Shown: in pieces, positions 1 through 64,000 of the stretch
Layout of the letters: every line of letters begins with the position of its first letter
Numbering within the stretch: position 1 is the first letter of the stretch
Source: Ruminococcus flavefaciens
GTDB taxonomy: Bacteria; Bacillota; Clostridia; Oscillospirales; Ruminococcaceae
DNA length: 64,000 nucleotides
Direction of reading: 5' to 3'
NCBI GenBank assembly: GCA_902762855.1
Contig: CACWPR010000001.1
Location: 7,656-71,655 of the forward strand
Program-made: the position numbers and the translations under genes
The notes under the pieces: model-generated
The model's input: the letters and a program-made list of their open reading frames with translations, nothing else
Databases searched by the model: none
Told to the model about the DNA's origin: nothing

Positions 1-96
1 CGTTCAGCAGACTACCTGGTCAACAGCATGGACAAGCTGAATGACGCAAAGCAGAGCGAGTTTGCCCAGAAACAGCGCCATAAAGCGGAGGAATGA
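1..96 (+). CDS. 3' end of an unidentified gene (partial)
   Basis: Open frame 1 (RSADYLVNSMDKLND...KAEE*) ends at TGA 94-96, just before the rsmA start; 5' part outside window. Confidence 0.5.
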   Translation, partial: RSADYLVNSMDKLNDAKQSEFAQKQRHKAEE

Positions 97-97
97 A

Positions 98-958
98 ATG
101 ATACTCACAAACATCGGCACAGTAAAGGAAATACTTTCCCGTCATGGATTCAGTTTTTCAAAGGGACTGGGCCAGAATTTTATAATCAACCCTGACATCT
201 GTCCGAAAATAGCTGAAAACGGCAATGCACAGCCGGGCTATGGTATAATCGAGATAGGCACCGGGATAGGCGTACTTACAGCGGAGCTTGCAAAACGTGC
301 GGACAAGGTCTGCGCTGTTGAGATAGACAGCCGGCTCCTGCCCATACTGGACGAGACTCTTGCGGACTTTGACAACATAAAGATATTCAATGAGGATGTA
401 ATGAAGTGTGACCTCCACAAGCTCATCCGGGAGGAATTTCAGGGACTCAGGACGGCGGTCTGCGCCAATCTGCCCTACTACATCACATCACCGGTCATAA
501 TGCTGCTGCTGGAGAGCCGTTTGCCGGTGGACTCCATAACAGTAATGGTCCAGAAGGAGGCAGCCCAGCGGCTGTGTGCAAAGGTAGGCACAAGGGAGTC
601 GGGAGCGATAACTGTTGCAGTCAACTATTACGGCACGGTCCGCCCGGTATTCAGCGTGTCCAGAGGCAGCTTTATGCCTGCGCCGAATGTGGACTCCGCA
701 GTGATACGCATTGACCCGGCACCTGAGCCGAGACTTGATGAGGAGAACGAGAAGTTCTTCTTCAAGGTAGTCCGCAGCGGATTTTCACAGCGCCGAAAGA
801 CTGCTGCAAACGCACTGTCCTCACAGGCAGGCATCCCCAAGGAGAAGGTCTATGCCGCACTCCGGGATGTCGGCCTCAGTGAAAACGCAAGATTAGAACA
901 GCTTGACCTCCAGCAGCTCATGGACTTTTCAGTCCGGCTGAGGGAAGAGCTGATATAA
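98..958 (+). CDS. rsmA: 16S rRNA dimethyladenosine transferase RsmA/KsgA
   Basis: KGLGQNF, EIGTGIG, ANLPYYIT and MVQKE motifs; GGAGGA RBS before ATG 98 (ORF track start 41 is probably too early). Confidence 0.95.
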   Translation: MILTNIGTVKEILSRHGFSFSKGLGQNFIINPDICPKIAENGNAQPGYGIIEIGTGIGVLTAELAKRADKVCAVEIDSRLLPILDETLADFDNIKIFNEDVMKCDLHKLIREEFQGLRTAVCANLPYYITSPVIMLLLESRLPVDSITVMVQKEAAQRLCAKVGTRESGAITVAVNYYGTVRPVFSVSRGSFMPAPNVDSAVIRIDPAPEPRLDEENEKFFFKVVRSGFSQRRKTAANALSSQAGIPKEKVYAALRDVGLSENARLEQLDLQQLMDFSVRLREELI

Positions 959-961
959 CGC

Positions 962-991
962 AAAAAGGCTGCCTTAAAGGCAGCCTTTGTT
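962..991. terminator. Bidirectional intrinsic terminator between rsmA and glgA
   Basis: AAAAGGCTGCC-TTAAA-GGCAGCCTTTGTTTT between convergent genes. Confidence 0.75.
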
Positions 992-2413
992 TTATTCATT
1001 ATCCTTGAGTTCCTTGTAGACCTCGATGTAGGTATCCGCAGAGGAGGACCAACTGAAATCGCAGGACATAGCTCTTTTGATGAGAGCCTCCCAGGTGGGT
1101 TTGTCATTGTAGTCACGAACAGCACGTTTAACGGCATCGAGCATATCATTTGCATTGATAGTCTTGAAAGTAAAGCCGTTTCCGTTTTCGCCGCCATTGT
1201 CACGGACGGAGTCCCGGAGGCCTCCGGTCTCCCTGACTATAGGAGCGGTACCGTATCGCATGGAGATCATTTGAGCAAGTCCGCAGGGTTCGCTCTGAGA
1301 AGGCATCAGGAACATATCAGAACCGGCATATATGCGGTGTGAGAGCTCTGGGATGAATCCCAGGGAAACTGATACCTTGTCGGGATAGCGGGCACCCATT
1401 TCACGGAAGAAGTCCTCATAGATCTTCTCACCGCTGCCCAGAACAGCAAACTTGATGCCCATATGGACCATTTCCTCGAATACGCAGCGTATGAGGTCGA
1501 TGCCCTTATGCTTAACGAAGCGGGTGACGATACCGATGACCGGTTCATCGCCGGGAGCAAGTCCCAGCTCTTCAAGCAGAGCACGTTTACACTCAGCCTT
1601 ACCTGAGATGTCAGCAGCAGAGTAGTGACCTGCTATCTCAGGGTCCTTTTCGGGGTCATAACGGTCTGTGTCGATACCGTTCATTATGCCCCGGAGCTTG
1701 TACTGTTTTGTAACGAGTATCCTGTCCAGGCCGTGAGCGTACCACGGGTCCAGTATCTCCCAGGCATAGCTCGGACTTACAGTAGTTATCTTGTCGGAAG
1801 TCTCGATAGCTCCCTTGAGCATATTGACGTAGCCGTCGTAGTCCAGGAGGTTAGCATTGTACATGGGGATACCCATGAGCTCGCTGAGTACCTCCTTGCC
1901 GTACTTGCCCTGGTACTCTATATTGTGGATAGTAAAGACATTCTTGATACCGTCATAGCCCTGCTGGTACTTGTAGTAAACGCTGTAGTATACAGGGATA
2001 AGAGCGGTCTGCCAGTCGTTGCAGTGGATGATGTCAGGAGTATAGCCGATAAATTTCAGCATTTCCAGAACGGCACGGTCGAAGAAAACGAATCTTTCGC
2101 AGTCGTCGTAGAAACCGTAGAGCCCGTCTCTGGAAAAGTAGTATTCATTGTCGATGAAATAATATGTAATGCCATCGAATTCAGCCTTGAAGATACCGCA
2201 GTACTGCTTTCGCCAGGAGACATCAACGGTAATGTTCTTAACGAACTCCATTTTTGCTCTGAGCTCCGGGCTTATTGATTTGTAGAGCGGTATAACGATG
2301 CGGCAGTCATGGCCCTTGGCAGCAATAGCCTTGGGCAGCGAGCCGGTCACATCTGCAAGGCCGCCGGAGGCTGCAAAAGGTACAGCCTCACTGGCAGCAA
2401 ACAATATTTTCAT
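992..2413 (-). CDS. glgA: Glycogen synthase
   Basis: SEAVPFAASGGLADV, HCNDWQT, EPCGLAQM GT5 motifs; glg operon context. Confidence 0.95.
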   Translation of the reverse strand: MKILFAASEAVPFAASGGLADVTGSLPKAIAAKGHDCRIVIPLYKSISPELRAKMEFVKNITVDVSWRKQYCGIFKAEFDGITYYFIDNEYYFSRDGLYGFYDDCERFVFFDRAVLEMLKFIGYTPDIIHCNDWQTALIPVYYSVYYKYQQGYDGIKNVFTIHNIEYQGKYGKEVLSELMGIPMYNANLLDYDGYVNMLKGAIETSDKITTVSPSYAWEILDPWYAHGLDRILVTKQYKLRGIMNGIDTDRYDPEKDPEIAGHYSAADISGKAECKRALLEELGLAPGDEPVIGIVTRFVKHKGIDLIRCVFEEMVHMGIKFAVLGSGEKIYEDFFREMGARYPDKVSVSLGFIPELSHRIYAGSDMFLMPSQSEPCGLAQMISMRYGTAPIVRETGGLRDSVRDNGGENGNGFTFKTINANDMLDAVKRAVRDYNDKPTWEALIKRAMSCDFSWSSSADTYIEVYKELKDNE

Positions 2414-2428
2414 TAAAGATCACCGCCG

Positions 2429-3550
2429 TTATATTTTTCCGTCTTTTCCGATATAAAGCGGATAAGTCTCAGAACCGGTGAGCACCTTTTCGTCACTTAT
2501 CTCAACGTTCTTGTCAGTTATCACAGAGGTAATGCTGCAATTTCTGCCTATTTTTGTACCCTGGAGAAGAACAGCGTCCTTGACTACTGTACCCTTGCCG
2601 ATCTTTACGCCTCTGAAGAGGATGCAGTTCTCAACAGTACCCTCGATAACGCAGCCGTCAGCGATAAGGGAGTTCTTGATATTTGATTCAAGGCCGTACT
2701 TAACAGGGCCGTTATCGCCTATTTTGGTGTATACGGGCATATTCTTTCTGAACAGAGCGTTGCGCTTGTCAGTGTCGAGGAGCATCTTATTAGCAAGGTA
2801 GTAGTTCTGAACGCTGTCTATCCTTGTGAAGAACTCCTTGTGCTCGTAGCCCATGATATTGTACTCGTCCTTCTTGCCCTGGAGTATTTCTCTGGTGAAG
2901 CTGGACTGGTTCCTGCTGGCGGCGTCAAAGACGATCTTCTTGAGAAAGTCCTTGCTGATGATGAACATTTCGAGCCAGATGTTGCAGGCGCCTGACATCT
3001 GGGGGTCAACGAGGACGTCCTTCAGTCGGTTATCCTCACTGAATTCGAGTATAGTCGAGCAGCTATTCTTCTCGCTGTCGTGGAATCCCTTGCTGTAGAT
3101 AAGTGTGATGTCAGCGCCGGTCTCCATATGCTGCTTGAGGACTGGGTTGAAGTCGATGGTAGTGATGACGTCACAGTTGGACATTATCACATACTTTGCA
3201 TTGGAGTGCTCAACGAAGCTCCAGATGTTATTGAGGGCATCCAGTCTGCCCTTGTAGATACCGCCGGTCTGGCTGTACGGAGGAAGCAGATGGAGTCCGC
3301 CCTTTTTACGGGAGAGGTCCCAGTCACGGCCGGAGCCGAGGTGGTCCAGCAGTGAGCCGTAGTTTGACTTAGTGATAACACCTACCTCTGAAACGCTGGA
3401 ATTTACCATGTTTGAGAGGGGAAAATCTATAAGGCGGTAGCGTCCGCCGAAGGGGATAGAGCCCATAGTTCTCTGCTTGGTGAGCTCACTTACGTAGGAA
3501 TCGTGCATACTTGCGAAAATAAGGCCTAAAACATTGTAATTAACACTCAT
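2429..3550 (-). CDS. glgD: Glucose-1-phosphate adenylyltransferase subunit GlgD
   Basis: [20 protein letters not shown]; degenerate GlgC paralogue next to glgC. Confidence 0.92.
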   Translation of the reverse strand: MSVNYNVLGLIFASMHDSYVSELTKQRTMGSIPFGGRYRLIDFPLSNMVNSSVSEVGVITKSNYGSLLDHLGSGRDWDLSRKKGGLHLLPPYSQTGGIYKGRLDALNNIWSFVEHSNAKYVIMSNCDVITTIDFNPVLKQHMETGADITLIYSKGFHDSEKNSCSTILEFSEDNRLKDVLVDPQMSGACNIWLEMFIISKDFLKKIVFDAASRNQSSFTREILQGKKDEYNIMGYEHKEFFTRIDSVQNYYLANKMLLDTDKRNALFRKNMPVYTKIGDNGPVKYGLESNIKNSLIADGCVIEGTVENCILFRGVKIGKGTVVKDAVLLQGTKIGRNCSITSVITDKNVEISDEKVLTGSETYPLYIGKDGKI

Positions 3551-3566
3551 ACTAAAACTCCTCCTG

Positions 3567-4793
3567 TCAGATATTTTCGCCGATTATCTGCTTGGGTTCA
3601 ACGACCTTGTTTTCAGAAACGGTAACATTGTGGCCTACAACGGCGATGCCCCAGTCGTCACGGTTCTCGACGTTTTCAGGGCTTGTGCCGACTCTTGCGC
3701 CGCTTTCGATGACGCTGTCGCTGCCTACGATAGCATACTCAACAACAGCACCGGACTTGATAACAGTACCGGGCATAACTATGCTGTAGTTGACAGTAGC
3801 GCCCTCCTCGATAGTGACACCGGAGAAGAGAATGGAGAAATCGACAGTACCGTCTATCTCGCTGCCCTCGGATATCATGGAGTTTTCGATATTGGCGTTA
3901 TCGCCTACATACTGCGGAGGCATATTGCTGTTTCGTGAATATATCTTCCAGCTTGGGTCATAGAGGTCCAGGGGAACGCTGGGTGAGAGGAGGTCCATAT
4001 TAGCCTCCCAGAGGGAATCGAGAGTTCCGACGTCCTTCCAGTAGCCTTCAAACTCGTAAGCGAACAGGCGCTGCTTGTCACGCAGCATGGAAGTGATGAT
4101 ATCCTTGCCGAAGTCCTTGGACCAGGCCTCACCACGGTCACGCTTGGCATTGGCATCCTCTTCGTTCTCGATGAGGTACTTTTTCAGCTTGTTCCAGCTA
4201 AATACATAGATACCCATAGAAGCCAGAGTAGACTTAGGCTCCTTTGGTTTTTCAACGAAGTCGATGACCTGATTCTGGTCATCGCATATCATGATACCGA
4301 AGCGTGAAGCCTCGGACTTTGGAACGTCGATAACAGAGATAGTGCAGTCAGCGTTGTTGGCTATATGGAATTCCACCATTTTGGAGTAGTCCATTTTGTA
4401 GATGTGGTCGCCGCCGAGGACAACTACATACTCAGGGTCATAGCGCTCGATAAAGCGCATATTCTGATATATAGCGTTTGCAGTACCCTCGTACCATGAA
4501 GCGCCTGCCTGAGTCTCATATGGCGGCAGAACATGGACACCGCCGTTCATTTTATCGAGGTCCCATGGCTGACCGTTACCGATGTACTCATTGAGTACAA
4601 GGGGCTGGTACTGAGTAAGTACACCAACGGTGTCGATACCTGAGTTTGTGCAGTTTGAGAGAGGGAAGTCTATTAGTCTGTATTTACCGCCGTAGGGTAC
4701 AGCAGGTTTAGCAACGTTCTTAGTCAGAGCATAGAGTCTGCTGCCCTGTCCGCCGGCGAGGAGCATTGCCACCACTCTTTTCTTTGTATACAT
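3567..4793 (-). CDS. glgC: Glucose-1-phosphate adenylyltransferase
   Basis: [38 protein letters not shown]. Confidence 0.96.
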
Positions 4794-4825
4794 ATTATTC
4801 CTCCTATATAAATGATATATTGATA

Positions 4826-6799
4826 TTATTCAGCTTTGGCAGAGCGCCTTGACTTTGCCGGAGCTTTTTCTTTCTTTTCAGGAGCGTCGGTTTTGGGAGC
4901 TCTCTTTTTTACGGGAGAGTACTTCAGATAGATGACTGACAGCGGAGCCAGAGTCATGGAAATGCTGTCATCGAAGCCATGCATAGGGATGCTGTCGGAC
5001 TTGAAGGACTTCTCGGTTATAGCAGAGCCTCCGAATTCAGCGGCGTCTGTGTTGAATACCAGCTTATAGCGGCCCTTGTGGGGGACACCGATGCGGTAGT
5101 CACGTCTTTCCACAGGGACGAAGTTGCACACAGCGATAAGCTCGTCGCCGTTGTCGTCTATCCTCCGGAAGGCGATGATGCTCTGCTTGTAGTCATCGTT
5201 GGATATCCAGCTAAAGCCGTCCCAGGAGTCGTCATCCTGCCAGAATGGCGGGTTGTCGAGGTAGAAGCGGTTGAGCTTTTCTGAGAATTTCAGAAGGTTC
5301 CTGTGAGCATCGAAGTCCATGAGGTTCCAGTCGAGCTGAGACTTGTAGTCCCACTCCTTCATCTGGCCGAACTCCTGGCCCATGAACAGCAGCTTTTTGC
5401 CGGGATGAGCCATCATGTAAGCGAGGAAAGCACGGTAAGAAGCGAATTTCTGGTCGTACTCACCTGGCATTTTATTTATCATTGAGCACTTTCCGTGAAC
5501 TACCTCGTCATGAGAGATAGGGAGGATGTAGTTCTCGGAGAAAGCGTAGAAGAACGAGAATGTGAGCTTATCGTGGTTGAAAGCACGATAGATAGGGTCA
5601 AGTGACATATAGCTGAGCATATCGTTCATCCAGCCCATGTTCCACTTGAAGTTGAAGCCAAGTCCGCCGATGTCGGTGGGTCTGGTGACAAGCGGCCATG
5701 CGGTGGATTCTTCGGCAATCATGAGAGCGTCTGGGTGCTTGGAGAATACGGCCTCATTGAGGTGTTTAAGGAACTCAACAGCCTCCAGGTTCTCATTGCC
5801 GCCGTAGATATTAGCAGCCCATTCGCCGTCACGGCGGTCGTAGTCAAGATAGAGCATAGATGCGACGGCATCAACTCTCAGACCATCAACGTGGAACTCA
5901 TCGAACCAGTAATTTGCACTGGAAATGAGGAAAGAGCATACCTCGGCCTTGCCGTAGTCAAAGACTCTTGTGCCCCAGGCCTTATGTTCCTTTTTGCGGT
6001 CATCTGTGTACTCATAGCAGCAGGTGCCGTCAAATTCGTACAGGCCGGCCTCGTCCTTTGGGAAATGGGCAGGTACCCAGTCCAGGATGACACCAATGCC
6101 GGCCTCATGGAACATATCTATCATCTTCCGCATATCGTCGGGTGTACCGTAGCGGGAAGTAGGGGCGAAGTAGCCTGTTACCTGGTATCCCCATGAGCCG
6201 TCATAAGGGTACTCAGTGAGAGGCATGAACTCCACATGGGTATATGACATTTTTTTAAGATAGGGTATCATTTCCTTTGCGAAAGTGACATAATCAAGGA
6301 AAACGTCATCGCCGTAATTCTTCCAGGAGCTCAGGTGGACCTCATAGATGTTCACCGGGCTCTTGTAGATGCTGTTCTTCTTTTTCTCCTCATACCACTG
6401 ACTGTCTGACCACTCGAAGCTGCTCTCGAAGATTTTGGAGGCAGTACCCGGACGGGTCTCGAAGTGGTGGGCATAGGGGTCAGATTTGAGGATTATCCTT
6501 CCATCCTTAGTCTCAATGCTGAATTTGTAAGCGTCGAATTGTTTCAGCTTGGAGATAGTTGTCTCCCATATGCCGTCAGCGATGAGGGACATAGGGTCTG
6601 CATCCCTGTTCCAATCGTTGAAATCGCCTACGACTGAGACGCTTACAGCATTAGGAGCCCAAACTCTGAAAGTAAAACAGCGGCCTCTGCCTTTTTTCTT
6701 TGAGTGAACTCCGAAGAACTTATAGGCCTCATAATTTTTTCCCTGATAGAAAAGGTACAGCGGGAAATCATTTGGATTTGATTTTGTGTTAACTGTCAT
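4826..6799 (-). CDS. glgB: 1,4-alpha-glucan branching enzyme
   Basis: [44 protein letters not shown]13 motifs. Confidence 0.96.
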
Positions 6800-6970
6800 A
6801 ATTTAGCCTCCTTTGCTATTTACATTTTATCAGAAATACCGGATTTATTCAAGCGTTTTTGAAAATCGGGGTAAAATTTCAGACGTTATGCTAATATTTG
6901 CACTCTTATTTAGTGCATTTTGACATATTTTGAAATTGCTATCTTTCTGCTGATTGTTAAAATGTACTTA

Positions 6971-9229
6971 TCATTGATGAGTTTCGGATGAAGTGATACG
7001 CAGACCTATAACGGTAACATCGTCGCTGCGTGAGCCGGGGTTGAAAAGTGAGGCCTTGCGGCATATCTCGTCCACTATTTTTTTCAGGTCACTGTCGCTG
7101 AGGAGGAGCTCCCGGATGAACCTGTACTCATTTTCACTTATGCCGTCGGAGAACATTATGGCTATATCTCCTTCTTCGAGGTCATAGTTCCCTGCGAAGG
7201 TCTCTGACTGTTCATAGATGCCTATCGGGAAGGTAGGCTGTGAGACCTTTATCACAGTACCTTTCCTGCGGATGAGAGTAGCGGCGGCGCCGGACTTTAT
7301 CACCGTAAGGCCGCAGGTATCGAGGTCTACCCGGAGGGCATCCAGAGTGGCGAAGGTCTCATCTCCGGAGCGTGTCACCATTATCGAGTTTATGAGCTTG
7401 ATAGCTGACCTGTAGTCTGCGCCGCTGCTGACCAGCCTGCGGAACATCCTTACCACAAGCCGGGACTGGGCGGCAGCGTTTTTTCCGCTGCCCATTCCGT
7501 CGGACAGCACTACATAGGCGGAACCGGTGCCGTCAGTGAATGACATGGAGGAGTCGCCGTTGTCCTTGGCACCACCTGCGGACAGTGCGGCGCCGTAGAC
7601 CTGTATGGAGTGTGCAGGCCTTTCAAAGAGCCTGAGCCGGACTTCTCTGCCGGAGGATACAGGTACGGCAGCATCAAGCGGCATACGCAGCTCGTCAGAG
7701 ATAAGGTCCCTGACTCTTGAAAAGCTCTCCGGAGCCGAAGATACAGGGAAGTATACCTCTGCAAGAAGCCGGTTGAAGGAGTTGTAACAGGCGATGACAC
7801 GGGAGGGGGCAAGTCCGAATTTTTCCAGTTTCCGGCGGATAGTCCTGCTGACCGGCTGAGAGCAGCGGACGTCCACGCGCTCTCCGGCTGTGCTGACTAT
7901 ATCCTCAGTCAGGCGGAGCTGTTCAGCCAGAAGCCTGCGGCTCTCAGAGCTCCGAAGCTCCATCAGCTTCAGGGCGGCACGCTCTCTTGCACCTGATATG
8001 AAGCTGTCCTTCAGTTCGTTTTTTCTAAGGCAGTCCTCCAGCTCGAAGGGGAAGGGTTCTCCGGCGAATTCTCCCTGAGCAGCAAGTTTCCTGAGACCTG
8101 CCATTGTGGAGTCGGAGTTGTTCTTCCAGCAGTCCAGTCTGCGGAAGCATTTGCCGCATACCTTGTCGGAGCACTGTTTTGCGCTGTCATCCGGACTGTC
8201 ATCGGTGGAAAACATCCGGACTATCTTCTCTGATTCCTTCCTGACGGCACCGATCGAGTCGGAGAGAAAGTTCATCCGGGCGCTGAGTATCTCCGGGAGG
8301 ACTGCAGCTTTTTCTTCGGAAACTATCACCCACTTGTCGGAGTAATAGGGAGCGGCTGCAAGGAAGATGCCGGTGCCGCACAGGAGGTCAGTGAAAGCGC
8401 CTGCGGAGCTGCGGTCGATGCCTGTAAGTACAGAGAGCATGAAATTCAGGGACATAAAAAGCAGGGCAGCAGAGTTGAACTTTTTTCGTCCCAGGTAGCC
8501 GGTGACAAGACCTGCTGCGGGCAGGAGCACTATCTTCATACCGCAGAGAGGGGAGGCCAGAAAAGCGCCGCAGACAGTAAGAGCGCCGCAAAGAACACCG
8601 CCTGTATGGCGGTAGAAGTAGGCTCCGGCCAGGGTCACGGCAGTCCCGGCTATGAGTCCGGCATTGATGAAGGGGATGCTCATGGAGCAGAGTGCGGCAA
8701 TGGCGATAGTGTAGACCACAGCATAGGCGCACCCGTAAGGCGGCGAAAGGTCCACGGCTTTTTTCTGTTTTGCACTGCTTATGAGCATGGCCACAGAGTA
8801 CGAAGTAAAGCCGGTGAGGGTGCTGTAGAAGGCATAGAACAGCAGCTTGTACAGTACCTCTCCGATGAGGGCGGAAATGACAGCTCCGGACACAAAAACA
8901 GACATTGCCGCCGCAGTGCCGCAGAGCCGTGGTTCATTGCGAGGTTCAAGGAACATCTTTGCTGTGACTATCATCAGCATAGCGGATATCCTGACGATGT
9001 TCCTTCCAACGGTGCCGGAGAGAATACTGTGTACCAGACTTCCGGTCAGCACAGCGGCAGAGCAGGGAAGTGAGAGTCCTCCGGCAAGGGAGATGTCAGC
9101 GAATGATGCAACTCCGGCCATACTTGTCCCTGCCAGCAGAAAACCGGCTGTTGCTGACAGAGCGAATGAGCCGAAGAACAGGAATGTTGAGTTGAATATT
9201 TTTTTTGTAGTCCTTTCCATTGTTATCAC
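6971..9229 (-). CDS. spoIIE: SpoIIE-like membrane PP2C phosphatase
   Basis: Multi-TM N-terminus; C-terminal LSDGMGSG, FATLD, MFSDG, DDVTV PP2C motifs. Confidence 0.72.
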   Translation of the reverse strand: MITMERTTKKIFNSTFLFFGSFALSATAGFLLAGTSMAGVASFADISLAGGLSLPCSAAVLTGSLVHSILSGTVGRNIVRISAMLMIVTAKMFLEPRNEPRLCGTAAAMSVFVSGAVISALIGEVLYKLLFYAFYSTLTGFTSYSVAMLISSAKQKKAVDLSPPYGCAYAVVYTIAIAALCSMSIPFINAGLIAGTAVTLAGAYFYRHTGGVLCGALTVCGAFLASPLCGMKIVLLPAAGLVTGYLGRKKFNSAALLFMSLNFMLSVLTGIDRSSAGAFTDLLCGTGIFLAAAPYYSDKWVIVSEEKAAVLPEILSARMNFLSDSIGAVRKESEKIVRMFSTDDSPDDSAKQCSDKVCGKCFRRLDCWKNNSDSTMAGLRKLAAQGEFAGEPFPFELEDCLRKNELKDSFISGARERAALKLMELRSSESRRLLAEQLRLTEDIVSTAGERVDVRCSQPVSRTIRRKLEKFGLAPSRVIACYNSFNRLLAEVYFPVSSAPESFSRVRDLISDELRMPLDAAVPVSSGREVRLRLFERPAHSIQVYGAALSAGGAKDNGDSSMSFTDGTGSAYVVLSDGMGSGKNAAAQSRLVVRMFRRLVSSGADYRSAIKLINSIMVTRSGDETFATLDALRVDLDTCGLTVIKSGAAATLIRRKGTVIKVSQPTFPIGIYEQSETFAGNYDLEEGDIAIMFSDGISENEYRFIRELLLSDSDLKKIVDEICRKASLFNPGSRSDDVTVIGLRITSSETHQ

Positions 9230-9301
9230 CTGTAATAATAAATGTACAATCTATTATATCATATGCCAAAGGCGATAAATGTCGGAATCAGAGGGCAAAA
9301 A

Positions 9302-9323
9302 AACAGGCCCCTGAGGGCCTGTT
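9302..9323. terminator. Intrinsic terminator hairpin
   Basis: AACAGGCCC-CTGA-GGGCCTGTT with A-run on the left (U-tract on - strand), downstream of the 9333 gene. Confidence 0.6.
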
Positions 9324-9332
9324 CCGGGGGAC

Positions 9333-11657
9333 TCACATCCAGAAGATGAGGAGGTCCTCGCAGGTATCGTAAAGTGAAGTGCAGTGACGGAGGAGATTGC
9401 CGTTCCTGTCACCGATGAGCAGCAGCCAGCTCATTATAAATGTTGCGGAAAGCGCTATATGAGCGGCAGCGTGTCTGTGTATATGCTTTCCGGGAGCTCC
9501 GGTGCCTCGCAGCAGGCATATCACTGCACCTATGCACATAAGAGGGAGCGCATCTGTGACATAGCGGTGAGCGACACCGCCGAGACAGAAGTCCAGCCAG
9601 CACAGGGTGAAAGCGGTCACAAAGCAGAGCAGGATGAAGGAGGTCCGCTGAACAGCGGAGATACCGCAGGTATAATGCCTGCCCTTTTTCCTGAGCGATG
9701 CCGGAAGAAGGAAAGTACCCAGCAGGAGTGCAGGGTATGCTAAGACACCCGTAATATCCGCAGTGTAGATGAACCTGCCGTAGTTGTAGAGGGTGCAGAA
9801 CTGGTTCTCGATGAACGGGAAGCTGCCCTTTGGCCGGGGCATCTGGAACAGATAGTGATATATCATAGGCGGCAGACAGGCCAGTGACAAGCTGTTGCAG
9901 CGGACGTCGCTGACAGTTAGCTGATAGGCAGCTCCGAAGTCAAGAGGTGAGCCGAATCGGGCATTGTTGTACCACATTATGGCACATCCTCCCACGGCGA
10001 GGGGAACGATAAAGCAGAGTGTCTGAACGATGCGGAATGCAGGGGAGAGATCCTTTCTGCGGAGTATCCCGATGAAAAATGGTACGAGCAGTACACCGCT
10101 TAGAGCTAAAGTAGGCCTTGAACCTGCACAAAGGGCCAGAGCTGCACCGCTGATGAAGAGCAGAGCAAGTTTCAGGGGACGGACCTTCTGAGAAACTGCA
10201 CTGAGGCCTGTCCAGAGTGAGAGGAACAGATAGCACATTCCTGTGACTATCGGCAGGTCGTATGCATTGGTGGTATTCATAGCATAGAACAGCCCGACAC
10301 AGCTCAGAGCCGCAGGCATTGAGCCGAGGAGGAGGAGCAGATTAGGCCGTGGTACGGTGAGCCTGACTGCCGCAAGTATCGTCATACACATAGCGAAGGC
10401 GGCGATGACTCCGTAGAATCCGAGAGCCATTGAGGTGGTAGGCATTTTGCCGGTTGACTTGTAGTATGGGAGGTAGTAGGTCAGAACGGGAGCGGCACCA
10501 AAGTAGCAGTAATATTTCCCTTTGTAATAGGCCATGTCCCAGAGGGCATAATAGCCGGACTCATCTCTTTCTGAGCGGCTGTAAACGTTGTCGAGCTCAG
10601 CGAGACCGGGGTCAGCCTCTATGTCCAGCCATACCTGTTTCTTGGTGAAAGCGTCAGCGACCACGGCATATGGGTCAGAGACGGGGACATGTTCTGTGTC
10701 GAATTCCACAGCCTTTTCGTTGGGACGTATGAACAGGCTGGCGGAAAACGCACATATAACAGCCATGATGCCGACGGCGGCTTTGTGCTGCCATTTTCTG
10801 CGCTGGTAGGTGACTTTCCAGAGCTGGAATGAAAATACCGCAGAAAGCAGCATAGCAATGGATGCAAGAACAAAGAATCTCAGCGATGAGAATTGGAAAG
10901 GAACTGCGCTGACGGCTCTTACAGAGCGGATGCAGACTCTGCCCTCTACCTCGGAGAAGCCGAGTTTCAGGGACCTTATGCTGCCGTGAGGCTCAAGTGG
11001 CATTGTAAACACGGTATCCTGCTTTGAGACGTACTTCTGCTGTATTACCTCATAGTTAGTGTAGAGGTCGTCGTCCTTCATTCCCAGATTCACAAAGAAT
11101 GGGAGGGCAGGCTCCTTGGTGTCACGGTAAACATCAACGACCAGGGAACGTGTATAGTCCGGGACGTCATCAATTATTATCTCGCCGCCTGCTGAGAGAA
11201 CTATCTCATCACCTGACAGCTCAGCGGAACCGGTCAAGGTCAGGGAACTCATGTCGAGGTACTGGCTTTTTGGAGATGAGTCAAGGCTCTTGCCATTGAA
11301 AACAAAGACCTCGGCGGCGTAAAGAGCCAGCACTGCTGCGGCGGAGCGTTTAAGGAACTTAGCGGTTCTGGGACGGTCAGAAAATTCCCTGACGAGGATG
11401 AAAAGGAACGGGAGCATCCCGGCGAGCGCAATGGCGGCAGGAGGGAGCCAGTGGTCATCGTTCATCATCTTTGAACGGGTGACTATGCACATTGTCAGGA
11501 AAAATACCCACTCAACGCAGAATACTGCGAGCAGCTTTTTGACGAGGGAGCTGCGCTTGTCCTTATCGTATTTTCTCTTAGACATCAGTTCGTCGGCACG
11601 GAGGAAAGAGAGTATGTAGAAGATAAGCGGAAGTCCGGCAGAAAAAATAATATCCAT
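9333..11657 (-). CDS. Large polytopic membrane protein, possibly GT-C-like
   Basis: Many hydrophobic segments plus an extracytoplasmic loop; AAGGAG RBS favours ATG 11657; function not assignable. Confidence 0.6.
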   Translation of the reverse strand: MDIIFSAGLPLIFYILSFLRADELMSKRKYDKDKRSSLVKKLLAVFCVEWVFFLTMCIVTRSKMMNDDHWLPPAAIALAGMLPFLFILVREFSDRPRTAKFLKRSAAAVLALYAAEVFVFNGKSLDSSPKSQYLDMSSLTLTGSAELSGDEIVLSAGGEIIIDDVPDYTRSLVVDVYRDTKEPALPFFVNLGMKDDDLYTNYEVIQQKYVSKQDTVFTMPLEPHGSIRSLKLGFSEVEGRVCIRSVRAVSAVPFQFSSLRFFVLASIAMLLSAVFSFQLWKVTYQRRKWQHKAAVGIMAVICAFSASLFIRPNEKAVEFDTEHVPVSDPYAVVADAFTKKQVWLDIEADPGLAELDNVYSRSERDESGYYALWDMAYYKGKYYCYFGAAPVLTYYLPYYKSTGKMPTTSMALGFYGVIAAFAMCMTILAAVRLTVPRPNLLLLLGSMPAALSCVGLFYAMNTTNAYDLPIVTGMCYLFLSLWTGLSAVSQKVRPLKLALLFISGAALALCAGSRPTLALSGVLLVPFFIGILRRKDLSPAFRIVQTLCFIVPLAVGGCAIMWYNNARFGSPLDFGAAYQLTVSDVRCNSLSLACLPPMIYHYLFQMPRPKGSFPFIENQFCTLYNYGRFIYTADITGVLAYPALLLGTFLLPASLRKKGRHYTCGISAVQRTSFILLCFVTAFTLCWLDFCLGGVAHRYVTDALPLMCIGAVICLLRGTGAPGKHIHRHAAAHIALSATFIMSWLLLIGDRNGNLLRHCTSLYDTCEDLLIFWM

Positions 11658-11851
11658 ATTAGTCTCCTTAAAATAAATATGCATAGATTTGACGGCTGGG
11701 GACATGAAAACTCTCAGTTCGGGAGCGTATAAAACATATTAAAGTATACTGCCAGATATAGGAGACGTTGGCAAAATCTACATAAATATAGAGGTATTTG
11801 TCTAACGGAATGGTCTTTTATACAAAGTTGAGAGGAAATGTCTCTAATAGG

Positions 11852-11904
11852 TTGACTTCTCAGGAACAGTGTTGTATAATTTAATGAGGTTAGGAACGGC
11901 TAAC
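11852..11904 (+). promoter_or_regulatory. feo promoter plus putative metal-repressor box
   Basis: TTGACT-17-TATAAT (11852-11880) followed by GTTAG-N6-CTAAC (11889-11904). Confidence 0.7.
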
Positions 11905-11946
11905 CCTCTATAAACATTTATCGGCTATGCCGAAAAGGAGGACTAT

Positions 11947-12159
11947 ATGGTACCGTTGACATTAGCTGGAGTCGGAGAGAAACATACAATAATGAAGCTC
12001 GGCGGAACACCTGAGGTGAAGAAGCATCTTGAGAACCTCGGATTCGTTGCAGGCGGCGAAGTAATGGTCGTCAATACAGTTGACGGGAACCTTATCGTCA
12101 GTGTTAAAGAGGCAAGAGTAGCTATAAGCCGTGAAATGGCTATGAAAATAATGATCTGA
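11947..12159 (+). CDS. feoA: Ferrous iron transport protein A
   Basis: HLENLGFVAGGEV, SH3-like FeoA pattern; upstream of feoB. Confidence 0.88.
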   Translation: MVPLTLAGVGEKHTIMKLGGTPEVKKHLENLGFVAGGEVMVVNTVDGNLIVSVKEARVAISREMAMKIMI

Positions 12160-12171
12160 GGAGGAGAAGAT

Positions 12172-12390
12172 ATGAACCTTAAAGAAGTTAAGATCGGAGA
12201 TACCGTCAAGGTGAAGAAGCTCACCGGCGAGGGTGCAGTAAAGCGCCGTATCATGGATATGGGTCTTACAAAGGGTACTCAGGTGACAGTCCGCAAGGTA
12301 GCGCCTCTGGGCGATCCTATCGAAGTGACAGTAAGAGGATATGAACTGTCTATCCGTAAGGCTGACGCAGAAATGGTCGAAGTAGAATGA
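12172..12390 (+). CDS. feoA: Ferrous iron transport protein A (second copy)
   Basis: RRIMDMGLTKG, APLGDPIEV, RGYELSIRK. Confidence 0.93.
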   Translation: MNLKEVKIGDTVKVKKLTGEGAVKRRIMDMGLTKGTQVTVRKVAPLGDPIEVTVRGYELSIRKADAEMVEVE

Positions 12391-12416
12391 TTTCTGCGCT
12401 TTAATTTTGGATACTG

Positions 12417-12432
12417 GTTAGAAATATCTAAC
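12417..12432. promoter_or_regulatory. Second GTTAG-N6-CTAAC box before feoB
   Basis: GTTAGAAATATCTAAC, same geometry as the box at 11889. Confidence 0.55.
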
Positions 12433-12477
12433 TTTATTTTATTGGCCTAACATTATTGAAAGTGAGGAAAATTTCAA

Positions 12478-14991
12478 ATGAGTATCAGAATTGCTCTCGC
12501 AGGAAACCCTAACTGCGGTAAAACAACTCTGTTCAACGCTCTGACAGGCTCCAACCAGTTCGTTGGAAACTGGCCCGGCGTTACAGTTGAGAAAAAAGAG
12601 GGTAAGCTGAAGAAGCATGACGGCGTTATCATCACAGACCTTCCGGGTATATATTCTCTTTCACCTTACACCCTTGAAGAGGTGGTAGCGAGAAATTATC
12701 TTATCGGAGAGCGTCCGGACGCTATCCTCAACATCATTGACGGTACCAACCTGGAGAGAAACCTCTATCTCACCACACAGCTCACAGAGCTCGGCATCCC
12801 GGTAGTACTTGCAGTAAACATGATGGATGTCGTAAACAAGAACGGCGACAAGATAGACATTGCAGCACTTTCAAAGGCTATCGGATGCAAGGCTGTTGAG
12901 ATATCCGCTCTGAAGGGCGACGGCATCGCAGAGGCTGCTGAGGCTGCAATAAACGCAGCAAAGTCAACAAAGACAGTTCCTCAGCACACATTCTCAGGTC
13001 CTGTAGAGCACGCTCTGGCACACATTGAGGAAGCTGCTGTCCATGATATGTCAGAGGATATGCAGCGCTGGTATGCTATCAAGATATTCGAGCGTGACGA
13101 GAAGGTACTTGAGCAGCTCGGACTTCCTGAGAGCACAGTAAAGCACATCGAATCCGACATCCAGTCCGTAGAAAAGGAAATGGACGATGATGCAGAGTCT
13201 ATCATCACCAACGAGAGATACAACTACATCTCAAAGATAATCGGCGGATGTCTGAAAAAGAAGAACAAGGGCGGACTTACCACTTCTGATAAGATAGATA
13301 AGATAGTTACCAACCGCTGGCTTGGACTTCCTATTTTCGCAGTAGTAATGTTCCTCGTGTACTACATATCAATGGTAACGGTCGGAGCAGCAGCAACTGA
13401 CTGGGCTAACGACGGACTCTTCGGAGACGGCTGGCACCTTTTCGGCAGCGGCTCCAGCGAGACAGCAGAAGCAGAAGAGAAGTACGGCGACACAGACGCT
13501 ATCCTCGAAGGATTCCTTGCACAGGCTGAAGAGGATGGCTACGATATAGAGGCTGCCGAGGCTGCAATGGACACCGAGGCTGATGACTTCGATGCAGAGG
13601 CTGCTGAGACAGAGCTCAATGCACTTCTTGCAAACTACGCAGACAAGTCCTTTGAATTCGGCTATGAGCTCGAAGATGAGGAAACTCTTGAAGTAACAGA
13701 CGAAACAGCAACTATTGAAGACGCTGAGGAGGCAGCAGGTCTCTTCAAGGAGTATGAAGGCGGAGTTGACCCGGCTAACTACGGTACATGGGTACCCGGA
13801 GTACCTGTGCTCATCGAGAAGGCACTTGGTGACAACTGCCCTGACTGGCTCCACGGACTCATCATCGACGGTATTGTCGCCGGTGTAGGTGCAGTACTTG
13901 GATTCGTACCTCAGATGCTGGTACTCTTCCTCCTCCTTGCATTCATCGAGTCCTGCGGATACATGGCACGTGTAGCATTCGTACTCGACAGGATATTCCG
14001 CAGATTCGGTCTTTCCGGTAAGTCCTTCATCCCGATACTCATCGGTACAGGATGCGGAATCCCCGGTGTAATGGCATCACGTACTATCGAAAACGAGCGT
14101 GACCGCCGTATGACTATCATGACAACAACATTCATCCCCTGCGGAGCAAAGACACCTTTCATCGCAATGATAGCAGGCGCTATTTTCGGCGGCTCAGCAT
14201 GGGTAGCAGTATCAGCATACTTCCTCGGAATGGCAGCTATCATCCTTTCCGGTATCATCCTCAAAAAGACAAAGATGTTCGCAGGAGACCCCGCTCCCTT
14301 CGTAATGGAGCTCCCTGCATACCATATGCCTACACTCGGAAACGTTCTCCGTTCAATGTGGGAGCGTGGCTGGTCCTTCATCAAGAAGGCTGGAACTATC
14401 ATTCTTCTTTCCACTATCGTAGTATGGTTCCTTTCATTCTTCGGCACAGTGGACGGCAGCTTCAGAATGCTTGAAGAGGATGAGCTTGACCACTCTATCC
14501 TTGCAGCTATCGGTAAGGGCATCGCATGGATATTCGCACCTCTTGGCTGGGGCAACTGGCAGGCAGCCGTTGCATCCGTAACAGGACTTGTAGCAAAGGA
14601 GAACATTGTTGGTACAATGGGTATCCTCTACGGTGCAGGCGACGCATCAGTATATGCAACAATGGCAGCTAAGTTCACAAAGGTAGCAGGATATTCCTTC
14701 CTGGCATTTAACCTCCTCTGCGCTCCCTGCTTCGCAGCTATCGGAGCTATCAAGCGTGAGATGAACAACAGAAAGTGGACATGGTTCGCTATCGCATATC
14801 AGTGTGGATTTGCTTATCTCGTAGCATTCGTTATCAACCAGCTTGGTCAGCTCTTCGCAGGCGACGCAAGCGGAATCGACTACCTCGGCGCTGTAATTGC
14901 AGTTGCAATACTTGTTGGTGCTGTATATCTCCTTGTAAAACCTTACAAGGAAGCTACAAAGCTGACAAAGAAGGTAAAGGTCACAAAGTAA
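12478..14991 (+). CDS. feoB: Ferrous iron transport protein B
   Basis: GNPNCGKTT, VGNWPGVTVE, DLPG G-domain motifs; gate and membrane domains. Confidence 0.97.
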   Translation: MSIRIALAGNPNCGKTTLFNALTGSNQFVGNWPGVTVEKKEGKLKKHDGVIITDLPGIYSLSPYTLEEVVARNYLIGERPDAILNIIDGTNLERNLYLTTQLTELGIPVVLAVNMMDVVNKNGDKIDIAALSKAIGCKAVEISALKGDGIAEAAEAAINAAKSTKTVPQHTFSGPVEHALAHIEEAAVHDMSEDMQRWYAIKIFERDEKVLEQLGLPESTVKHIESDIQSVEKEMDDDAESIITNERYNYISKIIGGCLKKKNKGGLTTSDKIDKIVTNRWLGLPIFAVVMFLVYYISMVTVGAAATDWANDGLFGDGWHLFGSGSSETAEAEEKYGDTDAILEGFLAQAEEDGYDIEAAEAAMDTEADDFDAEAAETELNALLANYADKSFEFGYELEDEETLEVTDETATIEDAEEAAGLFKEYEGGVDPANYGTWVPGVPVLIEKALGDNCPDWLHGLIIDGIVAGVGAVLGFVPQMLVLFLLLAFIESCGYMARVAFVLDRIFRRFGLSGKSFIPILIGTGCGIPGVMASRTIENERDRRMTIMTTTFIPCGAKTPFIAMIAGAIFGGSAWVAVSAYFLGMAAIILSGIILKKTKMFAGDPAPFVMELPAYHMPTLGNVLRSMWERGWSFIKKAGTIILLSTIVVWFLSFFGTVDGSFRMLEEDELDHSILAAIGKGIAWIFAPLGWGNWQAAVASVTGLVAKENIVGTMGILYGAGDASVYATMAAKFTKVAGYSFLAFNLLCAPCFAAIGAIKREMNNRKWTWFAIAYQCGFAYLVAFVINQLGQLFAGDASGIDYLGAVIAVAILVGAVYLLVKPYKEATKLTKKVKVTK

Positions 14992-15049
14992 GAAAAAACG
15001 CAGGCTCTCCATTCGGAGAGCTTGTGCTGTATGAAAAGGAGTGGTCAAT

Positions 15050-15217
15050 ATGGGCTGGGTCGCAGTACTCATAATACTTATAGCAGTAGTAGCACTCATA
15101 ATTTACACCCTTATCAAAGACAAGAAAGAGGGCAGGTCATCCTGCGGACACGGCTGCCAGAACTGTGCGATGCACGGTAAATGTCACAGCAGCGGGAACT
15201 CTTCCGTAAAAGAATAA
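15050..15217 (+). CDS. FeoB-associated Cys-rich membrane protein (55 aa, not in ORF track)
   Basis: AAGGAG RBS; MGWVAVLIILIAVVALIIYTLIKDKKEGRSSCGHGCQNCAMHGKCH...; followed by terminator 15222-15248. Confidence 0.85.
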   Translation: MGWVAVLIILIAVVALIIYTLIKDKKEGRSSCGHGCQNCAMHGKCHSSGNSSVKE

Positions 15218-15254
15218 GATAAAAGCCTCCTGGCAGCAGGAGGCTTTTTGTATA

Positions 15255-16799
15255 TCAGGTCAGGATGATGTTTGTGGGATTCATCCCGCTCCACGGGACT
15301 ATCCAGTTGTCCTCGACAAGCAGACGGGTGATGCTGCTTATTTCCTCGTACATCGGGCAGATCATCATATCTCCCACATACTGCTGGAAACGCTCCGGAG
15401 TATGCTCCAATGTTACCTTTTTGGTTATCTCGACTCGGTCGAGTGCTGATTGAACAAGCTGGTCCACAAATGGCTGCAGAATGTCACAAAATGCGGTATT
15501 CTGTTCACTTGTAAAGCAAAGGAAATTCGGCTTTATCTCATTGCCGGACTTTACAGCGCAGTCCATGCTGATGAGCTCTGAGCAAACCATTTTATCGTGG
15601 TCTGTTTCAGGCTGACGGGAAGCGAGTATGGTAAGGACACTTGCCTGCACATCTGTAAGTCTGTGGAATTTCTGAGTATTGAATCTTATCCAGTGGTAAA
15701 TGATATGGCCGTATTCAGTTTTCTTATAATCAAACAGCGGGTCGAAATTATCACCATTAGGAGCCTCTTCCTGTTCGATGAGACGTACTCTTGCAAATGC
15801 GCCTGTTTCGGCTTTTGGAAAATTTGCCGAAAGGATGTCATCGAGCTGGCAGGCGTAAACGAAGGTATTCAGCCTTGTAAGCACCAGCCATTTCAGTGAG
15901 TTTACAGGACTGTCACAGCCGTAAAAGCCAATGGAGCGTATCTTCTCCTCGTTATCTGCAAAAAAGGACTTTATTTTTTCGGCAGTTTCCTTCAGCGCAG
16001 ATGCCTTTGTCCGAAAGCGTTCTGTTATTTCACGTTTGGTGTATATGAACACATTTGTCTGGTAGAAGCCATTCTTTTCGGTCATCAGTTCGTGTTTCAC
16101 CAGTGCCTTTATTTCATCCTCGAGATAAGCAGTAGGCACACCGAGCTGAAGACTGAGCTGTTCCTCGTTCTGTTTATCATAGTAGCAGGCCATAAGCAGA
16201 TTCTGCTTGATGCTGCTGAGCGGCAGAATACCGCTGTAGTCTTTTGAACTGTGTAACCATCGCCAGTCCAGATGAACGGGGTCGTAGCTGTATTTTCCGA
16301 AATTTCTCTCCATGTTAATGCCCTCCTTTATTCTTTTCCTTGATTGGAACAGCAGGTATTTCACCATGCTCTGGGTAAGTGAAAAGTGAGCCGAGATGTC
16401 CTTTACAGACATTCCGCCTATGTAGTAAGCTACCATGACCCGGCGGTAACTGGAGTTCAGATGTATGAGCTCCCTGGTGATGAGGCTGAGCTGTTCGTTT
16501 TCCTGAGCCTGTTCTTCGAGTCGTTCCCATGAATTATCGGATAAAGACTCATCGAGTTCAGAGGTGCTGAGTCTGCTTTTTCTTCGGTACCAGCCCCTGA
16601 GGATGTTGTCAGCAGTTCGCCAGACAAAAGCATAGAAAGCCCTTTCGTCACGGAGGTTGTCGATACACTCACAGAGGGTGAGCAGTATTTCCTGAGAGAG
16701 GTCCTCTGACTCCTGATAGGAGCTTGTTCTTGATAGGCAGTACTGGAATACCGTCTTTGACATCTGCGCTATTTTTTCACGCCGTTCAGTTGGTCCCAT
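15255..16799 (-). CDS. ECF-type RNA polymerase sigma factor with long C-terminal extension
   Basis: Region 2 (ESEDLSQEILL, FYAFVWRTADN) and region 4 (SVKDISAHFSLTQSMVKYLL) followed by about 350 extra aa. Confidence 0.8.
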   Translation of the reverse strand: MGPTERREKIAQMSKTVFQYCLSRTSSYQESEDLSQEILLTLCECIDNLRDERAFYAFVWRTADNILRGWYRRKSRLSTSELDESLSDNSWERLEEQAQENEQLSLITRELIHLNSSYRRVMVAYYIGGMSVKDISAHFSLTQSMVKYLLFQSRKRIKEGINMERNFGKYSYDPVHLDWRWLHSSKDYSGILPLSSIKQNLLMACYYDKQNEEQLSLQLGVPTAYLEDEIKALVKHELMTEKNGFYQTNVFIYTKREITERFRTKASALKETAEKIKSFFADNEEKIRSIGFYGCDSPVNSLKWLVLTRLNTFVYACQLDDILSANFPKAETGAFARVRLIEQEEAPNGDNFDPLFDYKKTEYGHIIYHWIRFNTQKFHRLTDVQASVLTILASRQPETDHDKMVCSELISMDCAVKSGNEIKPNFLCFTSEQNTAFCDILQPFVDQLVQSALDRVEITKKVTLEHTPERFQQYVGDMMICPMYEEISSITRLLVEDNWIVPWSGMNPTNIILT

Positions 16800-16982
16800 A
16801 TCGGCTCTCCTTTCGTTGTATCAAGATGCATCTGCCTTTATAGTGCAGATATTTGCGTTTGGTTAGGGCATTGTGAAAATTTTTCATATGATGAAAATAT
16901 AGCACAAGACAGAAAGAAAGTCAATAGAGTCAATGAAGAGATAATGAAAAATGCCCGGCATGGACAATGCCGGGCGCTTATC

Positions 16983-18272
16983 TTATTTGAAAACGTATCT
17001 GAGGAAATTGTACATATGAGGGGTCACAGTTGCACCGCCATGGTCTCCGTCGGGGATGACCTGCCAGAGATGTTCAGCACCGTTGGAGTCAAGGGCTTCG
17101 TGGTAGGTCCTTGGGTAATTGCCCACCACTCCGTCATTGGCAGCCGCTGAAATAAGGAGGAGCCTTGGAGGGGCAGAGGGTTTGAATTCGGCAGGAGACA
17201 TACATCCCTCATGAGTCATATAGTTGTCTCTTGTTGGGAAGATACCTGGCGCAGGGCAAGCTCCGCCCACATAGCCGTAGACCTCAGAGCGTGTTATGCC
17301 GGTATAGAGAGCCTCACGGCCTCCCATGGAGAAACCGGTGACGGCAGTATTTTCTCTGCCGGTCTTGATGGAATAATTTTCAGCAAGGAAAGGCATGATG
17401 CTGTTTTCTATGTCCTCACGGATAAGGTCATATTTTCTTGCGGCTTCAGAGTCGAATCCTGGAGAGCCGGGACCTGTGAACATAGCCGGGAAAACGATTA
17501 TCATTTTCTCAGCCTTGCCGTCAGCGATGAGATTGCCCAGCATAGTCTGGATGCCCATACCCGGCATAGAGGATTCGTCACCGAAGATACCGTGGAGCAC
17601 ATATAGCACAGGGTATTTTTCGTTCGGGTCATAACCTGGCGGCAGGAGGATGTTCATATTCTTATTCATTCCGGCATCCTTGGAGTAATATGTCCTGTGC
17701 TCCATAGTGCCGTAGTCAACGCCGGCTCTCATCTGAGTGAAATCATATGGAGCTTTGATGACCATATCGTCTGCAATTTGCTTCATATAGCTGTTATCAC
17801 CTGGGAATACAGGGGTTGTAGTAGTTGTGGAGGTAGTGGTGACTGTAGTGACGGTAGTAGTCGCAGTTGTCTCCGGGAACCTGTTAATATCTTTGAGCAG
17901 GAATCTGGAAAGCAGTACGATGTCAGCTATCTCAAAGTCACCGCTGCCGTTTAAATCTGCTGTCCTCATGTCTATCGGCGCAGTACTTCCGCTGAATCTG
18001 TTTAGCATGGTACGGCGGGCGAGGGCAAGGTCGAAAGCGTCGATGATACCGTTTCCGTCGAAGTCTCCGGCGATGACACTGCTGCCGTAGGATGCAGTCC
18101 CAACGTTGTTGACGATGACCTTGCCGCTGACTGCATCGGACGGGGCGAGTTCGGAAGCGCCTGCACTGAGCAGACCTGAATATACCGGCCATTCACCTGA
18201 TGTACAGCAAATAGCAGCCGCAGAAGATACAGCCGCAATCTTTTTAAGCAGTCCCTTCTTCATATGGAACAC
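16983..18272 (-). CDS. Secreted dockerin-containing esterase (CE1/feruloyl-esterase-like)
   Basis: Signal peptide; duplicated dockerin Ca loops (GDFDGNGIIDAFD, DLNGSGDFEIAD); Thr-rich linker; YPVLYVLHG and GFSMGG nucleophile motif. Confidence 0.85.
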   Translation of the reverse strand: MFHMKKGLLKKIAAVSSAAAICCTSGEWPVYSGLLSAGASELAPSDAVSGKVIVNNVGTASYGSSVIAGDFDGNGIIDAFDLALARRTMLNRFSGSTAPIDMRTADLNGSGDFEIADIVLLSRFLLKDINRFPETTATTTVTTVTTTSTTTTTPVFPGDNSYMKQIADDMVIKAPYDFTQMRAGVDYGTMEHRTYYSKDAGMNKNMNILLPPGYDPNEKYPVLYVLHGIFGDESSMPGMGIQTMLGNLIADGKAEKMIIVFPAMFTGPGSPGFDSEAARKYDLIREDIENSIMPFLAENYSIKTGRENTAVTGFSMGGREALYTGITRSEVYGYVGGACPAPGIFPTRDNYMTHEGCMSPAEFKPSAPPRLLLISAAANDGVVGNYPRTYHEALDSNGAEHLWQVIPDGDHGGATVTPHMYNFLRYVFK

Positions 18273-18570
18273 TTCCCTTCGTGATAATTATTATTCTGCA
18301 ATTGAACGATATTGCATTATTTCTGATTGTAATAATACCATAGAATGTTCCGGATTTCAAGCCAAATATTGTTGAATACGTCTGGCTTTTGGTCAAGGAT
18401 TGCTCACAACTGAGGAGAATATTGCTCCTGGGATTGTGCTCCGCAGGATGAAGTACAGAGGTCCGAAAAAAACGAGCGCCTCCGCTTACGGAGGCGCAGA
18501 AGTGCTAAAAACGCTTAAAAAGCAAGGGAGCCTGCGGTTACCAACGAAGTCGGACACACAGGCTCTGTGC

Positions 18571-18647
18571 TGGCGTCCCAAAGAGGAGTCGAACCTCCGG
18601 CCTACTGCTTAGGAGGCAGTCGCTCTATCCTACTGAGCTATTGGGAC
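18571..18647 (-). tRNA. tRNA-Arg (CCT)
   Basis: Reverse complement GTCCCAATAGCTCAG...CTGCCT-CCT-AAGCAG...GGTTCGACTCC...GGGACGCCA; 77 nt with encoded CCA. Confidence 0.95.
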
Positions 18648-18717
18648 ATAACATATACATTATATCACAAGTTAGCAAAAAAAGCAAGGGGTAAGATATA
18701 TTTTAATTTTTTACCGA

Positions 18718-19293
18718 TTATTTTCCCTTGAAAATAACGATAGGGATAGGCGGACAGTTAGGCCGGTTTACGAAGGGCATCTCCACAACAGTATAAAGCT
18801 GAGGGTCGATAGTGGGGAGGCAGCCGAGTATAGCGTCCTTTTCCTCAAAACCTGTTTCACGGCCATAGTAGATGATGAGGGTCATGATACCGCCGTTTTT
18901 CAGGAGCCTGAGTCCCTTTTCTATAGCTGCGATGCTGGTATCCTTATTTGTGGAGATATTGTGATCTCCTTTTGGGAGCCAGCCGAAGTTGAAGGTGATG
19001 CAGTCCACTGACTCTTCCTGAAAGAGCTGGTCCATATCTGAGTGGCTTTTCAGCAGAACGTCACAGCGGTCGGAAAGGCCGTGTTCTTCAAGGAGAGCGA
19101 GAGTGCTGTCAACAGCCTCCTGCTGTATGTCGAAAGCAGTAACATGGCCTGTACTGCCGGAAAGCTCAGCAAGAAACAGAGTATCATTTCCACGGCCGGC
19201 GGTAGCGTCGATACAAATGCTGCCTTCACGGACGTTTTCGGAGAGTATTTTTCTTATAATATCAAGAGCGCTGAAAGAAATGCGTTTAGCCAT
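18718..19293 (-). CDS. Class I SAM-dependent methyltransferase (YtqB/MnmM-like)
   Basis: IDATAGRGNDTLFLA, AFDIQ, FNFGWLPKGD; start moved to ATG 19293. Confidence 0.8.
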   Translation of the reverse strand: MAKRISFSALDIIRKILSENVREGSICIDATAGRGNDTLFLAELSGSTGHVTAFDIQQEAVDSTLALLEEHGLSDRCDVLLKSHSDMDQLFQEESVDCITFNFGWLPKGDHNISTNKDTSIAAIEKGLRLLKNGGIMTLIIYYGRETGFEEKDAILGCLPTIDPQLYTVVEMPFVNRPNCPPIPIVIFKGK

Positions 19294-19398
19294 AAATATC
19301 ACCCGGATAATTATATCACAGTTCCGCAGAAAATTCAATAGTTGAATATGGCGCAGAAAAATGATATAATATAGTCAGAAACCGAAGGGAGAGCAGAT

Positions 19399-20214
19399 AT
19401 GGCTGAAATAATCGAGATAGATTCACTTGGTACGCCCCAGGCACAGCTTTACGGACTGAGTGAGGGGGAGCTCCGGCATTATTATGAGCCGGCGCCGGGA
19501 CTTTTTATAGCCGAGAGTCCACTTGTGATAGGACGGGCGCTTGATGCAGGCTATGAGCCGGTATCAATGCTTGTGGACCGCTGCCACATTGAGGGGCAGG
19601 CTGCAGAGGTCATAGCAAGGTGCGGAGACATTCCGGTGTATACTGCGGACAACGATACCCTCATAGGACTGACCAGGTTCAACCTTGCCAGAGGAGCTCT
19701 TTGTGCCATGCGCCGCCGTGAACTTCCCACAGCCGAGGAGGTGTGCAGGGGAGCGAACCGGGTAGCGGTAATGGAAAACGTAGTCAATCCGACAAATGTC
19801 GGAGCCATGATACGTTCAGCGGCTGCACTTGGAATGGATGCAGTGCTGCTGACAGACGGATGCAGTGATCCGCTTTACCGCAGGGCAGCGAGGGTCAGCA
19901 TGGGAACGGTATTCCAGGTGCCGTGGACGTACATAGGCCGGAGCAGTACAGAAAAGGTAAAGGAGCTGGGATTCAGGACTGCCGCAATGGCACTCTGTGA
20001 GGACTCAGTAAGCGTTGACTGTCCGGAGCTTGCATCTGAGGAAAGGCTTGCAGTGATACTTGGCACAGAGGGCGAAGGCCTGCATTCTGAGACCATAGCG
20101 GCCTGTGATTATACAGTAATGATACCCATGTCGCATGGAGTTGACTCATTGAACGTAGCGGCAGCCAGTGCAGTAGCATTCTGGCAGCTTGGCCGCCGTC
20201 CGGGACGGAAGTGA
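19399..20214 (+). CDS. TrmH/SpoU family RNA methyltransferase
   Basis: NPTNVGAMIRSAAALG, GTEGEGL, IPMSHGVDSLNVAAA. Confidence 0.9.
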   Translation: MAEIIEIDSLGTPQAQLYGLSEGELRHYYEPAPGLFIAESPLVIGRALDAGYEPVSMLVDRCHIEGQAAEVIARCGDIPVYTADNDTLIGLTRFNLARGALCAMRRRELPTAEEVCRGANRVAVMENVVNPTNVGAMIRSAAALGMDAVLLTDGCSDPLYRRAARVSMGTVFQVPWTYIGRSSTEKVKELGFRTAAMALCEDSVSVDCPELASEERLAVILGTEGEGLHSETIAACDYTVMIPMSHGVDSLNVAAASAVAFWQLGRRPGRK

Positions 20215-20278
20215 TAAAGAAACGAAAAGGGCGCCTGAGGCGCCCTTTCTGATTATAAGTGAAATTACAGCTCTGAGA

Positions 20279-21295
20279 TCAAGCCATACCAGCAGTGATG
20301 ATAGCCATTTTGTAAACTTCATCAGCAGTGCAGCCTCTTGAGAGGTCATTGATAGGAGCGTTCAGGCCCTGGAGGATAGGACCGTAAGCCTCGAAGCCGC
20401 CGAGTCTCTGAGCGATCTTGTAGCCGATGTTACCAGCCTCGATGAGGGGGAAGATGAAGGTGTTAGCCTGTCCTGCAACCTTGGAATCGGGGCACTTTGT
20501 CTTAGCAACTTCTGCGGAAACAGCAGCGTCGAACTGGAACTCACCGTCGATAACGAGGTCGGGATCGAGCTGACGGGCCTCAATAACAGCATCGTGGCTG
20601 AGCTGAACAGTGCCGCCCTTACCGGAGCCGTATGTAGAGAAGCTGAGAACAGCAACCTTAGGATCGATGCCGAAGAAGTCAGCAGTTCTTGCAGTTTCAA
20701 CAGCGACCTCAGCGAGCTGTCTTGCAGCGCTGAGAACGACATTGCCGTCCTTGTCGAGTCTGTCGGTGTAGCCGAGGTTGATAGCGCAGTCGCCCATAGC
20801 GATTTTCTCTTCCTGACCGTCCTTCTCACGGAAGAGGATGAATGAAGAGCTTACCAGGTTAGAGCCCTTCTTGGTCTTGATTATCTGAAGAGCGGGACGA
20901 ACAGTATCAGCAGTGGAGTAAGTAGCACCTCCGAGGAGAGCGTCAGCCTTGCCTGCCTTAACGAGCATAGTACCGAAGTAGTTGGACTTGGAGAGAGCAG
21001 CACGGCACTCATCCTCAGTCATCTTGCCCTTTCTGAGCTCTACCATCTGAGCAACGAGGGACTCCATTTCGGGGTAAGAAGCGGGGTCGATTATCTCTGC
21101 GCCGTCGATATTGAAACCGCCGTTTGCAGCAGCGGCCTTTACGTCGTCAGGGTTTCCGCAGAGGATAACGCCCATAAGGCCTTCCTTGAGGAGCCTGTCA
21201 GTTGCTGAGAGGATACGGTTATCGCTGCCCTCTGTAAAGACGATAGTTTTCTTGCTTGCTTTTAAGTTTGCGATGAGCTTGTCAAACATTCCCAT
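20279..21295 (-). CDS. pta: Phosphate acetyltransferase
   Basis: VFTEGSD, GEFQFDAA, GNIGYKIAQRL, PINDLSRG; start at ATG 21295. Confidence 0.93.
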   Translation of the reverse strand: MGMFDKLIANLKASKKTIVFTEGSDNRILSATDRLLKEGLMGVILCGNPDDVKAAAANGGFNIDGAEIIDPASYPEMESLVAQMVELRKGKMTEDECRAALSKSNYFGTMLVKAGKADALLGGATYSTADTVRPALQIIKTKKGSNLVSSSFILFREKDGQEEKIAMGDCAINLGYTDRLDKDGNVVLSAARQLAEVAVETARTADFFGIDPKVAVLSFSTYGSGKGGTVQLSHDAVIEARQLDPDLVIDGEFQFDAAVSAEVAKTKCPDSKVAGQANTFIFPLIEAGNIGYKIAQRLGGFEAYGPILQGLNAPINDLSRGCTADEVYKMAIITAGMA

Positions 21296-21572
21296 TGTAA
21301 AAACCTCCAAAGTAAAATTGTATACCAATATTATAGCACAGGCGGTAGATTTTTTCAATACCTCTCAGCATTTTTTTGTCAGCCCCATGATATTGAACCT
21401 GGGACAACATTTTTCCGTATATCAGGTAAGCAGTCAGGGAAAGACAGAGTTACTGCTGATTGTGCATTGTAACAAATATTTTCACAAGCCTGGTTACAAA
21501 TTAGATAAACTGTTGACGATGCGAATTTTTTTTTGTATAATATAAGAAATAAAATACATGGAGGGATGCCTT

Positions 21573-22892
21573 ATGAGAAAACTATTCAAAACTTTGACAG
21601 CGATAGTTACATCAGCAGCATTGGTGACAGGAGCGCTGACATCATGCGGAAAGGCTGCATCTGGAGAGACATCCGATAAAATTGAAAAAGTGACAACTAA
21701 AGTTGAAAGTGCAGAGATTAATATAGGAGGAGATTTTTATTCCGAAGAGGAATATGAGCAGATTGTTTTTTATGGCAATCAGGAAACGGTAGATTATAAT
21801 GAAGTTCTGAGTGACAGCGGATTTAAATCGGCATTTTCAAATTTTACCAATCAGGACAATCCGTTGCAGCTCAAAACAGGTACCAGCGATAATGCTTATG
21901 CAGTTGAACCATATTGCATGGCATACATCAATTCATCCGGAGATGTAAGAAGAATAAACATATGGTGTTTTCCTGTTGTGGCTGATGGACAGTATATAGG
22001 AGTAGTAGGCGGAGACTGCCGTGGTTTCAACGGTGATAGATTTTCGTTTGACGCATCTGCGTCTATTTCTGAAAAGCTCAATACTGTTCTTGAGAAGGGG
22101 AATGTTGCGATATTTAATATTGCAGATAACGGCAGCAATGTATATGGCATAACAGAGGACGACGTGATAGTTAATTTAATGGGAAACACTCCATGTACGT
22201 TGAGCCCGACCTACGAAGAAATAGCTCAGGACTACAACGTTATCACCCCTGACAGGATAAACGAGAGGGTTTATCCGGATAATGGAGAGCTGCCTGAAGG
22301 AACGGATGCCGACTTGGAGGCAACCCCTGAGGAGAACATAGCATCTGCCCTTTCGGGTTCTCAGGAAGAGTACAGCTATGAGGAAATAACGTCCGGCTCT
22401 GGTTTCCAGGCAAGCTATGCACAGTTCACAATGGAGGAAAATCCCCTTCATCTGAAAAACGGCACTTCTGCTGATGCGGCAGTCATCAGGCCCTTCAAGA
22501 TAGCGGTAGCTGATGATGAGGGGATAGCCGGAGTGATGAACGTATGGGAGTACCTGATAGCCTCCGGGGACACATATCTTGGAGTGATAAGCGCCGACTG
22601 CCGTTACGGAGAGAACGGCCCGGAGTACAACGACTTCACAGCATATCAGTTCATAGCTGACAAGCTGAATGAAGCACTTGAAAGCGGTGATATAGCAATA
22701 TTTTACGACGGCACTGAAAACTACGGAATATATGAGGACGGCACAGTGATAAACCTCACCGGAACGGCTCCGTATACAGGCACACTTACCTTTGAGGAGG
22801 CCAATAAGGGAGTAAATCTCATAACAGCCGGCCGGATAAACGAAAAGCTGGATATAGACCCATCCGGCATAGTGCAGGTATCAGATGAATGA
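21573..22892 (+). CDS. Lipoprotein with a tandemly duplicated unknown domain
   Basis: Lipobox-like ALTSC; two homologous halves (NPLQLKTGTS/NPLHLKNGTS; KLNTVLEKGNVAIF/KLNEALESGDIAIF; RINE/RINE). Confidence 0.75.
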   Translation: MRKLFKTLTAIVTSAALVTGALTSCGKAASGETSDKIEKVTTKVESAEINIGGDFYSEEEYEQIVFYGNQETVDYNEVLSDSGFKSAFSNFTNQDNPLQLKTGTSDNAYAVEPYCMAYINSSGDVRRINIWCFPVVADGQYIGVVGGDCRGFNGDRFSFDASASISEKLNTVLEKGNVAIFNIADNGSNVYGITEDDVIVNLMGNTPCTLSPTYEEIAQDYNVITPDRINERVYPDNGELPEGTDADLEATPEENIASALSGSQEEYSYEEITSGSGFQASYAQFTMEENPLHLKNGTSADAAVIRPFKIAVADDEGIAGVMNVWEYLIASGDTYLGVISADCRYGENGPEYNDFTAYQFIADKLNEALESGDIAIFYDGTENYGIYEDGTVINLTGTAPYTGTLTFEEANKGVNLITAGRINEKLDIDPSGIVQVSDE

Positions 22893-22942
22893 CCAATAAA
22901 CGAGAACGTCTGCGGATGACGATAGTCTGCCGCAGACGTTTT

Positions 22943-24010
22943 TTATTGCAGTCCGGCCGTCAGGCTGAGACTGAAAAATATCTTTTTGCTGTGAGGGGAG
23001 AAGCTGCACAGCTTTCCGCCGGAGGTGAGCGTCCGGCCCTTTTTATCGGCAGCCGGTGAGAATGTGAACAGTCCGTCGTGGCGGTGGGCGGCTCTGAAAA
23101 TGCTGCATGGAGTGCCGTCAACGAGGACTTCGAGCTGAGAGTCCCTGTTCATGAGGAGGATGCCGTCGGCAGTGATGTGTACCGAGTACGCAGGGGAGTT
23201 CTCAGAGAGCCTCAGCACGGCTCCCTCCGGGACTGAGAATACCTCATCCGCAGGCAGTGAAATGTCGCAGAAAAAGCGGTATATCAGAGCGCAGACAGCT
23301 TTCTCTGCGACTTGCAGCCTGTGAGTTATAGCCTTTACCGGGTCGGCAAGGAGCTGCCTGTACTCACCTATCTGAGCCTCGACAATGGAGTTGACAGCAT
23401 CAGTGAACGATGAGCGGCAGCTAAATAGCCGGAGCTCTTCCGGTGAGATGTTCTGTTCCGGTACAGCGTCAGCATACATAGCCCTTGCCAGGTCCTCGTA
23501 TGCCTGGTGGATCTTCTTTTTGGGGGAGTAGTAAGTCATCCCGGTGCCGTGGGGGAGGCAGCACATATCAGCGAGCATATGGATAGCTCTGGTAAGGTGT
23601 TCGAGGCCTTTTTCCACGTAGCCTGCCTTGTAGAAGGTTACAGCCATAGTGTAGTCCTCCTCCATCATGGTACGTGCGCTCTTATGGAATCGGTGTACAC
23701 CGTTTTTGTAGTAGCCGCCGGTTTTTCTCATCCTCATGCCGAAGGAATTGACAGCGGAGTAATAGTGCCAGCCGACGCCTTTTTCGTAGTCAGCGGAGTT
23801 ATCGGGACGGCAGGCAAGGTCCACCATGAATTTCCTGTATGGTCCGAAGATCTCCTCAGCCTCCGGGATATGCTTGTAGAGCATAGGAAGCGTGCGGTAG
23901 ATGAATGTCCTGTGGACGGAGATAGACTCGCTGACTCTCACATCGGCGTAGTGTTTTCTCAGCGACATCATCCTGAGAGTGACGTCCTTCCATTTCCCGA
24001 ACAAAAGCAT
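22943..24010 (-). CDS. Zinc-dependent phospholipase C/nuclease-fold protein
   Basis: N-terminal His, GWHYY, HMLADMCCLPH, HQAYE metal-ligand pattern. Confidence 0.65.
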   Translation of the reverse strand: MLLFGKWKDVTLRMMSLRKHYADVRVSESISVHRTFIYRTLPMLYKHIPEAEEIFGPYRKFMVDLACRPDNSADYEKGVGWHYYSAVNSFGMRMRKTGGYYKNGVHRFHKSARTMMEEDYTMAVTFYKAGYVEKGLEHLTRAIHMLADMCCLPHGTGMTYYSPKKKIHQAYEDLARAMYADAVPEQNISPEELRLFSCRSSFTDAVNSIVEAQIGEYRQLLADPVKAITHRLQVAEKAVCALIYRFFCDISLPADEVFSVPEGAVLRLSENSPAYSVHITADGILLMNRDSQLEVLVDGTPCSIFRAAHRHDGLFTFSPAADKKGRTLTSGGKLCSFSPHSKKIFFSLSLTAGLQ

Positions 24011-24180
24011 GGTCCTGCCTCCCTTAGGGCAACATCGCACAAAGACCGCCTGACGTCTTTGTACGGTATTGCCTTAGCAATAAATATCAATTTGATTATA
24101 CACCTTTTTTAACAGCCTGTCAAACGGAGGTTTGCCGCAGGACACAAAAAAGGGACGCTTTTGAGCGTCCCTTTGAAGCA

Positions 24181-26925
24181 TCAAAGAATAGAAATAAGGT
24201 ATTTTCTGAGCAGAGCCTGGTCGAAAGCAGTTATGACACCGTCTTCGTCCATGTCGGCAGCGGAGCCGTCACCGAGGACAGTGGTATTTTTCAGAAGGAA
24301 GTTCTGGAGCATTACCAGGTCTGCAACAGTTGTCTTACCGTCAGCATTTACGTCACCGATGACCTTCTGAGGCTCAGAGGGTGAGAGGGGTTCGAGGATG
24401 AACTTCTGACCGTCGCCGCCCCAGAATTCCCACTGGCAGATGTTTGCACCCTCTTCGGTGCTTATCTCGAAAACGTCGAAGCAGGACTTATAGTCTGATG
24501 ACGAAGTAAGGATAGAGTAGGAGCCATCCTTATTGCAGTTGAATTTGAATGTCTGAGCTGAGCTGCTGCCGGATGAGATGTTTGAGCCGTTTTCAGCGGA
24601 GCTGTTCTCAACAGTGATGAACTTGCCTGTTGCCGGGTCCATAAGTGCCATACCGCCGCCGGCGAGCTCAGTCACCTCCCAGACAGCCGCCTCGCTGCTC
24701 TGCTGGATATTTCCGCCGGAGCTGTTGAGGTAGAGTCCGCTGTTGAGGTTTTTGATAGTATATGTACCGGGATTTACGGCGGGGTATACAGGAGCGATGT
24801 TCCAGAGCTGGCAGGCATATTCATTGTAAGCGAACTGGTTGACATTTCCGCCGTTTTCGGTGGACCATTCAAAGACGTCGAGAGCGCCGCTGCCGCCGGA
24901 GCACTTGGATACGATACCGTAAGAAGTGCCGCTTTTTACCAGCTTGAAGAGCTGATTGTCAGCGCCTGTGTAGGACTGGAGCTCCACGTTGATACCGTCG
25001 TTTGCAGAATTTTCAGCTACAGCGATGCACTTGGACTCATCGCCCATAGAAACTATCCTGCACCACTGGCTGTCCACAGAGACTATCCTCCACTGCTGAG
25101 CCCAGGACTTGTTGAAGGCCCACTGCTGGATATTAGTACCTGCATCCAGCTTTCCTTCGGGGAGGTCAAGGGAGAGGCCGCTGTTTACATTTGTTATGAA
25201 ATAGGGGACACCGCTCAGGAGGTCAGTGCCGCTGAGCTTAACAGAGGAGCTCACACCAGTAACTGTATCAGGAGCCATAACGAGCTGAGCAGAGGCATCG
25301 GACCAGTCGCTGAGAGAGGACCTTTCTGTGCCTGTGAACCCGGAGTTTTTAGCGCCCCATATAGTCTGGTTATTGCTGCCAACAGCGGTAAAGGACATTA
25401 CCTTGGTGCCCTTTTCGTTTTCAGCCGCCACAAAGTAGCCGTTGTACTTCTGGCCGCCGATAGTCAGGGAAGCGGCAGCGCTGCCGGCATCCTCCTCCCA
25501 GGTACCTGAAACTGCACCTGAAACGGAGTGGTCAGCGTTGAGGGTGATATTCTGATAGCTGATGATATTGCCGTCGGTACCGTTGCCGTGGTTGATGTAT
25601 TCGTAGTCACCGACGATGTCTGATTCTTCGTATCCGCCTGCTGAGAGCTGGTCTCCGCCGTACTCAAAAGGAGTGACCACAGGCCATCCCTCGGAATTGA
25701 AGTACATCTGGTGGACTCTCACCTCATGGTACTCAGTGCCGTCATCGAAACGTGCATGATAGAAGAGGTACCACTGGCCGTCATCGTCACGGAGCACAGA
25801 GTTATGTCCGCAGGCCATATATGCTCTGTCAAGGGTGCTGAACTTATAATTGCCCATTACCTTGAGACCTGTGCTGTCCAGGTTTGAGCTTGAGGACATG
25901 ATGCCGGAGCGTCCGGCGGGGTCAGTGAAGGGACCGGTAGGGCTTTTGGAGCGGAAAACACGCATATTGTATCCGCCGTCAGAGAAGAGACCGCCGTAAG
26001 TTACCCAGAGGTAGTAGTAGCCGGTGTCGGCGTTGTACTCTATGAACGGACCCTCACCGGACTTATGGTAACCGCCGGTGAGCTTGGTGCCGAAGTAGCT
26101 GTCGACCATTCTGCCGTCGGAGGTAGTGCCGGTCTTGGGGTGTATGCACTTACCGGTGGACTTGTCTATCTCCAGAGTGAATATACCGCCTGACCACGAG
26201 CCGTATACCATGTACATTTTGCCGTCGGTGTCATAGTAGATAGTTGGGTCAATGGCATTTGGGCAGACGTTGAAGTTATAGCCGGTGCCGCTGAACCAGG
26301 AGTTGTTGTAGGTGACTTCTCCGGCGGATATGAGCTCGTCGATATTGGTGGAGGTATACTTCCTGTTAACGTTCTTGGTGGAGCTTGTAGCATAGGTGTC
26401 ATTTGAGGTGAATCCGGAGTAGATAAGGGTATCGACAAAGGTATATGGACCCTCGATATTCTTGGCAGCGGCATAGGCGATAACAGATGTGTTCCAGGTA
26501 GAAGAGGTACAGAAGTACATGAGGTAAGCGCCTTTGGAGCCGTCGGAGTTGATGTAATCAGGGTTGTAGATAACATCCGGAGCCCATACAGCAAAGCCGC
26601 CCTCGCAGTCACCAAGGTCCTCGCCGGCCCAGGCGAAGGCTTTCTGAAGGTTCTGTGAGAGGTTGCCGAACTCCACGTTATTGGTTTTGGCATATCCGTT
26701 TGTGAACCTTGTCCAGTTCTGGAGGTCGGTAGTTTTAGCGGCATCGATATGGGAGCCGAAAACGTAGTAGGTGCTGCCGTCCTTGACGATAGAGGGGTCA
26801 TGGACGGAGACTCTTGACTTATTAGCCGCAGCGGAGACCTTATTATCCGGCGCAGGTGAGAGGGTACCGGCAGAGAGGGCAAGAACTCCGGCCACAGCGG
26901 CTGAAAACAGTTTAGACAGTTTCAA
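24181..26925 (-). CDS. Cellulosomal GH43 (arabinanase-like) with ricin/CBM13-like repeats and dockerin
   Basis: Signal peptide; VHDPS, WAPDV, NAIDP, GEGP GH43 motifs; QxW-type repeats; C-terminal dockerin GDVNADG...DMDEDG. Confidence 0.88.
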   Translation of the reverse strand: MKLSKLFSAAVAGVLALSAGTLSPAPDNKVSAAANKSRVSVHDPSIVKDGSTYYVFGSHIDAAKTTDLQNWTRFTNGYAKTNNVEFGNLSQNLQKAFAWAGEDLGDCEGGFAVWAPDVIYNPDYINSDGSKGAYLMYFCTSSTWNTSVIAYAAAKNIEGPYTFVDTLIYSGFTSNDTYATSSTKNVNRKYTSTNIDELISAGEVTYNNSWFSGTGYNFNVCPNAIDPTIYYDTDGKMYMVYGSWSGGIFTLEIDKSTGKCIHPKTGTTSDGRMVDSYFGTKLTGGYHKSGEGPFIEYNADTGYYYLWVTYGGLFSDGGYNMRVFRSKSPTGPFTDPAGRSGIMSSSSNLDSTGLKVMGNYKFSTLDRAYMACGHNSVLRDDDGQWYLFYHARFDDGTEYHEVRVHQMYFNSEGWPVVTPFEYGGDQLSAGGYEESDIVGDYEYINHGNGTDGNIISYQNITLNADHSVSGAVSGTWEEDAGSAAASLTIGGQKYNGYFVAAENEKGTKVMSFTAVGSNNQTIWGAKNSGFTGTERSSLSDWSDASAQLVMAPDTVTGVSSSVKLSGTDLLSGVPYFITNVNSGLSLDLPEGKLDAGTNIQQWAFNKSWAQQWRIVSVDSQWCRIVSMGDESKCIAVAENSANDGINVELQSYTGADNQLFKLVKSGTSYGIVSKCSGGSGALDVFEWSTENGGNVNQFAYNEYACQLWNIAPVYPAVNPGTYTIKNLNSGLYLNSSGGNIQQSSEAAVWEVTELAGGGMALMDPATGKFITVENSSAENGSNISSGSSSAQTFKFNCNKDGSYSILTSSSDYKSCFDVFEISTEEGANICQWEFWGGDGQKFILEPLSPSEPQKVIGDVNADGKTTVADLVMLQNFLLKNTTVLGDGSAADMDEDGVITAFDQALLRKYLISIL

Positions 26926-27187
26926 GAAAACTCCTCCTTTATAACATTTTAAATGGTGTAATAATTATAACATAGTCACATAAAAAATACAAGTAGATTT
27001 TAATGAAAAAACATGATACTTTGTGCAATAAAAATGATGTTTTCTATTCGCCTCTTATAAAACGTTGGTTTTCGATAGAAATTATTGTGTATTTTCGGAA
27101 AATTAATGTAAACTATTGACAAAACAGCGGAACCATGCTAAACTGTAAGATGTAAAATATACCTTTTCAGGGGATAAGGGAGTTGGT

Positions 27188-29791
27188 ATGATGCATTTAT
27201 TAAAAAAGATAACATCAGCAGCAGCGGCAGCAGCAGTGGCTGTAGGCTCCGCAGCAGCAGTACCTCCGAAAACAGTTTCGGAGGCGGCCACCACTATAGT
27301 CATCTCACCGGACGACCGTTACGAGATAAACGGCGGAAAGTTTGAAGGCTGGGGAACGTCCCTGTGCTGGTGGGCAAATCGTGTGGGATACTCTGACAGC
27401 CTTGCACAGCAGACTGCGGACCTGTTCTTTGGCGACGAGGGACTTCGCATGAACATTGCCAGATTCAACATCGGCGGCGGAGACGACCCGTCACATGACC
27501 ATATCACAAGAACGGACTCCAATATGCCGGGATACACAAAGTACAGCAACGGCAGTATTACCTATGACTGGACAGCCGACTATAATCAGAGAAACGTCCT
27601 CCAGAGGGCGATAAAGGCTGCGGGAGATGACATGATAGTGGAGATGTTCTCAAATTCTCCGCCGTACTACATGACAAAGAGCGGATGCAGCAGCGGAGGT
27701 ACAGACCCTGCTGTCAACAATCTGAAGGATGACCAGTACGACGAATTCGCCGCCTATCTTGCAGAGGTCTGCTATCACTACAAGAATGACTGGGGCATCG
27801 ACATACAGAGTATCGACGCAATGAACGAGCCTTATACGAACTATTGGGGAGCGTACAGCAAAAAGCAGGAGGGCTGCCATTTTGACCAGGGCACCACTCA
27901 GACCAATGTGATACTGGAGCTCCAGAAGGCTATGAAGGCCAAGGGCATGGGAGATGTTATCATCAGCGGAACTGATGAGACTTCCATAGACACGCAGATA
28001 AGCTCATTTGAAAAGCTGTCAGACGCAGCCAAGAGCGCAGTAGGACGTATCGACACTCACACCTATAGCGGCAGCAAACGTTCCCAGCTAAAGGAGCTTG
28101 CACTTTCAGCAGGAAAGAACCTCTGGATGAGTGAGGTAGACGGCGGAGGAACAGGAGGCACAAATGCCGGAGAAATGGGTGCAGGTCTCTGGCTGGCAGA
28201 GCGCATCACCACAGACTGCTCCGGGCTGAACTGTTCTGCCTGGATACTCTGGCAGGCCATTGACAACCACATATCCTCGGCCGGCTACAACGGTAAAAAG
28301 GACTCCGGAATGGTGAACGCCTCCGGCGGCTATTGGGGACTCGCAGTTGCAGACCATGACAACAACAAGGTAATACTCACCAAGAAGTACTATACCTACG
28401 GACAGTACTCAAGATATATACGTCCCGGAATGACGATGCTCAAGACATCCGGTCCCACACTTGCAGCCTTTGACGAGGAAAAGGGACAGCTTGTCATAGT
28501 AGCCTATAATTCCACTGGAAGTGCAGCGGACTACAGCTACGACCTGACTGGATTCACCCAGACAGGCAGCTATGCACAGATGATACGCACAAGCAATACC
28601 GAGAACTGGAAGGATGCAGGAACAGCAGCGGTCAGCGGCGGCAGACTCAGCGTTTCACTGCCAGCGAACTCCGTCACCACATTTATAATAGACGGCATGA
28701 AAGGCAGCAGAGCACTTGAAAACAAGATAGACATAACCGGCAGCATGACCACAGGAACAGATTCCTGGAAGAGTGCAGGCTCAACAAACTATGAGAAGGC
28801 TTTTGACGGAAATATGTCCACATATTTTGACGGCGTCAGCGCAGGCTGGGTACAGGCAGACCTTGGAAAGGTCTATGACATCTCAGCTATCGGCTACTGT
28901 CCGAGAAACGGCTATGAGTACCGCATGACAGACGGTTCATTCAGCTTCTCAGAGGACGGAGTGAACTGGCACACTGCCTATACTATAACAGACAAGCCGG
29001 CCTTTGGGATGCACTATGCGACACGTTTCGCAGGAGGCAGCACAGCAAGGTACATAAAGTACTCCGTACCTGAGGGAGCACCTGCAAATACCTACAACAC
29101 CGACAGCTCCTATTGCTGCAATATTGCAGAAATAGAGGTATACGGCACTCCCTCTGTCAAGGACAACTACACAAGGATAGTCCCGGTTGAAATATCCGGA
29201 AGCTCATCCTGGAAGGACACAGTCTCAGTGAACTATGAAAAGGCCTTTGACGGCGACCAGTCCACATATTTTGACGGACTCAGTGCAGGCTGGATACAGG
29301 CAGACCTGGGAGCTATATACGACGTGCAGGCAATAGGCTACTGTCCGAGAAAGGACTATGAGTACCGGATGCCTGACGGCAGGATACAAGTCTCCGGTGA
29401 CGGCGAGACCTGGAAAGACATCTATACCATAACAGCAAAGCCTGAGTACGGCATGACCTATGTGACAGACTTCACCGAAGCTGCTGCGGCACGTTACGTC
29501 AGGTATATCGTACCGGAGGGAAAGCCTTCAAACGGCTATAATGCCGACGACGTATACTGCTGTAATATCGCAGAATTTGAGATATACGGTGAAAAGACGG
29601 CTGACATCGTTGTAAAGGGCGACATCAACTGCGACGGAAGCGTCAATATAGGCGACCTGGTGCTGATGCAGAAGTACCTTCTTGCTGATGAGAAACTCAC
29701 CGCAGAGCAGTACAGCATGGCAGACATGGACGGCGACGGAAGAGCAGACGGATTTGATATGGTCCTTCTCAGAAGAGCACTCACAGCATAA
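27188..29791 (+). CDS. Cellulosomal GH30 (beta-1,6-galactanase-like) with two F5/8-type CBMs and dockerin
   Basis: GWGTSLCWWA, MNEP, LWMSE catalytic motifs; duplicated FDG..TYFDG..GW.QADLG modules; dockerin GDINCDG...DMDGDG. Confidence 0.85.
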   Translation: MMHLLKKITSAAAAAAVAVGSAAAVPPKTVSEAATTIVISPDDRYEINGGKFEGWGTSLCWWANRVGYSDSLAQQTADLFFGDEGLRMNIARFNIGGGDDPSHDHITRTDSNMPGYTKYSNGSITYDWTADYNQRNVLQRAIKAAGDDMIVEMFSNSPPYYMTKSGCSSGGTDPAVNNLKDDQYDEFAAYLAEVCYHYKNDWGIDIQSIDAMNEPYTNYWGAYSKKQEGCHFDQGTTQTNVILELQKAMKAKGMGDVIISGTDETSIDTQISSFEKLSDAAKSAVGRIDTHTYSGSKRSQLKELALSAGKNLWMSEVDGGGTGGTNAGEMGAGLWLAERITTDCSGLNCSAWILWQAIDNHISSAGYNGKKDSGMVNASGGYWGLAVADHDNNKVILTKKYYTYGQYSRYIRPGMTMLKTSGPTLAAFDEEKGQLVIVAYNSTGSAADYSYDLTGFTQTGSYAQMIRTSNTENWKDAGTAAVSGGRLSVSLPANSVTTFIIDGMKGSRALENKIDITGSMTTGTDSWKSAGSTNYEKAFDGNMSTYFDGVSAGWVQADLGKVYDISAIGYCPRNGYEYRMTDGSFSFSEDGVNWHTAYTITDKPAFGMHYATRFAGGSTARYIKYSVPEGAPANTYNTDSSYCCNIAEIEVYGTPSVKDNYTRIVPVEISGSSSWKDTVSVNYEKAFDGDQSTYFDGLSAGWIQADLGAIYDVQAIGYCPRKDYEYRMPDGRIQVSGDGETWKDIYTITAKPEYGMTYVTDFTEAAAARYVRYIVPEGKPSNGYNADDVYCCNIAEFEIYGEKTADIVVKGDINCDGSVNIGDLVLMQKYLLADEKLTAEQYSMADMDGDGRADGFDMVLLRRALTA

Positions 29792-29977
29792 AACCCAGAC
29801 CGCAGGGAGACCTGCGGTCTTTTTGCATCATTGTAAAATATAGGTTAAATTTCGCTGTTTCACAACACTGCCACATAATTTTCACCGTTTAAACACTGTA
29901 TTCTCGTACTATAGTACTTTGTTGGAAAACACAATAATAAGCAAAAATCACAGGAAAACACATCGGAGGAATGAGAA

Positions 29978-32608
29978 ATGAAACACTATCTCGAAACCAC
30001 GGAGAAAGTGCTCGAAGAAGTAAAGAGTACAAGCTCCGGACTGACCTCGGAGGAGGCCGCTAAACGACTTGGGGAATTCGGTGAAAACAAGCTGGATGAC
30101 CCGCCGAAACCCACACTCCTTGCCAGGTTCATTGAACAGTTCAAGAACCCGATGATACTTGTACTGCTGGCAGCAGCAGTTATATCGGCCATAACCGGTA
30201 TAATATCCGAGGGCAAGCTGGAGGCTGATGTGTTCATCATCCTGTTTGTAGTAATAGCCAATGCGGTCCTTGGAGTATATCAGGAGAACAAAGCAGAGTC
30301 AGCTATAGAAGCGCTCCAGGCAATGAGTGCCGCACAGAGCAAGGTCTACCGCTCCGGAGAGCTTGTAGTGATACACAGCTCAGAGCTGGTCCCAGGCGAT
30401 GTTATCGCACTTGAAGCCGGAGACAACGTTCCGGCGGACTGCCGTATACTTGAAGCGGCAGCACTCAAATCCGAGGAGTCAGCACTTACCGGAGAGAGCG
30501 TGCCCTGCGACAAGGACAGTGAGGTCCTGAAAGGTGAGGACGTACCCCTCGGAGACAGAAAGAATATGCTCTATATGGGCAGCAGCATTGCCTATGGCCG
30601 TGCCGAGGCAGTAGTAGTTGCCACCGGAATGAATACCGAAATGGGTAAGATAGCCGGAGCTATCGCAGATGCAGAGGACGACGAGACACCTCTCCAGAAG
30701 AGCCTTGACCAGCTCAGCAAGATACTGTCTGTCGCAGTACTTCTTATATGTGTGTTCATCCTTGGACTGAACGTGGTGAAGATGCTTGTCAGCGAAGGCA
30801 AGATAACACTTCCCGGCTTCCTGGAGTCCTTTATGCTATCAGTCAGCCTTGCAGTTGCAGCTATACCTGAGGGACTTGCCGCAGTTGTGACCGTAGTGCT
30901 TTCCATAGGTGTGACAAATATGTCCAAGCGTGGAGCGGTAATACGCCGCCTGACGGCAGTTGAGGCTCTTGGATGCGCCCAGGTTATATGCAGTGACAAG
31001 ACCGGTACTCTCACACAGAACAAGATGACAGTAGTTCAGGAGAATACCGATGATAAGATGCTCCTTGCAAGAGCAATGGGACTCTGCTGTGATGCAGTCC
31101 TCAACTCAGACGATACAGTAGCCGGTGAGCCTACCGAAGCAGCACTGGTGGCATATGCTCACAAGTGCGGACTGAAAAAGTACGAAATGGAGGCTGAGAC
31201 TCCCAGAGTTGCAGAGGCTCCCTTCGATTCAATGAGAAAGATGATGTCCACAGTACACAAGACTGCGAACGGCTATGTTCAGTACACAAAGGGCGCTCCT
31301 GATGAGGTGCTCAGACAGTGTACACACCTTCTTGTAGACGGCGACATCAGACCTATGACCGAGTCTGACCGCATGGAGATACTCCGCCGGAACAAGGAAA
31401 TGGCAGACAAGGCACTGAGAGTACTTCTTGCGGCTTACAGGGAGTACGATGCTCTCCCGGATGAAATATCCCCTGAGAGCCTTGAGCACGACCTCATCTA
31501 CATCGGAATGACCGGTATGATAGACCCTGTACGTCCGGAGGTAAAGGACGCAATCGGTCTCTGCCGTACAGCAGGCATACGTCCTGTAATGATAACCGGC
31601 GACCACAGAGATACAGCAGTAGCTATCGCAAAGGAGCTTGGCATCCTTGGCGAGGGCCAGAAGGCGATTACCGGAGCAGAGCTCTCAAAGATACCGGACG
31701 ACGAATTCAACGAGCACGTAGGAGACTACAGCGTATATGCCAGAGTACAGCCTGAGCACAAGGTACGCATAGTCAACGCATGGCGCAAGAAGAACATGAC
31801 CACAGCAATGACAGGTGACGGAGTCAACGACGCACCTTCAATAAAGAGTGCAGACATAGGTGTGGGAATGGGCATCACCGGAACAGACGTAACAAAGAAC
31901 GTAGCAGACATGGTGCTCACAGACGACAACTTTGCAACTATCGTAGGTGCAGTTGAAGAGGGCCGCCGAATATACGACAACATCCGCAAGGCCATACAGT
32001 TCCTTCTCTCCAGCAACCTCAGCGAGGTGATCTGTATACTGGTAGCCACACTGGGACTTGGCAAGCTGACAGGTGGTTCCTTCATTATCTTCGGACCTGT
32101 ACACCTTCTCTGGATAAACCTCATCTCCGACTGTTTCCCGGCAGTAGCTCTTGGAATGGAAGCAGCAGAGCAGGGAATAATGACACGCAAGCCCAGAAAC
32201 AGCAATGCACACATTTTCTCTGACGGCCTTGGTGTTAACCTTCTCTGGCAGGGAATAGTAATAGCAGCACTCACCCTTGTATCCTACGTTATCGGCGCAC
32301 AGACCTGTGCAGCAGCAGGTACAACAATGGCATTCATCACACTTTCAGTATGCGAGATGCTTCACTCATGGAACATGAGAAGTCTCAAGGGCTCAATATT
32401 CACAATGAAGAGCCATAATAAGATGCTCATTGGCTCTATAATCCTTTCCTTTGTACTCATGGCACTGATACTTTTCATCCCTGTGTTCAGAGAGATATTC
32501 TCACTCACAAGCCTTTCCGGACTCAATTATCTCTGGTCAGTACTTGTAGCAGCAGCTATAGTTCCTATTGTTGAGATAGTAAAGGCATTTCAGAGAGCAA
32601 AGAAATAA
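29978..32608 (+). CDS. Cation-transporting P-type ATPase (Ca2+/type II-like)
   Basis: TGES, PEGL, DKTGT, KGAP, MITGD, GDGVND. Confidence 0.94.
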   Translation: MKHYLETTEKVLEEVKSTSSGLTSEEAAKRLGEFGENKLDDPPKPTLLARFIEQFKNPMILVLLAAAVISAITGIISEGKLEADVFIILFVVIANAVLGVYQENKAESAIEALQAMSAAQSKVYRSGELVVIHSSELVPGDVIALEAGDNVPADCRILEAAALKSEESALTGESVPCDKDSEVLKGEDVPLGDRKNMLYMGSSIAYGRAEAVVVATGMNTEMGKIAGAIADAEDDETPLQKSLDQLSKILSVAVLLICVFILGLNVVKMLVSEGKITLPGFLESFMLSVSLAVAAIPEGLAAVVTVVLSIGVTNMSKRGAVIRRLTAVEALGCAQVICSDKTGTLTQNKMTVVQENTDDKMLLARAMGLCCDAVLNSDDTVAGEPTEAALVAYAHKCGLKKYEMEAETPRVAEAPFDSMRKMMSTVHKTANGYVQYTKGAPDEVLRQCTHLLVDGDIRPMTESDRMEILRRNKEMADKALRVLLAAYREYDALPDEISPESLEHDLIYIGMTGMIDPVRPEVKDAIGLCRTAGIRPVMITGDHRDTAVAIAKELGILGEGQKAITGAELSKIPDDEFNEHVGDYSVYARVQPEHKVRIVNAWRKKNMTTAMTGDGVNDAPSIKSADIGVGMGITGTDVTKNVADMVLTDDNFATIVGAVEEGRRIYDNIRKAIQFLLSSNLSEVICILVATLGLGKLTGGSFIIFGPVHLLWINLISDCFPAVALGMEAAEQGIMTRKPRNSNAHIFSDGLGVNLLWQGIVIAALTLVSYVIGAQTCAAAGTTMAFITLSVCEMLHSWNMRSLKGSIFTMKSHNKMLIGSIILSFVLMALILFIPVFREIFSLTSLSGLNYLWSVLVAAAIVPIVEIVKAFQRAKK

Positions 32609-32729
32609 GTTCATGATCTGAAACAGCAGACCGCTCAGGAATAACCTGAGCGGTTTTTTTGTGTGACTGCTTGCAATTGGTACGGCAGAATGATATAATG
32701 ATAAAATGATGAACTAATAATAAAAAGGA

Positions 32730-34691
32730 GTGAAAAGTATGTATAAAGCCGCTATAAAGTATCTGACAGCCCTTGCTCTGGCAGTAATGACAGCAGTGCC
32801 TGCACCGCTTGCTGCGAGTACTTCGGAAAGCCGGGAAGAGGTGTTCTTTGAGGACTTCACCGGGGACAGCCTCGACACGGACCGCTGGCTCATTGCTGAG
32901 AAAAACTGGGGCGGAACTGTTACAGTGGACGGTGTGACGGAGGACTACAACGGCGGAGTCATAGCAGAAAACGTGGCAGTCCGTGACGGAGTGCTGGTCC
33001 TGACCGGACTGGGCAATGATTATACCGGCGAGCTGCGTGGCATAAACCGTGACAAGAGCCGCCGTGACGACGGAAAACGTTGCGGAGGTGCCATAGCGAC
33101 AAGGGACTATTTCGGCTCAGGCAGCTATGAGATACGTGCAAGGATAGCCCCGGAGCTTGGCTGCTGTTCCGCAATGTGGACGTTTGAGTATGAGGAAAAA
33201 TATTCCGGTGACCAGCTAAGTATAGTCAATCACGAGATAGACATCGAATTTCCCGGACGAGATGAAAACGGCGATTTTTCCATGAGTCACGTGCTTTGCA
33301 CGACCTGGGTGACTGAGGAGGACTACGTGACGAAGTCCGTTGACTGCGGCCCTCAGGCAGACGGTGAGTTCCACACATATCGTTTTGACTGGCACACCGG
33401 CAGCGACAGTGAGGTACCGAGAGTGGAGTACTATTTTGACGGCAGGCTGACCTATACCTCCTATGACTATATACCCACGAATGAGAGCCGTTTCTGGCTT
33501 GGACTGTGGTTCCCTAAAAATTGGGCAGGAAGCCCGGATTTTGACCAGACTGATCTTGAAGTGGACTATGTCAGGATAACTCCTTTCCATGAGAGCGGCG
33601 ACACTCCCCAGCATGAGTCCTACCCTGACAGCGGCTGGAGTGAAAAGGCAGAGCTCCCGAAGGGGTGGCTGCTGTGGCATAGCTATGGCAGATACGCTGA
33701 CCTTGACAGCCAGCTTTATCTGAGGGCTCCTGACGGGACTGTCAGCAGGATAAGCGGGGATTTTGTCCATGCAATGAACGGCAGCTTTGGCAGTACTCCG
33801 GACCAGATAGCGTTCATGGCAATAGACCAGAAGGCTGATGAGTGGGACATTTACATCAGCAGCGGAGGAAGGATATACGACCTCACAGAAAACAGCGGCT
33901 TCCGCAATGAGGACCCCAAGTGGTCTCCCGACGGAAGCAGTATAGTTTTCAAACGTGGCCGCTGGGACAGTGCCCAGGACGGTTTTGCATATGACCTTGC
34001 TCTCATTGACGTAAAAACCAGGGAGGTAACGATGCTTACCGATGACTTCGCAGAGGAGGCGATGCCCTGTTTTTCTGATGACGGGAAGTACATATACTAT
34101 GCGAGGTACAGCGAAGGCATAGGCTCGATATACCGCCTTGAGCTCAGTACCGGAGAGACAGAGTCAGTTTACAGCGAGATGGGCGTCACAGCCTATTATC
34201 CTGTTGTAAGCGGAGATGAGCTTTACTTTACCAAGTGGTATTCCGCTGACAACCGATGTGACCAGTTAGTGCACCGGGACGGCGGTGAGATGAACTATTT
34301 GCCATTTGACTCCGCAGATTATGACTGTTCGGATGCCTGCCCGGTATCGGGAGATAAAATGATATTCAGCAGTACGATGAACGGCGGCTACGACCTGTAC
34401 TATTACGACGGCCGTAATGTGTCAGCTCTTGCTGAGCAGAATACGGACAAAAATGAGCTCGGTGCGGACTTTTACTCCTATGAAGAGTACATAGAAAATG
34501 GCGGTATAACAGGGGATGTGAATGCAGACGGGAAGTTCGATATAGCAGACCTTGTACTGTTTCAGAAATGGCTGCTTGCAGCTCCGGACACTGAGCTTGA
34601 TAACTGGAAAGCAGCCGACATTTTGAAGGACGACCGCCTTGACGGATTTGACCTGTGTCTGATGAGAAAAGAACTTGTATCCGGCTTTTAA
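32730..34691 (+). CDS. Secreted GH16 + TolB/PD40-like beta-propeller + dockerin
   Basis: EIDIE GH16 motif; PKWSPDG and PCFSDDGK propeller repeats; dockerin GDVNADG. Confidence 0.78.
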   Translation: MKSMYKAAIKYLTALALAVMTAVPAPLAASTSESREEVFFEDFTGDSLDTDRWLIAEKNWGGTVTVDGVTEDYNGGVIAENVAVRDGVLVLTGLGNDYTGELRGINRDKSRRDDGKRCGGAIATRDYFGSGSYEIRARIAPELGCCSAMWTFEYEEKYSGDQLSIVNHEIDIEFPGRDENGDFSMSHVLCTTWVTEEDYVTKSVDCGPQADGEFHTYRFDWHTGSDSEVPRVEYYFDGRLTYTSYDYIPTNESRFWLGLWFPKNWAGSPDFDQTDLEVDYVRITPFHESGDTPQHESYPDSGWSEKAELPKGWLLWHSYGRYADLDSQLYLRAPDGTVSRISGDFVHAMNGSFGSTPDQIAFMAIDQKADEWDIYISSGGRIYDLTENSGFRNEDPKWSPDGSSIVFKRGRWDSAQDGFAYDLALIDVKTREVTMLTDDFAEEAMPCFSDDGKYIYYARYSEGIGSIYRLELSTGETESVYSEMGVTAYYPVVSGDELYFTKWYSADNRCDQLVHRDGGEMNYLPFDSADYDCSDACPVSGDKMIFSSTMNGGYDLYYYDGRNVSALAEQNTDKNELGADFYSYEEYIENGGITGDVNADGKFDIADLVLFQKWLLAAPDTELDNWKAADILKDDRLDGFDLCLMRKELVSGF

Positions 34692-34709
34692 CAGAGTGGA
34701 GGTTTTGAA

Positions 34710-35174
34710 ATGACAGAGATGAAAGAACTAAATGCTGAAAAAATTGAAGAGGTCAAAAGACTTTTTGCGGGGGTGTTTTCTGCCGCTCCCTGGAATGACG
34801 ATTGGAGCGATGAGAAGCAGCTTCATGGTTATATCATTGACCTCATGGGAAATAGAAATTCCCTTTCGTTCGGACTGTATGAGAATGGGTGCCTTACCGG
34901 CATTGCAATAGGTTCTGAGAAACATTGGTGGGAAGGTACAGAGTATCATATAGATGAGCTTTGTATAAAGACAACTGAGCAGGGAAAAGGGCTTGGAAGA
35001 TTGTTCCTGGAAATGATAGAAAAAGAGATGCAGAGTAGGGGGATCGCCCGGATATTCCTGCAAACCGGACGCCACGCACCGGCATACAGGTTTTATCTCC
35101 GGAACGGTTTTGAAGAATTAGAGGACCATGCTTCTCTGGTCAAAAAATTGGAGAAAACCGCTTTGGAAAATTGA
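34710..35174 (+). CDS. GNAT family acetyltransferase
   Basis: EQGKGLG acetyl-CoA motif; FYLRNGF. Confidence 0.88.
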   Translation: MTEMKELNAEKIEEVKRLFAGVFSAAPWNDDWSDEKQLHGYIIDLMGNRNSLSFGLYENGCLTGIAIGSEKHWWEGTEYHIDELCIKTTEQGKGLGRLFLEMIEKEMQSRGIARIFLQTGRHAPAYRFYLRNGFEELEDHASLVKKLEKTALEN

Positions 35175-35300
35175 AAACAACGGCATTCAGTACTGTGTGG
35201 GTCAACAGCAGAGCTCCAGGCGATTTAGAATAGTCTGGATAGCGTACTGATGAGCAGTTAATGATAATAAAGTTAAAATAAAAAAATATATATTAAAGTG

Positions 35301-35329
35301 TTGACAACAGGCTTCAGCCGTGATATAAT
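35301..35329 (+). promoter_or_regulatory. Sigma-A promoter of tRNA-fMet
   Basis: TTGACA-17-TATAAT with extended -10 TG. Confidence 0.85.
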
Positions 35330-35353
35330 AATATAGTCATATGACAAAGATAT

Positions 35354-35430
<77 letters not shown>

Positions 35431-35637
35431 AATTGAAAAGTGCTATGCAATTGTTTTGGGAAATGGCAGTTTAGACCCGCAACTTAAGCAAAGCTTTTCA
35501 CACAGTATAACGAGAAAGCTGTTTAGTCCTATTCAGTTTTCAAGTTGCTTAGAGGTAAGGTTACGGTTTGTGAAAAGGATTGGTAACCTCACCTCTATTC
35601 GTGTTATATTTTTTCATATAACACATTTCACTTCCAT

Positions 35638-35666
35638 ATTATAACACAACTGTTTAAGATTGTCAA
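35638..35666 (-). promoter_or_regulatory. Leftward sigma-A promoter pointing toward the tRNA
   Basis: TTGACA-17-TATAAT on - strand; 24 bp identical to the TA promoter at 51266-51289. Confidence 0.65.
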
Positions 35667-35899
35667 TATTTTTCTAAGAGCATTCGGAAATTTTTTCGAG
35701 TGCTCTTATTTTTTTGCCTTTTTGTAATTTTTACCATACGGCAATATTTATTTTCTTCTCGGTTTGTTTAATATGCGGAAATTTATTTTTTTGTGATACT
35801 TTTTGCCTCTAATTTTGCCTAAATAAGATAGAGGGGCATAACTATGTCAGGATTTACAAGTCTCTTTCAGGAGTCGCAGCTACGCAGCTCTTATTCAAG

Positions 35900-36020
35900 G
35901 ATTTGCCTGAAAAGGCAAATCACTAAATAGCAAGCACTGCGTTTGGGTACCCATTTTTCAAAAATGAGTACCAAACACCTTTGCTTGTTGAGGGAAAAAT
36001 CCCCAAACCCCTTGAAGGAA
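35900..36020. other. Candidate oriT
   Basis: Inverted repeats GATTTGCCT-GAAA-AGGCAAATC (35900-35921) and an imperfect one at 35941-35976, directly upstream of mobC-relaxase; nic site not identified. Confidence 0.5.
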
Positions 36021-36077
36021 ATTCTGACGAATTTCAAAGCGGAATACTCCGCAAAAATAACGAAAGGAAAAACGAAA

Positions 36078-36422
36078 ATGATTGAAAATCGAAAGAGAAA
36101 TATTCAGGTAAAGTTCCGGGTTGATGAAAAAGAGTATGAGTGCATACTGAAAAAAGTTCAGCTATCCGGAAAAAGAAATATGGCGAGCTACTTACGCTAT
36201 ATGGCAATCACCGGAAGGATAATGAACATCGAGCTTGAAGATCTCAAAATCACATCAGCAAATGTCGGAAGAATAACTTCCAGTCTGAATCAGATCGCAA
36301 AGCGAATTAATGCAACAGGAAACATCTACGATGAGGATATAGCAGATATGAAGGATAAGGTTGATAAGGTATGGCAAGAACTGAAATCCATCCGATTAGC
36401 TCTACGCTCAATATCGCAATAG
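36078..36422 (+). CDS. mobC: Relaxosome accessory protein MobC
   Basis: KFRVDEKEY, SYLRYMA, SSLNQIAKRIN motifs; overlaps relaxase start; ATG 36078 after AAGGA. Confidence 0.88.
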   Translation: MIENRKRNIQVKFRVDEKEYECILKKVQLSGKRNMASYLRYMAITGRIMNIELEDLKITSANVGRITSSLNQIAKRINATGNIYDEDIADMKDKVDKVWQELKSIRLALRSISQ

Positions 36423-37708
36423 ATTATATAATTGATCCTGAGAAAACTGACGATCAGAGATTATGTTCCACTTATGAGTGTACACTGCAATGTGCAGCAA
36501 TGGACTTTGAAGATATTCGTTATCAAGGAACAGGTCGGACAACGGTGCTTGCACAGCATATGATCCAGTCGTTCAAACCCGGTGAAGTTACTCCGGAAGA
36601 AGCTCATAAAATTGGCAGAGAATTATGCGACAAATATCTTAAAGGACAGTATCAATATGTGATAGCAACTCACATTGATAAGGAGCATATACACAATCAT
36701 ATAATTTTCAATAACATTAATCTTGAAAACTTTAAATCGTTTGAGTATCTCGAAAATCGTGGAAAGGATTCTGCGGAACGTCTGCGGCAGATCAGCGATG
36801 AAATATGTGAAGAACACAACCTCAGTGTGATACAAAATCCAGAGCGAGGAACAAGTAAATCTTACTACGAATGGCAGCAAGATAAACTCGGAAACTCTTG
36901 GAAGTCTAAGCTGAGAAATGCAATTGATAAAGCTGTAAAAGGCTCTTCAAACTTTGAGGACTTCCTTACAAAAATGCAGGAGCAAGGATATGAGTACAAG
37001 CAAGGAAAATATCTCTCGTTCAGAGCTGTTGGTCAAGAAAGGTTTACTCGCTGCAAACGCAGTACACTTGGTTGGTACTATGAGCAGCCTCAGATTGAAA
37101 AGCGTATCGCACGATATAGTTCACTTGTAGGACAGAAGTCATATCGTACCAATATTATTGATACGAACTCTGAAAAGATCAAGGGTTCAAAAGGTTTGGA
37201 GCGTTGGGCAGCTATCAGGAATATGCAAGAGGTATCGAGAATGATAAATCTCCTGACAGAAAAAGGAGTATCCTCCCCTGATGAGATCGATGATAAGCTG
37301 ATGCAGCTCCACGAAGATAGGCTCAGACTTGCTGATAGATTGAATGATATTCAGGACAATATCAATAGCATATCAGGAGTGGTGAAACTGCTTGAAACTT
37401 ACAGGGAGTTAAAGCCTATGTATTCTGAATACAAAGAAGTAAGAGCTAAAGAAAAATTCCGAAAGGAACATAGTGCTGAGATAACTATATATGAAAGTGC
37501 AGTCCGGCAGCTCAAAGACTTGTTCCCGGATAATAAAATTCCACAGCTTGAAACAGAACGTAATAAGATGAAGTCGCTTATTTCGGAGAGAGATCAGCTT
37601 AACGAACGATATAAAGGATTGAAGTCAGAAATAGAGGAAATGGAAATTGCAAAGAAATCCATTGACGAATACCTTGACACTCAGGACCGGTCCGGACTTG
37701 ATTTATGA
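36371..37708 (+). CDS. Relaxase (MOBP-type relaxase/mobilisation nuclease)
   Basis: N-terminal IDYI, HMIQSFKPGEVTPEEAH, HUH motif HIDKEHIHNHIIFN. Confidence 0.93.
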   Translation: MARTEIHPISSTLNIAIDYIIDPEKTDDQRLCSTYECTLQCAAMDFEDIRYQGTGRTTVLAQHMIQSFKPGEVTPEEAHKIGRELCDKYLKGQYQYVIATHIDKEHIHNHIIFNNINLENFKSFEYLENRGKDSAERLRQISDEICEEHNLSVIQNPERGTSKSYYEWQQDKLGNSWKSKLRNAIDKAVKGSSNFEDFLTKMQEQGYEYKQGKYLSFRAVGQERFTRCKRSTLGWYYEQPQIEKRIARYSSLVGQKSYRTNIIDTNSEKIKGSKGLERWAAIRNMQEVSRMINLLTEKGVSSPDEIDDKLMQLHEDRLRLADRLNDIQDNINSISGVVKLLETYRELKPMYSEYKEVRAKEKFRKEHSAEITIYESAVRQLKDLFPDNKIPQLETERNKMKSLISERDQLNERYKGLKSEIEEMEIAKKSIDEYLDTQDRSGLDL

Positions 37709-37723
37709 TCGGAGGTTTATGTA

Positions 37724-38200
37724 ATGATATGGCTAAAATATGATCGTGATGATTTTGAATGGCTAAATGGCAAAGAACTTTCAGAAACGGACAGAGAATT
37801 TTATTCGAGGTCGCTGCATAATCAGTATAACCGACTGTGTTACTGGTTAGGTGCAATAATATCTCTTCCAATTATAATGCTGCTGATTAACGGGTTAGGT
37901 ATTTCATTCTTTGTGCTGATATTTGTTGGTATAGTATCTCTGATAGTGATGTGCTTGCAAAACAGAGCTTTGAAACAAAAGTATCGCATAAGAAAAGGTG
38001 AATTCATATGGAGAAACGGACGGGTTGATTTTGCAAGAAACGGCAATAAAAATCATAGTAAATATGTGATCGCTGACGGAGCTTATTGCCAGACCTTTGA
38101 ATCAATCAGCAAGTTTCATTCCAAAGATGAAATAATGATAATCAAGCTCGATAAATACGGAATAGCATTTGTAAAAAATAAGGTATCACCTGTTGAGTGA
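37724..38200 (+). CDS. Hypothetical two-TM membrane protein
   Basis: GGAGG RBS; two hydrophobic helices. Confidence 0.65.
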   Translation: MIWLKYDRDDFEWLNGKELSETDREFYSRSLHNQYNRLCYWLGAIISLPIIMLLINGLGISFFVLIFVGIVSLIVMCLQNRALKQKYRIRKGEFIWRNGRVDFARNGNKNHSKYVIADGAYCQTFESISKFHSKDEIMIIKLDKYGIAFVKNKVSPVE

Positions 38201-38214
38201 TACCCTGAGATTGA

Positions 38215-38472
38215 TTATTCCTTTTCTGAGCTTTCGGCAGCTGTTTCGGGATGCTCCATTTCGTATATCAGGTTGTAGACTGCCTCAGTAAATAATGCAT
38301 TAAGCGAAGTGTTATGTTCAGCAGCAAACTCCTGAAGCTTTGCTTTCTCTCCCTTCGGAACTCGCACCTTGATCTCGTCATAAGCCTTAGCATTATAACG
38401 CATAGTCGCTTCTTTCTGAGCTTGTGTGTACTTCCCTCTTATGTAACGAGGTTCTTTCTTTTCTTCTTCCAT
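38215..38472 (-). CDS. Ribbon-helix-helix (Arc/CopG-like) DNA-binding protein
   Basis: YDEIKVRVPKGEKAKLQEFAAEHNTSLNALFTEAV strand-helix-helix pattern. Confidence 0.7.
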   Translation of the reverse strand: MEEEKKEPRYIRGKYTQAQKEATMRYNAKAYDEIKVRVPKGEKAKLQEFAAEHNTSLNALFTEAVYNLIYEMEHPETAAESSEKE

Positions 38473-38508
38473 ATGATCCTCCTGTTTGGATAGCCAGTAA
38501 TAATATTA

Positions 38509-38625
38509 GTATAACACATATTGCATACTGTGTCCAGTATTCATATTGCACAAATTTTTAATGAAAAATTGTACTCGAATTTTTGAAAAAACCGTATTGA
38601 CATACTGTACACAGTATGATATAAT
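38509..38625. promoter_or_regulatory. Divergent promoter pair, each with an ATACTG-N4-CAGTAT operator
   Basis: + TTGACA-17-TATAAT (38597-38625); - TGGACA-17-TATACT; operators at 38525-38540 and 38602-38617. Confidence 0.75.
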
Positions 38626-38645
38626 GATTATGCAATAAAGAATAA

Positions 38646-38666
38646 AGTGTGTCACGGTGACACACT
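38646..38666. repeat. Palindrome copy 1 (centre G)
   Basis: 20 nt downstream of the -10 box, directly before RBS. Confidence 0.97.
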
Positions 38667-38682
38667 CAGGGAGGAAAAGATT

Positions 38683-38955
38683 ATGAACGCAGTACGCAGA
38701 AGAACAATAACCAAGCTCATCGGCAGACTGAACGGACTTCTTGGACAAATGGAAGATCTTCTCGGAGATATTGATATTGTCAGAGAGGAAGAAAACGAAG
38801 CACTCAATAATATGCCAGAGAGCTTAATGGAAACCGACAGATATGCTCAGATTGAGGCTGCTGCGGACAATCTTGAAGAAGCCTATGACACATTCAGCGA
38901 AATGAAAGACAGCCTTGAGGACGTTGTAAACAGCCTTGAAGCTGCACAGGAGTAA
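38683..38955 (+). CDS. Hypothetical acidic coiled-coil protein (90 aa)
   Basis: GGGAGG RBS, ATG 38683; lies between copies 1 and 2. Confidence 0.8.
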   Translation: MNAVRRRTITKLIGRLNGLLGQMEDLLGDIDIVREEENEALNNMPESLMETDRYAQIEAAADNLEEAYDTFSEMKDSLEDVVNSLEAAQE

Positions 38956-38956
38956 G

Positions 38957-38977
38957 AGTGTGTCACCGTGACACACT
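38957..38977. repeat. Palindrome copy 2 (centre C)
   Basis: 1 nt after TAA, before AGGAGG. Confidence 0.97.
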
Positions 38978-38993
38978 TTCAGGAGGTAAAGCA

Positions 38994-39254
38994 ATGGAAG
39001 GAAGATTTATTAAGCCTGTTATCGGAGAAATCTACGAGAATAACGGCGGTGGTACTTATAAGTGCATCGGCTATGAGCCTGATACCGGAGAGCCAATAAT
39101 GGAGAATATCAATACAAGTTGGACTCTTGTTGCACACGCTGTGAAGCAATATACGGACGGAAAGATCGACTGGGGACATTCAACCGGTGGTTATTTCAAG
39201 CAAGATCCGTATCAGAGAAAATATATAATCAGGAAAAAGAGTGTGTCACCGTGA
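38994..39254 (+). CDS. Hypothetical protein (86 aa) ending inside copy 3
   Basis: AGGAGG RBS; C-terminal SVSP* is encoded by the palindrome. Confidence 0.75.
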   Translation: MEGRFIKPVIGEIYENNGGGTYKCIGYEPDTGEPIMENINTSWTLVAHAVKQYTDGKIDWGHSTGGYFKQDPYQRKYIIRKKSVSP

Positions 39255-39260
39255 CACACT
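39240..39260. repeat. Palindrome copy 3 (centre C)
   Basis: Supplies TGA stop of the upstream gene; followed by GGGAGG. Confidence 0.97.
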
Positions 39261-39290
39261 CAGGGAGGAAAGAATAATGGAGGACGAATA

Positions 39291-39494
39291 ATGTCTGAGC
39301 TGAAAACAAAACTTAAGGAATACCGTGCAAAGCACGATATGAAGCAGAGCGAACTTGCAGAACGTGTCGGTGTCCACAGAGAAACTATAACCCGGCTTGA
39401 AAAAGGACAGTATGCCCCCTCGCTTAAACTTGCAATGGATATTGCCGGAGTTTTCGGGGTTGCTGTTGAAGAACTTTTCTCTTTTGAGGACTGA
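39291..39494 (+). CDS. Xre/Cro-family HTH protein (67 aa)
   Basis: [32 protein letters not shown]. Confidence 0.88.
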
Positions 39495-39526
39495 TACAAG
39501 TAAAATGTACAAATATCAAGAAAAAG

Positions 39527-39547
39527 AGTGTGTCATCGTGACACACT
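39527..39547. repeat. Palindrome copy 4 (variant ...TCAT-C-GTGA...)
   Basis: One substitution; followed by AAAGGA RBS. Confidence 0.93.
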
Positions 39548-39565
39548 CGGAAAGGAAAAGAAGAA

Positions 39566-39901
39566 ATGAATTTACTCAAATGCCCGGAATGTGGCGGTGA
39601 GCTGATAGTGAATATGAGATTTACTACGCAGTTCGGTAAAAAGCTCATCCTTACTGATAAAGGTTGGGAGGAAGTTACCGGAAATGTTATGGATGAGCCT
39701 CCAACAGAGCCGGTACGCAGCCTCGGAGCTGTAACTTGCAGCAAATGCGGTCTTGAATGGCGTAGACCTCTATATGAGATAGGCACAGACAATGAAGGTA
39801 CTACGATGTTCATTCAGCTATCCCGTGATGAGGTTAAAATGAATGCTGCGGACAGAGTAAGATACTTTGCAGACAAAGGAATCAAGGTCATTTACAGATA
39901 A
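39566..39901 (+). CDS. Zinc-ribbon hypothetical protein
   Basis: CPECG...CSKCG. Confidence 0.7.
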   Translation: MNLLKCPECGGELIVNMRFTTQFGKKLILTDKGWEEVTGNVMDEPPTEPVRSLGAVTCSKCGLEWRRPLYEIGTDNEGTTMFIQLSRDEVKMNAADRVRYFADKGIKVIYR

Positions 39902-39963
39902 GGAAATCGAACGCAAGTTCATATAAAATCAATAGCAATAAAGTGCGAAAAGGAGTAGTTATT

Positions 39964-40398
39964 ATGTTGAATTCAGTTACAATTATGGGCAGACTTACAG
40001 CTGATCCGGTATTACAGCAGACCACAAACGGTGTTCCGTACTGCAAGTTCATTCTTGCAAACGAGAGCGAATACTATCAGGAGGGCAAAGAAAGACCGGT
40101 CAACTTCGTGATTATGAACGCTTGGAGAAGCACAGCAGAGTTTATCTGCCGTAACTTCGTAAAGGGCAAGCTGATGATCGTTGAAGGTTCGCTCAGAGTT
40201 GCATCATACGTTAAGAATGACGAGAGAAGATTTATATCCAATGTTGAGGTCGGCAGAGCTTACTTTGCCGGGGACAAAAAGGCAGCTGCTCCTGACAATT
40301 CTGCTATCGAGGAAGAGCAGACCTTGAACAAGGCTATCGAGGAATTCAGCCTTGAAGAATATGAGGAAATCCTCTCAGGCGAGGATCTTCCGTTCTGA
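39964..40398 (+). CDS. ssb: Single-stranded DNA-binding protein
   Basis: MLNSVTIMGRLTADP OB fold; acidic tail EDLPF; AAGGAG RBS. Confidence 0.93.
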   Translation: MLNSVTIMGRLTADPVLQQTTNGVPYCKFILANESEYYQEGKERPVNFVIMNAWRSTAEFICRNFVKGKLMIVEGSLRVASYVKNDERRFISNVEVGRAYFAGDKKAAAPDNSAIEEEQTLNKAIEEFSLEEYEEILSGEDLPF

Positions 40399-40418
40399 GT
40401 GTGTCACCGTGACACACT
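40398..40418. repeat. Palindrome copy 5 (centre C)
   Basis: First base overlaps the ssb TGA. Confidence 0.97.
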
Positions 40419-40440
40419 TGATACCGAAAGGAGAACTACT

Positions 40441-40608
40441 ATGAATATGTGGTTAGAAGGAAACAGACGCTACTGTGACCGTCAGACAGCAATTGAGCTT
40501 GGCGGTGAAGAATATCGTAATACAGAGATACACACTATACTCTATTTCGATGAATATATCACAATCGTTGATGAAGTGTGTCACGGTGACACACCTGAGA
40601 ATGAATAA
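40441..40608 (+). CDS. Small hypothetical protein (55 aa) reading through copy 6
   Basis: AAGGAG RBS, ATG 40441. Confidence 0.5.
   Translation: MNMWLEGNRRYCDRQTAIELGGEEYRNTEIHTILYFDEYITIVDEVCHGDTPENE
40575..40595. repeat. Palindrome copy 6 (centre G, last base C)
   Basis: One substitution; about 30 nt upstream of the parA start. Confidence 0.93.
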
Positions 40609-40624
40609 GGGAGGAACAATAAAA

Positions 40625-41416
40625 ATGGCAATTAAAACAAAAATCATCTCAATATGCTCTGAAAAGGGCGGTGTAGGCAAGACAACAACCACAATAAACC
40701 TTGCCGGAGGACTTGCAAAGAGAGGTAAGGAAGTGCTTATCCTCGACCTCGATCAGCAGCAGAACGCTTCACACGCTCTTGGATACGTCAAGGACGGACG
40801 TCCGACTACAGCGGAGCTGATCTATAACACAGTGGCAGGAATCCCGATAGACTATGCAGAGGCTATCAGGACTTGCGGAAATGGTGTTGACTACATTCCT
40901 TCATCGCCTATGCTTACAAACATAACCGGCACGATAGCAAACGACACAGAGAACGACAGTAATTTTGTTCTCAGGAGACTCCTTTTTAATGAAGTCTTTG
41001 CCGAATACGACTACATACTTCTTGACTGCCGGACGATACTCGACCTCCTGATAAGCAATGCCCTTAACGCAAGCGACTACGTTATCATCCCGGTTGACCT
41101 CGGTATATACGCATACAACGGACTTGATAAAATGCTTGATAAGGTTGCCTCGATAAACAATACAACAAACCGCAGCCTGAGAGTATTGGGAGTACTGCTT
41201 AACAAGTTGCAGCTTACCAATGTCAAGACATCTCTTGCAGAATCTATCCGCAGCGAGTATAGTGAGCTTACATTCAAGGCAAGTATTCCATACTGCCCGG
41301 CTCAGACAGAGCTTGCAGTTCTGAATCAGACAAGCTCCGTATTTGATGAACGCAGTTCCCTCGGTACTGCATTTATGAACCTGACAGATGAGGTCATAAG
41401 CATTGTGGAGGAATAA
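40625..41416 (+). CDS. parA: ParA/Soj family ATPase
   Basis: Deviant Walker A KGGVGKTTT, LDLDQQ, YDYILLDC; GGGAGG RBS before ATG 40625. Confidence 0.92.
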   Translation: MAIKTKIISICSEKGGVGKTTTTINLAGGLAKRGKEVLILDLDQQQNASHALGYVKDGRPTTAELIYNTVAGIPIDYAEAIRTCGNGVDYIPSSPMLTNITGTIANDTENDSNFVLRRLLFNEVFAEYDYILLDCRTILDLLISNALNASDYVIIPVDLGIYAYNGLDKMLDKVASINNTTNRSLRVLGVLLNKLQLTNVKTSLAESIRSEYSELTFKASIPYCPAQTELAVLNQTSSVFDERSSLGTAFMNLTDEVISIVEE

Positions 41417-41437
41417 AATGTGTCACCGTGACACACT
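41417..41437. repeat. Palindrome copy 7 (variant AATGTG..., centre C)
   Basis: Directly after the parA TAA. Confidence 0.93.
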
Positions 41438-41455
41438 TAGAAAGGAAATGATGTA

Positions 41456-42109
41456 ATGTACAAGTTAAGTGAACAGCCAGTATCCAGAATATTCGATGAA
41501 ATGGTAAATTTCAGTCCACTATATCATAGAGTAGCTGTTTGTAAGGTGAAAGAACCTTTTTCTATATACGATATTAACTATGAGGAAGGCGATCTGGTAG
41601 CTTTAACTGGTGATACGGAATCTAAAATTGAAATTGAGTACTACCAGAATTTGAAGAAAAGACATTCATATAATATTCATTATGGAGTATCCGGAGATAG
41701 ATTGAGCATAACTGTTGATGATTTCAAAAAACGCTTTGAGCTATGTGAGGAAGAAACTATTAAAGTCGAAAATGTAATTAAACAAGCAAAGGACATTGAT
41801 TACGAAAAGTATTGCGAGATAGAAAACAAACGTGCTGAACCTCTTGATGATTATGGCTTTGCAACAATAGCAGTGATAGCGATAATAGCAGGACCTTTGA
41901 CATTTTGGTGGTTGTTATTTAAACCCGGTACAAAAGAATTCATCTTAACACTACTAATATTTCTTGCTATAATCTCAGTTTTCTTCTTGTTTAATTTTAT
42001 AAAAGATATGAAGCAGCGAGTAATAGAAAGAAAATACCTTGATAAATACAATGAAATGGACAAGCAAAGAGAACAGAGTGGAATGTATATTCCTGAAAGT
42101 GAGGAATAA
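41456..42109 (+). CDS. Hypothetical two-TM protein
   Basis: 217-aa ORF between copies 7 and 8. Confidence 0.7.
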   Translation: MYKLSEQPVSRIFDEMVNFSPLYHRVAVCKVKEPFSIYDINYEEGDLVALTGDTESKIEIEYYQNLKKRHSYNIHYGVSGDRLSITVDDFKKRFELCEEETIKVENVIKQAKDIDYEKYCEIENKRAEPLDDYGFATIAVIAIIAGPLTFWWLLFKPGTKEFILTLLIFLAIISVFFLFNFIKDMKQRVIERKYLDKYNEMDKQREQSGMYIPESEE

Positions 42110-42130
42110 AGTGTGTCACCGTGACACACT
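42110..42130. repeat. Palindrome copy 8 (centre C)
   Basis: Directly after TAA 42107-42109. Confidence 0.97.
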
Positions 42131-42134
42131 TGCA

Positions 42135-42205
42135 AAAGAAAACAGAGCAGACCGTCCAACACGCTAAAGGACACGTTCTGCTCTGCCACCAGACGAAAGT
42201 CTGAT
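42135..42205 (-). ncRNA. Candidate small antisense RNA
   Basis: - strand TTGACG-17-TATAAT (42212-42240), then CAGAGCAGA...TCTGCTCTG hairpin with U-tract ending just before copy 8. Confidence 0.5.
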
Positions 42206-42257
42206 ATAATCATTATATCTTACTCACAGGCTTTCGTCAAGTATCTGGAGGAAGAAA

Positions 42258-42698
42258 ATGGTATTTGTAAAAGTATTATATGCAGTTGCAATGATAATCT
42301 TCACTTACCGTCTACTGAATCGCAAGCGATGTACTGATCCCGAAGGAAATATAGAATTTATTTCAGTTTCTGAGGCAATTGAGGAAATGAACCGGACTAA
42401 GGAACAGCTTTCTTCAATTGAAGAAATGATAACCGACATAACGATTTGTTCCCCGGACGATCATAACAAGTACATCAGATGTGAGTGGGCAAACACTTTA
42501 GGTGAGTGTTTCAAGTATGATCTCTTCATTGACGGTAATGGAACAGTGTCAGATGAACTGCTCAGAATTGCTTATGCAGAGAGGTCAAGACTGCGTACCC
42601 TACTCCGTCAGCAGATCAGAAATCTTAATGACCGGTGTAACGAAAACTGTAACGAAAACTATGCGTTTTCATCGGGGGAGGGGTTAGATGATAAGTGA
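42258..42698 (+). CDS. Hypothetical protein
   Basis: GGAGG RBS; 146 aa. Confidence 0.65.
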   Translation: MVFVKVLYAVAMIIFTYRLLNRKRCTDPEGNIEFISVSEAIEEMNRTKEQLSSIEEMITDITICSPDDHNKYIRCEWANTLGECFKYDLFIDGNGTVSDELLRIAYAERSRLRTLLRQQIRNLNDRCNENCNENYAFSSGEGLDDK

Positions 42699-42996
42699 TA
42701 TTAAGTATTGTAAACGCTGCGGAGCAATGATCTCAGACATTAACAATACAGACTGGTACAGGCATATGAGCGTGAAATACTGTGAGATATGCCGCAAGGA
42801 ATCTGACCGGGAGAAAACAGCACTCCGGGTATATAATCTACGTCAGCGAAAGAAAGCAAAAGATAAACTCCGGGATGAGAAACTTGTCCTTATGGAGGAA
42901 AGGAATGAGCTGCTTGCAGAGGAGAACGTACTGCTCCGTCAGAGGTTAGTGCAGCTCCGGGAAAAGGTTCTTAGTAATGAGAGTGTGTCACGGTGA
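42688..42996 (+). CDS. CxxC/CxxC zinc-finger plus coiled-coil protein ending inside copy 9
   Basis: CKRC...CEIC; C-terminal SVSR* from the palindrome. Confidence 0.7.
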   Translation: MISDIKYCKRCGAMISDINNTDWYRHMSVKYCEICRKESDREKTALRVYNLRQRKKAKDKLRDEKLVLMEERNELLAEENVLLRQRLVQLREKVLSNESVSR

Positions 42997-43002
42997 CACA
43001 CT
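42982..43002. repeat. Palindrome copy 9 (centre G)
   Basis: Supplies TGA; followed by GGGAGG. Confidence 0.97.
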
Positions 43003-43018
43003 CAGGGAGGAAAGAATA

Positions 43019-43486
43019 ATGGATAATAATAAATGCGTACACGATGAATTAGCCAACGAAGGACTTGTGAACAAGCTCAGAAAGTTCAAGGAATATCTTC
43101 TTAACGATGATGTTCCAGAGTGGCAGCAGCTCATAGCAACTGCCGGATTTGTAATGGACGTTGTAAATGAGCTTAAATGGAAAGAACACACTGAATATCA
43201 CGGCACAAGCGAAAGGTGTGTTATGGAGGCTGATGATGTTTTCGATGAGATAATGGCAGCGGTCAACTATGAGCTTGAAAAGCCGTACTATAAAAAGCTC
43301 GATAGTATGTGGGATGATTGGAACAACAACAAAACAGGCAAATATGCAAAAATCAATACTATGCAGGAAATGCTTGATATTATCTGTGACTGCCTTGAAA
43401 TCGAATATCCCGGTCTTATAGAACTTGAAAAGAAATATTTCGGACTTAGTCTGAAAAGCGATGAAAACGAGGATGAATCACAATGA
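43019..43486 (+). CDS. Hypothetical protein (155 aa)
   Basis: GGGAGG RBS, ATG 43019. Confidence 0.7.
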   Translation: MDNNKCVHDELANEGLVNKLRKFKEYLLNDDVPEWQQLIATAGFVMDVVNELKWKEHTEYHGTSERCVMEADDVFDEIMAAVNYELEKPYYKKLDSMWDDWNNNKTGKYAKINTMQEMLDIICDCLEIEYPGLIELEKKYFGLSLKSDENEDESQ

Positions 43487-43743
43487 TATTCAAAGACTTA
43501 AAAGCGTGTCCGTTCTGCGGTTGTGAAGAATACTATGAAAGAAGTCGTATCAAAGGGTATGTTTTCTATCGTACTCGTTTTGATGGAGAAGAAACTGATA
43601 ATACCAATATGTACGATGCAACAACAACTATATCTAATGGGAAAGTTTATTGTTGCAACTGTGAACGTTACCTTGGCAACTTTATAACTGATACACTTGG
43701 CAAGAGTGCTGAGAAACAATTAATCAAGATGAAGGAGGAATGA
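43483..43743 (+). CDS. Zinc-ribbon hypothetical protein
   Basis: CPFCG...CCNC; ATGA overlap with the upstream gene. Confidence 0.65.
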   Translation: MIFKDLKACPFCGCEEYYERSRIKGYVFYRTRFDGEETDNTNMYDATTTISNGKVYCCNCERYLGNFITDTLGKSAEKQLIKMKEE

Positions 43744-43746
43744 CGT

Positions 43747-43986
43747 ATGACGAGATTTCCGGGACATTATAAAATAGACTGGATTTCAATAAAAGAACAG
43801 CAGCCTAAAGAAACAGGATACTATTTCTGTTGCCATAGTAACAAATTACCCAGTGGCAGCAGATACAGTATTGAGTTGTGGATAGCAAGCGGAAACGACT
43901 GGATACAGGGCACTCGCAATCGTGACAGTATTGAATACTGGGCATATCTTCCGGACTTGCCGGAGGGATTCAACGAAGAATGGTAA
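43747..43986 (+). CDS. DUF551-like phage-type small protein
   Basis: WISIKEQQP...YWAYLPDLP pattern. Confidence 0.6.
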   Translation: MTRFPGHYKIDWISIKEQQPKETGYYFCCHSNKLPSGSRYSIELWIASGNDWIQGTRNRDSIEYWAYLPDLPEGFNEEW

Positions 43987-43988
43987 TA

Positions 43989-44009
43989 AGTGTGTCACCG
44001 TGACACACT
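43989..44009. repeat. Palindrome copy 10 (centre C)
   Basis: Between TAATAA and the AGGAGG RBS of parB. Confidence 0.97.
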
Positions 44010-44021
44010 CAGGAGGAGAGT

Positions 44022-44960
44022 ATGGCAAAGATTGATTTTACAGCAATGAAAAACAGCCGTAAAGCTGCCGAAGATCAGATCGAGGATAATATCCCGGCAG
44101 AGCTTGAAGAAAGCTATACAAGCGTATGGGGCAGCAATAAAGAGAACATCATCTACATAGATACAACTCGTCTTATTCCTTTTGTAGACAAATACGGCAA
44201 TTCGCAGCCATTCAAGCTGAATGAAAAGAAAGTCAGCCAGATAGATGCAAGTGCAAAGGATATTGGCATAGTCACTCCGCTGACAGTCAGAGCTAAAGGA
44301 GATCTCTATGAGATAATCGCCGGACATCACAGACTTGCAGCTGCACAGCAGATAGGTCAGCTCAAAGTTCCTTGTATAGTCCGCAAGTACACAGACGAAG
44401 AAATGTACACAGTACTTGCTGAGAGTAACATCCAGAGGGACAGGACGCTGCCGAGCGAATACGGCAGAATCTTCGCCCGGTATATGGAAATCAGGGAGAG
44501 CGAGGACTTGACAGCTGAGGAAATAGCTGCGAAGTTCGATATATCAAAGAAAACGATGTACAGATATATCAATGTCAATTCTCTTATCTCTGAGCTTCAG
44601 GATATGACTGACAACAAGATCATAAATATCGGTGCCGTTGATACTATATCGCAGCTTTCTGAGGACGAGCAGACAGCTCTTGCAGCTGTTCTTGATGAAG
44701 AAAAGGTCATATTCTCAGTTGCAATGGCAAAGCAGCTCAGAACACTCTCAGATAACGCTGAGGGCGAACTAACAGAAGAAGATATAAGAACACTATTTGA
44801 GCATAAAAAAGCTGCACATAAGTCTGTGCAGCGATCAATAAGCGATTCTGTTGTGAATCGATACTTTATGCCCGATGCTTCTGACAAGGAAGTAGAGGAC
44901 ACCATAGCTAAAGCTCTTGAACTGTATTTCAATCAGTCTCACCGGAACGCAGACAATTGA
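44022..44960 (+). CDS. parB: ParB/Spo0J family protein
   Basis: PLTVR, YEIIAGHHRLAAA (GxxR box), ESNIQR, HTH TAEEIAAKFDISKKTMYRYI. Confidence 0.9.
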   Translation: MAKIDFTAMKNSRKAAEDQIEDNIPAELEESYTSVWGSNKENIIYIDTTRLIPFVDKYGNSQPFKLNEKKVSQIDASAKDIGIVTPLTVRAKGDLYEIIAGHHRLAAAQQIGQLKVPCIVRKYTDEEMYTVLAESNIQRDRTLPSEYGRIFARYMEIRESEDLTAEEIAAKFDISKKTMYRYINVNSLISELQDMTDNKIINIGAVDTISQLSEDEQTALAAVLDEEKVIFSVAMAKQLRTLSDNAEGELTEEDIRTLFEHKKAAHKSVQRSISDSVVNRYFMPDASDKEVEDTIAKALELYFNQSHRNADN

Positions 44961-45234
44961 TAAGCTCAATAACTGCTGCGACCTGCCTGTCACTCAGACC
45001 TTTGATTGATACCGTTGATGTTTCCTCGATACCAAGAAGGTAATCAGTTGAGACATTGAATTGCTTAGCCAAAGTTACGATATACTGCACTTGCGGAACG
45101 GATAGTCCCATTTCCCAGGCGTTCACACCTGAGCGTGAGATACCTAACCCTCTTGCAAGTGCAGCCTGTGTCAGACCGGATTTTTCACGCAGCATCCTGA
45201 TTTTGTCACCTAATGAGAATAATTCTTTTTCCAT
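44929..45234 (-). CDS. Xre-family HTH repressor
   Basis: LTQAALARGLGISRSGVNAWEMG...FNVSTDYLLG; GAGGTG RBS before ATG 45234. Confidence 0.88.
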   Translation of the reverse strand: MEKELFSLGDKIRMLREKSGLTQAALARGLGISRSGVNAWEMGLSVPQVQYIVTLAKQFNVSTDYLLGIEETSTVSIKGLSDRQVAAVIELINCLRSGETD

Positions 45235-45384
45235 AAACCATTCACCTCTACATATTATAATATAGTATGGCACTATGATTTTGCATTATCATAATGATAA
45301 TATTACTTGACATATTATTATAATTATTATATAATAATGAGGTCAAATATAAACATCTCGGTATAAGAAAGGTTGGATGTAATT

Positions 45385-46443
45385 ATGAATATCAGACACT
45401 TATCAGCACTTATAACAGCCATTGCCTTATCCGCCTCCTTTACGAGCTGCGGTGATAAGGATGATAGAAGCAGCTCAAAATCAAATGTTGTCGAGGCTAA
45501 GAATATCGAACCAAGCACGGTTGAAACAAGCAAAGACATTGAATCCACAACAGTAGACGATGTGATCCAGAAAGCTCTTGAGGAACAGGCAAACCGGGAA
45601 CACGACGGATATTACCTTATTGACTATGTTACTGTGAATTTCAAAGGATATGAACACGATTCAGAAGTTGAGGCAGTTGTCGATTGGGAGAGGCTTGCAA
45701 CCGATCTTGGCAATGATATAACTCCTGATTTTCTGGAACAGGTTTATCATATAAGTGTCCTGAATACAAAAGAAAATTCACTCGATCACGCCAAAGTTGA
45801 TGATCTTATCAATGGCGAGGAAGTTAATATTCATCTAAGCGAAAGGTCATTGCAGTCCTCATTCAAACAAAAGTACAGCAAAGAGCTTCAATTCTTAGAC
45901 GAGAACATCTGGGGTGATAATGACAATTATGCTGTTGTATCCGGACTTAAAACAAAAGTATTCCTTGAAAATGCAGCTGACGTTGACCCAAAGGCTGTAA
46001 ATGAGCTCTTTGAAGAAACAATGAGTACTATCAAGGAGTCTACTCAAAACTATACTGATACATTGCTTAATAATGGAAGTTCAGTAGATATAGATTTTGT
46101 TCTCGGCAGGAACAGCAAAATAACTGATGAAACCAGAAAGTGTAAAATCAATGATTATAAGGTCGAAAAAACATATTTGGCTACCAGAACAGCAGCAAGC
46201 TATAATGATGTAGCTGCAAGCGGTCTGCCGGGTAATATGATATTTAATATATACAAGCTGACAGCAGAACGCTATGGCAGCGGTGAGATATTTGAAATGT
46301 ACTATCGCACCGAGGTCGGAAATGTTTTATTTGAGGACGATAAAATGCTCATTGGCGATGAAGAAGTTAAAGTACAGTTTGCCGGATCAGCTGATGAACT
46401 TATGCCTGATAACAAGTACTGGGAAATTTCAGAAGTAAAGTAA
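45385..46443 (+). CDS. Lipoprotein of unknown function
   Basis: Lipobox-like FTSC; own TTGACA-17-TATAAT promoter at 45307-45335. Confidence 0.75.
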   Translation: MNIRHLSALITAIALSASFTSCGDKDDRSSSKSNVVEAKNIEPSTVETSKDIESTTVDDVIQKALEEQANREHDGYYLIDYVTVNFKGYEHDSEVEAVVDWERLATDLGNDITPDFLEQVYHISVLNTKENSLDHAKVDDLINGEEVNIHLSERSLQSSFKQKYSKELQFLDENIWGDNDNYAVVSGLKTKVFLENAADVDPKAVNELFEETMSTIKESTQNYTDTLLNNGSSVDIDFVLGRNSKITDETRKCKINDYKVEKTYLATRTAASYNDVAASGLPGNMIFNIYKLTAERYGSGEIFEMYYRTEVGNVLFEDDKMLIGDEEVKVQFAGSADELMPDNKYWEISEVK

Positions 46444-46463
46444 GTGTGTCACCGTGACACACT
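46443..46463. repeat. Palindrome copy 11 (centre C)
   Basis: Overlaps TAA; followed by AGGAGG. Confidence 0.97.
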
Positions 46464-46479
46464 CAGGAGGGAGTATATT

Positions 46480-46833
46480 ATGGCAGTTGTATTATTACCA
46501 TTCAAATTAATAGCGACAGTATTACTGTATATACTGAAAATCGTATTCAAGACGATTTCATTTATCGTGTTTGGCTGTTCTCTGCCATTTGTACTGCTTT
46601 CTGATATAATAGGTACAATTCTCGGACTGATCTCAGCCGTTGGTCTTGCAGGAATGTTTATATGTTGGCGGTTTGGAGATCTTGACGGAAAAACAGTCCT
46701 AATATGTGCCTTTACTTTTGGCATACTGAGTGCATTGTTTTTGGCAGCAGAAGATATAGCTGCTGCAATTGAAGAAAAGCTATCAGATGCCTCTGATTTC
46801 TTTGGCTATCTGATAGCTGATATGTGGACATAA
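46480..46833 (+). CDS. Small multi-TM membrane protein
   Basis: AGGAGG RBS, ATG 46480; hydrophobic. Confidence 0.7.
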   Translation: MAVVLLPFKLIATVLLYILKIVFKTISFIVFGCSLPFVLLSDIIGTILGLISAVGLAGMFICWRFGDLDGKTVLICAFTFGILSALFLAAEDIAAAIEEKLSDASDFFGYLIADMWT

Positions 46834-46894
46834 GAAAAAGCAGACCGTTATGGTCTGCTTTTCCCTTTGAAGTAGGTGGATTATGGCAACACTG

Positions 46895-47650
46895 TTAGTG
46901 TGTTATATCATCTTTGCTCTTATCATTATGCTGTTGCATAGGTTTTTCCGCAGCTTTTTCAGCAAAGGCTTTTTGTGTGGCTCTGGAGAAACTAAACTTG
47001 TAATTATTTATGAGTAAATTACTTTGTTGTTTTAATTCAGCAGAAAGTTTGGAAAAAACCGATTGTGGAATATCAGATAAGCTCTTTCCTTTTTCGATAT
47101 ATAAAACATCAGTATATATCGGTATGTCATTAGCTCTTGCCAGAATATGGGTTATAGAATAAACATTTGCACTCCTATCAAAGCAATCCTCATCTCTTAA
47201 GGATTCGACAGTAAAATATGCATCTGATTTTATGCCAGTTGGATTTTGTTTATTAAAGCAAAGAGTGAAATTCAAATCAGTTGAGCCGAATTTGTATGTT
47301 TGAGTTGATGTTGTTATGTCTTCAAGTAAGAAAGATTCTGAGGTGGCAAGATTAGAAATATTATTTATATGTTGGATTTTTCTTTTTGATAATTGAAACG
47401 GATGCTGAGCTGAAAAGAAAATCTGAGTTCCTTGCAGCTTACCATCAACGGCGAGTTTGTAGAAGCTCTTGGCAGACAGGTTACTTTCTACACCTGTTAA
47501 ATGTTTGAAGTTGGAGGTTTTGAACATTACCTCTATGTATCTGCCATCAAAGACATAGAGGAAGGTTTTTCCAACAAGTTTTTTCTTATATTGCTTGGCT
47601 GCAATGCAGATTTGTTTTGCAGCTTGCTTTCTGTCATTTAATTTACTCAT
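46895..47650 (-). CDS. PBECR4-like (BECR-fold) predicted ribonuclease
   Basis: YKKKLVGKTFLYV...IEVMFKTSNFKHLTG...FYKLA pattern recalled for PBECR4; charged C-terminal tail. Confidence 0.7.
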   Translation of the reverse strand: MSKLNDRKQAAKQICIAAKQYKKKLVGKTFLYVFDGRYIEVMFKTSNFKHLTGVESNLSAKSFYKLAVDGKLQGTQIFFSAQHPFQLSKRKIQHINNISNLATSESFLLEDITTSTQTYKFGSTDLNFTLCFNKQNPTGIKSDAYFTVESLRDEDCFDRSANVYSITHILARANDIPIYTDVLYIEKGKSLSDIPQSVFSKLSAELKQQSNLLINNYKFSFSRATQKAFAEKAAEKPMQQHNDKSKDDITH

Positions 47651-47661
47651 TTTATCATCCT

Positions 47662-47909
47662 AAAAAAATACCGGAAAACATAATAAGTAATCCGGTATTT
47701 TATATAATCATTTATAGGCGGTTTTCTGCTGGCTGTCAGCCGCAATACCCTTACGAGTATCAATAGTCAAAGGTATTTAAAGTCCCCTGAGCAGACTAAC
47801 TTTTCTCCCAAGTCAAGGCTTGATATTCACCTGAATATCTAAGAGTCTTAGCATTTAACCTGCCTAAGCACAGTACAGCTTATTGTGCCGCCACACAGAG
47901 ATTTCTCTC
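47662..47909 (-). ncRNA. Candidate structured ncRNA with intrinsic terminator upstream of the nuclease
   Basis: TTGACT-17-TATAAT (47916-47944, -); several hairpins closed by GGCGG/CCGCC; terminator stem 47666-47700 plus U-tract. Confidence 0.6.
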
Positions 47910-47994
47910 AATATTATTATACCCTTTGCTATGATAAAAGTCAATATGCTTAGAAAATATTTTTCTTTTACCTATTAAACAAGATAATCTGACA

Positions 47995-48015
47995 AGTGTG
48001 TCACCGTGACACACT
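47995..48015. repeat. Palindrome copy 12 (centre C on +)
   Basis: Overlaps the TAA of the - strand gene at 48015-48017. Confidence 0.97.
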
Positions 48016-48455
48016 TAATAATAATTTTTCGTAGCTTGTCTAATCATAAGGAAGGTATCCTTATTTTCAGGCTTAATATTCAGTCCGTCAAAGCTCTCAT
48101 TATGTGAATAGTAGTAATTACTTAAAGCCTCAGTCAAAGCCATTTCATCGGTGTTTTCAAAGTCACTAAGCATATCATTTATAGTCTGCTCAAATGTTGT
48201 ACAACATACGTTATCAGAGATAAAATAATCAATATCATCATAAGAATCAACAATGTTATAATTGATGTTATTATATGAGCCCTTTTGTATAGAGTAAACA
48301 TCTATTATTGCTTCATCAAAGAAACCAGAAAACATTTCAAGGTATTCCAAAGCAGAAACACCACAAAGAATTACATCATTTGTCATAACATTTTGCAGCC
48401 ATAGACGAGTTGAGATAAAATCCTTACGAGTTTTCGTCATCATATTATACTTCAT
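48015..48455 (-). CDS. Hypothetical protein, AbiEi-antitoxin-like (tentative)
   Basis: ILCGVSALEYL...TTFEQTINDML pattern; family call from recollection only. Confidence 0.5.
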   Translation of the reverse strand: MKYNMMTKTRKDFISTRLWLQNVMTNDVILCGVSALEYLEMFSGFFDEAIIDVYSIQKGSYNNINYNIVDSYDDIDYFISDNVCCTTFEQTINDMLSDFENTDEMALTEALSNYYYSHNESFDGLNIKPENKDTFLMIRQATKNYY

Positions 48456-48506
48456 CCTCTCTTTAAAGAGTTGTAAAATCTGCTATATCCACTTGAAAAG
48501 AAAACA

Positions 48507-48887
48507 TCATACAACGTCCCTCACCTCATTCTCTACGATATTGAATCTCTTAAATTCAGGAATTGAATTGTCATAGTATTCCTGAAGGAGATTAGGATTA
48601 TTAGTAATACTTGAATCAAGCAATGCACTTGTAGGGTACAGGACTTTTTCAAGTCTAAATGTTCTTAGATTGTCGTAGTCTGTACAGAGCGGAACATTAT
48701 TAATCCTACTGAGATAGTCGATCATTGCAAGGAGATATAAACTTTCAGCATACCATTTTTTATCGAAGTATTCATTTATAATATTTGACTTCAATATCTC
48801 GATAATAAACGATATATCGCCAATATCTTTAACTCTGTGGCATACGTTGCTTTTGAAAGTATCAAATGAACATCTGATGTCGCTCAT
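48507..48887 (-). CDS. Hypothetical protein
   Basis: GGAGG RBS; - strand TTGACT-17-TATAAT promoter upstream. Confidence 0.7.
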   Translation of the reverse strand: MSDIRCSFDTFKSNVCHRVKDIGDISFIIEILKSNIINEYFDKKWYAESLYLLAMIDYLSRINNVPLCTDYDNLRTFRLEKVLYPTSALLDSSITNNPNLLQEYYDNSIPEFKRFNIVENEVRDVV

Positions 48888-49091
48888 ACCACAATCCTCC
48901 TTTGCGTTTCGTTACTTATATTATATATTACATCCTCTCAATAGTCAACTCTAAAGCTGAATTTCCGTTCATAAAGGCGTACTAAAACAACTGAACGTCC
49001 GCAAACTAAAACAAGGCTTTTACGAACGCAAAAACCGCCCATTTCTGAGCGGTTTGAAAGCGTTCAAAAAGGTATACCTTTGCGAACGCTT

Positions 49092-49117
49092 AAAAGCTCC
49101 ATAAGAATGGAGCTTTT
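49092..49117. terminator. Bidirectional terminator
   Basis: AAAAGCTCC-ATAAGAAT-GGAGCTTTT. Confidence 0.75.
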
Positions 49118-49121
49118 ATGA

Positions 49122-49214
49122 TTATTTTATTATTCTCTTTATCTTGCAATCAATTGTAGCTAACGTTATTCCGCCAGCTACGCCGACAAGAATGCAAGCG
49201 ATTGTTGTGATCAT
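49122..49214 (-). CDS. 30-aa hydrophobic peptide, type I toxin-like (not in ORF track)
   Basis: MITTIACILVGVAGGITLATIDCKIKRIIK*; GGGAGG RBS; TTGACA-17-TATAAT at 49270-49298; terminator directly after stop. Confidence 0.7.
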   Translation of the reverse strand: MITTIACILVGVAGGITLATIDCKIKRIIK

Positions 49215-49440
49215 AGAAAGCCCCTCCCTTCTTTATATATTTTTTGTTACGTCTATATATTGTAATGCTATTATATCATAAAACAAACTAATTGTCAATA
49301 CTCAACAACAAAAAAGCTGGATTTTTCGTTTTTTCTGTATAATACTATACAAAACTTGACAAAAACAAATATAGCTGTAGTCTTTAATAGTACTTTTAAT
49401 AAACAAAAACCTGTGAGAAGATTCTTCACAGGTTTTTTAT

Positions 49441-49668
49441 TTAGATATTCAGGAACTTTTCGATAACGACCATTATTTCTTCCAGTCGTTTGTCACCGAT
49501 GCCTTTGATCTTGCTCAGCTCTGCTTGAAGTGCCGGGAGATCTATCGTTTTATCCTCGATGCCCATAAGCTCATCGCCGTATCGAAGGATGAACTTTGTA
49601 AGCTCCTCACGGTTCATCTTCTTAATCTTCTTATAGGTATCTCGATCAATTACTTCATTTTTGTCCAC
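49441..49668 (-). CDS. Small protein with C-terminal helix-hairpin-helix motif
   Basis: LSKIKGIGDKRLEEI; start overlaps stop of the upstream gene. Confidence 0.65.
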   Translation of the reverse strand: MDKNEVIDRDTYKKIKKMNREELTKFILRYGDELMGIEDKTIDLPALQAELSKIKGIGDKRLEEIMVVIEKFLNI

Positions 49669-50405
49669 TATTTGCTATCTCCTTTATCCTTATCATTTCT
49701 ATTTATCCATTTGATATATGGCGTTTTGTCAACTCCGTATATCGACAATACTTCAACAACATTCATATAACTTACTCTTCCTAAATTTCTAATGTCCATA
49801 AGTTCCTTTGGATCGAGAACAGCTACGTCACGGAGTGTGCTTAAGCCATACCTATGCAAACAATTGTATGCACGAATCGGCATAGATAGATCTTCCAATA
49901 GTATATGAGGAAGCTCGTTTATATCTTTAAGTTCCGCACCTTCTTGTCTCAATGAGAAGCTTTTTTCTTTTTCAAGTGAATTGTGACCGTCTTTGAATCC
50001 ATCATTATACCCATTCATATATCCTTCATCAAATCCTTGCTTTTTTCCTTGATCCGTGAGCATTTTCTCATAAGATTTGAAACCGAGAGTGGTTATATAT
50101 ACGAAAGGACTGGTATCAAGTTTAGATAAAAGCCGTTCTTTAAGGTTCTTGAAACTATTTACTGTTAAATTGAATCTTTTGCAAATCGCATTAATCGAAA
50201 CATTATCACGATAATAAAGGTGAAAGACCTCTGCTTCATAGTCGGAGAATAAAACAGAGATGAAGTATTCAAATAAGTGTAGTACGTCTGCTCTGCCATA
50301 GTAAACAGTAATGTCACGATCTAACTTAGCTACCCTACGACTGTTATCAACCCAATCTATAAAGGCATTAATAGGATATGATTTTCTTATCTCGGAAGTT
50401 GTCAT
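49668..50405 (-). CDS. Sigma-region-4-like HTH fused to RNA polymerase alpha-CTD-like domain
   Basis: FSDYEAEVFHLYY..SINAICKRFNLT (sigma4-like); LEDLSMPIRAYNCL...ELMDIRNLGRVS (alpha-CTD-like). Confidence 0.72.
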   Translation of the reverse strand: MTTSEIRKSYPINAFIDWVDNSRRVAKLDRDITVYYGRADVLHLFEYFISVLFSDYEAEVFHLYYRDNVSINAICKRFNLTVNSFKNLKERLLSKLDTSPFVYITTLGFKSYEKMLTDQGKKQGFDEGYMNGYNDGFKDGHNSLEKEKSFSLRQEGAELKDINELPHILLEDLSMPIRAYNCLHRYGLSTLRDVAVLDPKELMDIRNLGRVSYMNVVEVLSIYGVDKTPYIKWINRNDKDKGDSK

Positions 50406-50501
50406 ATATCATCACAGCTTTCTCTGTTTTCTATTAACTTAATGCGTAAAATATAACATTATAGTAAGTATAACATAGATGTTTATATTTTGCAATAAAA
50501 A

Positions 50502-50522
50502 AGTGTGTCACGGTGACACACT
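50502..50522. repeat. Palindrome copy 13 (centre G on +)
   Basis: 10 nt after the HEPN stop; 6 nt upstream of a - strand -35 box (50490-50495). Confidence 0.97.
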
Positions 50523-50532
50523 CTTTTATATA

Positions 50533-50940
50533 TTAGTTAATCTCATCGATTTCAGCAAGTTTAGCCTGTAATGTGCATTCAAGACTTATAAATGTGGGAA
50601 TAAAGCTGTCTTTTATGAGTAGCAGCATCTCGTCTATTTCATCCTCACTATAAATGTGGACAGAAGTATTTCTTTTTTTCAGCATAACGAGCCATACCTC
50701 TGCATTAGCTATAAATCCGCATTTATAGCCGAGTTGAAGGATTTCACGAGGAGAGCCTGTTTCTGCATTTTCTACACCGTGAAGCCTCAGAACAGCCTGT
50801 AAAGCCTTCCAAGCAAGTTCAAATGTTAAATTGAATTGACCGATAACACCGGTTCGGTAGATCTCATTCTGGTCAGCCATTTCAAAATCTGCGTTTTTGA
50901 GTATCTTCAAGCAGTTAGAAAAATTTTCAACTTTTTTCAT
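50533..50940 (-). CDS. HEPN toxin (HI0074-like nucleotidyltransferase substrate-binding family)
   Basis: GQFNLTFELAWK, SPREILQLG, Rx4H motif RNTSVH; start may be 50940 or 50970. Confidence 0.88.
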   Translation of the reverse strand: MKKVENFSNCLKILKNADFEMADQNEIYRTGVIGQFNLTFELAWKALQAVLRLHGVENAETGSPREILQLGYKCGFIANAEVWLVMLKKRNTSVHIYSEDEIDEMLLLIKDSFIPTFISLECTLQAKLAEIDEIN

Positions 50941-51217
50941 ATAGCAATATACCGTCCCTCTCAATTTCATCTTGTAGCTCTTGACTTATACCTTTATCGA
51001 GATCAACAACATCAAACATCAGGAGAGTGTGAGAATTATCTTTTATATCGTAGTAAAAATCAAGATAATTACCACCGCTTACAGCAATATCAATGTCACT
51101 TCTCTCAGAATTCGTTTTTCTCGCACGGGAGCCGAAAAGGATAACTTTTTGTATGCCGTGCTTTTCAGAGAATTTAATTATATCTCTGACCACTCTTTCA
51201 GGAAGATCATAATCCAT
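50927..51217 (-). CDS. Minimal nucleotidyltransferase (MNT) antitoxin
   Basis: LFGSRARKTNSERSDIDIAV (GSx10DxD); promoter TTGCAA-17-TATAAT at 51266-51294. Confidence 0.9.
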   Translation of the reverse strand: MDYDLPERVVRDIIKFSEKHGIQKVILFGSRARKTNSERSDIDIAVSGGNYLDFYYDIKDNSHTLLMFDVVDLDKGISQELQDEIERDGILLYEKS

Positions 51218-51310
51218 ATATAACACCTACTCCCAATAGTATTACACCCACACTAAACTGTAATAATTATAACACAACTGTTTAAGATTTGCAATAGAAA
51301 ATCGAGATAT

Positions 51311-51331
51311 AGTGTGTCACGGTGACACACT
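51311..51331. repeat. Palindrome copy 14 (centre G on +)
   Basis: Supplies the TGA stop of the resolvase gene; last copy seen. Confidence 0.97.
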
Positions 51332-51940
51332 TTTCTCATACTGCTTAACAAGGTTATAAAACGTAGTCTTTTTCAGTCCTAAAAGCTCCATAGCCTGAAC
51401 TGCTGTTATTGAGCCTGACTTCCATTCATTATAGGTATTCTGCCAGTTTTCAGGAAAATCCGCTTTAGGTCTGCCAAGATACTTACCCGAAGCCTTTGCT
51501 GCTTCAATGCCTTGTCGCTGCCTGTTTTTGATGTTCTCACGCTCTTTTTCGGCAGTATAGCTCAAAATCTGGAGAACGAGGTCAACAATAAAGTGCTTGT
51601 CAAGACTATCGCTGCTCTTGCTTGTATCGAGCAAAGGCATATCGAGAACTTTAATATCAGCTTCAAGATTATATGTTATATGCTGCCATTGATCCCTTAT
51701 TTCCTTATAATTTCTGCCGAGCCTGTCCAGAGAAGTGATTATAAGCATATCTCCTGAGTGCAGCATAGGAGCAGTCTCAGCTGTCCCTACAAGGGTATTA
51801 TAGCCTTTACGATTAAAGTCCTTTCCACTTGCCTTATCAGTGATTATGTACCTATCATCCGAAATATACTCACGCAGCATTCGCAGCTGCCGGTCAAGAT
51901 TCTGGTCGGAACTCGATACTCTTGCATATCCGTATTTCAT
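51317..51940 (-). CDS. Serine recombinase, resolvase/invertase family with C-terminal HTH
   Basis: YGYARVSSSDQNLDRQ, SLDRLGRN, RQRQGIEAAKASGKYLGRP, LGLKKTTFY. Confidence 0.94.
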   Translation of the reverse strand: MKYGYARVSSSDQNLDRQLRMLREYISDDRYIITDKASGKDFNRKGYNTLVGTAETAPMLHSGDMLIITSLDRLGRNYKEIRDQWQHITYNLEADIKVLDMPLLDTSKSSDSLDKHFIVDLVLQILSYTAEKERENIKNRQRQGIEAAKASGKYLGRPKADFPENWQNTYNEWKSGSITAVQAMELLGLKKTTFYNLVKQYEKSVSP

Positions 51941-52059
51941 AACTACTCCTTTCCGAAATAATGTGTTGTTGACTTACAATTGAATAATAGTTTATTTTCT
52001 ATATTACAGATTTTTAAAATATTGACATTTATTATAAAATTGTATATAATAATAAAGAG

Positions 52060-52536
52060 GTGATTACTATGAATTATACTGATATTATCAATAATTTAAA
52101 AAACAATATTCAAGCCAAAAATGTCGCTCCGGCTGATTTTGGAGCTTTTGAAAATATTTACGGAGGTACTTCTGAATTATCTAAGGATGCACTAAAAAAC
52201 GGTTATGAAATATTAGATAAGTGTTTGATAGTTCTATCTCATTGTAAATATAAAGAAAGCATCGATAGCGTCTGTAACTATAAGGGTTATTACACTGAGA
52301 ACAGTGATAATGATGAAAGATTTAAAATATATAATGAATACTTTAAAAAGGGTAATTGTGACTTAATTATTGTTATAAATCTGATGAAAGAATTACTAAG
52401 TAAACGTGTTGACCTCAACTCATATTTATGGCGTATTCCATTAACCTGTCTTGCAAATGATGTCGAATTAATTAACAAAGATTTTTTCAATGAATTCATA
52501 CTTCCTGAATTAACTCTTTTCTTTAAAGAATTATAA
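52060..52536 (+). CDS. AT-rich hypothetical cargo protein with its own promoter and terminator
   Basis: TTGACA-17-TATAAT at 52022-52050; hairpin GCCTGCAATTTT...AAAATTGCAGGC after the stop. Confidence 0.7.
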   Translation: MITMNYTDIINNLKNNIQAKNVAPADFGAFENIYGGTSELSKDALKNGYEILDKCLIVLSHCKYKESIDSVCNYKGYYTENSDNDERFKIYNEYFKKGNCDLIIVINLMKELLSKRVDLNSYLWRIPLTCLANDVELINKDFFNEFILPELTLFFKEL

Positions 52537-52616
52537 TTCTTAGCGTTTCTTAGACTTATAAGCCTGCAATTTTTCATTAAGGGAAAATTGCAGGCTTTTT
52601 TATTAAAGCAGCACAA

Positions 52617-55600
52617 TTATAACTCTTCTTTCTCCTGAGAGCTATCTGGGATGCTGCTCTTAGCCTTTTCAGCATAATCACGCTGTATACTGCGAGAAAA
52701 CAATGGCTTTTCCTGAACATTCTCCGCTGTTTGTTTGTCACTTTCTTTAGCATCTTTATCAGTAACTTTCTCCGGAGGTTGTAATTCGATCTCGATCTGA
52801 GCCAACCGTTCCATTTTATCGTGCAGTTCCGCTGCTTGTGGGAACGGCTTGTTCATTTCGATCTCGCCCTCAGCGATCAAAGTCTTTAGTTCCGCTTCTC
52901 TTGCGATGAGGTTATCCAAGCTTTGCGGAAGTCCTGATATAGCATTCTCTATTCTTGTAATATTACCGCCCGGAGAAGTACCAAGATTGATACGATAAGG
53001 CTGATTCTCACGTTTCAGCTCTGCTACATACTGCTGCTGCCACGAATTGAAGGATATACTTACCTTGAAGCCCTTGTATTCAGCCAAAGTCTCCATTTTC
53101 TCAGCATTAGGAGTACATTTGTCTCTCATTGCATAAAGTAAAGCTTCACCGGCTTTCTCACGCTCAGAATAGGTCACACCGCCGATCTTTATATCCAGTA
53201 TCTTCTTTCCGTCCTCATTGAGCCTATCCGGAACGCCTTCAAGGTATTTGATGTCCTCCTTTATATACCCGATACGCTTAGTTGTAGCTTCAAGCTCAAC
53301 AGGATACTTCTTCAGAACATTGTCTTGCAGCTGATAATGCTGATTGTCATAGCTCGACTTTATCATTTTTAGCTCTGCGATCTCATTTTCAAGTGTCATT
53401 TTCTCCTTGATAAGCGGATTTCCGGCACATAGAGCCTTTACCTCTGAGTAAGAAAGTGCATTTGCATCCACATCGGCACAGTTTCTTGCCGGAGACTTTG
53501 AAGTCATAATCTGACCGATAAACTTCTGCTTGTTCTCCAAAGTCTGGAACAAATATGAATCGAAAGTTTTCTCAGTAACATAGCGGAAAAGATGAACTTC
53601 CTTGTTCTCATTGCCTTGTCTTACCATTCTTCCACGTCGCTGCTCCATATCTGCCGGACGCCAAGGTGCATCCAGATCGTGAGAAGCTACAAGCTTTGTC
53701 TGTACGTTTGTACCGCATCCCATTTTCGCAGTCGATCCTATAAGAACCCTTATGTCACCACGGCGAACTTTTGCGAACATTTCAGCTTTCGCAGTTTCGT
53801 TCTTTGCTTCGTGAATAAATGCTATTTCTTCTCTCGGAACTCCCTTTGCAACGAGCTTTTCACGAATATCGTCATAGATCGAGATTTTTCCGACTTCCTC
53901 GATAGCATCATCATTGACCTTTTCTTCGTCCTCCGCATCTTTCTTTACAGGATCACCTTTGATATTAGGAACACCCATATCGCAGAATATAAGCTGTGTC
54001 GAACGATCTTCCTTTGTTTCATTCCAGATATTGAATACATTCTCGACACAAAGATTGACTTTTGTTCCCGGTTCATCAGGCAGAAGGGGATTTATAAGTC
54101 TCTGATCCAGTCCGCATTTGCGTCCGTCATTGGTAACACAGAGCATATTGTCCACGCTGCTGTCAACGCTGCCACTCTGAATCTTGTCTGCACGTTCAGC
54201 AAGTGAAGCTACTATATCAGTCTGAATTTTGGTAGGCTTTGCAACAATTGTCTGTGTTTCACACTCCGGTACATCGAGGTTGAGCTGATCGGAAGTCTTA
54301 ATATCTGCAACTTCCTTGAATAACGACATAAGCTCCGGTATATTATTGAACTTCGCAAAACGTGTTTTCATTCGGTAATCGTTACCGGCAGGACGTACCT
54401 CATAAGCTGATACAGTTTCACCGAAGTTTGCTGCCCAACAATCGAAGTGCTTCAAGCCAAGCTCTTCAAGGCGGTCACTCTGGAGATACTTTTGCATAGT
54501 ATATATCTCCGTCATTGAGTTTGCAACAGGTGTGCCGGTTGCAAAAGTAGTACCACGATTACCGGTTATCTCATCGAGGTAACGGCATTTAGCGTATAGA
54601 TCCGGAGTTTTCTTAGTGTTCTGATTCGTAGAAATGCCCGAAACATTGGTCATTTTCGTAGTCAGGAACAAATTTTTGAACTCGTGAGCCTCGTCAACGA
54701 ACATCTTGTCAATGCCGAGCTGCTCAAACGTAACGACATCGTCCTGATTTTCATTTTGAAGCTTTTCAAGCTTAGTTTCAAGGTTCTTTACAGCCTTTTC
54801 CATTTGCTTAACGGTAAACTTAGCTCCGTCCTGATCTTGCATTTCCTCAATACCGTTTCGGAGATCGTCTATCTGTTCCTGAATAGTTTTCTGCTGCCTT
54901 TCTATGGATACCGGTATCTTTGTTATCTGAGAATGACCGATAATAACAGCATCAAAATTGCCGGTAGCTATCTTAGCACACAGCTTCTGGCGATTTTCCT
55001 TAGTAAAATCGTTCTTTGTTGCGACCAGAATATTCGCATTAGGATAGAGCCTTAAAAAGTCCTGTCCCATCTGCTCTGTCAGGTGATTCGGAACTACCAT
55101 AAGCGACTTATGATGAAGTCCAAGACGTTTTCCTTCCATAGCAGTCGCTATCATTTCAAAGGTCTTGCCAGCACCTACTTCGTGAGCAAACAGCGTATTA
55201 CCGCCGTATAGAGCGTGTGCAATAGCATTCTTCTGATGATCTTTAAGAGTGATTTCCGGATTCATACCTGGGAAGGAAAGGTGCGAACCGTCATATTCAC
55301 GAGGTTTTGTGCTGTTGAAAAGAACATTATATCGCTCAACTAAGAACTCTCTGCGTTCCGGATCTTTAAATACCCATTCCTTGAAAGCTTCTTTTATAGC
55401 TCTCTGCTTCTGCCTTGCAGCAGCAGTTGCCTTATCATCGAGGACGTTCTTCTCTTTTCCCTCATCAGTCTCTATTTTCTTTGTGACCTTTGTATCTCTG
55501 AGGTTAAGTGCATCCTCAAGGAGCTGATAACCATTACGCTTTTCTGTTCCATATGTAGTAGTTACTGTAACATTATACTTATCAGCCGACTTGTTTGTAA

Positions 55601-58600
55601 TGCTCCAAGTTGCTGTCGCACCGCTGTATTTGACCTCTATCGAAGCTCCACGCCACTTGTGTTCATATGGCTGCAACGTTCTCGGAGTTTTGAATGTCTC
55701 GACCATAAACTGCTGAATATAGTCTATCGGAATCCAAGTAGCACCAAGCCGTATATCTATATCACCGGCAGTAAGCTTTTCCGGCATAGCAGCTTTCAGA
55801 GCTTCAACATTCGATGAATAAATAATATCATTCTCGGCAGCAGCCTCCGCAGCAGCAAGCTTGTTCCTGATGTTGCCGGAAAGGTACTCGTCAGCCATTT
55901 CATATTTCGGATTACCCTCGCTGTCGATCCTCTCAGGATTAGGATAGATAACACGGTGAAGGTCAGAAATCAGCTTGTTACGGTCAAATCCGGTAAGGCT
56001 CTGCATATAGTCCAAGTCAACTGTTGCTCTTTCAGAAATGGAGATAGCAAGAGCTTCCTGAGATGTAGAAACGTGAGTTATCTCAACTTTAGGTCTTACT
56101 GTTCTCTTTGAGAATATATCAGCTTTTCCGACTACCTGTCCATTCTCCACCTTTTCAAGAGATTGAAGCAGCGGTGACGATATATCGTCCTTGAAAGCCT
56201 TTATATTTGCCTTATCGTTGAGATTACCGAACTTCGCAACGAACTTATCATACTTAGCTGTGAGCTTATCCTGTGCAGCCTGAACCTGAACATCTGAGCC
56301 ACCATTGAGCTGAATATCCAGTACATCACGAACGGCAGCGTTTATCTCAGTCATACCGTAGATACGCTTATAGCTACCGGAATTCTTAACCGGGAGAAGA
56401 TTTTCGTTGTTACGATAATAAAGCTGATTATCCTTGATAACATAGCTGAAATTCTTTTCATCTTCTGCCGGGAGGACTGTGAGCTTTTCGGGAGCTGAAA
56501 CTGTTATGTCAGATTTTTCAGCTCTTTCGACAGGCTTTATCTCGCAGCTGATGTTCTGTAATGCTTTCCGCAGCTCTGTTCTGAGGTCTTGCCCCTCAAC
56601 CGGTACACACATAGTATCTTTATTGCCGTAGAGCTTGTTGCCCTCAACGATCTTACCGATAATCATTTCCGGATGATCTTCAAAATATTTGTTGATCTGT
56701 AAACCGTCTGCTGTGTGACCGAGCTTTGTCCACTCCGGTTCAGCTCCGATAACCGGTTCTTCACGCTTCTGGAGGAAAAGAATATCAGATGTTACCTCAG
56801 TACCGGCAAGGGACTTGAAAGCATTGTTAGGAAGTCTGACAGCTCCGACAAGCTCTGCACGTTCCGCAAGATATTTGCGGACTGTATCACTCTGCTTATC
56901 GAGCGTACCCTTTGATGTTACAAAAGCAACGACACCGCCGGGACGAACCTTATCGAGCGTTTTAGCGAAGAAGTAGTCGTGTATCTTGAAATGGTGCTTA
57001 TCATAGCGTGAATCAGCTACCATAATATCACCGAAAGGTACATTTCCGACAGCTATATCGAACTTATTATCGCTGAATAAGGTCTTTTCATAGCCTTTGA
57101 CCTTAATATCCGCACTCTGATAGAGCTGCTTTGAGATTCTACCGGAAATGCTGTCAAGCTCAACACCTGTGAGCTGAGAATTGTTTCGCATATCCTCCGG
57201 CATAAGTCCGAAGAAGTTACCGACACCCATAGCCGGTTCAAGAACGTTACCGCCCTTGAATCCCATATTTCCGAGAGCTGCATACATTTCCTCGATGATT
57301 ACCGGAGAAGTATAGAAAGATGTAGTAGTTGAAGCTCTTGCAGCGTTATACTCGTCATTGTTGAGCAGCAGCCTGAGATCGCTGTATTCTTTCCTCCACG
57401 AATCATTTGTGGCATCGAAAGCCTGAGAAAGACCGCCCCAACCTACATACTTAGCGAGGATAGCCTGTTCTTCAGGTGTAGCTATCCTGTTTTCTTCCTC
57501 AATAGTTTTGAGCGTTCTTATAGCAGCCACATTGTTGCGGAACTTCTCCTTTGCACCGCCACTCTGAATATCACTGGTAATACGGAAATCAAGTTTTTCA
57601 GGCTTTTCTGCTTCATTTGTTTCAATAGTAACAGCATTTGCCACCGGTTCAGCTGTAACAGCATCTTCCATAGCTTCAAACAGCGATAACTGACTGAATT
57701 CCGGCTGCTCAACTTCATTTCCGGCTTTCTCAATGAGAGTATAATCGAGCTTTTCTTTCCAATGACCTATATGTGACATACAGGACATAATGTCATTCTT
57801 ATCGGTATTTGTGAGGTATATAGCGAAATCTCCGTCTATTTTATCGACTTTCCATTGCTTGCCCTCAGTTTCGATAATATCACCGACAGAAAGCTCCTGA
57901 ATTGTTGGTGCAGCCTTTTCTACCGACTGGATTTCCTCATATCTATCGGAAATCATATTTTCACTAATGCCAATATCGCCTTTGTATTCTGGTTTGGCAG
58001 TCGGAACAGGCTGCTCATTACTCCATTTTGTCATTCGTTCAGATTCAGGAACACTATTCTTAACTTCGTATTCATAAATGGACTTTACTTTATCACGATA
58101 TTCATTATTTCCTTTATCCTCAGCGGAAATCTGAATCTCTGAGCGTTCCTTGAAGAACTCAGGTAGTTCCTTGAAACCGAAGGAGTCCACATAATATGCT
58201 GTTTCCTTGCCTTTCTGATTCAGAACGATAACATCGCTGACGGAAAGTGAGTGTCCCCGGAAGTCAGTCGGATGATCTACATTGAATTTCTGATAGATAC
58301 CGTCAAGTTTATGCTGCTTGAACTCAATATCATCGAGATTACCGGAATAAACCTCATCATAGTCGGATATTACCGGGTTTATCTGGTGTTCATCGAGCCA
58401 GTCAGAACCTTCAAATTCAAACTGACGGTTGTATTCATTGTCTTTCAGCTGATATATCTTGTATGTTTCCTCTGGTGCAGCAGCTATTTCAATACCCTTT
58501 GAGCTTATATAGTCGGAAACAGCTCTTTCATCGCCGTTTACAGCTGTAATGCTGCCATTCTGATACTCGATTGAAATATCGTGAACATCGCCCTCAAAGG

Positions 58601-61600
58601 AGTGTTCTGCAATAGCTCTTGTAAGCGTGTGATCCTGTCTTTCAAGGTTTTTGAGCCAAGTATTCATAAAGCTATTGATCTCACGCTGCTGTAAAGGCTT
58701 ATCCTCACAAACCTGATATACACCCATATCAGACTGCTCATATGATACCGCAGCTGCGGTCTGGTTTTCGTGATCTATACGCAGCACTATATCCGGATCG
58801 TACATCAGATCACCGTTAGAAATGTAGGTGTGCATAACTGAGAGCTTATCTTTATCTATCCATTCAAGGGATAACGGTTCGTATGTATCGCTTTCACGCT
58901 TCTCATAGTTGTGCTCTTTGTTCATTATATCCGGGAACTGCTTTACAAGAGCTGTATAATTCCTGTGTTCGATAGTGTTCGGGAACTTTTTCGGCTGTGC
59001 AGCTCTTTCGGCTATATCTTTTGATACAAATTCTCTTGCCTCATCAAGTGTTTCACAGAATTTGCCGTTTCCGCTGTAAGCAAAGTCTTTACCGTCAGTA
59101 CTTGTAAGAATCTGAACATTATACTTATACTGTTCATCGCTATTCTCTCTGATGAGATACTTTGTGTTGCTGTCAGCTCCGGCAATCTCTTCCCGGAAAG
59201 GCTCTTTGTAAAGCTCCTGAGTATCAATGAAGTGAAAACTCATAAGCAGCTCTTTATTATCCAGTCGGGAAGTATAGGTATTATTCTCGAATGTCCAGTT
59301 TGAAGCCTTGTCCCACTCCATATGAATATCTTTACCGGAAAGCTGTCCGTTCTCATCGAGCTTCTGCGATGTGAAACCTACTGTATTCACAGAAGTAACT
59401 ACTCTGCGTTCGCCTACGCATTCTGTACGATGATGTTCATCTATCTCAAATGTCATTCCGGGTTTTATCGCTGCTTTGAGCTGAGAGAGATTCTTTATAA
59501 CCGGCAGCGTGTCTGCTAATTCTGGAGCAGACAGCTCTTTTTCCTGTGTTGCATTTCCGACATATTCATATAAGCTGCTCATAAGATTGTTATACGATAC
59601 ATTTTCAGTGATCTCAAAAGCTCCGCTCATACGCTTTACAGTATAATCGTCAGTATAGTAAGGTAAAGCTCCGGACAGTGATACTACCTCTGAAATAACA
59701 CCTGTTGCCTTATTCTTGAATTTGTCGCCAATCTCTATCTTATACGGCTCAGAGTATTCTTCTGGAGAGCGTTCAGCCTTTATTTTCTGCCATTCTGTCT
59801 GCTGTTCAGAAGATAAATATGTATTGTTGCTCAAACTGTATTCTGCGGCAGTTGCAGTTTCTTCCCAAGAAAAAGCATATTTTTCTCCATTTTCAAATGA
59901 AAACGTTACTCCTTTGCTGTCAAAACTTACAAGTGAGATATTACCGTCCCCGGTATGACCTCCGGTTCCGTATTCTTTTTTCATAAAATCAGCTAATTCG
60001 TTAGTTGTTGGATGATTTGGCTGACTTCGGCTTTTCTCATAGAATTCCTGAATACGGAGCTTTCCGTTTTCAAAAGCTGTACCTTTTATTACTTCATCTA
60101 CCAATGCTGCATATACCTGAACGCCGTCTACAATCGGACCTTTAGCGAAACCGCTTTCAGGACTGCTTGTTTCACCGGATTCAGGTTCAGATATATCATC
60201 AAGCACCAATGCAGGCTGTTCCGCAGCCTTTTCTTCCTCTATTCTTACGTCATACTTCATATATGCTATCGAAGCAAAGGCTTTTTCCGTCTGTTCCTCA
60301 TTATTGAGAATACCGTTCAGAGCTTGCTTGATACGGTTTGTTTTGATCTGATCGTTCTCCCAATCGTGCATAACAGCACCGTCAAAGGCAGCTATCAGCT
60401 CTTTTGCTGTATCTTCTGAAAGCTCCGGCAGCTCATCGTGAAGATCCTGTACTGTTCTTCCGAATACAATATCATTGTATTCTCCCTCAATGAGCGACAG
60501 ATAACCTTCGCCCATAGCTTCATAAGTCACTTCACGTTCAGCATTGCCGTATTTTGCTGTAAACGATTCCTCACCGTATTCGATAATAAATTCGTCCCAG
60601 TTGGAGTTTCTGAATGTTTTCTGGTTGCCGAGCATAGCCAGAGCGAGGTCTTTGCGTATATCCTCACCGCTATTCATACGGCGAGAGAGGTCAAATAATG
60701 CAGTTTCGGGAAGATTATTGCCAAATTTGATTTTTTCACCGGGGTTGTGCTTATCAGTATAGCCTTTTTCAAAGAGAACATATCCCATATCCTCGATTTC
60801 GTCCCACGCAAGATCTGCTTTTGCCATAAACTTAACTATATCTCCGGTAAGGAAGGACATTTCCTTATCAGTATATTCAGGTTCAACTTCTTCCTGTGCT
60901 ATTTCATCGACACGCTGAAATCTATCGATGACTTCACGCAGCTCGTCATCGGCAGCATTATCCTTGTTATTGAAATCTTCATCAGGTTTGAAGAACTCTC
61001 TCGCATCATAGTCAAAGCTATCATTTGTGCTATTAATACCGTAACTAAAACAGTTTGATAAGATATATTCTCTGAAATTCTCGCTGTTAAGAGCCTTTTC
61101 AAGCTGTTTTTCGTACACATTATAGTATTCAAGCTGCTGCTTTTCCTGAGAATAACGAGTAAGTGTTACGCTTTTATCTTCATAATTGACATAGTATTTT
61201 TCCATATCCTGACCTGAAAGTCTTTTCGCAAGTCCCTCACGCTCGATAGCTTTGTATGTGAAGTTGTTTTCAAGTTTATTGAGCAGTTCCAGAGCTTGCT
61301 TAGAATCGGATAAAACATTGTCGTTTCCTTCTCTTTCAGCATCATTTCTCGCTGCTTCAAAGTAATTACGGAGATTGAGAGTATATCCGCTGCGGAGATC
61401 ATCGAGAGCATTGATGTATGCGTTCTGACCGGTATTGAAGTCAATCCAGTCAAATTCCATATACATCTTACTTATGCTATAATCCTCATCAACGTCCAGA
61501 TTTTCGATGATATTACAAATATCGTCATACATCTGCTGAACTTCGATGTCCTTCGGAGCTGCCTTGTACACAGTATTACTGTCGAACCAAGCATATTTAC

Positions 61601-63902
61601 TATCAGAATCAGCTGTATCACGGCTTATGAGCTGATTATCGCTGTCATAAACAGAAAAACCGCTTTCCCATATATCAATAGCCTTGTCCTCATCAATTGA
61701 TGTATCAATTGAAACAGGATAGCTGCTTTTCAGAATAGAATAAGCCTTTTCTACAATGTGATCCTCGTCAAGCTCTTTCAGGAGCAGCTTTTTGACTTCG
61801 GCTTCATTGCGTATAATATCATCATCAACAATGGCATTGCTTGCAAATACCGATACAACCTTGTTTGCATACTCATTGTTTATCCAGAGTGCATCTTGCA
61901 GCTCCGGCACAAGTCTTTCATCAACCCAGAAAAAAGCCTTTTCCTGACTTTCTATTGTTTCTGAATGAACATCGCTACGTTCAGAAGAATCCTGTTCGAT
62001 TGTAGGAGCATCTTCTTCAATTCTTATTCCGGCTTTTTGCAGTTCTTCATCCTCGATAGAAACAAGTTCATCAAAGTTAAGGTTACTAAGAGCGAGCCTT
62101 GTCATTTCAGCGAGGTTCTCATACTGTTCCTCTTTTACAACAACTGAATTGATAGTAGTAATAAGAGCTGCCTTATCGAGATCAGCATTGACCTGAATCT
62201 CATACTCCTGTCCGTATATCTCATCGGTAGTATATGCCAGACCAAAAATGTTTTCAGAGCTTGGTAAATGCGTATCGTCACCATATTCCTTTATGTAAAA
62301 GTCGGATATAGCATTAAGTGCAGCTCTTTTATCTTCGTGCAGCTGGGCGAATTCGACTGCTTCTTTGAAGTTATTATTGATTATAAGGTCAGTAAACTTG
62401 TCGATTTCATCGGCAGAGAAAGTGCTGTCTATCGCTGCAATAGAAGAAACATCAAATCCATTGCTGATAGCTGCGAGAATCCTATCTTGCTGTTCGCTGC
62501 TGAATCCTTTTTCATTCAGGCTGATACTAATATCATACCTTGTTTTCAGATCTTCGATACCCTTTAACGCTGCTGCATACTCAGGAGAGAAGATATCTGT
62601 GATCTTCTTCAACTCAATAGCTTTCGCAGCAAGCTCAGAGAGCTGTTCATTGCTGTACTTTGGTTCAAGGTGAGTATCTATGCTGATATAGTCAAGGGTA
62701 GCTGCTTCTGCTGTATAGTGCCTTAAAGAGGCTATCTGCTCATCAGAAAAACCTTTTTCGGCAAGAGCTGAATCTATGAGATAGATGTTTCGTGCGACAT
62801 TCATATACTTCTCAAAGTTCGCAGTATCCTTTGCCGATACAGTAAATGTCACCATTCCGTCCTTTATCTGACCGGAGTAGTGTATTCCGAGATCATCTAT
62901 TGTTGACTTGATATACTTGTTATACAGTTCCTCAGAAATAATACCGTTATAGAATATCTTATCTTCAATATCCCTATATGCTGTATTTCCGATGATATTC
63001 AGCTGTAAATTATCTCGTTCCTGATCGTTTCCTCCGCTGCCAGACGGTAATTGTTCCTCAGACCTGTCATTTTCATAAGATTCCCGGCTTTCTCCGCTGC
63101 CTTGTACTCTGTGTCTGCTGCCATCATTGCCTGTTCTGCTTTCTGGAGCTGCTCCTGACTCTGTTCTTCCACTTCCTGAAGGTGCTGAAACAATATTCTG
63201 CTGTTCAGCATTTCTTTCAGGACTTCCTGTTGTTCTTCCGCCAGATATTTCAGACGCATCTGTGCGAACCGTCCTATCTCCGGAGAGAGCTGCTGCTTGC
63301 CTGTTATCGTGTTCAGCTCTGCTATCCTGTAACTCTCGTTGATCTTCACTATGCTGTACTTCATTATCCTTTTCACTCCTTTTAGCTATAAGTTCATAGA
63401 ATGTGTGCTTTCTTGCGTGAATGATCTCTTTTTCGATCTCTACAACTCTATTGTAGTTTTTACCGCTTACTGTAATTACAGCTTTTCTCGGACCGTAAAC
63501 ACAGCCTGAGAACTGTATGCCCTCACGTTCAAGCTCCTGTGCTACTCTCAGAGCTACGTCAGCTCCGGAAGTGTGATACTTTTTATCCGGAATATACCTA
63601 TATTCAGCATTTCCGATGATATTCTTATCCGGGGGAGAATATGGTTTAGCAAGCTCAGATGCTTTCAGGACGTTCATCATATCCTCTCCGAGAATAGCTT
63701 CAAGTTTTTCTGTATCTTTTGTGTTTACGCATATTCTCGCTGCTGTCTTACCTTTAGCATTAACGGTAAAAGCGTAATAATTGATACCGGATAATTCAAG
63801 TTTTTCCGCAGCTTCTTGCATAAGAGCTTCTGACATTGTGTAAGCTGTCTTATCCTTATTATCGACTGCTGAAAACCATATTTCATTTCCGACAGTATTC
63901 AA
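52617..63902 (-). CDS. Giant (3761 aa) DarB-like adenine methyltransferase/SF2 helicase with YodL-like and other accessory domains
   Basis: [11 protein letters not shown] and GNVPFG (MTase); [13 protein letters not shown] (helicase); [12 protein letters not shown] (YodL-like); TTG start with AAGGAGG RBS. Confidence 0.85.
62999..63364 (-). CDS. tnpV: TnpV-like protein nested in an alternative frame of the giant gene
   Basis: [20 protein letters not shown]...[12 protein letters not shown] matches the recalled TnpV pattern; AGGAG RBS upstream. Confidence 0.62.
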
Positions 63903-63914
63903 TTCGATTCCTCC

Positions 63915-64000
63915 TTATAGCGACTGCTCGTCCTTTTTTCGTTCAGCTGTCTTTACAGCAGCTCTTTCGCTGTTCTGAGCCTGAGCTTTTGAAGTAAAAG
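63915..64000 (-). CDS. 3' end of the upstream ICE gene (partial)
   Basis: ...FTSKAQAQNSERAAVKTAERKKDEQSL*; its TAA overlaps the RBS of the giant gene. Confidence 0.55.
   Translation of the reverse strand, partial: FTSKAQAQNSERAAVKTAERKKDEQSL

Follow-up and report, generated by a model that had tools for sequence, protein, structure and literature searches.

A parS-derived palindrome at the gene junctions of a Ruminococcus conjugative element, a probable docking site for the element's own ParB

The IncP-1 plasmid RK2 carries 12 operators (OB; TTTAGCGGCTAAA) for KorB, a ParB-family protein that, together with IncC/ParA, functions in partition and also represses the plasmid's own operons globally. 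The OB sites are identical, odd-length palindromes with a central G or C; they are dispersed over this conjugative replicon rather than gathered in one centromere, and are grouped in promoter classes. In canonical chromosomal ParABS systems, Spo0J/ParB is likewise partnered by ParA, and its parS sites (TGTTNCACGTGAAACA) are clustered near the origin. The ParB-like protein BisD of ICEclc (Pseudomonas) has only two sites, bisS (GAGCTATCCCCnGGGGATAGCTC), which are also palindromes of odd length whose central base is free; BisD possesses an activator domain and, in partnership with BisC, switches on the ICE's own genes over a long distance. Plasmid centromeres may also form arrays, as in sopC of F. 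Finally, short conserved intergenic sequences are found at the joints of cassette exchange in phages, including the promoter/stem-loop (PeSL) modules of T4-type phages and the boundary sequences of mosaic phages.

We analyzed a 64,000-nt stretch of a Ruminococcus flavefaciens contig (CACWPR010000001.1; hereafter, the window), in which a first-pass annotation had listed 14 copies of a 21-bp palindrome. A motif search of the window reproduced all 14 copies of AGTGTGTCAC-S-GTGACACACT at the same coordinates (Table 1), with 11 exact and three bearing one mismatch (39527, 40575, and 41417), as well as the distribution of the central base (C in nine, G in five). A 15th match did not occur within the window even when three mismatches were allowed, and the chance expectation was nil (no hit in any of 100 dinucleotide-preserving shuffles). 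The inner 17 bp, TGTGTCAC-S-GTGACACA, constitute the best-conserved core, and the two outermost positions on each side are variable.

Table 1. Palindrome copies (P1-P14), the operon promoter and the partition genes, in window coordinates.
Feature	Position	Strand	Description
Promoter of long plus-strand operon	38597..38625	+	sigma-70-type consensus TTGACA-17-TG-TATAAT
P1	38646..38666		exact, centre G; 5' leader of plus-strand operon; then RBS and ATG at 38683
P2	38957..38977		exact, centre C; stop TAA 1 nt upstream; RBS and ATG at 38994
P3	39240..39260		exact, centre C; internal TGA terminates gene 38994-39254 (...SVSP*); then RBS and ATG of XRE gene
P4	39527..39547		1 mismatch (C10>T), centre C; RBS and ATG at 39566
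P5	40398..40418		exact, centre C; ssb TGA stop ends on its first A
P6	40575..40595		1 mismatch (last T>C), centre G; 29 nt upstream of parA ATG
parA	40625..41416	+	Walker-type ParA/Soj ATPase, 263 aa; P6 and P7 on either side
P7	41417..41437		1 mismatch (G2>A), centre C; adjoins parA TAA stop
P8	42110..42130		exact, centre C; adjoins TAA stop; next gene starts 128 nt on
P9	42982..43002		exact, centre G; internal TGA terminates gene 42688-42996 (...SVSR*)
P10	43989..44009		exact, centre C; 12 nt upstream of parB ATG
parB	44022..44960	+	ParB/Noc/Spo0J-family protein, 312 aa; proposed binder of the palindrome
P11	46443..46463		exact, centre C; first A completes TAA stop; RBS and ATG at 46480
P12	47995..48015		exact, centre C; 1-nt overlap with stop of minus-strand gene 48015-48455
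P13	50502..50522		exact, centre G; 10 nt past stop of minus-strand HEPN-like gene
P14	51311..51331		exact, centre G; internal TGA (minus strand) terminates resolvase gene 51317-51940

The arrangement originally described was also recovered from gene calls, so that the observation itself is confirmed. At ten copies (P2, P3, P5, P7-P12, and P14), the palindrome overlaps or provides a stop codon or is at most 2 nt away from one, with the TGA being internal to the palindrome at P3, P9, and P14, and ten are followed on the plus strand by an RBS and an ATG (P1-P7 and P9-P11). Eleven palindromes are situated within a long plus-strand operon that also encodes ParA and ParB, and whose promoter, 20 nt upstream of P1, matches the consensus at 12/12 positions and has an extended -10. 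P6 falls inside a small ORF (40441-40608), where it is translated as VCHGDT. P13 is also 6 nt upstream of the -35 hexamer of a minus-strand promoter (TTGCAA-17-TATACT), and a similarly oriented promoter (TTGCAA-17-TATAAT) lies 17 nt beyond P14. The flanks display no target-site duplications and nothing conserved beyond the RBS. As RNA, the 21-mer is predicted to fold into a hairpin with a 9-bp stem and a 3-nt loop (-11 kcal/mol).

The absence of copies outside 38646-51331, as first noted, held within the window, but the array runs on to its right, where four additional copies were found on the same contig (76390, 78038, 78614, and 80999 in contig numbering, corresponding to 68735-73364 in window numbering). 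These retain the stop-palindrome-RBS-ATG layout, with their genes on the minus strand. Within the 2.7-Mb genome, the palindrome occurs 18 times, always in one low-GC conjugative element; a search of the whole genome detected none on the host chromosome outside it, and only 3/301 genomes of the host family possess the palindrome. It is therefore borne by the element and is not a host repeat. The element is of a gut or rumen Ruminococcus type, and the earlier label of an "ICE accessory" region is reasonable, although neither an integrase nor a second element end was seen.

We aligned 14 junctions of the window element with their orthologs on the collinear contig JAFXEJ010000022.1. Flanking DNA was 67-91% identical at these junctions (mostly 71-78%), whereas the 16 non-central positions of the core were identical throughout (224/224). 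The central base was the same at only 6/14 junctions, with C and G flipping freely. On the evidence of this alignment, the palindromes are under strong purifying selection, as the first-pass annotation had proposed; sites that had decayed freely among relatives would have spoken otherwise, and the opposite was seen. The central base follows the orientation of transcription in one relative (G 14:1), and the upstream flank on the sense strand is A-rich (at least five A in 8 nt at 37/74 sites vs. 11% of control ORF ends). The order stop-hairpin-RBS follows the direction of transcription on both strands.

The host chromosome contains five exact copies of the canonical 16-bp parS (TGTTTCACGTGAAACA) in the mnmE-gidA-rsmG-noc-soj-spo0J region. 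Compared to host parS (half-sites TGTTTCAC and GTGAAACA), the palindrome core has a single substitution in each half-site and an additional bp at its centre; i.e., each half-site equals canonical parS at 7/8 bases and the spacing between the halves is widened by 1 bp. By this base-by-base comparison, the palindromes derive in sequence from canonical parS.

The element encodes a true ParB-family protein of its own (ParB312), which has an N-domain and an HTH with the recognition helix SKKTMYRY. The protein scored above the TIGR00180 cut-off and matched Noc and Spo0J structures across both domains with E values of about 1e-14. It does not possess the canonical CTP motifs, as GHHRLA replaces GERRxR and ESNIQR replaces ENLQR; therefore, clamp loading and sliding cannot be assumed. 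The helix, S[KR]KT[MIL]YRY, is kept among ParBs down to 29% overall identity. When ORFs from loci selected by the palindrome were clustered without bias, ParB was the top family (14/28 genomes). Similarly, 80 metagenome stretches picked by the palindrome alone yielded ParB in 31 and ParA in 26, with any other window protein in no more than six; the failure to detect ParB in about half of palindrome-selected stretches may be due solely to their short length. Conversely, all 17 loci found via ParB had the palindrome or a close variant, and two more distant ParBs with other helices had no such palindromes within 15 kb. One clade has just two or three sites in a fixed order, parA-[site]-parB-about 570 nt-[site]; this was seen at 22 or more loci, among them that of the isolate Hominimerdicola aceti Sanger_31. 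Taken across these loci, the palindromes travel with parA-parB in three ParB clades.

A related arrangement is present on the R. albus 7 megaplasmid pRUMAL01, whose ParB is 50% identical to ParB312 and belongs to its clade. It has 46 sites in all, sharing the half-site GTGTCAC but with a variable 2-bp centre. Three are directly upstream of the parAB operon, about 25 form a 6-kb, gene-free, centromere-like array adjoining rep, and some occupy intergenic gaps between convergent genes. The window element differs in having intercistronic sites and no array, and no homolog of the pRUMAL01 Rep was found in palindrome loci. Relatives with 2-bp spacers have the same recognition helix as ParB312.

Taken as a whole, these results suggest, with a probability that we put at roughly two in three, that the palindrome is a parS-type, double-stranded DNA docking site for the element's own ParB, partnered by its ParA. 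The first-pass annotation had proposed a dedicated protein-DNA or RNA-processing system that was not described and was not CRISPR, an interpretation that is partly supported: CRISPR was rightly dismissed and the comparative evidence points to a protein-DNA system built on ParB, but RNA processing is unsupported. While the exact sequence was absent from the literature searched, the kind of system is known, from KorB-OB on RK2 and BisD-bisS on ICEclc; what is unusual is its dense, gene-by-gene layout. The phosphate-binding motif is non-canonical in KorB (GARRYR) as it is in ParB312, but apart from family membership the two proteins show no significant sequence similarity; in the PDB, ParB312 matches Noc and Spo0J best. 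The element site is unrelated in sequence to OB and derives from Firmicute parS. In contrast to RK2, the 18-24 sites are mostly wedged between stop and RBS inside operons rather than near promoters, we identified no clamp-locking partner resembling KorA or TrbA, and the host is a Gram-positive anaerobe. Unlike canonical ParABS, the half-sites have one extra bp between them, or two in R. albus relatives; ParB312 has a recognition helix that is not of the Spo0J type, and sites extend over about 35 kb at gene junctions. BisD differs in its site number, in having BisC rather than ParA as partner, and in switching genes on. Several observations weigh against ParB docking: ParB312 is without the canonical CTP motifs; the extra central bp shifts half-site phasing relative to canonical parS, and 2-bp spacers with the same helix are unexplained; one site per gene between stop and RBS far exceeds the needs of partition; and the A-rich flank and polar central base are not predicted by a symmetric DNA-binding dimer.

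The A-rich flank and the polar central base, along with the hairpin energy and its invariable placement between stop and RBS, would be in keeping with a palindrome that acts mainly as RNA, i.e., as an intercistronic hairpin for mRNA stability or processing, translational coupling or antisense termination. Because the sense upstream flank is A-rich, the antisense hairpin has a T-run after it, and a terminator scan flagged six palindromes, four in minus-strand orientation (P1, P3, P4, and P11) and two in plus-strand orientation (P13 and P14). Nevertheless, we consider this unlikely. A hairpin requires only pairing, yet the core sequence itself is invariant at 224/224 non-central positions, and outer-position variants break pairs without compensation. 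The same half-sites also occur in the gene-free array and convergent-gene gaps of pRUMAL01. Moreover, a sense-direction U-tract was present at only 5/74 sites, there was no Rfam match, and neither an RNA-binding protein nor an RNase was found as a conserved partner (a PBECR4 nuclease is not conserved).

The sites might instead be operators or roadblocks for another repressor of the element (a 67-aa XRE, RHH or zinc-ribbon/coiled-coil protein), comparable to mycobacteriophage stoperators or phiC31 CIRs. Between P3 and P4 there is indeed an XRE-family HTH gene (39291-39494), and the P1 promoter diverges from an RHH-like gene on the minus strand (38215-38472). However, the XRE protein has no homolog in the collinear relatives G1, G2, and G3, all of which have the exact site; hyp102 and RHH85 occur in 4/12 and 7/12 genomes, respectively, that have the site or its ParB, and both are absent from pRUMAL01. 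With no candidate approaching ParB or ParA in co-occurrence, such a role seems quite improbable.

Dedicated site-specific recombination, with the palindromes as crossover sites of an integron-like cassette array served by the adjacent resolvase or another recombinase, is suggested by the site-RBS-ORF-stop-site unit and by the resolvase gene that terminates within P14. In related elements, homology ends exactly at the palindrome and the same flank is joined to different partners (29/49 recurrent flank families have two or more). Even so, conservation of the resolvase does not track that of the sites, the protein being 92% identical in one fragment, 31% identical and located elsewhere in G1, and absent from most loci, and no integron-type integrase was found. 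Perfect, fixed-length 21-bp palindromes with a single central base are unlike attC or serine-recombinase sites with a 2-bp core, and elements with only two or three sites have them around parAB. Synteny breaks were similarly common without a palindrome (about 10/24 vs. 10/18 with one, by manual count). A dedicated role in recombination is thus very doubtful. Least credible of all is a selfish or neutral MITE- or REP-like repeat spread within the element without function, since, although many near-identical copies exist and template switching can keep palindromes perfect, there are no target-site duplications or conserved flanks past the RBS, the host chromosome has no copy, and the palindrome is identical across elements with 65-78% DNA identity and in three ParB clades.

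If the palindromes are ParB docking sites, each ParB monomer would read one half-site (TGTGTCAC) via the helix SKKTMYRY, and because the odd central bp lies on the dyad, C and G would be equivalent there. ParB dimers would load at the 18 sites and spread or slide, as in other ParB-family systems, coating the part of the element that serves establishment and maintenance (roughly 35 kb). Together with ParA, this coat could act as a dispersed centromere when the element is excised or replicating. Since 11 sites lie within the promoter-led operon encoding ParA and ParB, bound ParB would throttle its own operon. Besides partition, the system therefore probably performs KorB-like autoregulation or silencing, which may allow a burst of expression upon entry into a new cell, followed by shut-off. 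Identical 21-bp sites adjoining stops and RBSs could double as exact crossover points, by which cassettes (site-RBS-ORF-stop) would be reshuffled between related elements. Whereas PeSL and phage boundary sequences are regulatory RNA or promoter elements, the palindrome is a putative protein docking site, and cassette reshuffling is probably a by-product rather than its selected function.

A search of the window with AGTGTGTCAC-S-GTGACACACT (S being C or G), allowing up to three mismatches, recovered just the 14 sites of the first-pass annotation (P1-P14, 38646 to 51331; 11 exact and three with one mismatch) and no further match in the 64 kb, in agreement with its statement that other copies were absent. 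No match was obtained in 100 shuffled controls. Its counts of central C and G, the relation of the sites to stop codons and the occurrence of a ribosome binding site (RBS) and ATG downstream were all reproduced from our own gene calls. The site is a perfect palindrome with a fixed length of 21 bp, and beyond it the flanks show no sequence conservation except for the downstream RBS. The 2.7-Mb assembly contains 18 copies in total, every one on the contig of the window (C1). The four additional copies lie to the right of the window, at C1 76390-81019, where the unit of stop codon, palindrome, RBS and ATG serves minus-strand genes. The 18 sites span ~35 kb of the element; of two collinear relatives, JAFXEJ010000022.1 (G1) has 24 sites and G2 has 12.

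Outside this genome, the exact 21-mer was found in 43 stretches of species-representative genomes, usually in several copies per contig and nearly all from Ruminococcus/Oscillospiraceae MAGs of ruminant, rabbit and human guts, as well as in five IMG/VR contigs and at least 120 metagenome stretches. Among 301 sampled genomes of the host family only three had any copy, which argues that the palindrome is carried by a mobile element. A host repeat of the REP or MITE type, raised by the first-pass annotation as the outcome that would undo its proposal, is refuted by this rarity and by the confinement of all 18 copies of this genome to one element. G1 is collinear with the window's element over ~43 kb at a DNA identity of 67-91% (mostly 71-78%). 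Nevertheless, comparison of the 16 non-central core positions across 14 orthologous junctions gave 224 identities out of 224 (P ~1e-24 against a 78% background). Variable positions were concentrated in the outermost two on either side, and the central base, nearly always C or G, was the same at six of the 14 junctions. Free decay was not seen between these diverged elements, and the comparison shows, at the level of sequence, selection on the palindrome rather than recent copying, as had been proposed. Compensatory or G-U-tolerant changes, which bear on the choice between an RNA hairpin and a protein site, were sought among the variants; variation was scant and confined to outer or loop positions.

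At ~35 kb the GC content drops from ~0.50 to ~0.40 immediately past a tRNA-Met gene; the genes of the element follow, and the contig terminates within it. No integrase was found in the contig's part of the element, and the assembly gave no repeat of the tRNA-Met 3′ end that would mark the other element end or attachment site; it is therefore described here as a conjugative element (an ICE or integrated plasmid) whose integration site adjoins a tRNA gene. Essentially the same element occurs in opposite orientation on a metagenome contig (Ga0256406_1007871; L081), with ParA 99% and ParB 98% identical and equal site spacing. The gene for the 3761-aa polyvalent protein has no palindrome site; its relatives (41-97% identical) co-occur with the palindrome in eight genomes. 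Two leftward promoters of consensus type share a 24-nt identity, attataacacaactgtttaagatt; the first stands at the element's left end, the second adjoins P14. Bounded exactly by P13 and P14 is a minus-strand unit with its own promoter, likely an MNT-HEPN toxin-antitoxin cassette.

Features of the element and of its palindrome flanks, with positions in the window
Feature	Position	Strand	Content or matches
NikA/MobC and MobA/VirD2-type relaxase genes	after the GC drop, before the long operon		
Leftward consensus-type promoters	35638-35666; 51266-51294	minus	
A-rich flanks	38638-38645; 39232-39239; 39519-39526; other upstream flanks	sense	
Long operon of small genes		plus	XRE regulator, SSB, ParA, Lar-like protein, ParB-family protein
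ParA, Walker-type ATPase	40625-41416		AAA_31/CbiA/ParA matches
ParB-family protein, 312 aa	44022-44960		PF02195 and HTH_ParB
Minus-strand genes		minus	PBECR4 nuclease, alpha-CTD-like protein, HEPN-like NTase-binding protein, resolvase
P13-P14 unit	50533-51226	minus	HEPN-like NTase-substrate-binding gene (50533-50970), small upstream ORF, own promoter
Polyvalent methylase/SNF2 protein, 3761 aa	52617-63902	minus	DUF6908, YodL, Eco57I-type methylase, SNF2 helicase
Topoisomerase III and TraG/VirB4-type ATPase	beyond the window		

The core of the palindrome, TGTGTCAC-S-GTGACACA, is canonical parS with one T>G change per half and one added central base pair. The host chromosome itself carries five exact copies of canonical parS, TGTTTCACGTGAAACA, in its mnmE-gidA-rsmG-noc-soj-spo0J region (contig C13, 13158-16782); the first of these, like the sites of the element, is placed after a stop codon and ahead of the following RBS. 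The element half-site with a 0-bp or 2-bp spacer was found nowhere in the genome. A small, separate contig (C120) has two copies of GTGTCAC-TCC-GTGACAC, with a 3-bp spacer, at 5052 and 5167 inside a 115-bp direct repeat, and may belong to another element whose site is related.

The 312-aa ParB-family protein of the element (ParB312) matched the structures of Noc (2e-14) and Spo0J (9e-14) across the N-domain and helix-turn-helix (HTH), and passed TIGR00180 with a score of 71.6 (cut-off 58.45); on these matches, it is a true member of the ParB/Noc/Spo0J family. ParA matched the ParA_partition and PrgP models with E-values of 1e-22 and 2e-19, both under the curated cut-offs. Palindromes accompany both genes, parA lying between P6 and P7 and P10 standing 12 nt ahead of the parB ATG. 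ParB312 has GHHRLA for GERRxR and ESNIQR for ENLQR; the residues of GxxR and NxxR are retained, whereas the Glu residues of GERR and EN and the final Arg of GERRxR do not occupy their usual positions, so that sliding gated by CTP cannot be taken for granted. Down to 27-29% overall identity, ParBs share an invariant recognition helix, S[KR]KT[MIL]YRY; across relatives this helix serves half-site spacings of both 1 bp and 2 bp, a variation that a ParB docking site does not account for. In three loci (L019:5492-7408, L058:6608-8449 and L006:4996-6933) ParB is fused to an N-terminal domain of ~330 aa that looks radical-SAM-like from its CxxxCxxC-like motif, CPNHCRWC; the ParBs of L034, L017 and L039 (513 aa) have another Cys-rich N-terminal extension.

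ParB was the window protein with relatives in the largest number of loci selected by the palindrome. Unbiased clustering of all ORFs in these loci placed it as the top family (14 of 28 genomes), and in 80 metagenome stretches picked by the palindrome alone, ParB was found in 31, ParA in 26 and any other window protein in six at most. The converse search used a ParB alignment as query, as a single ParB sequence gave no loci, and all 17 loci retrieved carried the palindrome or a close variant. Two remoter ParBs with other recognition helices, taken as negative controls, had no such palindromes within 15 kb. Taken together, these results indicate that the palindrome and ParB travel together with matching specificity. 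Other DNA-binding candidates fared less well. XRE67 was rejected because it is missing from G1 and from the further collinear relatives G2 and G3, all of which keep the site; hyp102 (four of 12 genomes) and RHH85 (seven of 12), both absent from pRUMAL01, the R. albus 7 megaplasmid, because their co-occurrence with the site is incomplete; and the pRUMAL01 Rep because it has no homologue in palindrome loci.

Two groups of relatives show how the arrangement varies. A widespread clade, with the isolate Hominimerdicola aceti Sanger_31 (ParA ~35% and ParB ~30% identical to those of the window) among its members, carries just two or three copies of the exact 21-mer, with the fixed layout parA-[site]-parB-~570 nt-[site] in at least 22 loci. 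pRUMAL01 (420 kb) carries GTGTCAC-NN-GTGACAC 46 times, as well as a classical parA-parB operon whose ParB is 50% identical. Three of the copies stand immediately upstream of parA, the last abutting the RBS as in the window, and about 25 lie with a 132-bp period in a gene-free region of 6 kb directly upstream of the replication initiator gene, which is a candidate centromere; the remaining sites are in intergenic gaps. The array corresponds to L078 28900-34100 (NC_014824.1, 241.9-247.1 kb) and includes a run of eight sites spaced 131-155 bp, mostly 132 bp. In R. albus 8 (L065, NZ_ADKM02000021.1), the two central base pairs of the sites at 2474, 7303, 9060 and 9169 are not palindromic: they read GT in some copies and AC in others, a 2-bp equivalent of the alternation of C and G at the centre of the window's sites.

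Taken as a whole, the comparisons show the palindrome to be an element-specific, strongly conserved dyad site, linked genetically to parA-parB and derived in sequence from parS. ParB dimers would be predicted to dock on it with one HTH per half-site; the central base pair would then lie on the dyad, and C and G would be equivalent there for that reason. Docked ParB, together with ParA, could serve in partition of the element while it is excised or replicating. P1 lies 20 nt downstream of a perfect TTGACA-17-TG-TATAAT promoter, and the operon encoding ParA and ParB contains eleven of the sites, so bound ParB would be expected to limit its own operon, by analogy with KorB on RK2. Most sites occupy promoter-less intercistronic gaps; P13 sits 6 nt upstream of a -35 element. 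On RK2, plasmid operons are repressed by KorB, a clamp of the ParB family whose OB sites (TTTAGCGGCTAAA) are dispersed, and BisD-bisS of ICEclc indicates that ParB-like clamps on ICEs can regulate across tens of kilobases. KorB-OB of IncP-1 is the nearest known system in operation, having likewise many identical palindromes dispersed over the replicon (here 18 over ~35 kb). However, no KorB chain was among the significant PDB matches of ParB312, and no clamp-locking partner of the KorA/TrbA type, a trait of KorB-OB, was identified in the element. The resemblance concerns how the system would work rather than descent, and ParB312 is not a KorB orthologue. Nearest in descent is the canonical Firmicute ParB-parS, in which half-site spacing is 0 bp as against 1 or 2 bp here. 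The earlier opinion that the system was not described thus stands in part: the exact palindrome had no match in a literature search, whereas KorB-OB operation and Firmicute parS descent are both known.

Placement at gene junctions is in part a matter of tolerance, the gap between stop codon and RBS being the only free space in a tightly packed operon. The palindrome holds a TGA in one frame, and for this reason 16 of 51 upstream genes, including many parB genes, end inside it (…SVSR* or …SVSP*); one small ORF reads through a site. As the first-pass annotation had suggested, we compared the gene content between sites in related elements, and found that partners across the palindrome are exchanged and that the joints are exact. 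HTH82-palindrome-h168 in the window corresponds to HTH82-palindrome-h133-palindrome-h168 in G1, and h83-palindrome-h133 to h83-palindrome-other; overall, of 49 flank families that occur at a minimum of two sites, 29 have unrelated neighbours across the palindrome. A further reading of the system, which we consider rather unlikely, is that in this clade parS has been co-opted as a module for both per-gene control and assembly. With a ParB docking site ahead of almost every RBS, ParB would shut the establishment operon gene by gene after entry into a new host, cassettes of anti-restriction, toxin-antitoxin and similar genes would be swapped at the sites between co-resident elements, and the A-tract side would end antisense transcription.

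An integron or other site-specific cassette system would also account for exact joints. No recombinase conserved with the sites was found, and a rough manual count put synteny breaks about equally often at palindrome-free junctions; we therefore attribute the joints to exchange, homologous or illegitimate, at short stretches of identity rather than to an integron-like system. By the array there was no tyrosine recombinase of the IntI type, only a 207-aa serine resolvase that is not conserved with the sites. The site architecture is also wrong: attC sites are imperfect, variable in length (about 57-141 bp) and have extrahelical bases, unlike the fixed, perfect 21-bp palindromes of this element.

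The sites are not symmetric in their surroundings. On the sense strand, the 8 nt upstream contained at least five A at 37 of 74 oriented sites, as against 11% of control ORF ends; because of this A-rich flank, the palindrome read on the antisense strand is a hairpin followed by a T-run. A T-rich tail was accordingly present antisense at 37 of 74 sites, and the hairpin resembles a terminator in the antisense direction alone. An intrinsic terminator on the sense strand is ruled out, as a U-tract follows the hairpin in the direction of transcription at just five of 74. Rfam gave nothing at the sites, its matches being a tRNA and a sub-threshold RsaJ-like hit at a terminator. Read along the direction of transcription, the central base in G1 was G at all but one of 15 oriented sites (14 of 15), compared with five G and eight C in the window, and orthologous sites of the two differ by flips between C and G. 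A purely symmetric protein site predicts neither the A-rich flank nor the polarity of the central base; these asymmetries may reflect the spread of an oriented module of site plus RBS, or a secondary role at the RNA level. A CRISPR array, already excluded in the first-pass annotation, is ruled out by intervals of 177-2507 bp that contain whole genes rather than regular short spacers.

On mobile elements, ParB-family proteins are coming to be seen as doing more than partition, with gene silencing by KorB, gene activation by BisD and reprogramming of the host by HerB as examples. The ParB clade described here is widespread in elements of human-gut and rumen Ruminococcus/Oscillospiraceae (at least 120 metagenome stretches) and forms a natural series, with two or three sites near parAB at one end, 18-24 sites covering nearly every junction in the middle and the candidate centromere array of a megaplasmid at the other end; this series lets the evolution of ParB specificity and of half-site spacing be tested. 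Cultured carriers are available in H. aceti Sanger_31, with the exact 21-mer, and in R. albus 7 and 8, with the 2-bp-spacer variant. If the sites do act as per-gene modules, they would make up a ParB-based counterpart of an integron plus regulon, beyond a dispersed centromere. The natural series also makes two further questions testable, namely whether an operon can be silenced by ParB clamps within it, and whether docking sites for a protein serve at the same time as joints for recombination and so drive the turnover of cassettes in the mobile elements of the gut.

Follow-up and report, generated by a model that had tools for sequence, protein, structure and literature searches.

The window, by which we mean the whole 64,000-nt stretch of DNA that was analysed, covers part of one low-GC integrative conjugative element (ICE) that adjoins a tRNA-Met gene and bears the copies of a short palindrome. 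The genes and promoters that matter for its interpretation are the following (promoters are from a consensus scan):

35354..35430, + strand: tRNA-Met, left border of the element, where GC drops from 0.50 to 0.40
38597..38625, + strand: leading-operon promoter, consensus sigma-70-type TTGACA-17-TG-TATAAT
40625..41416, + strand: parA, 263 aa, ParA/MinD-type ATPase (Pfam AAA_31 4.7e-42, CbiA 1.8e-23)
44022..44960, + strand: parB, 312 aa, with ParB_N (2.1e-12), an HTH and a helical C-terminal part
47944-47916, − strand: TTGACT-17-TATAAT, about 50 nt from copy 12
50495-50467, − strand: TTGCAA-17-TATACT, 6 nt from copy 13
51294-51266, − strand: TTGCAA-17-TATAAT, 16 nt from copy 14

The palindrome has the core TGTGTCAC-S-GTGACACA, which AG and CT ends extend to a 21-mer. 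A pattern search with TGTGTCACSGTGACACA, allowing up to two mismatches, gives 14 matches in the window (13 perfect, one with a single mismatch); 0.01 is expected by chance, and none of 100 shuffles reaches 14. The repeats and positions given in the preliminary description are confirmed by this search. The centre base is C or G only in the 14 window copies, with no relation found to the strand of the genes. AG precedes the 17-mer in 13 of 14 copies (copy 7 has AA), CT follows it in 13 of 14 (copy 6 has CC), and both flanks together, giving the 21-mer, are present in 11 of 14. The whole genome holds 18 copies, all in the ICE (contig C1, 46303-81001), and the whole-genome search finds none outside it. 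The four copies outside the window each lie upstream of the RBS of minus-strand T4SS genes. The array runs from window position 38646 to beyond 64000, and 40575-44960 covers only its parA-parB part. The window copies are located as follows:

Copy 1, 38648..38664: centre G; the −10 of the consensus promoter is 20 nt upstream, and the ATG at 38683 is 18 nt downstream
Copy 2, 38959..38975: centre C; follows the stop of 38683-38955 and precedes the SD of 38994-39254; a break in homology to relatives falls here
Copy 3, 39242..39258: centre C; its internal TGA is the stop of ORF 38994-39254; hairpin and T-run on the antisense strand
Copy 4, 39529..39545: TGTGTCATCGTGACACA, C8->T, the only variant in the window; precedes a zinc-ribbon gene (39566-39901)
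Copy 5, 40400..40416: between ssb (39964-40398) and a small ORF (40441-40608)
Copy 6, 40577..40593: upstream of parA, within the 3' end of a conserved 55-aa ORF
Copy 7, 41419..41435: immediately 3' of the parA stop
Copy 8, 42112..42128: 3' of the stop of 41456-42109; the L095 homology block begins 10 nt further on
Copy 9, 42984..43000: its TGA is the stop of ORF 42688-42996; a shared RBS block follows
Copy 10, 43991..44007: 14 nt upstream of the parB ATG, followed by CTCAGGAGGAGAGT-ATG
Copy 11, 46445..46461: between 45385-46443 and 46480-46833
Copy 12, 47997..48013: just past the stop of the minus-strand ORF 48015-48455, ~50 nt upstream of a minus-strand −35
Copy 13, 50504..50520: preceded by an A-run and followed by a T-run, so that it resembles a terminator on either strand; a minus-strand −35 lies 6 nt away
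Copy 14, 51313..51329: terminator-like on the + strand; overlaps the stop end of the resolvase ORF 51317-51940 (−)

Copies 6 and 7 bracket parA and copy 10 directly precedes the parB RBS, as originally described. The promoter-proximal placement of copies 1, 12, 13 and 14 is likewise reproduced in the consensus scan. The arrangement of the leading-operon promoter is kept in loci L095 and L054, and in its transcript copy 1 would occupy roughly +13 to +33. Most copies, however, lie between a stop codon and an SD rather than at promoters, and the placement directly 5' of the SD is very regular. In the leading operon, 11 of 13 non-overlapping junctions have a copy in this gap, 1–16 nt before the SD, while only 4 of the 14 window copies are near promoter-like hexamers. 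The copies also form hairpins, some of them terminator-like, and mark module breakpoints, two features that the preliminary description leaves aside.

Residues 62-236 of the 312-aa protein align with Noc/Spo0J/ParB through the N-domain and HTH with an E-value of 2e-14 (about 1e-14). The top Foldseek matches are ParB-CTPgS/CDP and Noc (1e-10), and KorB is weaker (8e-7). By homology, this is a genuine ParB/Noc-type protein with an HTH. Box II is formed by G101-H-H-R104..A107 and box III by N136-I-Q-R139; the GxxR of box II and the NIQR of box III are invariant across the ICE ParB family. The recognition helix in the HTH reads S175-K176-K177-T178-M-Y180-R181-Y182. Homologues of parA adjoin parB in all related elements, and in the window element six inserted genes set the two apart. 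The host has its own noc-parA-parB and five canonical parS sites, TGTTTCACGTGAAACA, on another contig. Therefore two distinct site/protein pairs coexist in one cell, as the proposed orthogonality of the palindrome to host parS requires. The half-site of the palindrome shares 7 of its 8 bases with parS, in line with its description as a parS half-site with one change.

Co-occurrence of site and protein was followed in 151 genomes of relatives and in 80 metagenome loci, the latter picked by ParB peptides only, with the motif unused. All three non-self ParBs of at least 43% identity among the 151 relatives (G414, 80%; G401, 45%; G441, 43%) have two to three copies within 1.5 kb, and canonical parS at the chromosomal parB loci of the same relatives served as a positive control. 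The closest relative (G414) has 24 copies. Among 24 motif-bearing genomes, a ParB-like gene is present in every one with at least seven copies. Co-occurrence of the motif with ParB is confounded with that of the whole ICE family. Low-copy relatives have their copies within about 1.5 kb of parA-parB. In FD-1, the only two copies of the 4.6 Mb lie no more than about 1.3 kb downstream of a ParB_N gene; in G548 (C10) and G562 (C291) copies lie on either side of parB, and in G558 variant copies bracket parA-parB. Two MAG contigs speak against the link to ParB. On G560:C109, five perfect copies are spread across 36 kb of a T4SS/giant-protein element; ParB_N has no match on the contig (131 kb in all), nor does the ICE-clade ParB profile find one in the 54 kb examined. 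G564:C7 has three copies and no ParB gene in the 16 kb examined. In the metagenome set, about 40 of the 45 loci whose residue 176 is basic have a GTGTCA-type palindrome, and none of about 28 loci of the S-N-T-T helix clade has one. The expectation that ICEs with close ParB homologues carry the motif thus failed for the original motif but held for the family of palindromes with related half-sites.

Site variants track variants of the ParB helix. Residues S175, K177, T178, Y180, R181 and Y182 stay unchanged over the whole range of identities, 100% to 29%, as does the site core. Residue 176 aligns with R in host ParB and Q in host Noc. Experiments in Caulobacter showed that ParB R173 and Noc Q173 read the corresponding half-site base, which is G in parS and A in NBS (PMC7383237). 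By alignment, residue 176 is the equivalent of R173/Q173 and the predicted reader of the second base of the half-site. Loss of the basic residue 176 coincides with a TG -> (A/T)T change of the outer half-site in two ParB lineages, and on the ParB tree this switch arose twice independently, in L202-204 (Q176) and in P0108 (S176). In P0084, whose helix reads K-R-S-M-F, the sites show a symmetrical T5->G substitution. The residue-base rule has exceptions: position 2 remains G with A176 (P0103) and with P176 (L220), and over 14 lineages the association of residue 176 with the base is not significant alone. Half-site spacing varies among close ParB relatives with an identical helix: 1 nt here and 2 nt in L200/L201/L205/L220, with 0 in canonical parS.

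The palindrome is probably the parS-like binding site of the ICE's own ParB, a reading that holds up better than any rival. The anatomy and distribution of the sites, and their co-occurrence and covariation with ParB, are direct observations.

We consider it unlikely that the copies serve primarily in single-stranded nucleic acid, as an intercistronic RNA hairpin or a hairpin in transferred ssDNA, with the link to ParB incidental. Such a hairpin would act as a 3' guard for the upstream cistron and as a 5' guard or SD-exposing insulator for the downstream one, and would stop antisense or read-through transcription. Computed folding gives a stem of 9–10 bp closed by a triloop, with energies of −11 to −15.4 kcal/mol and the SD outside the pairing. 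The regular stop-SD placement also speaks for this reading, and terminator scores (hairpin and T-run) are obtained on the + strand for copies 13 and 14, and on the antisense strand for copies 1, 3, 4 and 11. Differing complementary flank bases extend the stem past 21 nt by at least two extra pairs in 22 of 67 copies, well above the about 5 expected; a dsDNA-binding protein has no need for such pairs. The arms of type C palindromes reach 10–11 bp, the variable positions are the loop (8-10) and the stem base (1/17), and the type B loop change from 3 to 4 nt is free of cost. A hairpin also tolerates variable half-site spacing more readily than a rigid dimer would, and the copies on G560 and G564 have no ParB gene in the stretches examined. 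However, a hairpin needs no single sequence, yet stem positions 2-7 are the same in 178 unique copies from elements whose proteins are only 29–57% identical. Because core positions 2-7 are almost invariant among unique copies across relatives (178 perfect versus 57 variants) and the rare changes are one-sided rather than compensatory, selection appears to act on sequence rather than on pairing. Transitions split 6 to 4 between G-U and A-C orientation. The centre is restricted to C or G in the ICE family although it lies in the loop. Finally, a hairpin leaves unexplained both the clustering around parA-parB in low-copy elements and the half-site changes that match changes of the ParB specificity residue.

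It is quite improbable that the copies are crossover sites of an integron-like cassette array, kept in sequence since a recombinase reads them, be it the serine recombinase at 51317-51940 or another. Homology to relatives does break at copies: compared with L054, a 570-bp stretch that includes g2_86 and the Xre gene (38976-39528) forms an indel bounded exactly by copies 2 and 4, and copies also mark the ends of blocks 42139-43010 and 38755-38975. In many intervals there is just one gene, and the resolvase ORF abuts copy 14. But conservation of the resolvase is lacking: of about 120 motif-bearing loci, one fragment (92%) and one other locus (31%) have it. In relatives, the border of the element encodes a large serine recombinase, the expected integrase. 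There is no tyrosine integron integrase, nor are there attC-like imperfect sites of 57–141 bp. Homologous or microhomology recombination would in any case be expected to leave breakpoints at 21-bp identities, irrespective of what the site does.

Least credible, by a shade, is an operator for another regulator of the element (a 67-aa Xre-type HTH at 39291-39494, an 85-aa RHH-like protein at 38215-38472 on the minus strand, or a sigma-r4-like protein): a perfect 17-bp palindrome is what a dimeric HTH repressor typically binds, copy 1 overlaps the transcript start of a consensus promoter, and the RHH-like gene, with homologues in six motif-bearing loci, lies divergently beside that promoter, but the Xre protein has only two weak homologues (41%, 25%) and is absent from G414, the RHH-like protein is undetected in the motif-bearing G551, FD-1, G548 and G558, and neither accounts for the parS-like half-site or the covariation with the ParB helix. 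The Xre repressor and the resolvase, the other DNA-binding candidates, are not conserved among motif-bearing elements.

With the palindrome as the cognate site of the ICE-encoded ParB, a parS-like centromere or loading site, one ParB monomer would bind each TGTGTCAC half-site via its HTH, in the register of chromosomal ParB on TGTTTCAC, and in the ICE family one extra base pair would separate the half-sites. The 18 sites (24 in the closest relative) occupy the only non-coding DNA of the element, 35–40 bp spacers between stop codon and SD. ParB and ParA may use them to hold or partition the excised circle and/or to coat and dampen the element; binding to the site, CTP dependence and any partition or repression are what we infer. 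Because they are perfect palindromes and transcribed, the sites may double as RNA hairpins, which on the sense strand stand 5' of a free SD, and those followed by a T-run as terminators, mostly against antisense transcription or at operon ends. As 21-bp identities, they would also be places where related elements exchange gene modules.

Dozens of copies of one short site at gene junctions are known from the stoperators of cluster A mycobacteriophages and the PeSL of T4-type phages. Stoperators, asymmetric 13-mers that run in the direction of transcription, are bound by the phage repressor, a single element-encoded protein; PeSL are repeated promoter/stem-loop units, promoter included, that mediate module shuffling. 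To our knowledge neither involves a ParB-family protein.

KorB operators (OB) occur in 12 dispersed copies on the IncP plasmid RK2. KorB, the ParB-family protein of RK2, recognizes the odd-centred palindrome TTTAGC-G-GCTAAA (PMC11790492). The ICE shares with it a ParB-family protein on a conjugative element and an odd-centred palindrome in many dispersed copies. KorB has a ParA-type partner, IncC, and a dual role in partition and silencing as a CTP-dependent sliding clamp. In contrast, the Ruminococcus ICE, in a Gram-positive anaerobe, gives no sign of repression or of a KorA/TrbA-like clamp-locking partner, and no KorA-like partner was identified on the element. Its sites fill the stop-SD gaps of nearly every cistron, whereas OB lies at or upstream of promoters. 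The link between palindrome and ParB in the proposed KorB-like operator is supported; the KorB-like global network is not, given the junction and hexamer counts above.

BisD of ICEclc (Pseudomonas) is a ParB-like CTP clamp with a GxxR motif that loads at GAGCTATCCCC-n-GGGGATAGCTC, spreads over ICEclc and controls ICE genes (PMC12409273). It is likewise an ICE-encoded ParB-like protein whose palindrome has a single unpaired centre base. The bisS sites differ in being two copies, inside genes and of unrelated sequence, and BisD is an activator with BisC and has an activation domain; no such partner or domain is found on the Ruminococcus ICE.

Chromosomal ParB-parS and Noc-NBS show both differences and the closest likeness. 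The ICE site is 17 bp with one central base pair (two in a sister family), against the abutting 16-mer of parS, and the fourth base of its half-site is G rather than T. It occurs at cistron junctions, in 18–24 copies that span 35 kb of a mobile element, while parS is present in few copies near the origin. Box II is GHHR instead of the GERR of chromosomal ParB, a point against the ParB reading that makes CTP use only a possibility, and the C-terminal part is unrelated in sequence to chromosomal ParB/Noc. Fold and domain order, ParB_N with GxxR and then the HTH, are the same and give the best sequence and structure matches. Both systems have a palindromic site with the shared half-site, a ParA partner and sites adjoining parAB, and, as between ParB and Noc, the R173/Q173-equivalent residue covaries with the same half-site base.

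The pattern TGTGTCACSGTGACACA matches the window 14 times in a pattern search (13 perfect copies and one with C8->T) against a chance expectation of 0.01, and the copies, numbered 1 to 14, span 38648 to 51329. CT follows 13 of the 14 and AG precedes 13 of the 14, with both present in 11, which gives a 21-bp palindrome. The central base is C or G and is unrelated to gene direction. The 2.7 Mb assembly (143 contigs) holds 18 copies, every one on contig C1 at 46303-81001. The canonical parS, TGTTNCAC-GTGNAACA, is 16 bp long, whereas the site of this element is 17 bp long: it has a further base pair at the centre, and the fourth base of its half-site is G; its 16-bp form without the centre is absent genome-wide. 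The site is parS-like by placement, as it adjoins parAB, though its sequence is non-canonical. Its relatives include an AT-type site, ATTGTCAC-C-GTGACAAT, and a form with a 2-nt centre, TGTGTCACGCGTGACACA. The exact 17-mer occurs in only five of 401 genomes sampled from the host's own family, so the motif is element-specific and not a host signal; many assemblies of Ruminococcus, Hominimerdicola and Oscillospiraceae carry several copies of it. Full-text search of the library found no paper containing the motif string, and megablast of 38200-47000 against PLSDB plasmids gave no match. All positional statements of the preliminary description were reproduced by pattern search, Pfam and promoter scan.

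The copies lie in an element of low GC content (0.35-0.41 versus 0.50) that extends from beside tRNA-Met to the contig end. Its main features are as follows.

35354-35430, tRNA-Met, probably the integration site; GC breaks here from 0.50 to 0.40
35964, mobC, just downstream of the GC break
40625-41416, parA, ParA-type ATPase
44022-44960, parB, 312-aa ParB
52617-63902, minus strand, 3761-aa polyvalent protein with YodL, DUF6908, Eco57I-like methylase and SNF2 helicase

The gene set (MobC/NikA, MobA/VirD2-type relaxase, SSB, ParA, a Lar-like protein, ParB, PBECR4 nuclease and T4SS genes) identifies an integrative conjugative element (ICE) of a Ruminococcus, and same-genus relatives are named Ruminococcus sp. 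and R. flavefaciens. No large serine recombinase is present on the tRNA-Met side of mobC, in contrast to the relative loci L265, L266 and L268. The polyvalent proteins of relatives add Toprim, DarA_C and LPD25 modules.

The 312-aa protein matches Pfam ParB_N at 2.1e-12, over the cut-off, while HTH_ParB scores 0.0015, under the cut-off. Foldseek matches it to ParB-CTPgS/CDP structures at 1e-10, and phmmer aligns it with Noc and Spo0J through residues 62-236. Both sequence and Foldseek put it nearer to chromosomal ParB/Noc than to KorB. Box II reads A-G-H-H-R-L-A-A against GERRxRA; conservation extends to the G, the A and the R that corresponds to B. subtilis R80, but not to the two other arginines. 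Box III reads S-N-I-Q-R-D against ENLQRE. Residues G101, H102, R104, A107 and N136-R139 are invariant across the family. The AF2 model has a moderate pLDDT of 69 and serves family placement, not DNA contacts; its C-terminal part, where the family has its dimerization domain, forms long helices (233-311, pLDDT 50-80) for which Foldseek gave no PDB match. The ParB homologues of six related genomes (G401, G441, G549, G550, G559 and G561) are 513-712 aa long, with 200-400 additional C-terminal residues, and recall HerB/YfjB of F, an extended leading-region ParB-like protein of 652 aa. Six genes separate parA from parB in the window, and the two genes are adjacent in relative strain FD-1, genomes G548 and G558, and loci L264 and L268. 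The host has its own noc-like gene (contig C13 15907-16731, G-K-A-Q helix), parA (16880-17704) and parB (17711-18568, G-R-S-R helix), beside which five perfect canonical parS sites, TGTTTCACGTGAAACA, lie within 3.6 kb (C13 13158-18568, outside the window).

The palindrome and this type of ParB occur together. ParB homologues are found in 15 motif-selected loci, and every motif-bearing genome with at least seven copies has a ParB-like gene. A syntenic element in the closest relative, G414 (JAFXEJ010000022.1), carries 24 copies. Where relatives have few copies, these are no farther than about 1.5 kb from parA-parB: the 4.6 Mb of FD-1 contain two, each downstream of a ParB_N gene by about 1.3 kb at most; in G548 and G562 copies flank parB on either side; and in G558 variant copies bracket parA-parB. 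Among 151 relatives sampled without the motif, each ParB of at least 43% identity has 2-3 copies within 1.5 kb, and canonical parS was found at the chromosomal parB loci as a positive control. A distant ParB clade (at most 35% identity; HPFKV / S-x-x-Q-V-x-R-Y-I-R-L) shows no analogous repeated palindrome within ±10 kb in relatives and yielded no covariation data.

Helix residues 175-182 of ParB (S175-K176-K177-T178-M-Y180-R181-Y182) covary with the half-site. In a MAFFT alignment that includes the host's Noc and ParB, S175-K176 fall on S172-R/Q173, so that position 176 aligns with R of host ParB and Q of host Noc, that is, with Caulobacter R173/Q173. The sample comprises 80 metagenome loci, from a scan seeded with ParB peptides only, to which contexts of further helix variants were added.

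ParB helix types and the palindromes at their loci (helix; site; remark)
S-[KR]-K-T-x-Y-R-Y; TGTGTCAC-S-GTGACACA; ParB identity 98% down to 29%
S-R-K-T-I-Y-R-Y (about 50%) and S-P-K-S-I-Y-R-Y (39%); same half-sites, 2-nt centre; spacing variant
S-Q-K-T-V-Y-R-Y and, separately, S-S-K-T-L-Y-R-Y; [A/T]TTGTCAC-N-GTGACAA[T/A]; outer bases altered
K-K-S-L, or L-S-K-K-T; TGTGTCAA-W-TTGACACA or GTGTCA-WWW-TGACAC; centre altered
K-R-S-M-F (P0084); symmetric T5->G sites
S-N-T-T; none of the above palindromes (about 28 loci); one conserved ACCCTACCAC-AC-GTGGTAGGGT 3-5 kb from parB

Residues S175, K177, T178, Y180, R181 and Y182 are invariant in the ParB family, and so is the site core GTGTCA. In the ParB tree the outer bases switch from TG to (A/T)T twice, in two well-supported clades (97/99 and 100/99), and the basic residue 176 is lost at each switch; the ParBs concerned (L202-L204, L266 and L267) have Q or S where the equivalent of R173 would stand. 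R173/Q173 was shown by Jalal et al. to read that very half-site base, which is G in parS and A in NBS (PMC7383237). This covariation is the strongest argument that ParB may dock on the palindrome in the parS register. There are exceptions, since the A176 and P176 lineages retain G at the half-site, and a Fisher test that sets a basic residue 176 against G2 in 14 lineages gives about 0.1, from few independent events and with ParB phylogeny confounded with element phylogeny. The covariation is thus suggestive by its location, at a residue and a base already known to determine specificity, and not by the numbers. Sites with a 2-nt centre occur in two distant ParB lineages.

In L202-L204, L266 and L267 the [A/T]TTGTCAC-N-GTGACAA[T/A] sites have 10-11 bp arms of varying outer sequence and lie directly 5' of the Shine-Dalgarno (SD) sequence. 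In a sister family of elements (metagenome loci L201, L200, L205 and L220) the sites are TGTGTCAC-GC/AC-GTGACACA, with up to five copies per 11 kb. In the S-N-T-T-V-Y-R-Y clade the single ACCCTACCAC-AC-GTGGTAGGGT per locus, downstream of parB (L223, L225, L231, L236, L240, L241, L247 and L248), is possibly that clade's own single parS.

From co-occurrence, adjacency and helix/half-site covariation, we consider it fairly probable that the palindrome is the binding site of the ICE ParB. The preliminary description took it for a parS/KorB-like operator of the element's own ParA-ParB, with a KorB-like regulatory network. These three comparisons favor the link to ParB. KorB-like global repression across the element is at present a hypothesis. 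Most copies lie off promoters, no KorA/TrbA-like clamp-locking co-repressor was recognized among the Pfam annotations of the element genes, and, with GHHR in box II, any use of CTP is putative.

The placement of the copies follows gene punctuation. In the leading operon (38.6-46.9 kb) a copy is present at 11 of 13 non-overlapping gene junctions, usually in the order stop codon, (A)AG-palindrome-CT, C/T-AGGAGG and ATG, the last 14-31 nt after the palindrome. Among 179 unique copies with flanks the palindrome lies just 5' of the SD, whichever the gene orientation. TGA within the palindrome is the stop codon of two ORFs, and one conserved 55-aa ORF translates through a copy. By consensus scan, four of the 14 copies lie 6-50 nt from promoter-like hexamers or just past a -10, and the remaining 10 occupy stop/SD junctions within operons. 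Copy 1 lies 20 nt past the -10 of a perfect TTGACA-17-TG-TATAAT promoter, an arrangement kept in relatives. Homology between the window and its relatives breaks at palindrome copies, and blocks shared with locus L095 also end there. Segment 38976-39528, with g2_86 (a small ORF at 38994-39254) and an Xre-type gene (39291-39494), is an indel relative to locus L054 bounded exactly by copies 2 and 4, and the copies are therefore also module boundaries.

The palindrome may also act as a single strand, in a hairpin or terminator. Folded as RNA, the 21-mer gives a triloop hairpin with a 9-bp stem at -11 kcal/mol, or at -15.4 kcal/mol with the frequent GAG/CUC extension, and the SD stays unpaired. Copies 13 and 14 on the plus strand, and copies 1, 3, 4 and 11 on the antisense strand, have a T-run after the hairpin, and we read them as putative intrinsic terminators; on the sense strand of the leading operon the palindrome is followed by CUCAGGAGG and not by a T-run. 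The stem extends past 21 nt with differing complementary bases, by at least two extra pairs in 22 of 67 copies versus about five expected, and type C sites have 10-11 bp arms whose outer bases differ. Variation clusters at positions 8-10 (loop) and 1/17 (stem base), and half-site spacing shifts by 1 nt among close ParB relatives. Also in line with a structural role, 3-5 perfect copies lie at gene junctions on two contigs whose examined stretches hold no ParB gene: G560:C109 45765-81976 (L154-L156), with no ParB_N match on the whole 131-kb contig (54 kb fetched), and G564:C7 34441-41376 (L122, L070), with no ParB found in the 16 kb examined. However, 178 unique copies agree at stem positions 2-7 in elements whose proteins are now only 29-57% identical, and where these positions do change, which is rare, the change is one-sided, as would not be expected of a purely structural element. 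The orientation of G-U wobbles among one-sided transitions, compared for an RNA hairpin and a double-stranded DNA site, splits 6 for and 4 against and does not discriminate. On our reading, the hairpin and terminator roles and the role as module boundary are real but secondary uses of what is probably a protein-binding palindrome. The G560 element, as a separate observation, has a replication-organizer-like ORF in which the motif is translated, at the 3' end, as C-V-T-V-T-H; it also has T4SS genes, a sigma/anti-sigma pair and a giant protein.

Other factors explain the palindrome poorly. A small resolvase acting as cassette recombinase is no general explanation, as it is unconserved among motif-bearing elements. 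An integron cassette array shares one property with the element, indels bounded by sites, but there is no tyrosine integrase and the sites are 21-bp perfect palindromes, not attC. For the Xre-type 67-aa repressor, about 120 motif-bearing loci yielded only two weak homologues, and the closest relative, with its 24 copies, lacks the repressor.

ParB-family CTP clamps are emerging as mobile-element regulators besides their role in segregation, as in KorB of RK2, BisD of ICEclc and HerB/YfjB, a ParB-like protein of the F leading region. To our knowledge, the studied cases all come from Proteobacteria and have 2-12 sites. Odd-centred palindromes are described for KorB OB (PMC11790492) and for BisD bisS on ICEclc (PMC12409273). 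The novel features of the present system are its site sequence, the number of copies and their position (18-24 per element, one to each cistron boundary), a Gram-positive host, and naturally occurring variants in specificity and spacing.

Building on ParB binding, we suggest, as a speculative and rather unlikely extension, that the element puts its dense array of ParB loading sites, which stand at almost all cistron boundaries of the leading region and T4SS operons, to dual use in DNA and RNA. As DNA, the sites would be entry points for a ParB clamp that covers and silences the entire ICE and also partitions the excised form, a long-range control of the KorB/BisD type in a Gram-positive gut anaerobe. 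As RNA, they would fold into hairpins that insulate the individual cistrons and halt antisense transcription, and their 21-bp identities would allow module exchange among elements of shared ParB specificity. The variant series (half-site spacing of 0, 1 or 2 bp; TG versus AT outer bases with K/R versus Q/S at the R173-equivalent residue) would then be a ready-made test of clamp tolerance to site geometry and specificity.

If the palindrome is indeed the site of ParB, a widespread Ruminococcus/Oscillospiraceae ICE family would carry 10-24 ParB sites that form part of the gene punctuation in the leading region (ssb, the Lar-like anti-restriction gene, polyvalent proteins) and in the T4SS genes, and protein-binding site, RNA hairpin and recombination module boundary would be one sequence. 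The family would offer a Gram-positive model of ParB-based conjugative-element control in the gut and rumen microbiome, and a natural ParB-specificity experiment with two independent R173-equivalent switches and spacing variants.

Firmicutes-type ICEs with ParA, ParB, relaxase and many motif copies are also present on scaffolds labelled Alistipes (Bacteroidota), namely L016, L020, L044, L086 and L098 (JAMPAJ010000002.1) and L013, L029 and L099 (CAYNYB01), reflecting either mis-binning, chimeric scaffolding or cross-phylum transfer. In the window, the 424-nt gap after parB (44960-45385) is free of the palindrome and contains a perfect TTGACA-17-TATAAT promoter (45307-45335) facing a 352-aa gene, together with a divergent near-consensus promoter on the minus strand (45346-45317).

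Follow-up and report, generated by a model that had tools for sequence, protein, structure and literature searches.

The 64,000-nt window analysed here belongs to a conjugative element (E0) of Ruminococcus flavefaciens and contains 14 copies of a 21-base palindrome, AGTGTGTCAC[C/G]GTGACACACT, 11 of them exact and three with one mismatch; none was found in 100 shuffles of the window. The whole genome (2.7 Mb) holds 18 copies, all on the 87.8-kb contig from which the window is taken (C1), and a scan with the reversed pattern retrieved none. The four copies beyond the window end (window-equivalent positions 68735, 70383, 70959 and 73344) are located among topoisomerase and T4SS genes. Twelve other genomes have the palindrome, with 1–24 copies each, and in the ten genomes whose matches were listed all copies are confined to one or a few contigs. 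A long operon carrying the palindromes starts downstream of the relaxase genes; copies 1–11 lie among co-oriented, promoterless genes behind its promoter, and copies 12–18 are associated with units on the other strand that have their own promoters. The features of this first part are the following:

38597..38625, + strand, promoter TTGACA-17-TGnTATAAT, consensus (12/12 match) with TG extension, driving the long + strand operon
38646..38666, site copy 1, with G at the centre, located in the 5' UTR and followed by the RBS cAGGGAGG and ATG
38957..38977, site copy 2, centre C, between stop codon and RBS
39240..39260, site copy 3, centre C; the 86-aa ORF upstream ends on its TGA (..KKSVSP*)
39527..39547, site copy 4, C10->T variant (loop or spacer position)
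40398..40418, site copy 5; the SSB stop codon ends with the first base of the site
40575..40595, site copy 6, preceding the RBS of parA
40625..41416, + strand, ParA-type ATPase gene (PF13614, 4.7e-42; PF01656)
41417..41437, site copy 7, G2->A variant (outer position)
42110..42130, site copy 8
42982..43002, site copy 9, whose TGA terminates the upstream ORF 42688-42996 (..NESVSR*)
43989..44009, site copy 10, separated from the parB ATG by 12 nt
44022..44960, + strand, ParB-family gene, candidate site binder, with an N-terminal ParB fold (PF02195) and an HTH (..ISKKTMYRY..)
46443..46463, site copy 11
47995..48015, site copy 12, immediately behind the stop codon of gene 48015-48455 (- strand)

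The expected transcript start is ~13 nt upstream of copy 1. The intervals 1-2, 2-3, 3-4, 6-7 and 7-8 hold one gene apiece, as had been read from the sequence. The 21 nt after copy 3 are the same as those after copy 9, so that an identical 42-nt block of site and RBS is present at both. At least seven different genes extend into a site whose TGA is their stop codon: three in the window, parB in five or more relatives and a macro-domain gene in the closest relative (E1). In two relatives (L135 and L192), an extra small gene is located between copy 10 and parB, and no second site accompanies it. Several other roles and partners for the palindrome were considered and discarded. Its use by the relaxase as a pseudo-oriT does not agree with the oriT region (35.2–35.9 kb), where no palindrome-like sequence was found, nor with the copies themselves, which have no conserved nick-site flank. 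As general site binders, the small Xre HTH protein (39291-39494) is encoded in a variable cassette, and the family of the RHH-like gene (38215-38472) is found only in E0–E2.

Across 123 copies, the core TGTGTCA-N3-TGACACA (positions 3–9 and 13–19) is almost invariant, with 8 substitutions in 1,722 bases and none of them compensatory, the remaining variation being located at positions 1, 2, 10–12, 20 and 21. Element proteins share 42–52% identity across the same comparison. Judging from these copies, what is conserved in the palindrome is the sequence and not the structure. The central C/G had been proposed to give the site an orientation. However, E0 (12 C, 6 G) and E1 (14 G, 9 C) have opposite centre bases at several junctions that share their neighbouring genes, and no consistent match to gene direction is seen; therefore the centre base gives no orientation. 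An orientation mark was also discarded on the sense-strand counts, where G exceeds C (68 vs 27 in 97 non-independent contexts), yet E0 and E1 are opposite.

The region around copies 13 and 14 is organised as follows:

50462..50501, - strand, promoter block of 40 nt fused to copy 13, TTGCAA-17-TGtTATACT
50502..50522, site copy 13, with G at the centre, running straight into the next promoter
50533..50970, - strand, HEPN-type (NTase substrate-binding) gene of a toxin-antitoxin (TA) pair (PF08780, 2.5e-23)
50927..51226, - strand, MNT nucleotidyltransferase gene of the TA pair (PF18765, PF01909)
51266..51294, - strand, promoter of the TA operon at 16 nt from copy 14, TTGCAA-17-TGtTATAAT
51311..51331, site copy 14, with G at the centre, containing the resolvase stop codon
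51317..51940, - strand, small serine recombinase of the resolvase/invertase type, 207 aa (..EKSVSP*; PF00239)

Copies 13 and 14 indeed bracket only the HEPN and MNT genes and their promoter, and the stop codon of the resolvase ORF is the TGA within copy 14, both as first described. In L121, a close relative that lacks the 809-bp TA cassette, the sequence to the left of copy 13 and that to the right of copy 14 meet at a single site with base precision; likewise, L133 has one site with both outer flanks where E0 has site-TA-site. Together with about seven further cases, about eight two-site cassette events are found in the element family, in which occupied and empty states differ, with base precision, by exactly one cassette plus one site, as in integrons. 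L144 lacks everything between copies 15 and 17, the cassette between copies 15 and 16 is a different one in L125, and a defence-gene block is swapped between two sites in L216 vs L217, such whole-block swaps occurring at 96–98% flank identity. The cargo at the sites includes MNT-HEPN, zeta toxin, ToxN, KAP NTPase, macro-domain and PBECR4 nuclease genes, as well as a Lar-like restriction-alleviation gene. The palindromes are exact joints for the gain, loss and replacement of gene modules, and the fixed gene order with no breakpoints at the sites that would have spoken against the sequence-only reading is not what the relatives show. Its proposal that modules are gained and lost at the sites is supported, but no inversion junction was found at 421 palindromic sites. 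In tests using HSPs of ≥88% identity, breaks at site junctions were only 1.08–1.40 times as frequent as at other gene junctions, and many indels in the same relatives use no sites. The ends of blastn blocks against diverged relatives (~75% identity) were too noisy to be used (near a site 11/37 vs ORF ends 25/88).

The tree of the resolvase gene, ((L004,L133),(E0,(L214,L121))), requires two TA-cassette events under any scenario, so the TA cassette may also have entered by a site-targeted insertion; the cassette was likely lost in L121, and a gain is putative. Other joints contain more than the site. In L214, an extra cassette is flanked by a duplicated 61-bp block of site and promoter; in E4, the 76-nt 3' end of parB has been copied with its site 25 kb away; and in E1, a 51-nt gene remnant accompanies a site. 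The centre base goes with the variable side in the two informative joints. These copied gene 3' ends and promoter blocks travelling with the sites point to homology-driven or illegitimate recombination rather than to a fixed crossover point.

The observation of an array is thus partly confirmed, and its interpretation as integron-like is partly supported. In that interpretation, the palindromes would be the crossover sites of a dedicated recombinase (the resolvase, the large serine integrase of the ICE or an unrecognised enzyme), cassettes being excised as single-site circles and inserted at other sites. The precise one-cassette-plus-one-site differences and the block swaps agree with this process, and the genes ending on a site TGA recall those integron cassette ORFs that enter attC. 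In addition, chromosomal MNT-HEPN relatives have no sites, suggesting that sites are added on recruitment, and the ~30 bp upstream of the resolvase gene in L121 and L004 are too few for a classical res site. As in integron arrays, there are one-gene units bounded by a palindromic site, and a strong promoter precedes co-oriented promoterless genes (copies 1–11). Nevertheless, the element has neither IntI nor attI, many of its cassettes have a promoter of their own and are oriented in the opposite direction, and sites are also present in backbone operons, among T4SS and topoisomerase genes, some elements having as few as five. The attC site is an imperfect palindrome of 57–141 bp with conserved outer cores and a variable centre, recombined as a folded single strand, whereas the present palindrome is perfect, 21 bp long, invariant in its inner core and variable in its outer bases.

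The distribution of recombinases is also against this explanation. Pfam scans covering most ORFs from 30 to 64 kb in the window detected no tyrosine recombinase, and the absence first noted for the window extends to the whole 87.8-kb contig, where none of the four matches of a genome-wide PF00589 search is located. Contrary to what had been read from the sequence, the resolvase gene does not lie at the end of the array; it is one cassette mid-array, because four copies lie past the window end. By tblastn, its only homologue besides E0 was found in E1 (31% identity), and none was found in E2, E3, E4, E10 and E11, which have the same site in 5–13 copies each. The resolvase is therefore cargo, a variable cassette and not a conserved partner of the sites, with which it does not consistently co-occur or co-vary, and no recombinase is conserved with the palindrome. 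Moreover, the crossover sites of serine recombinases, such as res site I, hix and gix, have a dyad-symmetric central 2-bp overlap between two half-sites of ~12 bp. The odd palindrome cannot hold such an overlap, its axis of symmetry being one central base pair with a 10-bp arm on either side. Both its distribution and the site geometry led us to discard the resolvase as the enzyme acting on the palindromes. Considering also the lack of inversions, the low break rate, the flanking fragments co-duplicated with sites and the linkage to ParB described below, an array driven by an integron-like recombinase is not supported by the data, and we regard it as quite unlikely.

A second explanation would reduce the palindromes to RNA or DNA hairpins, acting as terminators or intercistronic mRNA stabilisers with no specific binder and kept identical by concerted evolution. 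The predicted hairpins at the sites are indeed stable (-11.7 to -18.5 kcal/mol, z -3.3 to -6.6), and 32% of 263 distinct site contexts have a T-tract on one strand. On the minus strand, copy 13 forms a 16-bp hairpin followed by a U-tract (dG -18.5) and is the predicted terminator of the TA operon, with the appearance of a textbook bidirectional terminator. The confinement of variation to the loop and stem ends is in line with a hairpin, and the prevalence of C at the centre in E0 and of G in E1 could reflect conversion between copies within an element. In contrast, most operon-internal copies have no U-tract, and the 14 stem positions are almost without substitutions, none compensatory, between elements with a protein identity of about 45%. 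Nor would a mere terminator be expected to occur in tandem arrays beside parB or to resemble parS to within one base. Hairpins as the whole explanation are therefore, in our opinion, improbable.

The predicted terminator can be one half of a composite. The arrangement of site, TTTTTA and TTGCAA-17-TGTTATAMT is found at copy 13, L121, L133, L214 and E1, where the 40-nt promoter block and the site travel together ahead of whichever gene is downstream; copy 14 has an attached promoter and no T-run. A similar organisation is known as PeSL in T4-type phages, where, in the available accounts, cassettes of a stem-loop and a sigma-70-type promoter flank small accessory genes and bound indels and replacements between close relatives, their recombination being homology-driven and independent of a dedicated recombinase (PMC2839356, PMC4122927). 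The element likewise has composites of a (predicted) terminator stem-loop and a promoter between accessory genes, and the insertions, deletions and replacements that distinguish close relatives are bounded by its palindromes. PeSL cassettes are further characterised by mini-circles arising from exchange between neighbours. In contrast to PeSL, its stem-loop in the element is an invariant palindrome resembling a protein site and linked to ParB, many copies precede an RBS and not a promoter, and the host is a conjugative element.

The linkage to ParB was examined in loci gathered with an alignment query, a single-protein query having found none. A ParB of this family is encoded on the site-bearing contig in 10 of 12 genomes, the two site-bearing genomes with no such ParB on that contig being G011 (5 sites) and G012 (1 site). 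In the window, copies 6 and 10 precede parA and parB, and in five of 14 translated loci, as well as in E2, E3, E4 and E10, parB ends on a site TGA (..SVSR* or ..SVSP*, once ..SVSQ*). Five to six tandem sites, spaced by 51–61 bp, are located directly upstream of parB in L080 and L081. The plasmid pRUMAL01 of R. albus 7 has three copies of a 16-bp variant within ~1 kb just upstream of parA-parB, flanking an XRE gene, and one of them is right before the parA RBS. Specific binding by ParB with CTP-dependent clamping or spreading, a further hallmark of partition systems, is putative for the palindrome. As in partition systems, a ParB-family protein and a ParA are found on the same element, a short palindrome is clustered at or in the par operon, and this site is parS-like yet distinct from that of the host. 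The parS half-site consensus is TGTTTCAC, and the host has five perfect canonical parS sites, TGTTTCACGTGAAACA, all on contig C13 and away from the element. The candidate ParB site can be written TGTGTCAC-S-GTGACACA, its half-site TGTGTCAC differing by one base from that of the host parS and the whole having one extra central bp. Relatives show spacing variants of 16 and 18 bp vs the 17-bp core. In L086, both the half-site (TTGTCA) and the recognition helix are changed, and in R. albus 8 (L074) the spacing is changed and the helix is the same as in an element with the canonical site. A covariation of ParB helix and site is thus suggested by one clear case, L086.

The profile of this ParB has Noc and Spo0J/ParB as its closest solved relatives (E 2e-20), followed at a distance by KorB (E 1e-4). 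In common with chromosomal ParB-parS and Noc-NBS, besides this structural proximity, the half-sites are one base apart and the site overlaps the parB 3' end in many relatives. In contrast to these systems, the core is 17 bp long and the palindromes are strictly intergenic and element-wide, instead of clustered near the origin. In the IncP-1 plasmid RK2, the OB sites recognised by KorB are scattered over the plasmid; the present system similarly combines a ParB-family protein of a conjugative element with a short odd palindrome that has a central G/C and is scattered near promoters, in addition to a partition role that is putative here. Its differences from KorB-OB are, apart from the affinities of the protein, the 18–24 sites located a few bases from stop codons and RBSs inside operons, their double use as predicted terminator stems and cassette joints, and the absence from the element of any identified KorA-like clamp-locking partner. 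An OB oligonucleotide contains TTTAGCGGCTAAA (PMC11790492).

The position of the array near the relaxase raises a further explanation, in which the hairpins would act on the transferred single strand during conjugation (in priming, as single-strand promoters or in protection) and cassette changes would arise by template switching at the hairpins. Palindromes do fold in ssDNA, and the genes of this region, for SSB, the Lar-like protein and a methylase-helicase giant, are typical leading-region content. However, a stem of 9–10 bp is too short to supply -35 and -10 elements, sites are also present in T4SS operons far from the relaxase, and a site variant occupies the parAB operator position of a 420-kb plasmid, making this explanation very unlikely.

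The reading that we favour, with a probability of roughly 0.58, is that the palindrome is a private ParB site of the parS/KorB type which is also a terminator stem-loop, and that modules are shuffled by short-homology recombination. The element's own ParB would bind the palindrome, whose core amounts to canonical parS half-sites with a single base change plus an extra central bp, with a probable function in silencing or partition. Almost all expression units have a copy at their 5' edge. Some copies stand directly before an RBS inside the long operon, and others are followed by a T-run and a TTGCAA-17-TATAAT promoter, the same sequence then probably serving as an intrinsic terminator stem-loop. 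Co-resident or sister elements would recombine at the sites, by ordinary short-homology recombination or repeat-mediated deletion, because 21–60 bp of identical sequence (site, site plus RBS or site plus promoter) recur at the junctions. The outcome would be the base-precise loss, gain or replacement of cassettes such as MNT-HEPN, as with PeSL. It should be noted that 21 bp is short for RecA-type exchange, which speaks against this reading. So do the two site-bearing genomes with no family ParB on the contig (G011 and G012), the unchanged helix of R. albus 8 (L074), and the two events that the resolvase tree requires for the TA cassette. In addition, ParB binding by itself does not account for the placement of the sites, a few bases from stop codon and RBS alike.

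If this reading is true, one short sequence combines a ParB partition or operator site, a terminator stem-loop and a joint for accessory-gene exchange, which would explain how a fixed backbone coexists with the turnover of defence and addiction cargo in the elements of Ruminococcus and Oscillospiraceae. A cassette-like architecture with base-precise indels would then be possible without an integron integrase, calling for caution when arrays are called integron-like from their sequence only. In a more active version, palindromes bound by ParB, or at which replication or transfer stalls, would form a platform promoting the targeted insertion and excision of single-site cassettes. We consider it unlikely; if true, conjugative elements of gut and rumen Firmicutes would have an integron-like way of collecting genes, namely toxin-antitoxin, defence and anti-defence genes, that is independent of tyrosine recombinases. 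For practical purposes, TGTGTCA-N3-TGACACA is a simple marker with which such elements can be found, and their cassettes delimited, in metagenomes.

Finally, the stoperators of Cluster A mycobacteriophages are asymmetric 13-bp sites of a monomeric repressor, oriented according to transcription and located in short intergenic gaps near gene ends, where they are thought to stop transcription. In contrast, the palindrome is symmetric and linked to ParB; the likeness is in the many identical short sites spread over a mobile genome, which number dozens in the phages. In Cluster A phages, the published accounts, as far as they cover this point, describe repressor sites that are spread through the genome and stop elongation (PMC9283540, PMC6550527).

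Fourteen copies of the 21-base palindrome AGTGTGTCAC[C/G]GTGACACACT lie at 38646-51331, 11 of them exact and three with one mismatch, and the 21-mer was absent from 100 shuffles. Across the 2.7-Mb assembly there are 18 copies, every one on the 87.8-kb contig C1, of which the window covers 7656-71655; a reversed-pattern control gave 0. The sequence-only reading had the array end at the resolvase gene, which is not the case, as four more copies lie past the window end (window-equivalent positions 68735, 70383, 70959 and 73344). The G+C content drops from ~50% to ~40% around 34-35 kb, and the genes that follow belong to a conjugative element (E0).

Gene content and boundaries of E0 (window numbering; ORF calls are crude)
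Ending at 35174: host genes (P-type ATPase, GH16-dockerin protein, GNAT)
After 35174: NikA/MobC-like and MobA/VirD2 relaxase genes
Plus strand: long operon with SSB, ParA, a Lar-like gene and ParB
Minus strand: block with PBECR4 nuclease, MNT-HEPN and resolvase
50533-50970: HEPN
50927-51226: MNT
51317-51940: resolvase ORF, 207 aa
Methylase/SNF2 helicase, 3,761 aa
Topoisomerase III and T4SS genes
46895-47650, 52617-63902, and products 21 and 23 on the contig beyond the window: proteins with the C-terminal FSR-x2-Q motif

Among 123 copies, the core of the site (positions 3-9 and 13-19, TGTGTCA...TGACACA) is near-invariant, with eight substitutions in 1,722 bases, none of them compensatory, and the remaining variation is confined to positions 1, 2, 10-12, 20 and 21. 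Identity among the ParB proteins of these elements is down to 42-52%. Selection acts on the site sequence itself, beyond its pairing ability. The centre base is C in 64 copies, G in 55, A in three and T in one; a centre restricted to C/G would be expected from flipping of the palindrome or from a symmetric reader. It does not serve as the orientation mark initially suggested, since E0 (12 C, 6 G) has C and its closest relative E1 (14 G, 9 C) has G at several junctions that share their neighbouring genes. The exact 21-mer occurs in 43 stretches of species-representative genomes, nearly all of them MAGs of Ruminococcus or Oscillospiraceae, together with one Hominimerdicola aceti isolate, as well as in five viral-collection contigs and more than 120 metagenome contigs, these metagenome loci being phylogenetically redundant. 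Copy number ranges from 1 to 24 per genome (12 genomes), and the copies are restricted to one or few contigs in the 10 genomes with matches listed.

The palindrome can be read as a private, parS-derived site to which the ParB of these elements would bind, because of ParB co-occurrence, adjacency to parB and parA, a change in the recognition helix, the ParB profile and the likeness to parS. A family ParB shares the contig with the sites in 10 of 12 genomes, and is absent from that contig in the other two (G011 and G012). The parB gene runs into the site and terminates at its TGA in five of 14 translated loci and in the site-bearing elements E2, E3, E4 and E10, giving the C-terminal ends ..SVSR* or ..SVSP*, and once ..SVSQ*. 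Directly upstream of parB, the loci L080 (6-205) and L081 (9690-9965) carry TGTGTCAA[A/T]TTGACACA in tandem, in five to six copies spaced 51-61 bp, the classical layout of a plasmid centromere, whereas the sites of E0 are dispersed. In R. albus 7, the plasmid pRUMAL01 (420 kb) has a 16-bp variant, GTGTCACGCGTGACAC, three times in ~1 kb upstream of parA-parB; these copies flank an XRE gene, and one abuts the parA RBS. In L086, the half-site TTGTCA is accompanied by an altered recognition helix, ISSKTLYRY instead of [VIL]S[KR]KTMYRY. Against solved structures, the ParB profile is nearest to Noc and Spo0J/ParB (E 2e-20), with KorB distant (E 1e-4). The canonical parS of the host, TGTTTCACGTGAAACA, is found in five perfect copies within 3.6 kb on another contig (G000:C13:13158-16782), two of them separated by 27 bp, presumably the chromosomal origin-proximal parS cluster; the element half-site TGTGTCAC departs from it at one base, and the element site has an extra central base pair. 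The element E11 (G011:C109:45765-81992) has five canonical sites at conserved backbone positions, and no family ParB was found anywhere on its contig; loss of ParB, or a second reader of the sites, may account for this.

In the plus-strand operon, each of the copies lies 0-3 nt after a stop codon or overlaps it, and 1-4 nt ahead of an RBS (cAGGGAGG..ATG). On either strand, translation starting at base 1 of the site gives S-V-S-[P/R]-stop. Three genes of the window use this stop codon, and in relatives it serves parB genes and a macro-domain gene; as first noted, the resolvase ORF (51317-51940) terminates at the TGA within copy 14. In the minus-strand block, the sequence downstream of a copy in gene sense is TTTTTA, then TTGCAA-17-TGTTATAMT, which makes the site a hairpin with a U-tract leading into the next promoter. 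The folding energy of the site hairpin is -11.7 to -18.5 kcal/mol, and copy 13 has a 16-bp stem with a U-tract. Across 263 distinct contexts from all loci, an RBS and start codon lie within ~25 nt on one side in 37%, compared with 4% of random positions, and a T-tract adjoins the site in 32%. A 42-nt block of site and RBS is the same, with no differences, at copies 3 and 9. After copy 3, this block opens a four-codon ORF (MEDE*, 39261-39293) whose stop overlaps the Xre ATG, a vestigial ORF that is the scar of a pasted block matching that of copy 9.

In gene maps of nine element stretches from eight elements, the backbone is conserved and interspersed with variable units, many of which have sites as their limits. 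Copies 13 and 14 bracket solely HEPN, MNT and the operon promoter (TTGCAA-17-TATAAT), and intervals 1-2, 2-3, 3-4, 6-7 and 7-8 hold one gene apiece, both as initially described. The locus L121, whose resolvase is 94.5% identical to that of E0, is shorter there by precisely one site and the 809-bp TA cassette: its single site connects the 40-nt promoter block on the left of copy 13 with the resolvase flank on the right of copy 14, with 0/35 mismatches on each side, and L133 has the same empty joint. By the resolvase tree, ((L004,L133),(E0,(L214,L121))), the TA cassette was likely lost in L121, and an earlier gain is possible. Relatives of MNT-HEPN on chromosomes (78% protein identity) lack sites, and homology is limited to the coding region. 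In L144, the left flank of copy 15 is fused to the right flank of copy 17, with 2.2 kb gone, and in L125 copies 15-16 hold another cassette of 760 bp. E1 has the gene-25 cassette permuted relative to E0, and other lineages show four further two-site indels of 266-932 bp. Between the same two sites, one of L216 (7209-8973) and L217 (7209-10060) carries a DUF6036 block and the other ToxN and a KAP-NTPase, within flanks 98.5% and 95.7% identical; in E1-like elements this interval looks like a hot spot for defence/abortive-infection cargo. Relatives do not show a fixed gene order free of breakpoints at the sites, and the sites are exact joints at which gene modules are gained, lost and replaced. 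No inversion joint was found among 421 sites.

An integron-like machine acting on these sites is poorly compatible with our results. No tyrosine recombinase is present on the contig, the sole recombinase being the 207-aa resolvase. Its homologues are confined to E0 and E1 (31% identity), where the cassette positions differ, and none was found in E2, E3, E4, E10 or E11, all with the identical site; a large serine integrase lies at the element end in E3 and, by family clustering, appears to do so in E4. A dyad-symmetric 2-bp overlap is impossible in an odd palindrome. In HSPs of 88-99.8% identity, the ends near the site do accumulate at its far edge, and broken junctions make up 105/201 of the site-bearing and 356/709 of the other ones (OR 1.08, p 0.63); stricter rules give 104/200 versus 295/676 (OR 1.40, p 0.04, uncorrected for relatedness). 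A dedicated system would give a far larger excess of breaks at sites.

Many differences between those close relatives bypass the sites. A 155-aa gene of E0 (52069-52536), with a perfect consensus promoter at 52022-52050, is absent from L121 and L004, where the resolvase lies ~30 bp after the giant gene, and this indel has no site at either end. A small gene is inserted between copy 10 and parB without a second site, and L186 has gene 10 without any. In L214, a 61-bp block of site and promoter is duplicated around an extra cassette; in E4, the 76-nt 3' end of parB is copied with the site ~25 kb from parB in inverted orientation; and E1 has a 51-nt gene remnant with a site. In E4 (JAMPAJ010000002.1, ~124022-124450; L055), two short ORFs end in the copied ParB tail ..LLTEYFESVSR, followed by the site. 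At the two informative joints, the centre base accompanies the variable side, whichever that is, and indicates no fixed crossover point. Co-travelling flanks, off-site indels and the behaviour of the centre base point to short-homology or repeat-mediated recombination.

We propose a mechanism in which ParB would load onto the scattered sites. In analogy to KorB of RK2 (PMC11790492), it may silence neighbouring promoters or parts of operons besides partitioning the element. Where a U-tract comes next, the palindrome would terminate the upstream unit. Between diverged elements sharing a cell, the conserved blocks of 21-60 bp at the heads of units would be the sole long stretches of identity, and exchange and deletion would therefore resolve there, as they do at the PeSL cassettes of T4-type phages (PMC2839356). 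Both ParB operator sets and shuffling of the PeSL type are known, but the literature searched appears to contain no description of the two combined in a single invariant site of a conjugative element from a Firmicute.

Two further features concern the proteins of these elements. ParB has an N-terminal extension of ~200-330 aa, Cys-rich and with a radical-SAM-like motif, in E2, E3 and E4 (parB of 613-645 aa) and in E10 (513 aa), and E0 and E1 are without it. The C-terminal motif FSR-x2-Q-x(3-9)-E-[KR]-[AS] is common to four E0 proteins, among them the PBECR4 nuclease and the giant helicase-methylase, and to the E1 zeta toxin (E1 13183-14184), and may be a T4SS export signal.

Follow-up and report, generated by a model that had tools for sequence, protein, structure and literature searches.

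Within the window, that is, the 64,000-nucleotide stretch of DNA that was analysed, a Ruminococcus conjugative element appears to carry two genuinely nested genes, on one strand but in different frames: a complete gene of the TnpV family lies inside a giant gene for a polyvalent protein. We estimate the probability of this reading, which rests on the comparison of related sequences and on predicted structures, at roughly 85%. In relatives, selection keeps both readings of the shared DNA, and we therefore regard the two as a real overlapping gene pair. An earlier note on this DNA had proposed true dual coding over about 370 nt, and this idea agrees with the finding that both frames are intact in relatives, each with its own selection signature. 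The coordinates of the features are collected in Table 1.

Table 1. Features of the giant gene and of the tnpV gene nested in it (positions in the window)
Feature	Position	Strand	Details	Basis
Giant polyvalent gene	52617..63902	minus	3761 codons, TTG start	ORF list, translation, Pfam, homologues
Shine-Dalgarno AAGGAGG of the giant gene	63910..63916	minus	7 nt 5' of TTG	Read from sequence
N-terminal head domain	63675..63851	minus	Giant residues 18-76, small beta/alpha	AlphaFold pLDDT 69-82
Domain copy 1 (...GIQFSG...ITVSG)	63405..63626	minus	Giant residues ~93-166	AlphaFold pLDDT 77-88
Predicted disordered linker	63000..63392	minus	Giant residues ~171-301, same DNA as tnpV	AlphaFold, stop avoidance
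Putative internal Shine-Dalgarno AAAAGGAG of tnpV	63376..63383	minus	11 nt 5' of ATG	Conserved AAAGGAG
Nested tnpV gene	62999..63364	minus	121 codons + TGA stop	Pfam, homologues, synonymous excess, AlphaFold
Domain copy 2 (...GIHYSG...TFTVSA)	62757..62999	minus	Giant residues 302-382	AlphaFold pLDDT 72-82
DUF6908 domain, giant protein	58629..58961	minus		Pfam E=5e-21
YodL domain, giant protein	58155..58463	minus		Pfam E=4e-28
Eco57I-type N6-adenine methylase motif region	56844..57188	minus	Score barely at cut-off	Pfam E=2e-5
SNF2-type helicase core (SNF2-rel_dom / ResIII + Helicase_C)	53613..55253	minus		Pfam E=2e-9, 1e-6

The nested tnpV gene

The two open reading frames share the minus strand and overlap by 366 nt, with each tnpV codon beginning at position 2 of a giant-gene codon, that is, one base out of step. 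The longest small ORF (62999..63376) opens with GTG and encodes 125 aa, and the likely start is the ATG at 63364, which gives a protein of 121 aa. An AGGAG at 63380-63376 stands 11 nt ahead of this ATG. This spacing is long, though still within what is usual. Both the AAAGGAG and the ATG are kept in all nine aligned loci, which come from three sub-clades, and the N-terminal MKYSIVKIN is common to all copies. In the giant frame, the Shine-Dalgarno sequence reads as Lys-Arg-Ser (K174-R175-S176), three residues that are nearly invariant amid an otherwise unconserved linker.

The earlier description of a TnpV-like ORF of 121 to 125 aa, on the same strand, in a different frame and with its own AGGAG ribosome-binding site, holds in every part, and an HMM search places the product well above the Pfam threshold for TnpV (PF14198: E=4.3e-15, with 56.1 bits where 27 would suffice; the match spans positions 13-111 of the 111-position profile). 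The TnpV of a relative, L017, scored 43.6 bits against the same family. The window TnpV is a divergent member, with 56 bits as opposed to about 170 bits for canonical copies; the C-terminal motif W-V-G-R-M-N-N-I-R...E-I-V aligns here as M-T-G-L-R-N-N-Y-R...E-T-I, with W and M replaced, and N104 and E112 hardly vary among the aligned sequences. With its 121 aa, and encoded on an element that carries a relaxase gene, the protein has the size (about 110 to 125 residues) and the setting of the small mobile-element proteins of Bacillota. AlphaFold predicts a beta-hairpin and five helices (pLDDT 91.8, pTM 0.80), and a Foldseek search with this model against the PDB gave no fold match (best E of about 1). 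To our knowledge, no biochemical activity has been defined for TnpV. In a scan of positions 62500-64000 for promoters and terminators, counts were at chance level and none was placed to serve tnpV; therefore, TnpV would need initiation within an mRNA that is already under translation.

The giant gene and its linker

Its predicted domains mark the giant gene product as a polyvalent protein with methylase and SNF2-helicase parts, encoded on a Ruminococcus conjugative element. Pfam finds DUF6908, YodL, an Eco57I-type methylase, SNF2 and Helicase_C within a single ORF of 3761 aa, the multi-domain composition of polyvalent proteins, and a relaxase gene at 36371-37708 of the window points to the conjugative element; the neighbouring genes of relatives include DUF4316 and MuF_C. 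The ORF list and the translation both give a giant frame without stops across the entire small ORF (62999-63364), and 23 full-length homologues were each called as one gene spanning the overlap. The TAA stop of the upstream gene directly precedes the AAGGAGG of the giant gene.

At the N-terminus, the head domain is still conserved in the distant homologues P0026, P0027 and P0029. Neither this head nor the domain copies significantly matched any Pfam family, nor did the head regions of other giant ORFs, and NCBIfam had no match for TnpV or for the first 500 aa of the giant protein. With the N-terminal model, Foldseek gave only weak ACT-like hits (E 2e-4, query TM 0.14, target TM 0.3), which we set aside.

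The similar domains that had been noticed on either side of the linker (...GIQFSG and ...GIHYSG) are both present and both fold in the AlphaFold model (residues 95-165 and 302-382, pLDDT 70-88), with copy 2 beginning exactly at the tnpV stop codon and holding no ATG, GTG or TTG ahead of residue 350 (read from sequence). Substitutions fall on giant codon positions 1, 2 and 3 at 25/15/60% in the 90 codons before tnpV and at 25/14/61% in domain copy 2; because 60-61% of them are at third positions, both flanks genuinely code for protein in the giant frame, as the earlier note had supposed. Its account of the linker as a stop-free, low-complexity S/G/R/E-rich segment is likewise borne out: the frame is open throughout, and residues 177-301 are 84% S/G/R/E/D/N/Q/T/A and 10% hydrophobic, compared with 57% and 31% in the rest of the protein. 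The pLDDT of the linker is below 50, with values of 28-29 across residues 210-300, and its amino-acid identity among homologues equals that of the non-coding third frame. The models thus show two readings of the same DNA, of which one (TnpV) is predicted to fold and the other (the giant linker) to be disordered.

Selection on the two frames

Nine loci were aligned in detail, with L014 and L051-L058 in addition, using assemblies from NCBI, ENA, Logan and JGI; most of the compared sequences are metagenome assemblies, and P0040 stands without an encoding contig on record. About 20 independent assemblies have both frames intact, even though TnpV identity falls as low as 53%, and the only indel is of one codon. 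Rather than being interrupted in most homologues, the long frame is uninterrupted in all intact ones, and the alternative frame, far from lacking a TnpV match and conservation, has both the Pfam match and a signature of purifying selection.

Substitutions peak at TnpV codon position 3 (for instance, 35/29/58), and 72 of 149 observed changes are synonymous in TnpV, compared with 30.3 expected (p=2e-14). Changes synonymous in the giant frame number 31 for 37 expected, which is not significant. What this frame does show is an absence of stops, with 0 observed over tnpV and 12-13 expected; given the TnpV protein and the codon usage of the giant gene, the probability of an open frame is 1e-8 to 1e-7 in each of nine sequences. 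At third positions where it would give rise to a giant-frame stop, T occurs at 0 of 38-47 sites per sequence (0/43 in the window), as opposed to 9-17 of about 77 elsewhere. The remaining (third) frame holds 14-23 stops across tnpV. Among free-standing TnpV genes, 30 had 1-16 stops in the frame equivalent to the giant one, and this frame was open in only 1 of 144, across just 116 codons. Taken together, these patterns suggest that selection on tnpV acts on the TnpV amino-acid sequence and its start signals, and that selection in the giant frame over the overlap acts on the absence of stop codons only, without amino-acid constraint.

The sole exception to intactness is a decayed copy (L016) in which an IS cuts the giant gene, and here one GAA-to-TAA stop is found in each frame. 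L009 lacks 674 nt immediately 3' of the tnpV stop codon, a deletion that leaves both frames intact.

The genetic code accounts for the relative frame of the two genes. For the giant frame to contain a stop, AA, AG or GA must come directly after a T in the third position of a TnpV codon, and such a T can always be removed by a synonymous T-to-C change in TnpV. Under the opposite shift, any Met codon with an A next to it creates an unavoidable TGA. Just one shifted frame can thus be cleared of stops by purely synonymous changes, a simple rule of the code by which all nested copies found lie in one relative frame.

Alternative explanations

It could be argued that the tnpV ORF is an untranslated relic that was swallowed by the giant gene, serves as linker-coding DNA only and stays open by chance or hitch-hiking. 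The lack of a promoter or terminator for tnpV in the scanned region and the divergence of the window TnpV from canonical copies would fit such a relic, but we consider it very improbable, given that the substitution pattern tracks the TnpV frame rather than the giant frame, whose amino acids are no better conserved than those of the non-coding frame. The conservation of the ATG and AAAGGAG over three sub-clades, an ORF that survives intact at 53% identity with one single-codon indel, a TnpV model with a pLDDT of 92 and a deletion in L009 that stops exactly at the tnpV stop codon all speak against it as well. We find it highly improbable, too, that the region is divided among two or three genes, for an N-terminal protein, TnpV and a helicase/methylase, with no read-through, the open giant frame being a compositional accident. 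The NCBI pipeline does call TnpV and then a 'SNF2-related protein' from 1.9 kb downstream on a related Monoglobus record, and NCBI has two stand-alone entries with the name 'TnpV protein' from Ruminococcus MAGs, but that Monoglobus record has one ORF of more than 1724 codons across the region. Moreover, the giant frame is stop-free in every intact copy, with the very low probabilities given above for each sequence; its at-risk third positions all avoid T, and the only free-standing TnpV gene in which the equivalent frame is open falls short at 116 codons. No start codon is available to domain copy 2 ahead of residue 350, copies 1 and 2 occur in one polypeptide in distant homologues, and stops arise once an IS disrupts the giant gene, as in L016.

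TnpV might instead arise when ribosomes in the giant frame undergo a programmed +1 frameshift, in which case it would be fused to the head and domain copy 1. A Shine-Dalgarno-like AGGAG within a coding region can stimulate +1 shifts, as in prfB, and in some relatives (L006, L007) the TnpV frame is open for at least 100 codons 5' of the ATG. In the window, however, a TnpV-frame stop seven codons 5' of the ATG leaves almost no room for a shift, and inspection by eye of the 24 nt between them revealed neither a slippery heptamer nor a stop in the zero frame. All copies retain the ATG together with the N-terminal MKYSIVKIN, and free-standing TnpVs are equal in length, so that a shift seems to us every bit as improbable as separate genes. 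Finally, the mostly metagenomic origin of the assemblies may raise the suspicion of an artefact, such as a frameshift error or a chimera, and one 690-nt contig of coverage 1 (L050), too poor to interpret, has both frames altered. About 20 assemblies that were produced independently, in different studies and with different assemblers, share the arrangement at 53-100% identity, and the wider class is also found in closed plasmid-type records of cultured strains, among them Subdoligranulum variabile and Monoglobus pectinilyticus; an artefact is thus exceedingly improbable.

Origin and recurrence of the nesting

In the distant homologues P0026 and P0027, domain copy 1 is joined straight to copy 2 with the linker absent, and there is no TnpV anywhere in the 9.8-kb locus of P0026. 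The extra 130 or so codons relative to these proteins correspond to the ribosome-binding site plus the tnpV ORF. Given this direct junction, the tnpV cistron resembles an insertion reused as a linker, which is consistent with the earlier suggestion that a TnpV gene was absorbed as one. The event was probably an insertion here rather than a loss in P0026 and P0027. The wording by which tnpV was overprinted on the giant gene should, in our opinion, be reversed: TnpV appears to be the older, folded and constrained frame and the linker the newer reading, so it would be the linker that is overprinted on tnpV, and not the converse. We think that de novo birth of TnpV inside the linker is unlikely, because TnpV is a folded, constrained frame that is mostly free-standing, even if such a birth is compatible with the unrooted TnpV tree.

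Treated in the earlier note as a single oddity, the nesting turns out to be a recurrent architecture, present in 16 of 160 surveyed TnpV loci and also in L017 and L059, with an identical relative frame in all of them. It is found in giant ORFs with differing N-terminal regions, and over the 16 nested loci T is present at 0 of 525 at-risk sites. In about 143-144 of the 160 loci TnpV is free-standing, often adjoining integrase or recombinase genes (for example, L049), and the family is present in 144 of 301 genomes of the order. In the TnpV tree, nested copies branch near the base and the window copy belongs to a long-branched sub-clade; since the tree is unrooted, the ancestry of nested versus free-standing copies cannot be read from it. 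This sub-clade appears to be confined to Ruminococcus/Oscillospiraceae assemblies, with no matches in IMG/VR nor in plasmids, and a search of 21 genomes with weak Pfam TnpV hits gave one match, which was free-standing. In L017, a sister TnpV lies upstream of a copy-1-like domain, and the window tnpV lies downstream of copy 1.

A nested cistron that is probably read twice

We propose that the giant gene is read continuously from the TTG at 63902, and that its ribosomes would read the approximately 130 codons between the domain copies only as a polar, disordered tether. Shifted by one base, the same DNA would constitute a complete tnpV cistron (AAAGGAG, an 11-nt spacer, ATG, 121 codons and TGA), and separate ribosomes most likely initiate at this internal site, giving rise to a folded TnpV. 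The tnpV cistron, or a ready-made tnpV-linker cassette of another polyvalent gene, would have come between two domains, and the insertion may have been kept because the shifted frame gives a harmless flexible linker. TnpV and the giant protein may be functionally coupled, and the nesting, which links the uncharacterised TnpV family to polyvalent proteins, is in this sense a functional lead.

A bolder idea, which we regard as unlikely, is that the tnpV-linker unit serves polyvalent genes as a portable module and that TnpV is an obligate partner of the giant protein. The cistron would be self-contained from Shine-Dalgarno sequence to stop; its shifted frame would be stop-free and disordered, so that it could be placed between any two domains, supplying a gene and a tether at once. 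TnpV might then be, for instance, a chaperone, or an adaptor for the export of the giant protein or its establishment in the recipient, and nesting would tie TnpV synthesis to the mRNA of the giant gene. The placement of TnpV in L017, the edge of the L009 deletion at the tnpV stop and the recurrence of the nesting under differing N-terminal regions are hints in this direction.

Comparison with known systems

Bacteria offer few long gene overlaps on one strand that are well backed by evolutionary evidence, and these are often contested. The nested pair described here combines a 366-nt overlap with a clear signature for each frame and a decayed copy that acts as a natural control, and it suggests a route by which a large protein can gain a new linker, namely by reading an imported gene out of frame. 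For at least one RefSeq record, the NCBI pipeline calls TnpV and begins the giant gene 1.9 kb downstream; since pipelines call either only the giant ORF or TnpV plus a late giant start, gene inventories of conjugative elements from gut and rumen Bacillota would be wrong here. We found no publication that describes tnpV nested in a giant polyvalent gene.

The comS gene of Bacillus subtilis, which is reportedly nested out of frame in srfA-B (D'Souza et al. 1994; Hamoen et al. 1995), is similar in being a small complete gene with its own ribosome-binding site, on the same strand and in a shifted frame, within a very large multidomain gene. It is co-transcribed with its host gene, as tnpV presumably is with the giant gene. 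However, comS has 46 codons and is found only in Bacillus, whereas the nested tnpV has 121 and belongs to a widespread, mostly free-standing family; the comS host frame encodes a folded enzyme module and not a disordered linker, and the comS pair is proven by experiment, whereas ours is known from sequence. The Rz/Rz1 spanin genes of phage lambda, of which one is embedded in the +1 frame of the other and both are functional, also present a complete gene embedded in another, in an arrangement that many mobile elements share. The two spanins work together in a single complex of known function, whereas a partnership between TnpV and the polyvalent protein is a hypothesis, and here, unlike in Rz/Rz1, the host is an 11-kb gene in which the overlap is confined to a linker.

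With the TnpV of Tn4451/Tn4453 (PF14198), the window protein shares sequence family, size and residence on a mobile element. Canonical TnpV genes are free-standing, whereas the window copy is nested and long-branched, and its WVGRMNNIR motif reads MTGLRNNYR. The giant protein resembles the polyvalent class described by Iyer et al. 2017 (PMC5512222) in joining YodL, methylase and SNF2 helicase in one polypeptide of a conjugative element, but its N-terminal head and repeated domains match no Pfam family. That article mentions neither TnpV nor a second reading frame in polyvalent genes. As in viral overprinting (PMC8227390), one product of the shared DNA appears to be ordered and constrained and the other disordered and fast-evolving. 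Unlike in viral overprinting, however, the younger reading would be a linker segment of a pre-existing giant protein rather than a new small protein, and the older frame looks as if it had been imported as a complete cistron instead of being resident.

The nested gene and its host

Within the giant gene, on the same strand and one base out of step, lies an ORF that matches the Pfam TnpV family (E=4.3e-15, 56.1 bits, cut-off 27, profile positions 13-111 of 111). An earlier note, made from the sequence alone, had described a TnpV-like ORF with its own AGGAG in another frame of the giant ORF and had named a profile search for TnpV as a check. As the shifted ORF, the ATG with its AGGAG and the Pfam match were all found, that observation is confirmed. 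The likely start of tnpV is the ATG at 63364, which gives 121 codons. A scan of this window found no embedded promoter or terminator for tnpV, and we infer from the conserved Shine-Dalgarno sequence and ATG that TnpV would be made by internal initiation.

Coordinates of the main features in the window
Feature	Position	Strand	Remarks
Giant ORF	63902 (TTG) to 52617	minus	3761 codons; from the ORF list and translation
AAGGAGG of the giant gene	7 nt upstream of TTG 63902	minus	read from the sequence; the stop codon of the upstream gene also adjoins
Nested ORF, longest form	62999..63376	minus	one base shifted relative to the giant ORF
AGGAG of tnpV	63380-63376	minus	11 nt upstream of the ATG
MobA/VirD2-type relaxase gene	36371-37708		in the window

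The giant ORF carries DUF6908, YodL, an Eco57I-type N6 methylase, SNF2 and Helicase_C (Pfam), the architecture of the "polyvalent proteins" of conjugative elements (Iyer et al. 2017, PMC5512222). Ordinary chromosome makes up the window's left 35 kb (1-35000) and encodes dockerin-bearing GH43, GH30 and GH16 enzymes, FeoB, SpoIIE and a P-type ATPase; because the relaxase gene starts to the right of these genes, we place the left boundary of the element near 35-36 kb.

AlphaFold2, run on residues 1-420 of the giant protein with a 13-row alignment, predicted three small beta/alpha domains (residues 18-76, 95-165 and 302-382, pLDDT 70-88). Residues 168-301 have a pLDDT below 50, falling to 28-29 from 210 to 300, and 84% of the linker is S/G/R/E/D/N/Q/T/A. 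Read as TnpV, the same DNA is predicted to give a beta-hairpin followed by five helices (pLDDT 91.8, pTM 0.80), and a comparison of this model with the PDB found no fold match. The linker is little conserved; among its few conserved residues are the nearly invariant K174-R175-S176 (63368-63376, minus), whose codons (AAA AGG AGY) are the tnpV Shine-Dalgarno sequence read in the giant frame, and R280, S281, E282, Q284 and L285. The three small domains (62757-63851, minus) have no Pfam match and only weak, ACT-like Foldseek hits. In relatives, the gene upstream of the giant gene (L002:938-2449) encodes 503-670 aa, with MuF_C in some, and by eye only it holds three further repeats resembling these head domains (..GIQFSAV..ITVH..).

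Both frames are kept in relatives

With TnpV and with the N-terminal 420 residues of the giant protein as queries, we found two MAG loci, nine metagenome loci and 23 giant homologues (54-99% identity), each called as a single ORF of 2073-3877 aa; an alignment of nested TnpVs used as query added three MAG loci, L014, L016 and L017. DNA was compared for representatives of three sub-clades, the sequences being mostly metagenome-assembled. The nine loci that were aligned in detail all have an intact TnpV ORF of 121-122 codons (the one indel, of a single codon, is at codon 2) with AAAGGAG 8-12 nt ahead of its ATG, and in all of them the giant frame is open across tnpV. Both frames are likewise intact in L014, in L051-L058 and in the distant L017 and L059. 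Interruption of the long frame in most homologues, which the earlier note had regarded as the sign of separate genes, is thus not what is seen: the frame is open in all of these loci but L016 (1954-4600; Oscillospiraceae MAG JAETSI010000075). There the giant gene is truncated near 4494 by an adjoining transposase gene, and the overlap has one GAA-to-TAA stop per frame, at 2563 (giant frame) and 2768 (TnpV). This sole exception is a decayed copy, useful as a natural control.

Some individual loci differ in other ways. In L017 (1450-5328; Oscillospiraceae MAG JAZQOZ010000142), the open TnpV frame extends over 260-288 codons, and a low-complexity linker of about 230 residues is roughly double the length of the window's. 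In L010 (2922-3020; Logan assembly), the giant-gene head is split into 32-aa and 2930-aa calls, by either a frameshift or an assembly error, and the tnpV overlap downstream is intact. In L050 (1-690; ENA contig, coverage 1), TnpV matches the clade in its N-terminal half and diverges in its C-terminal half, and a stop ends the giant-like frame at 369; this is probably a poor or chimeric assembly.

Selection on the two frames

Between diverged copies, substitutions over the overlap pile up at the third position of TnpV codons (35/29/58 at positions 1/2/3 for the window against L003), and giant-frame amino-acid identity, 0.31-0.49 at these distances, is the same as in the third, non-coding frame. 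Among the 149 substitutions of four close pairs, with the expectation taken from all possible non-stop mutations, 72 are TnpV-synonymous (30.3 expected, p=2e-14) and 31 are synonymous in the giant frame (37 expected, not significant). The flanks follow the giant frame, with 25/15/60% of substitutions at its positions 1/2/3 in the 90 codons before the overlap (copy 1 of the repeated domain) and 25/14/61% in the 100 codons after it (copy 2), so the periodicity switches frame exactly over the overlap.

What the giant frame shows over the overlap is an avoidance of stops. A stop arises there only when a TnpV codon ends in T and the next one begins with AA, AG or GA. The 38-47 third positions of each TnpV sequence that are at risk in this way all lack T, which occupies 9-17 of about 77 third positions elsewhere (Fisher test per sub-clade, p = 0.004 to 0.0004). 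In an exact calculation over synonymous recodings of TnpV with the giant gene's own codon usage, 12-13 stops are expected, and each of nine sequences has a probability of only 1e-8 to 1e-7 of being open in the giant frame. In the remaining frame there are 14-23 stops, and none of 30 free-standing TnpV genes taken as a control is free of stops in the equivalent frame (1-16 stops). The avoidance and these probabilities together argue that ribosomes would have to read the giant frame through the whole overlap. Such reading also agrees with a copy 1 that continues into the overlap without a stop, a copy 2 that lacks its own start codon upstream of residue 350, and distant homologues in which both copies lie in one polypeptide. 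A single continuous giant protein is the simplest reading of these sequences.

Origin and recurrence of the nesting

In P0026 and P0027, homologues of 33-38% identity, the same head is present and copy 1 runs straight into copy 2, and in P0029 about 20 residues separate the two copies; no TnpV occurs in any frame across the whole 9.8 kb of the P0026 locus. By our reading of alignment and sequence, the window's extra ~130 codons would comprise a Shine-Dalgarno sequence, a spacer and the tnpV ORF, that is, a minimal cistron. The difference could reflect either insertion here or loss elsewhere. TnpV is the older reading, since its frame is the folded and constrained one and its family is present in 144 of 301 genomes of the order; the linker is a reading laid over tnpV. 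Of the earlier note's account, the absorption of TnpV as a linker is thus supported, and the overprinting of TnpV on the giant gene is reversed.

The cassette also occupies different positions relative to homologous domains: it is downstream of copy 1 here, and in L017 a different head (ArdC-like in appearance, without a Pfam match) precedes the TnpV-linker and then a domain closest to copy 1 (alignment scores of 99 with copy 1 and 45 with copy 2). In L009 (3001-5400; ENA scaffold WILK20-1..._968), a 674-nt deletion, replaced by 5 nt, removes copy 2 and the following stretch, beginning with the base right behind the tnpV stop codon, with both frames intact; copy 2 is thus dispensable, and tnpV was spared to the base. 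The L017 position and the L009 deletion suggest that tnpV-linker may be a portable module.

In a survey of 160 TnpV loci (80 from genomes, 80 from IMG/VR), the frame one base downstream of TnpV is never open (4-15 stops), and the frame two bases downstream, that of the window's giant gene, is open in 17. Sixteen of these belong to ORFs of >470 codons, and in 13 the ORF has >1000 codons, starts about 290 codons upstream and runs off the locus. Pooled over these 16 nested loci, T is found at 0 of 525 at-risk positions, against 17% in free-standing copies. This fixed relative frame follows from the genetic code. As any codon ending in T has a synonym ending in C, silent changes can clear the giant-gene frame of all its stops. 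In the other shifted frame, an ATG before an A makes a TGA unavoidable, and several Met-Asn, Met-Lys and Met-Arg pairs are conserved in TnpV.

A quick-search tree of 176 TnpV rows places the window's clade and L017 in one long-branched group (support 99) and the other nested copies in an unresolved basal region beside a large free-standing clade. On this tree the nested label needs 4 changes, compared with 23 after shuffling, and nesting could have arisen just once.

Annotation and comparison with known systems

The NCBI pipeline labels two Ruminococcus MAG entries of the window's clade "TnpV protein". For Monoglobus pectinilyticus "plasmid 12" (NZ_OY725736; L220:3175-8346), the PLSDB table, which omits pseudogenes and may differ from the original record, gives a RefSeq TnpV at 4022-4354 and a "SNF2-related protein" from 6271, 1.9 kb downstream, with 3175-4021 and 4355-6270 unannotated; a single ORF of >1724 codons covers this stretch from end to end. 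The layout recurs in a Subdoligranulum record. Among the matches listed for literature mentioning TnpV, titles and abstracts did not report its nesting, and the word is absent from the top-ranked literature on overlapping genes. The founding polyvalent-protein paper (Iyer et al. 2017, PMC5512222) makes no mention of TnpV or of a second frame.

It is quite probable (about 0.85) that tnpV and the giant gene are a real nested pair maintained by selection, and the pair is a variant of a recurrent nested-TnpV architecture that is, as far as we have found, unpublished. In L059, L200 and L206, a head that looks ArdC-like by sequence, without a Pfam family, is followed by the TnpV-linker, and L059 and L206 continue into a conserved YVGWGGL stretch, which in the window's protein immediately precedes the methylase region; in the instance described here, a head that does not look ArdC-like is followed by two copies of one domain with the TnpV-linker between them.
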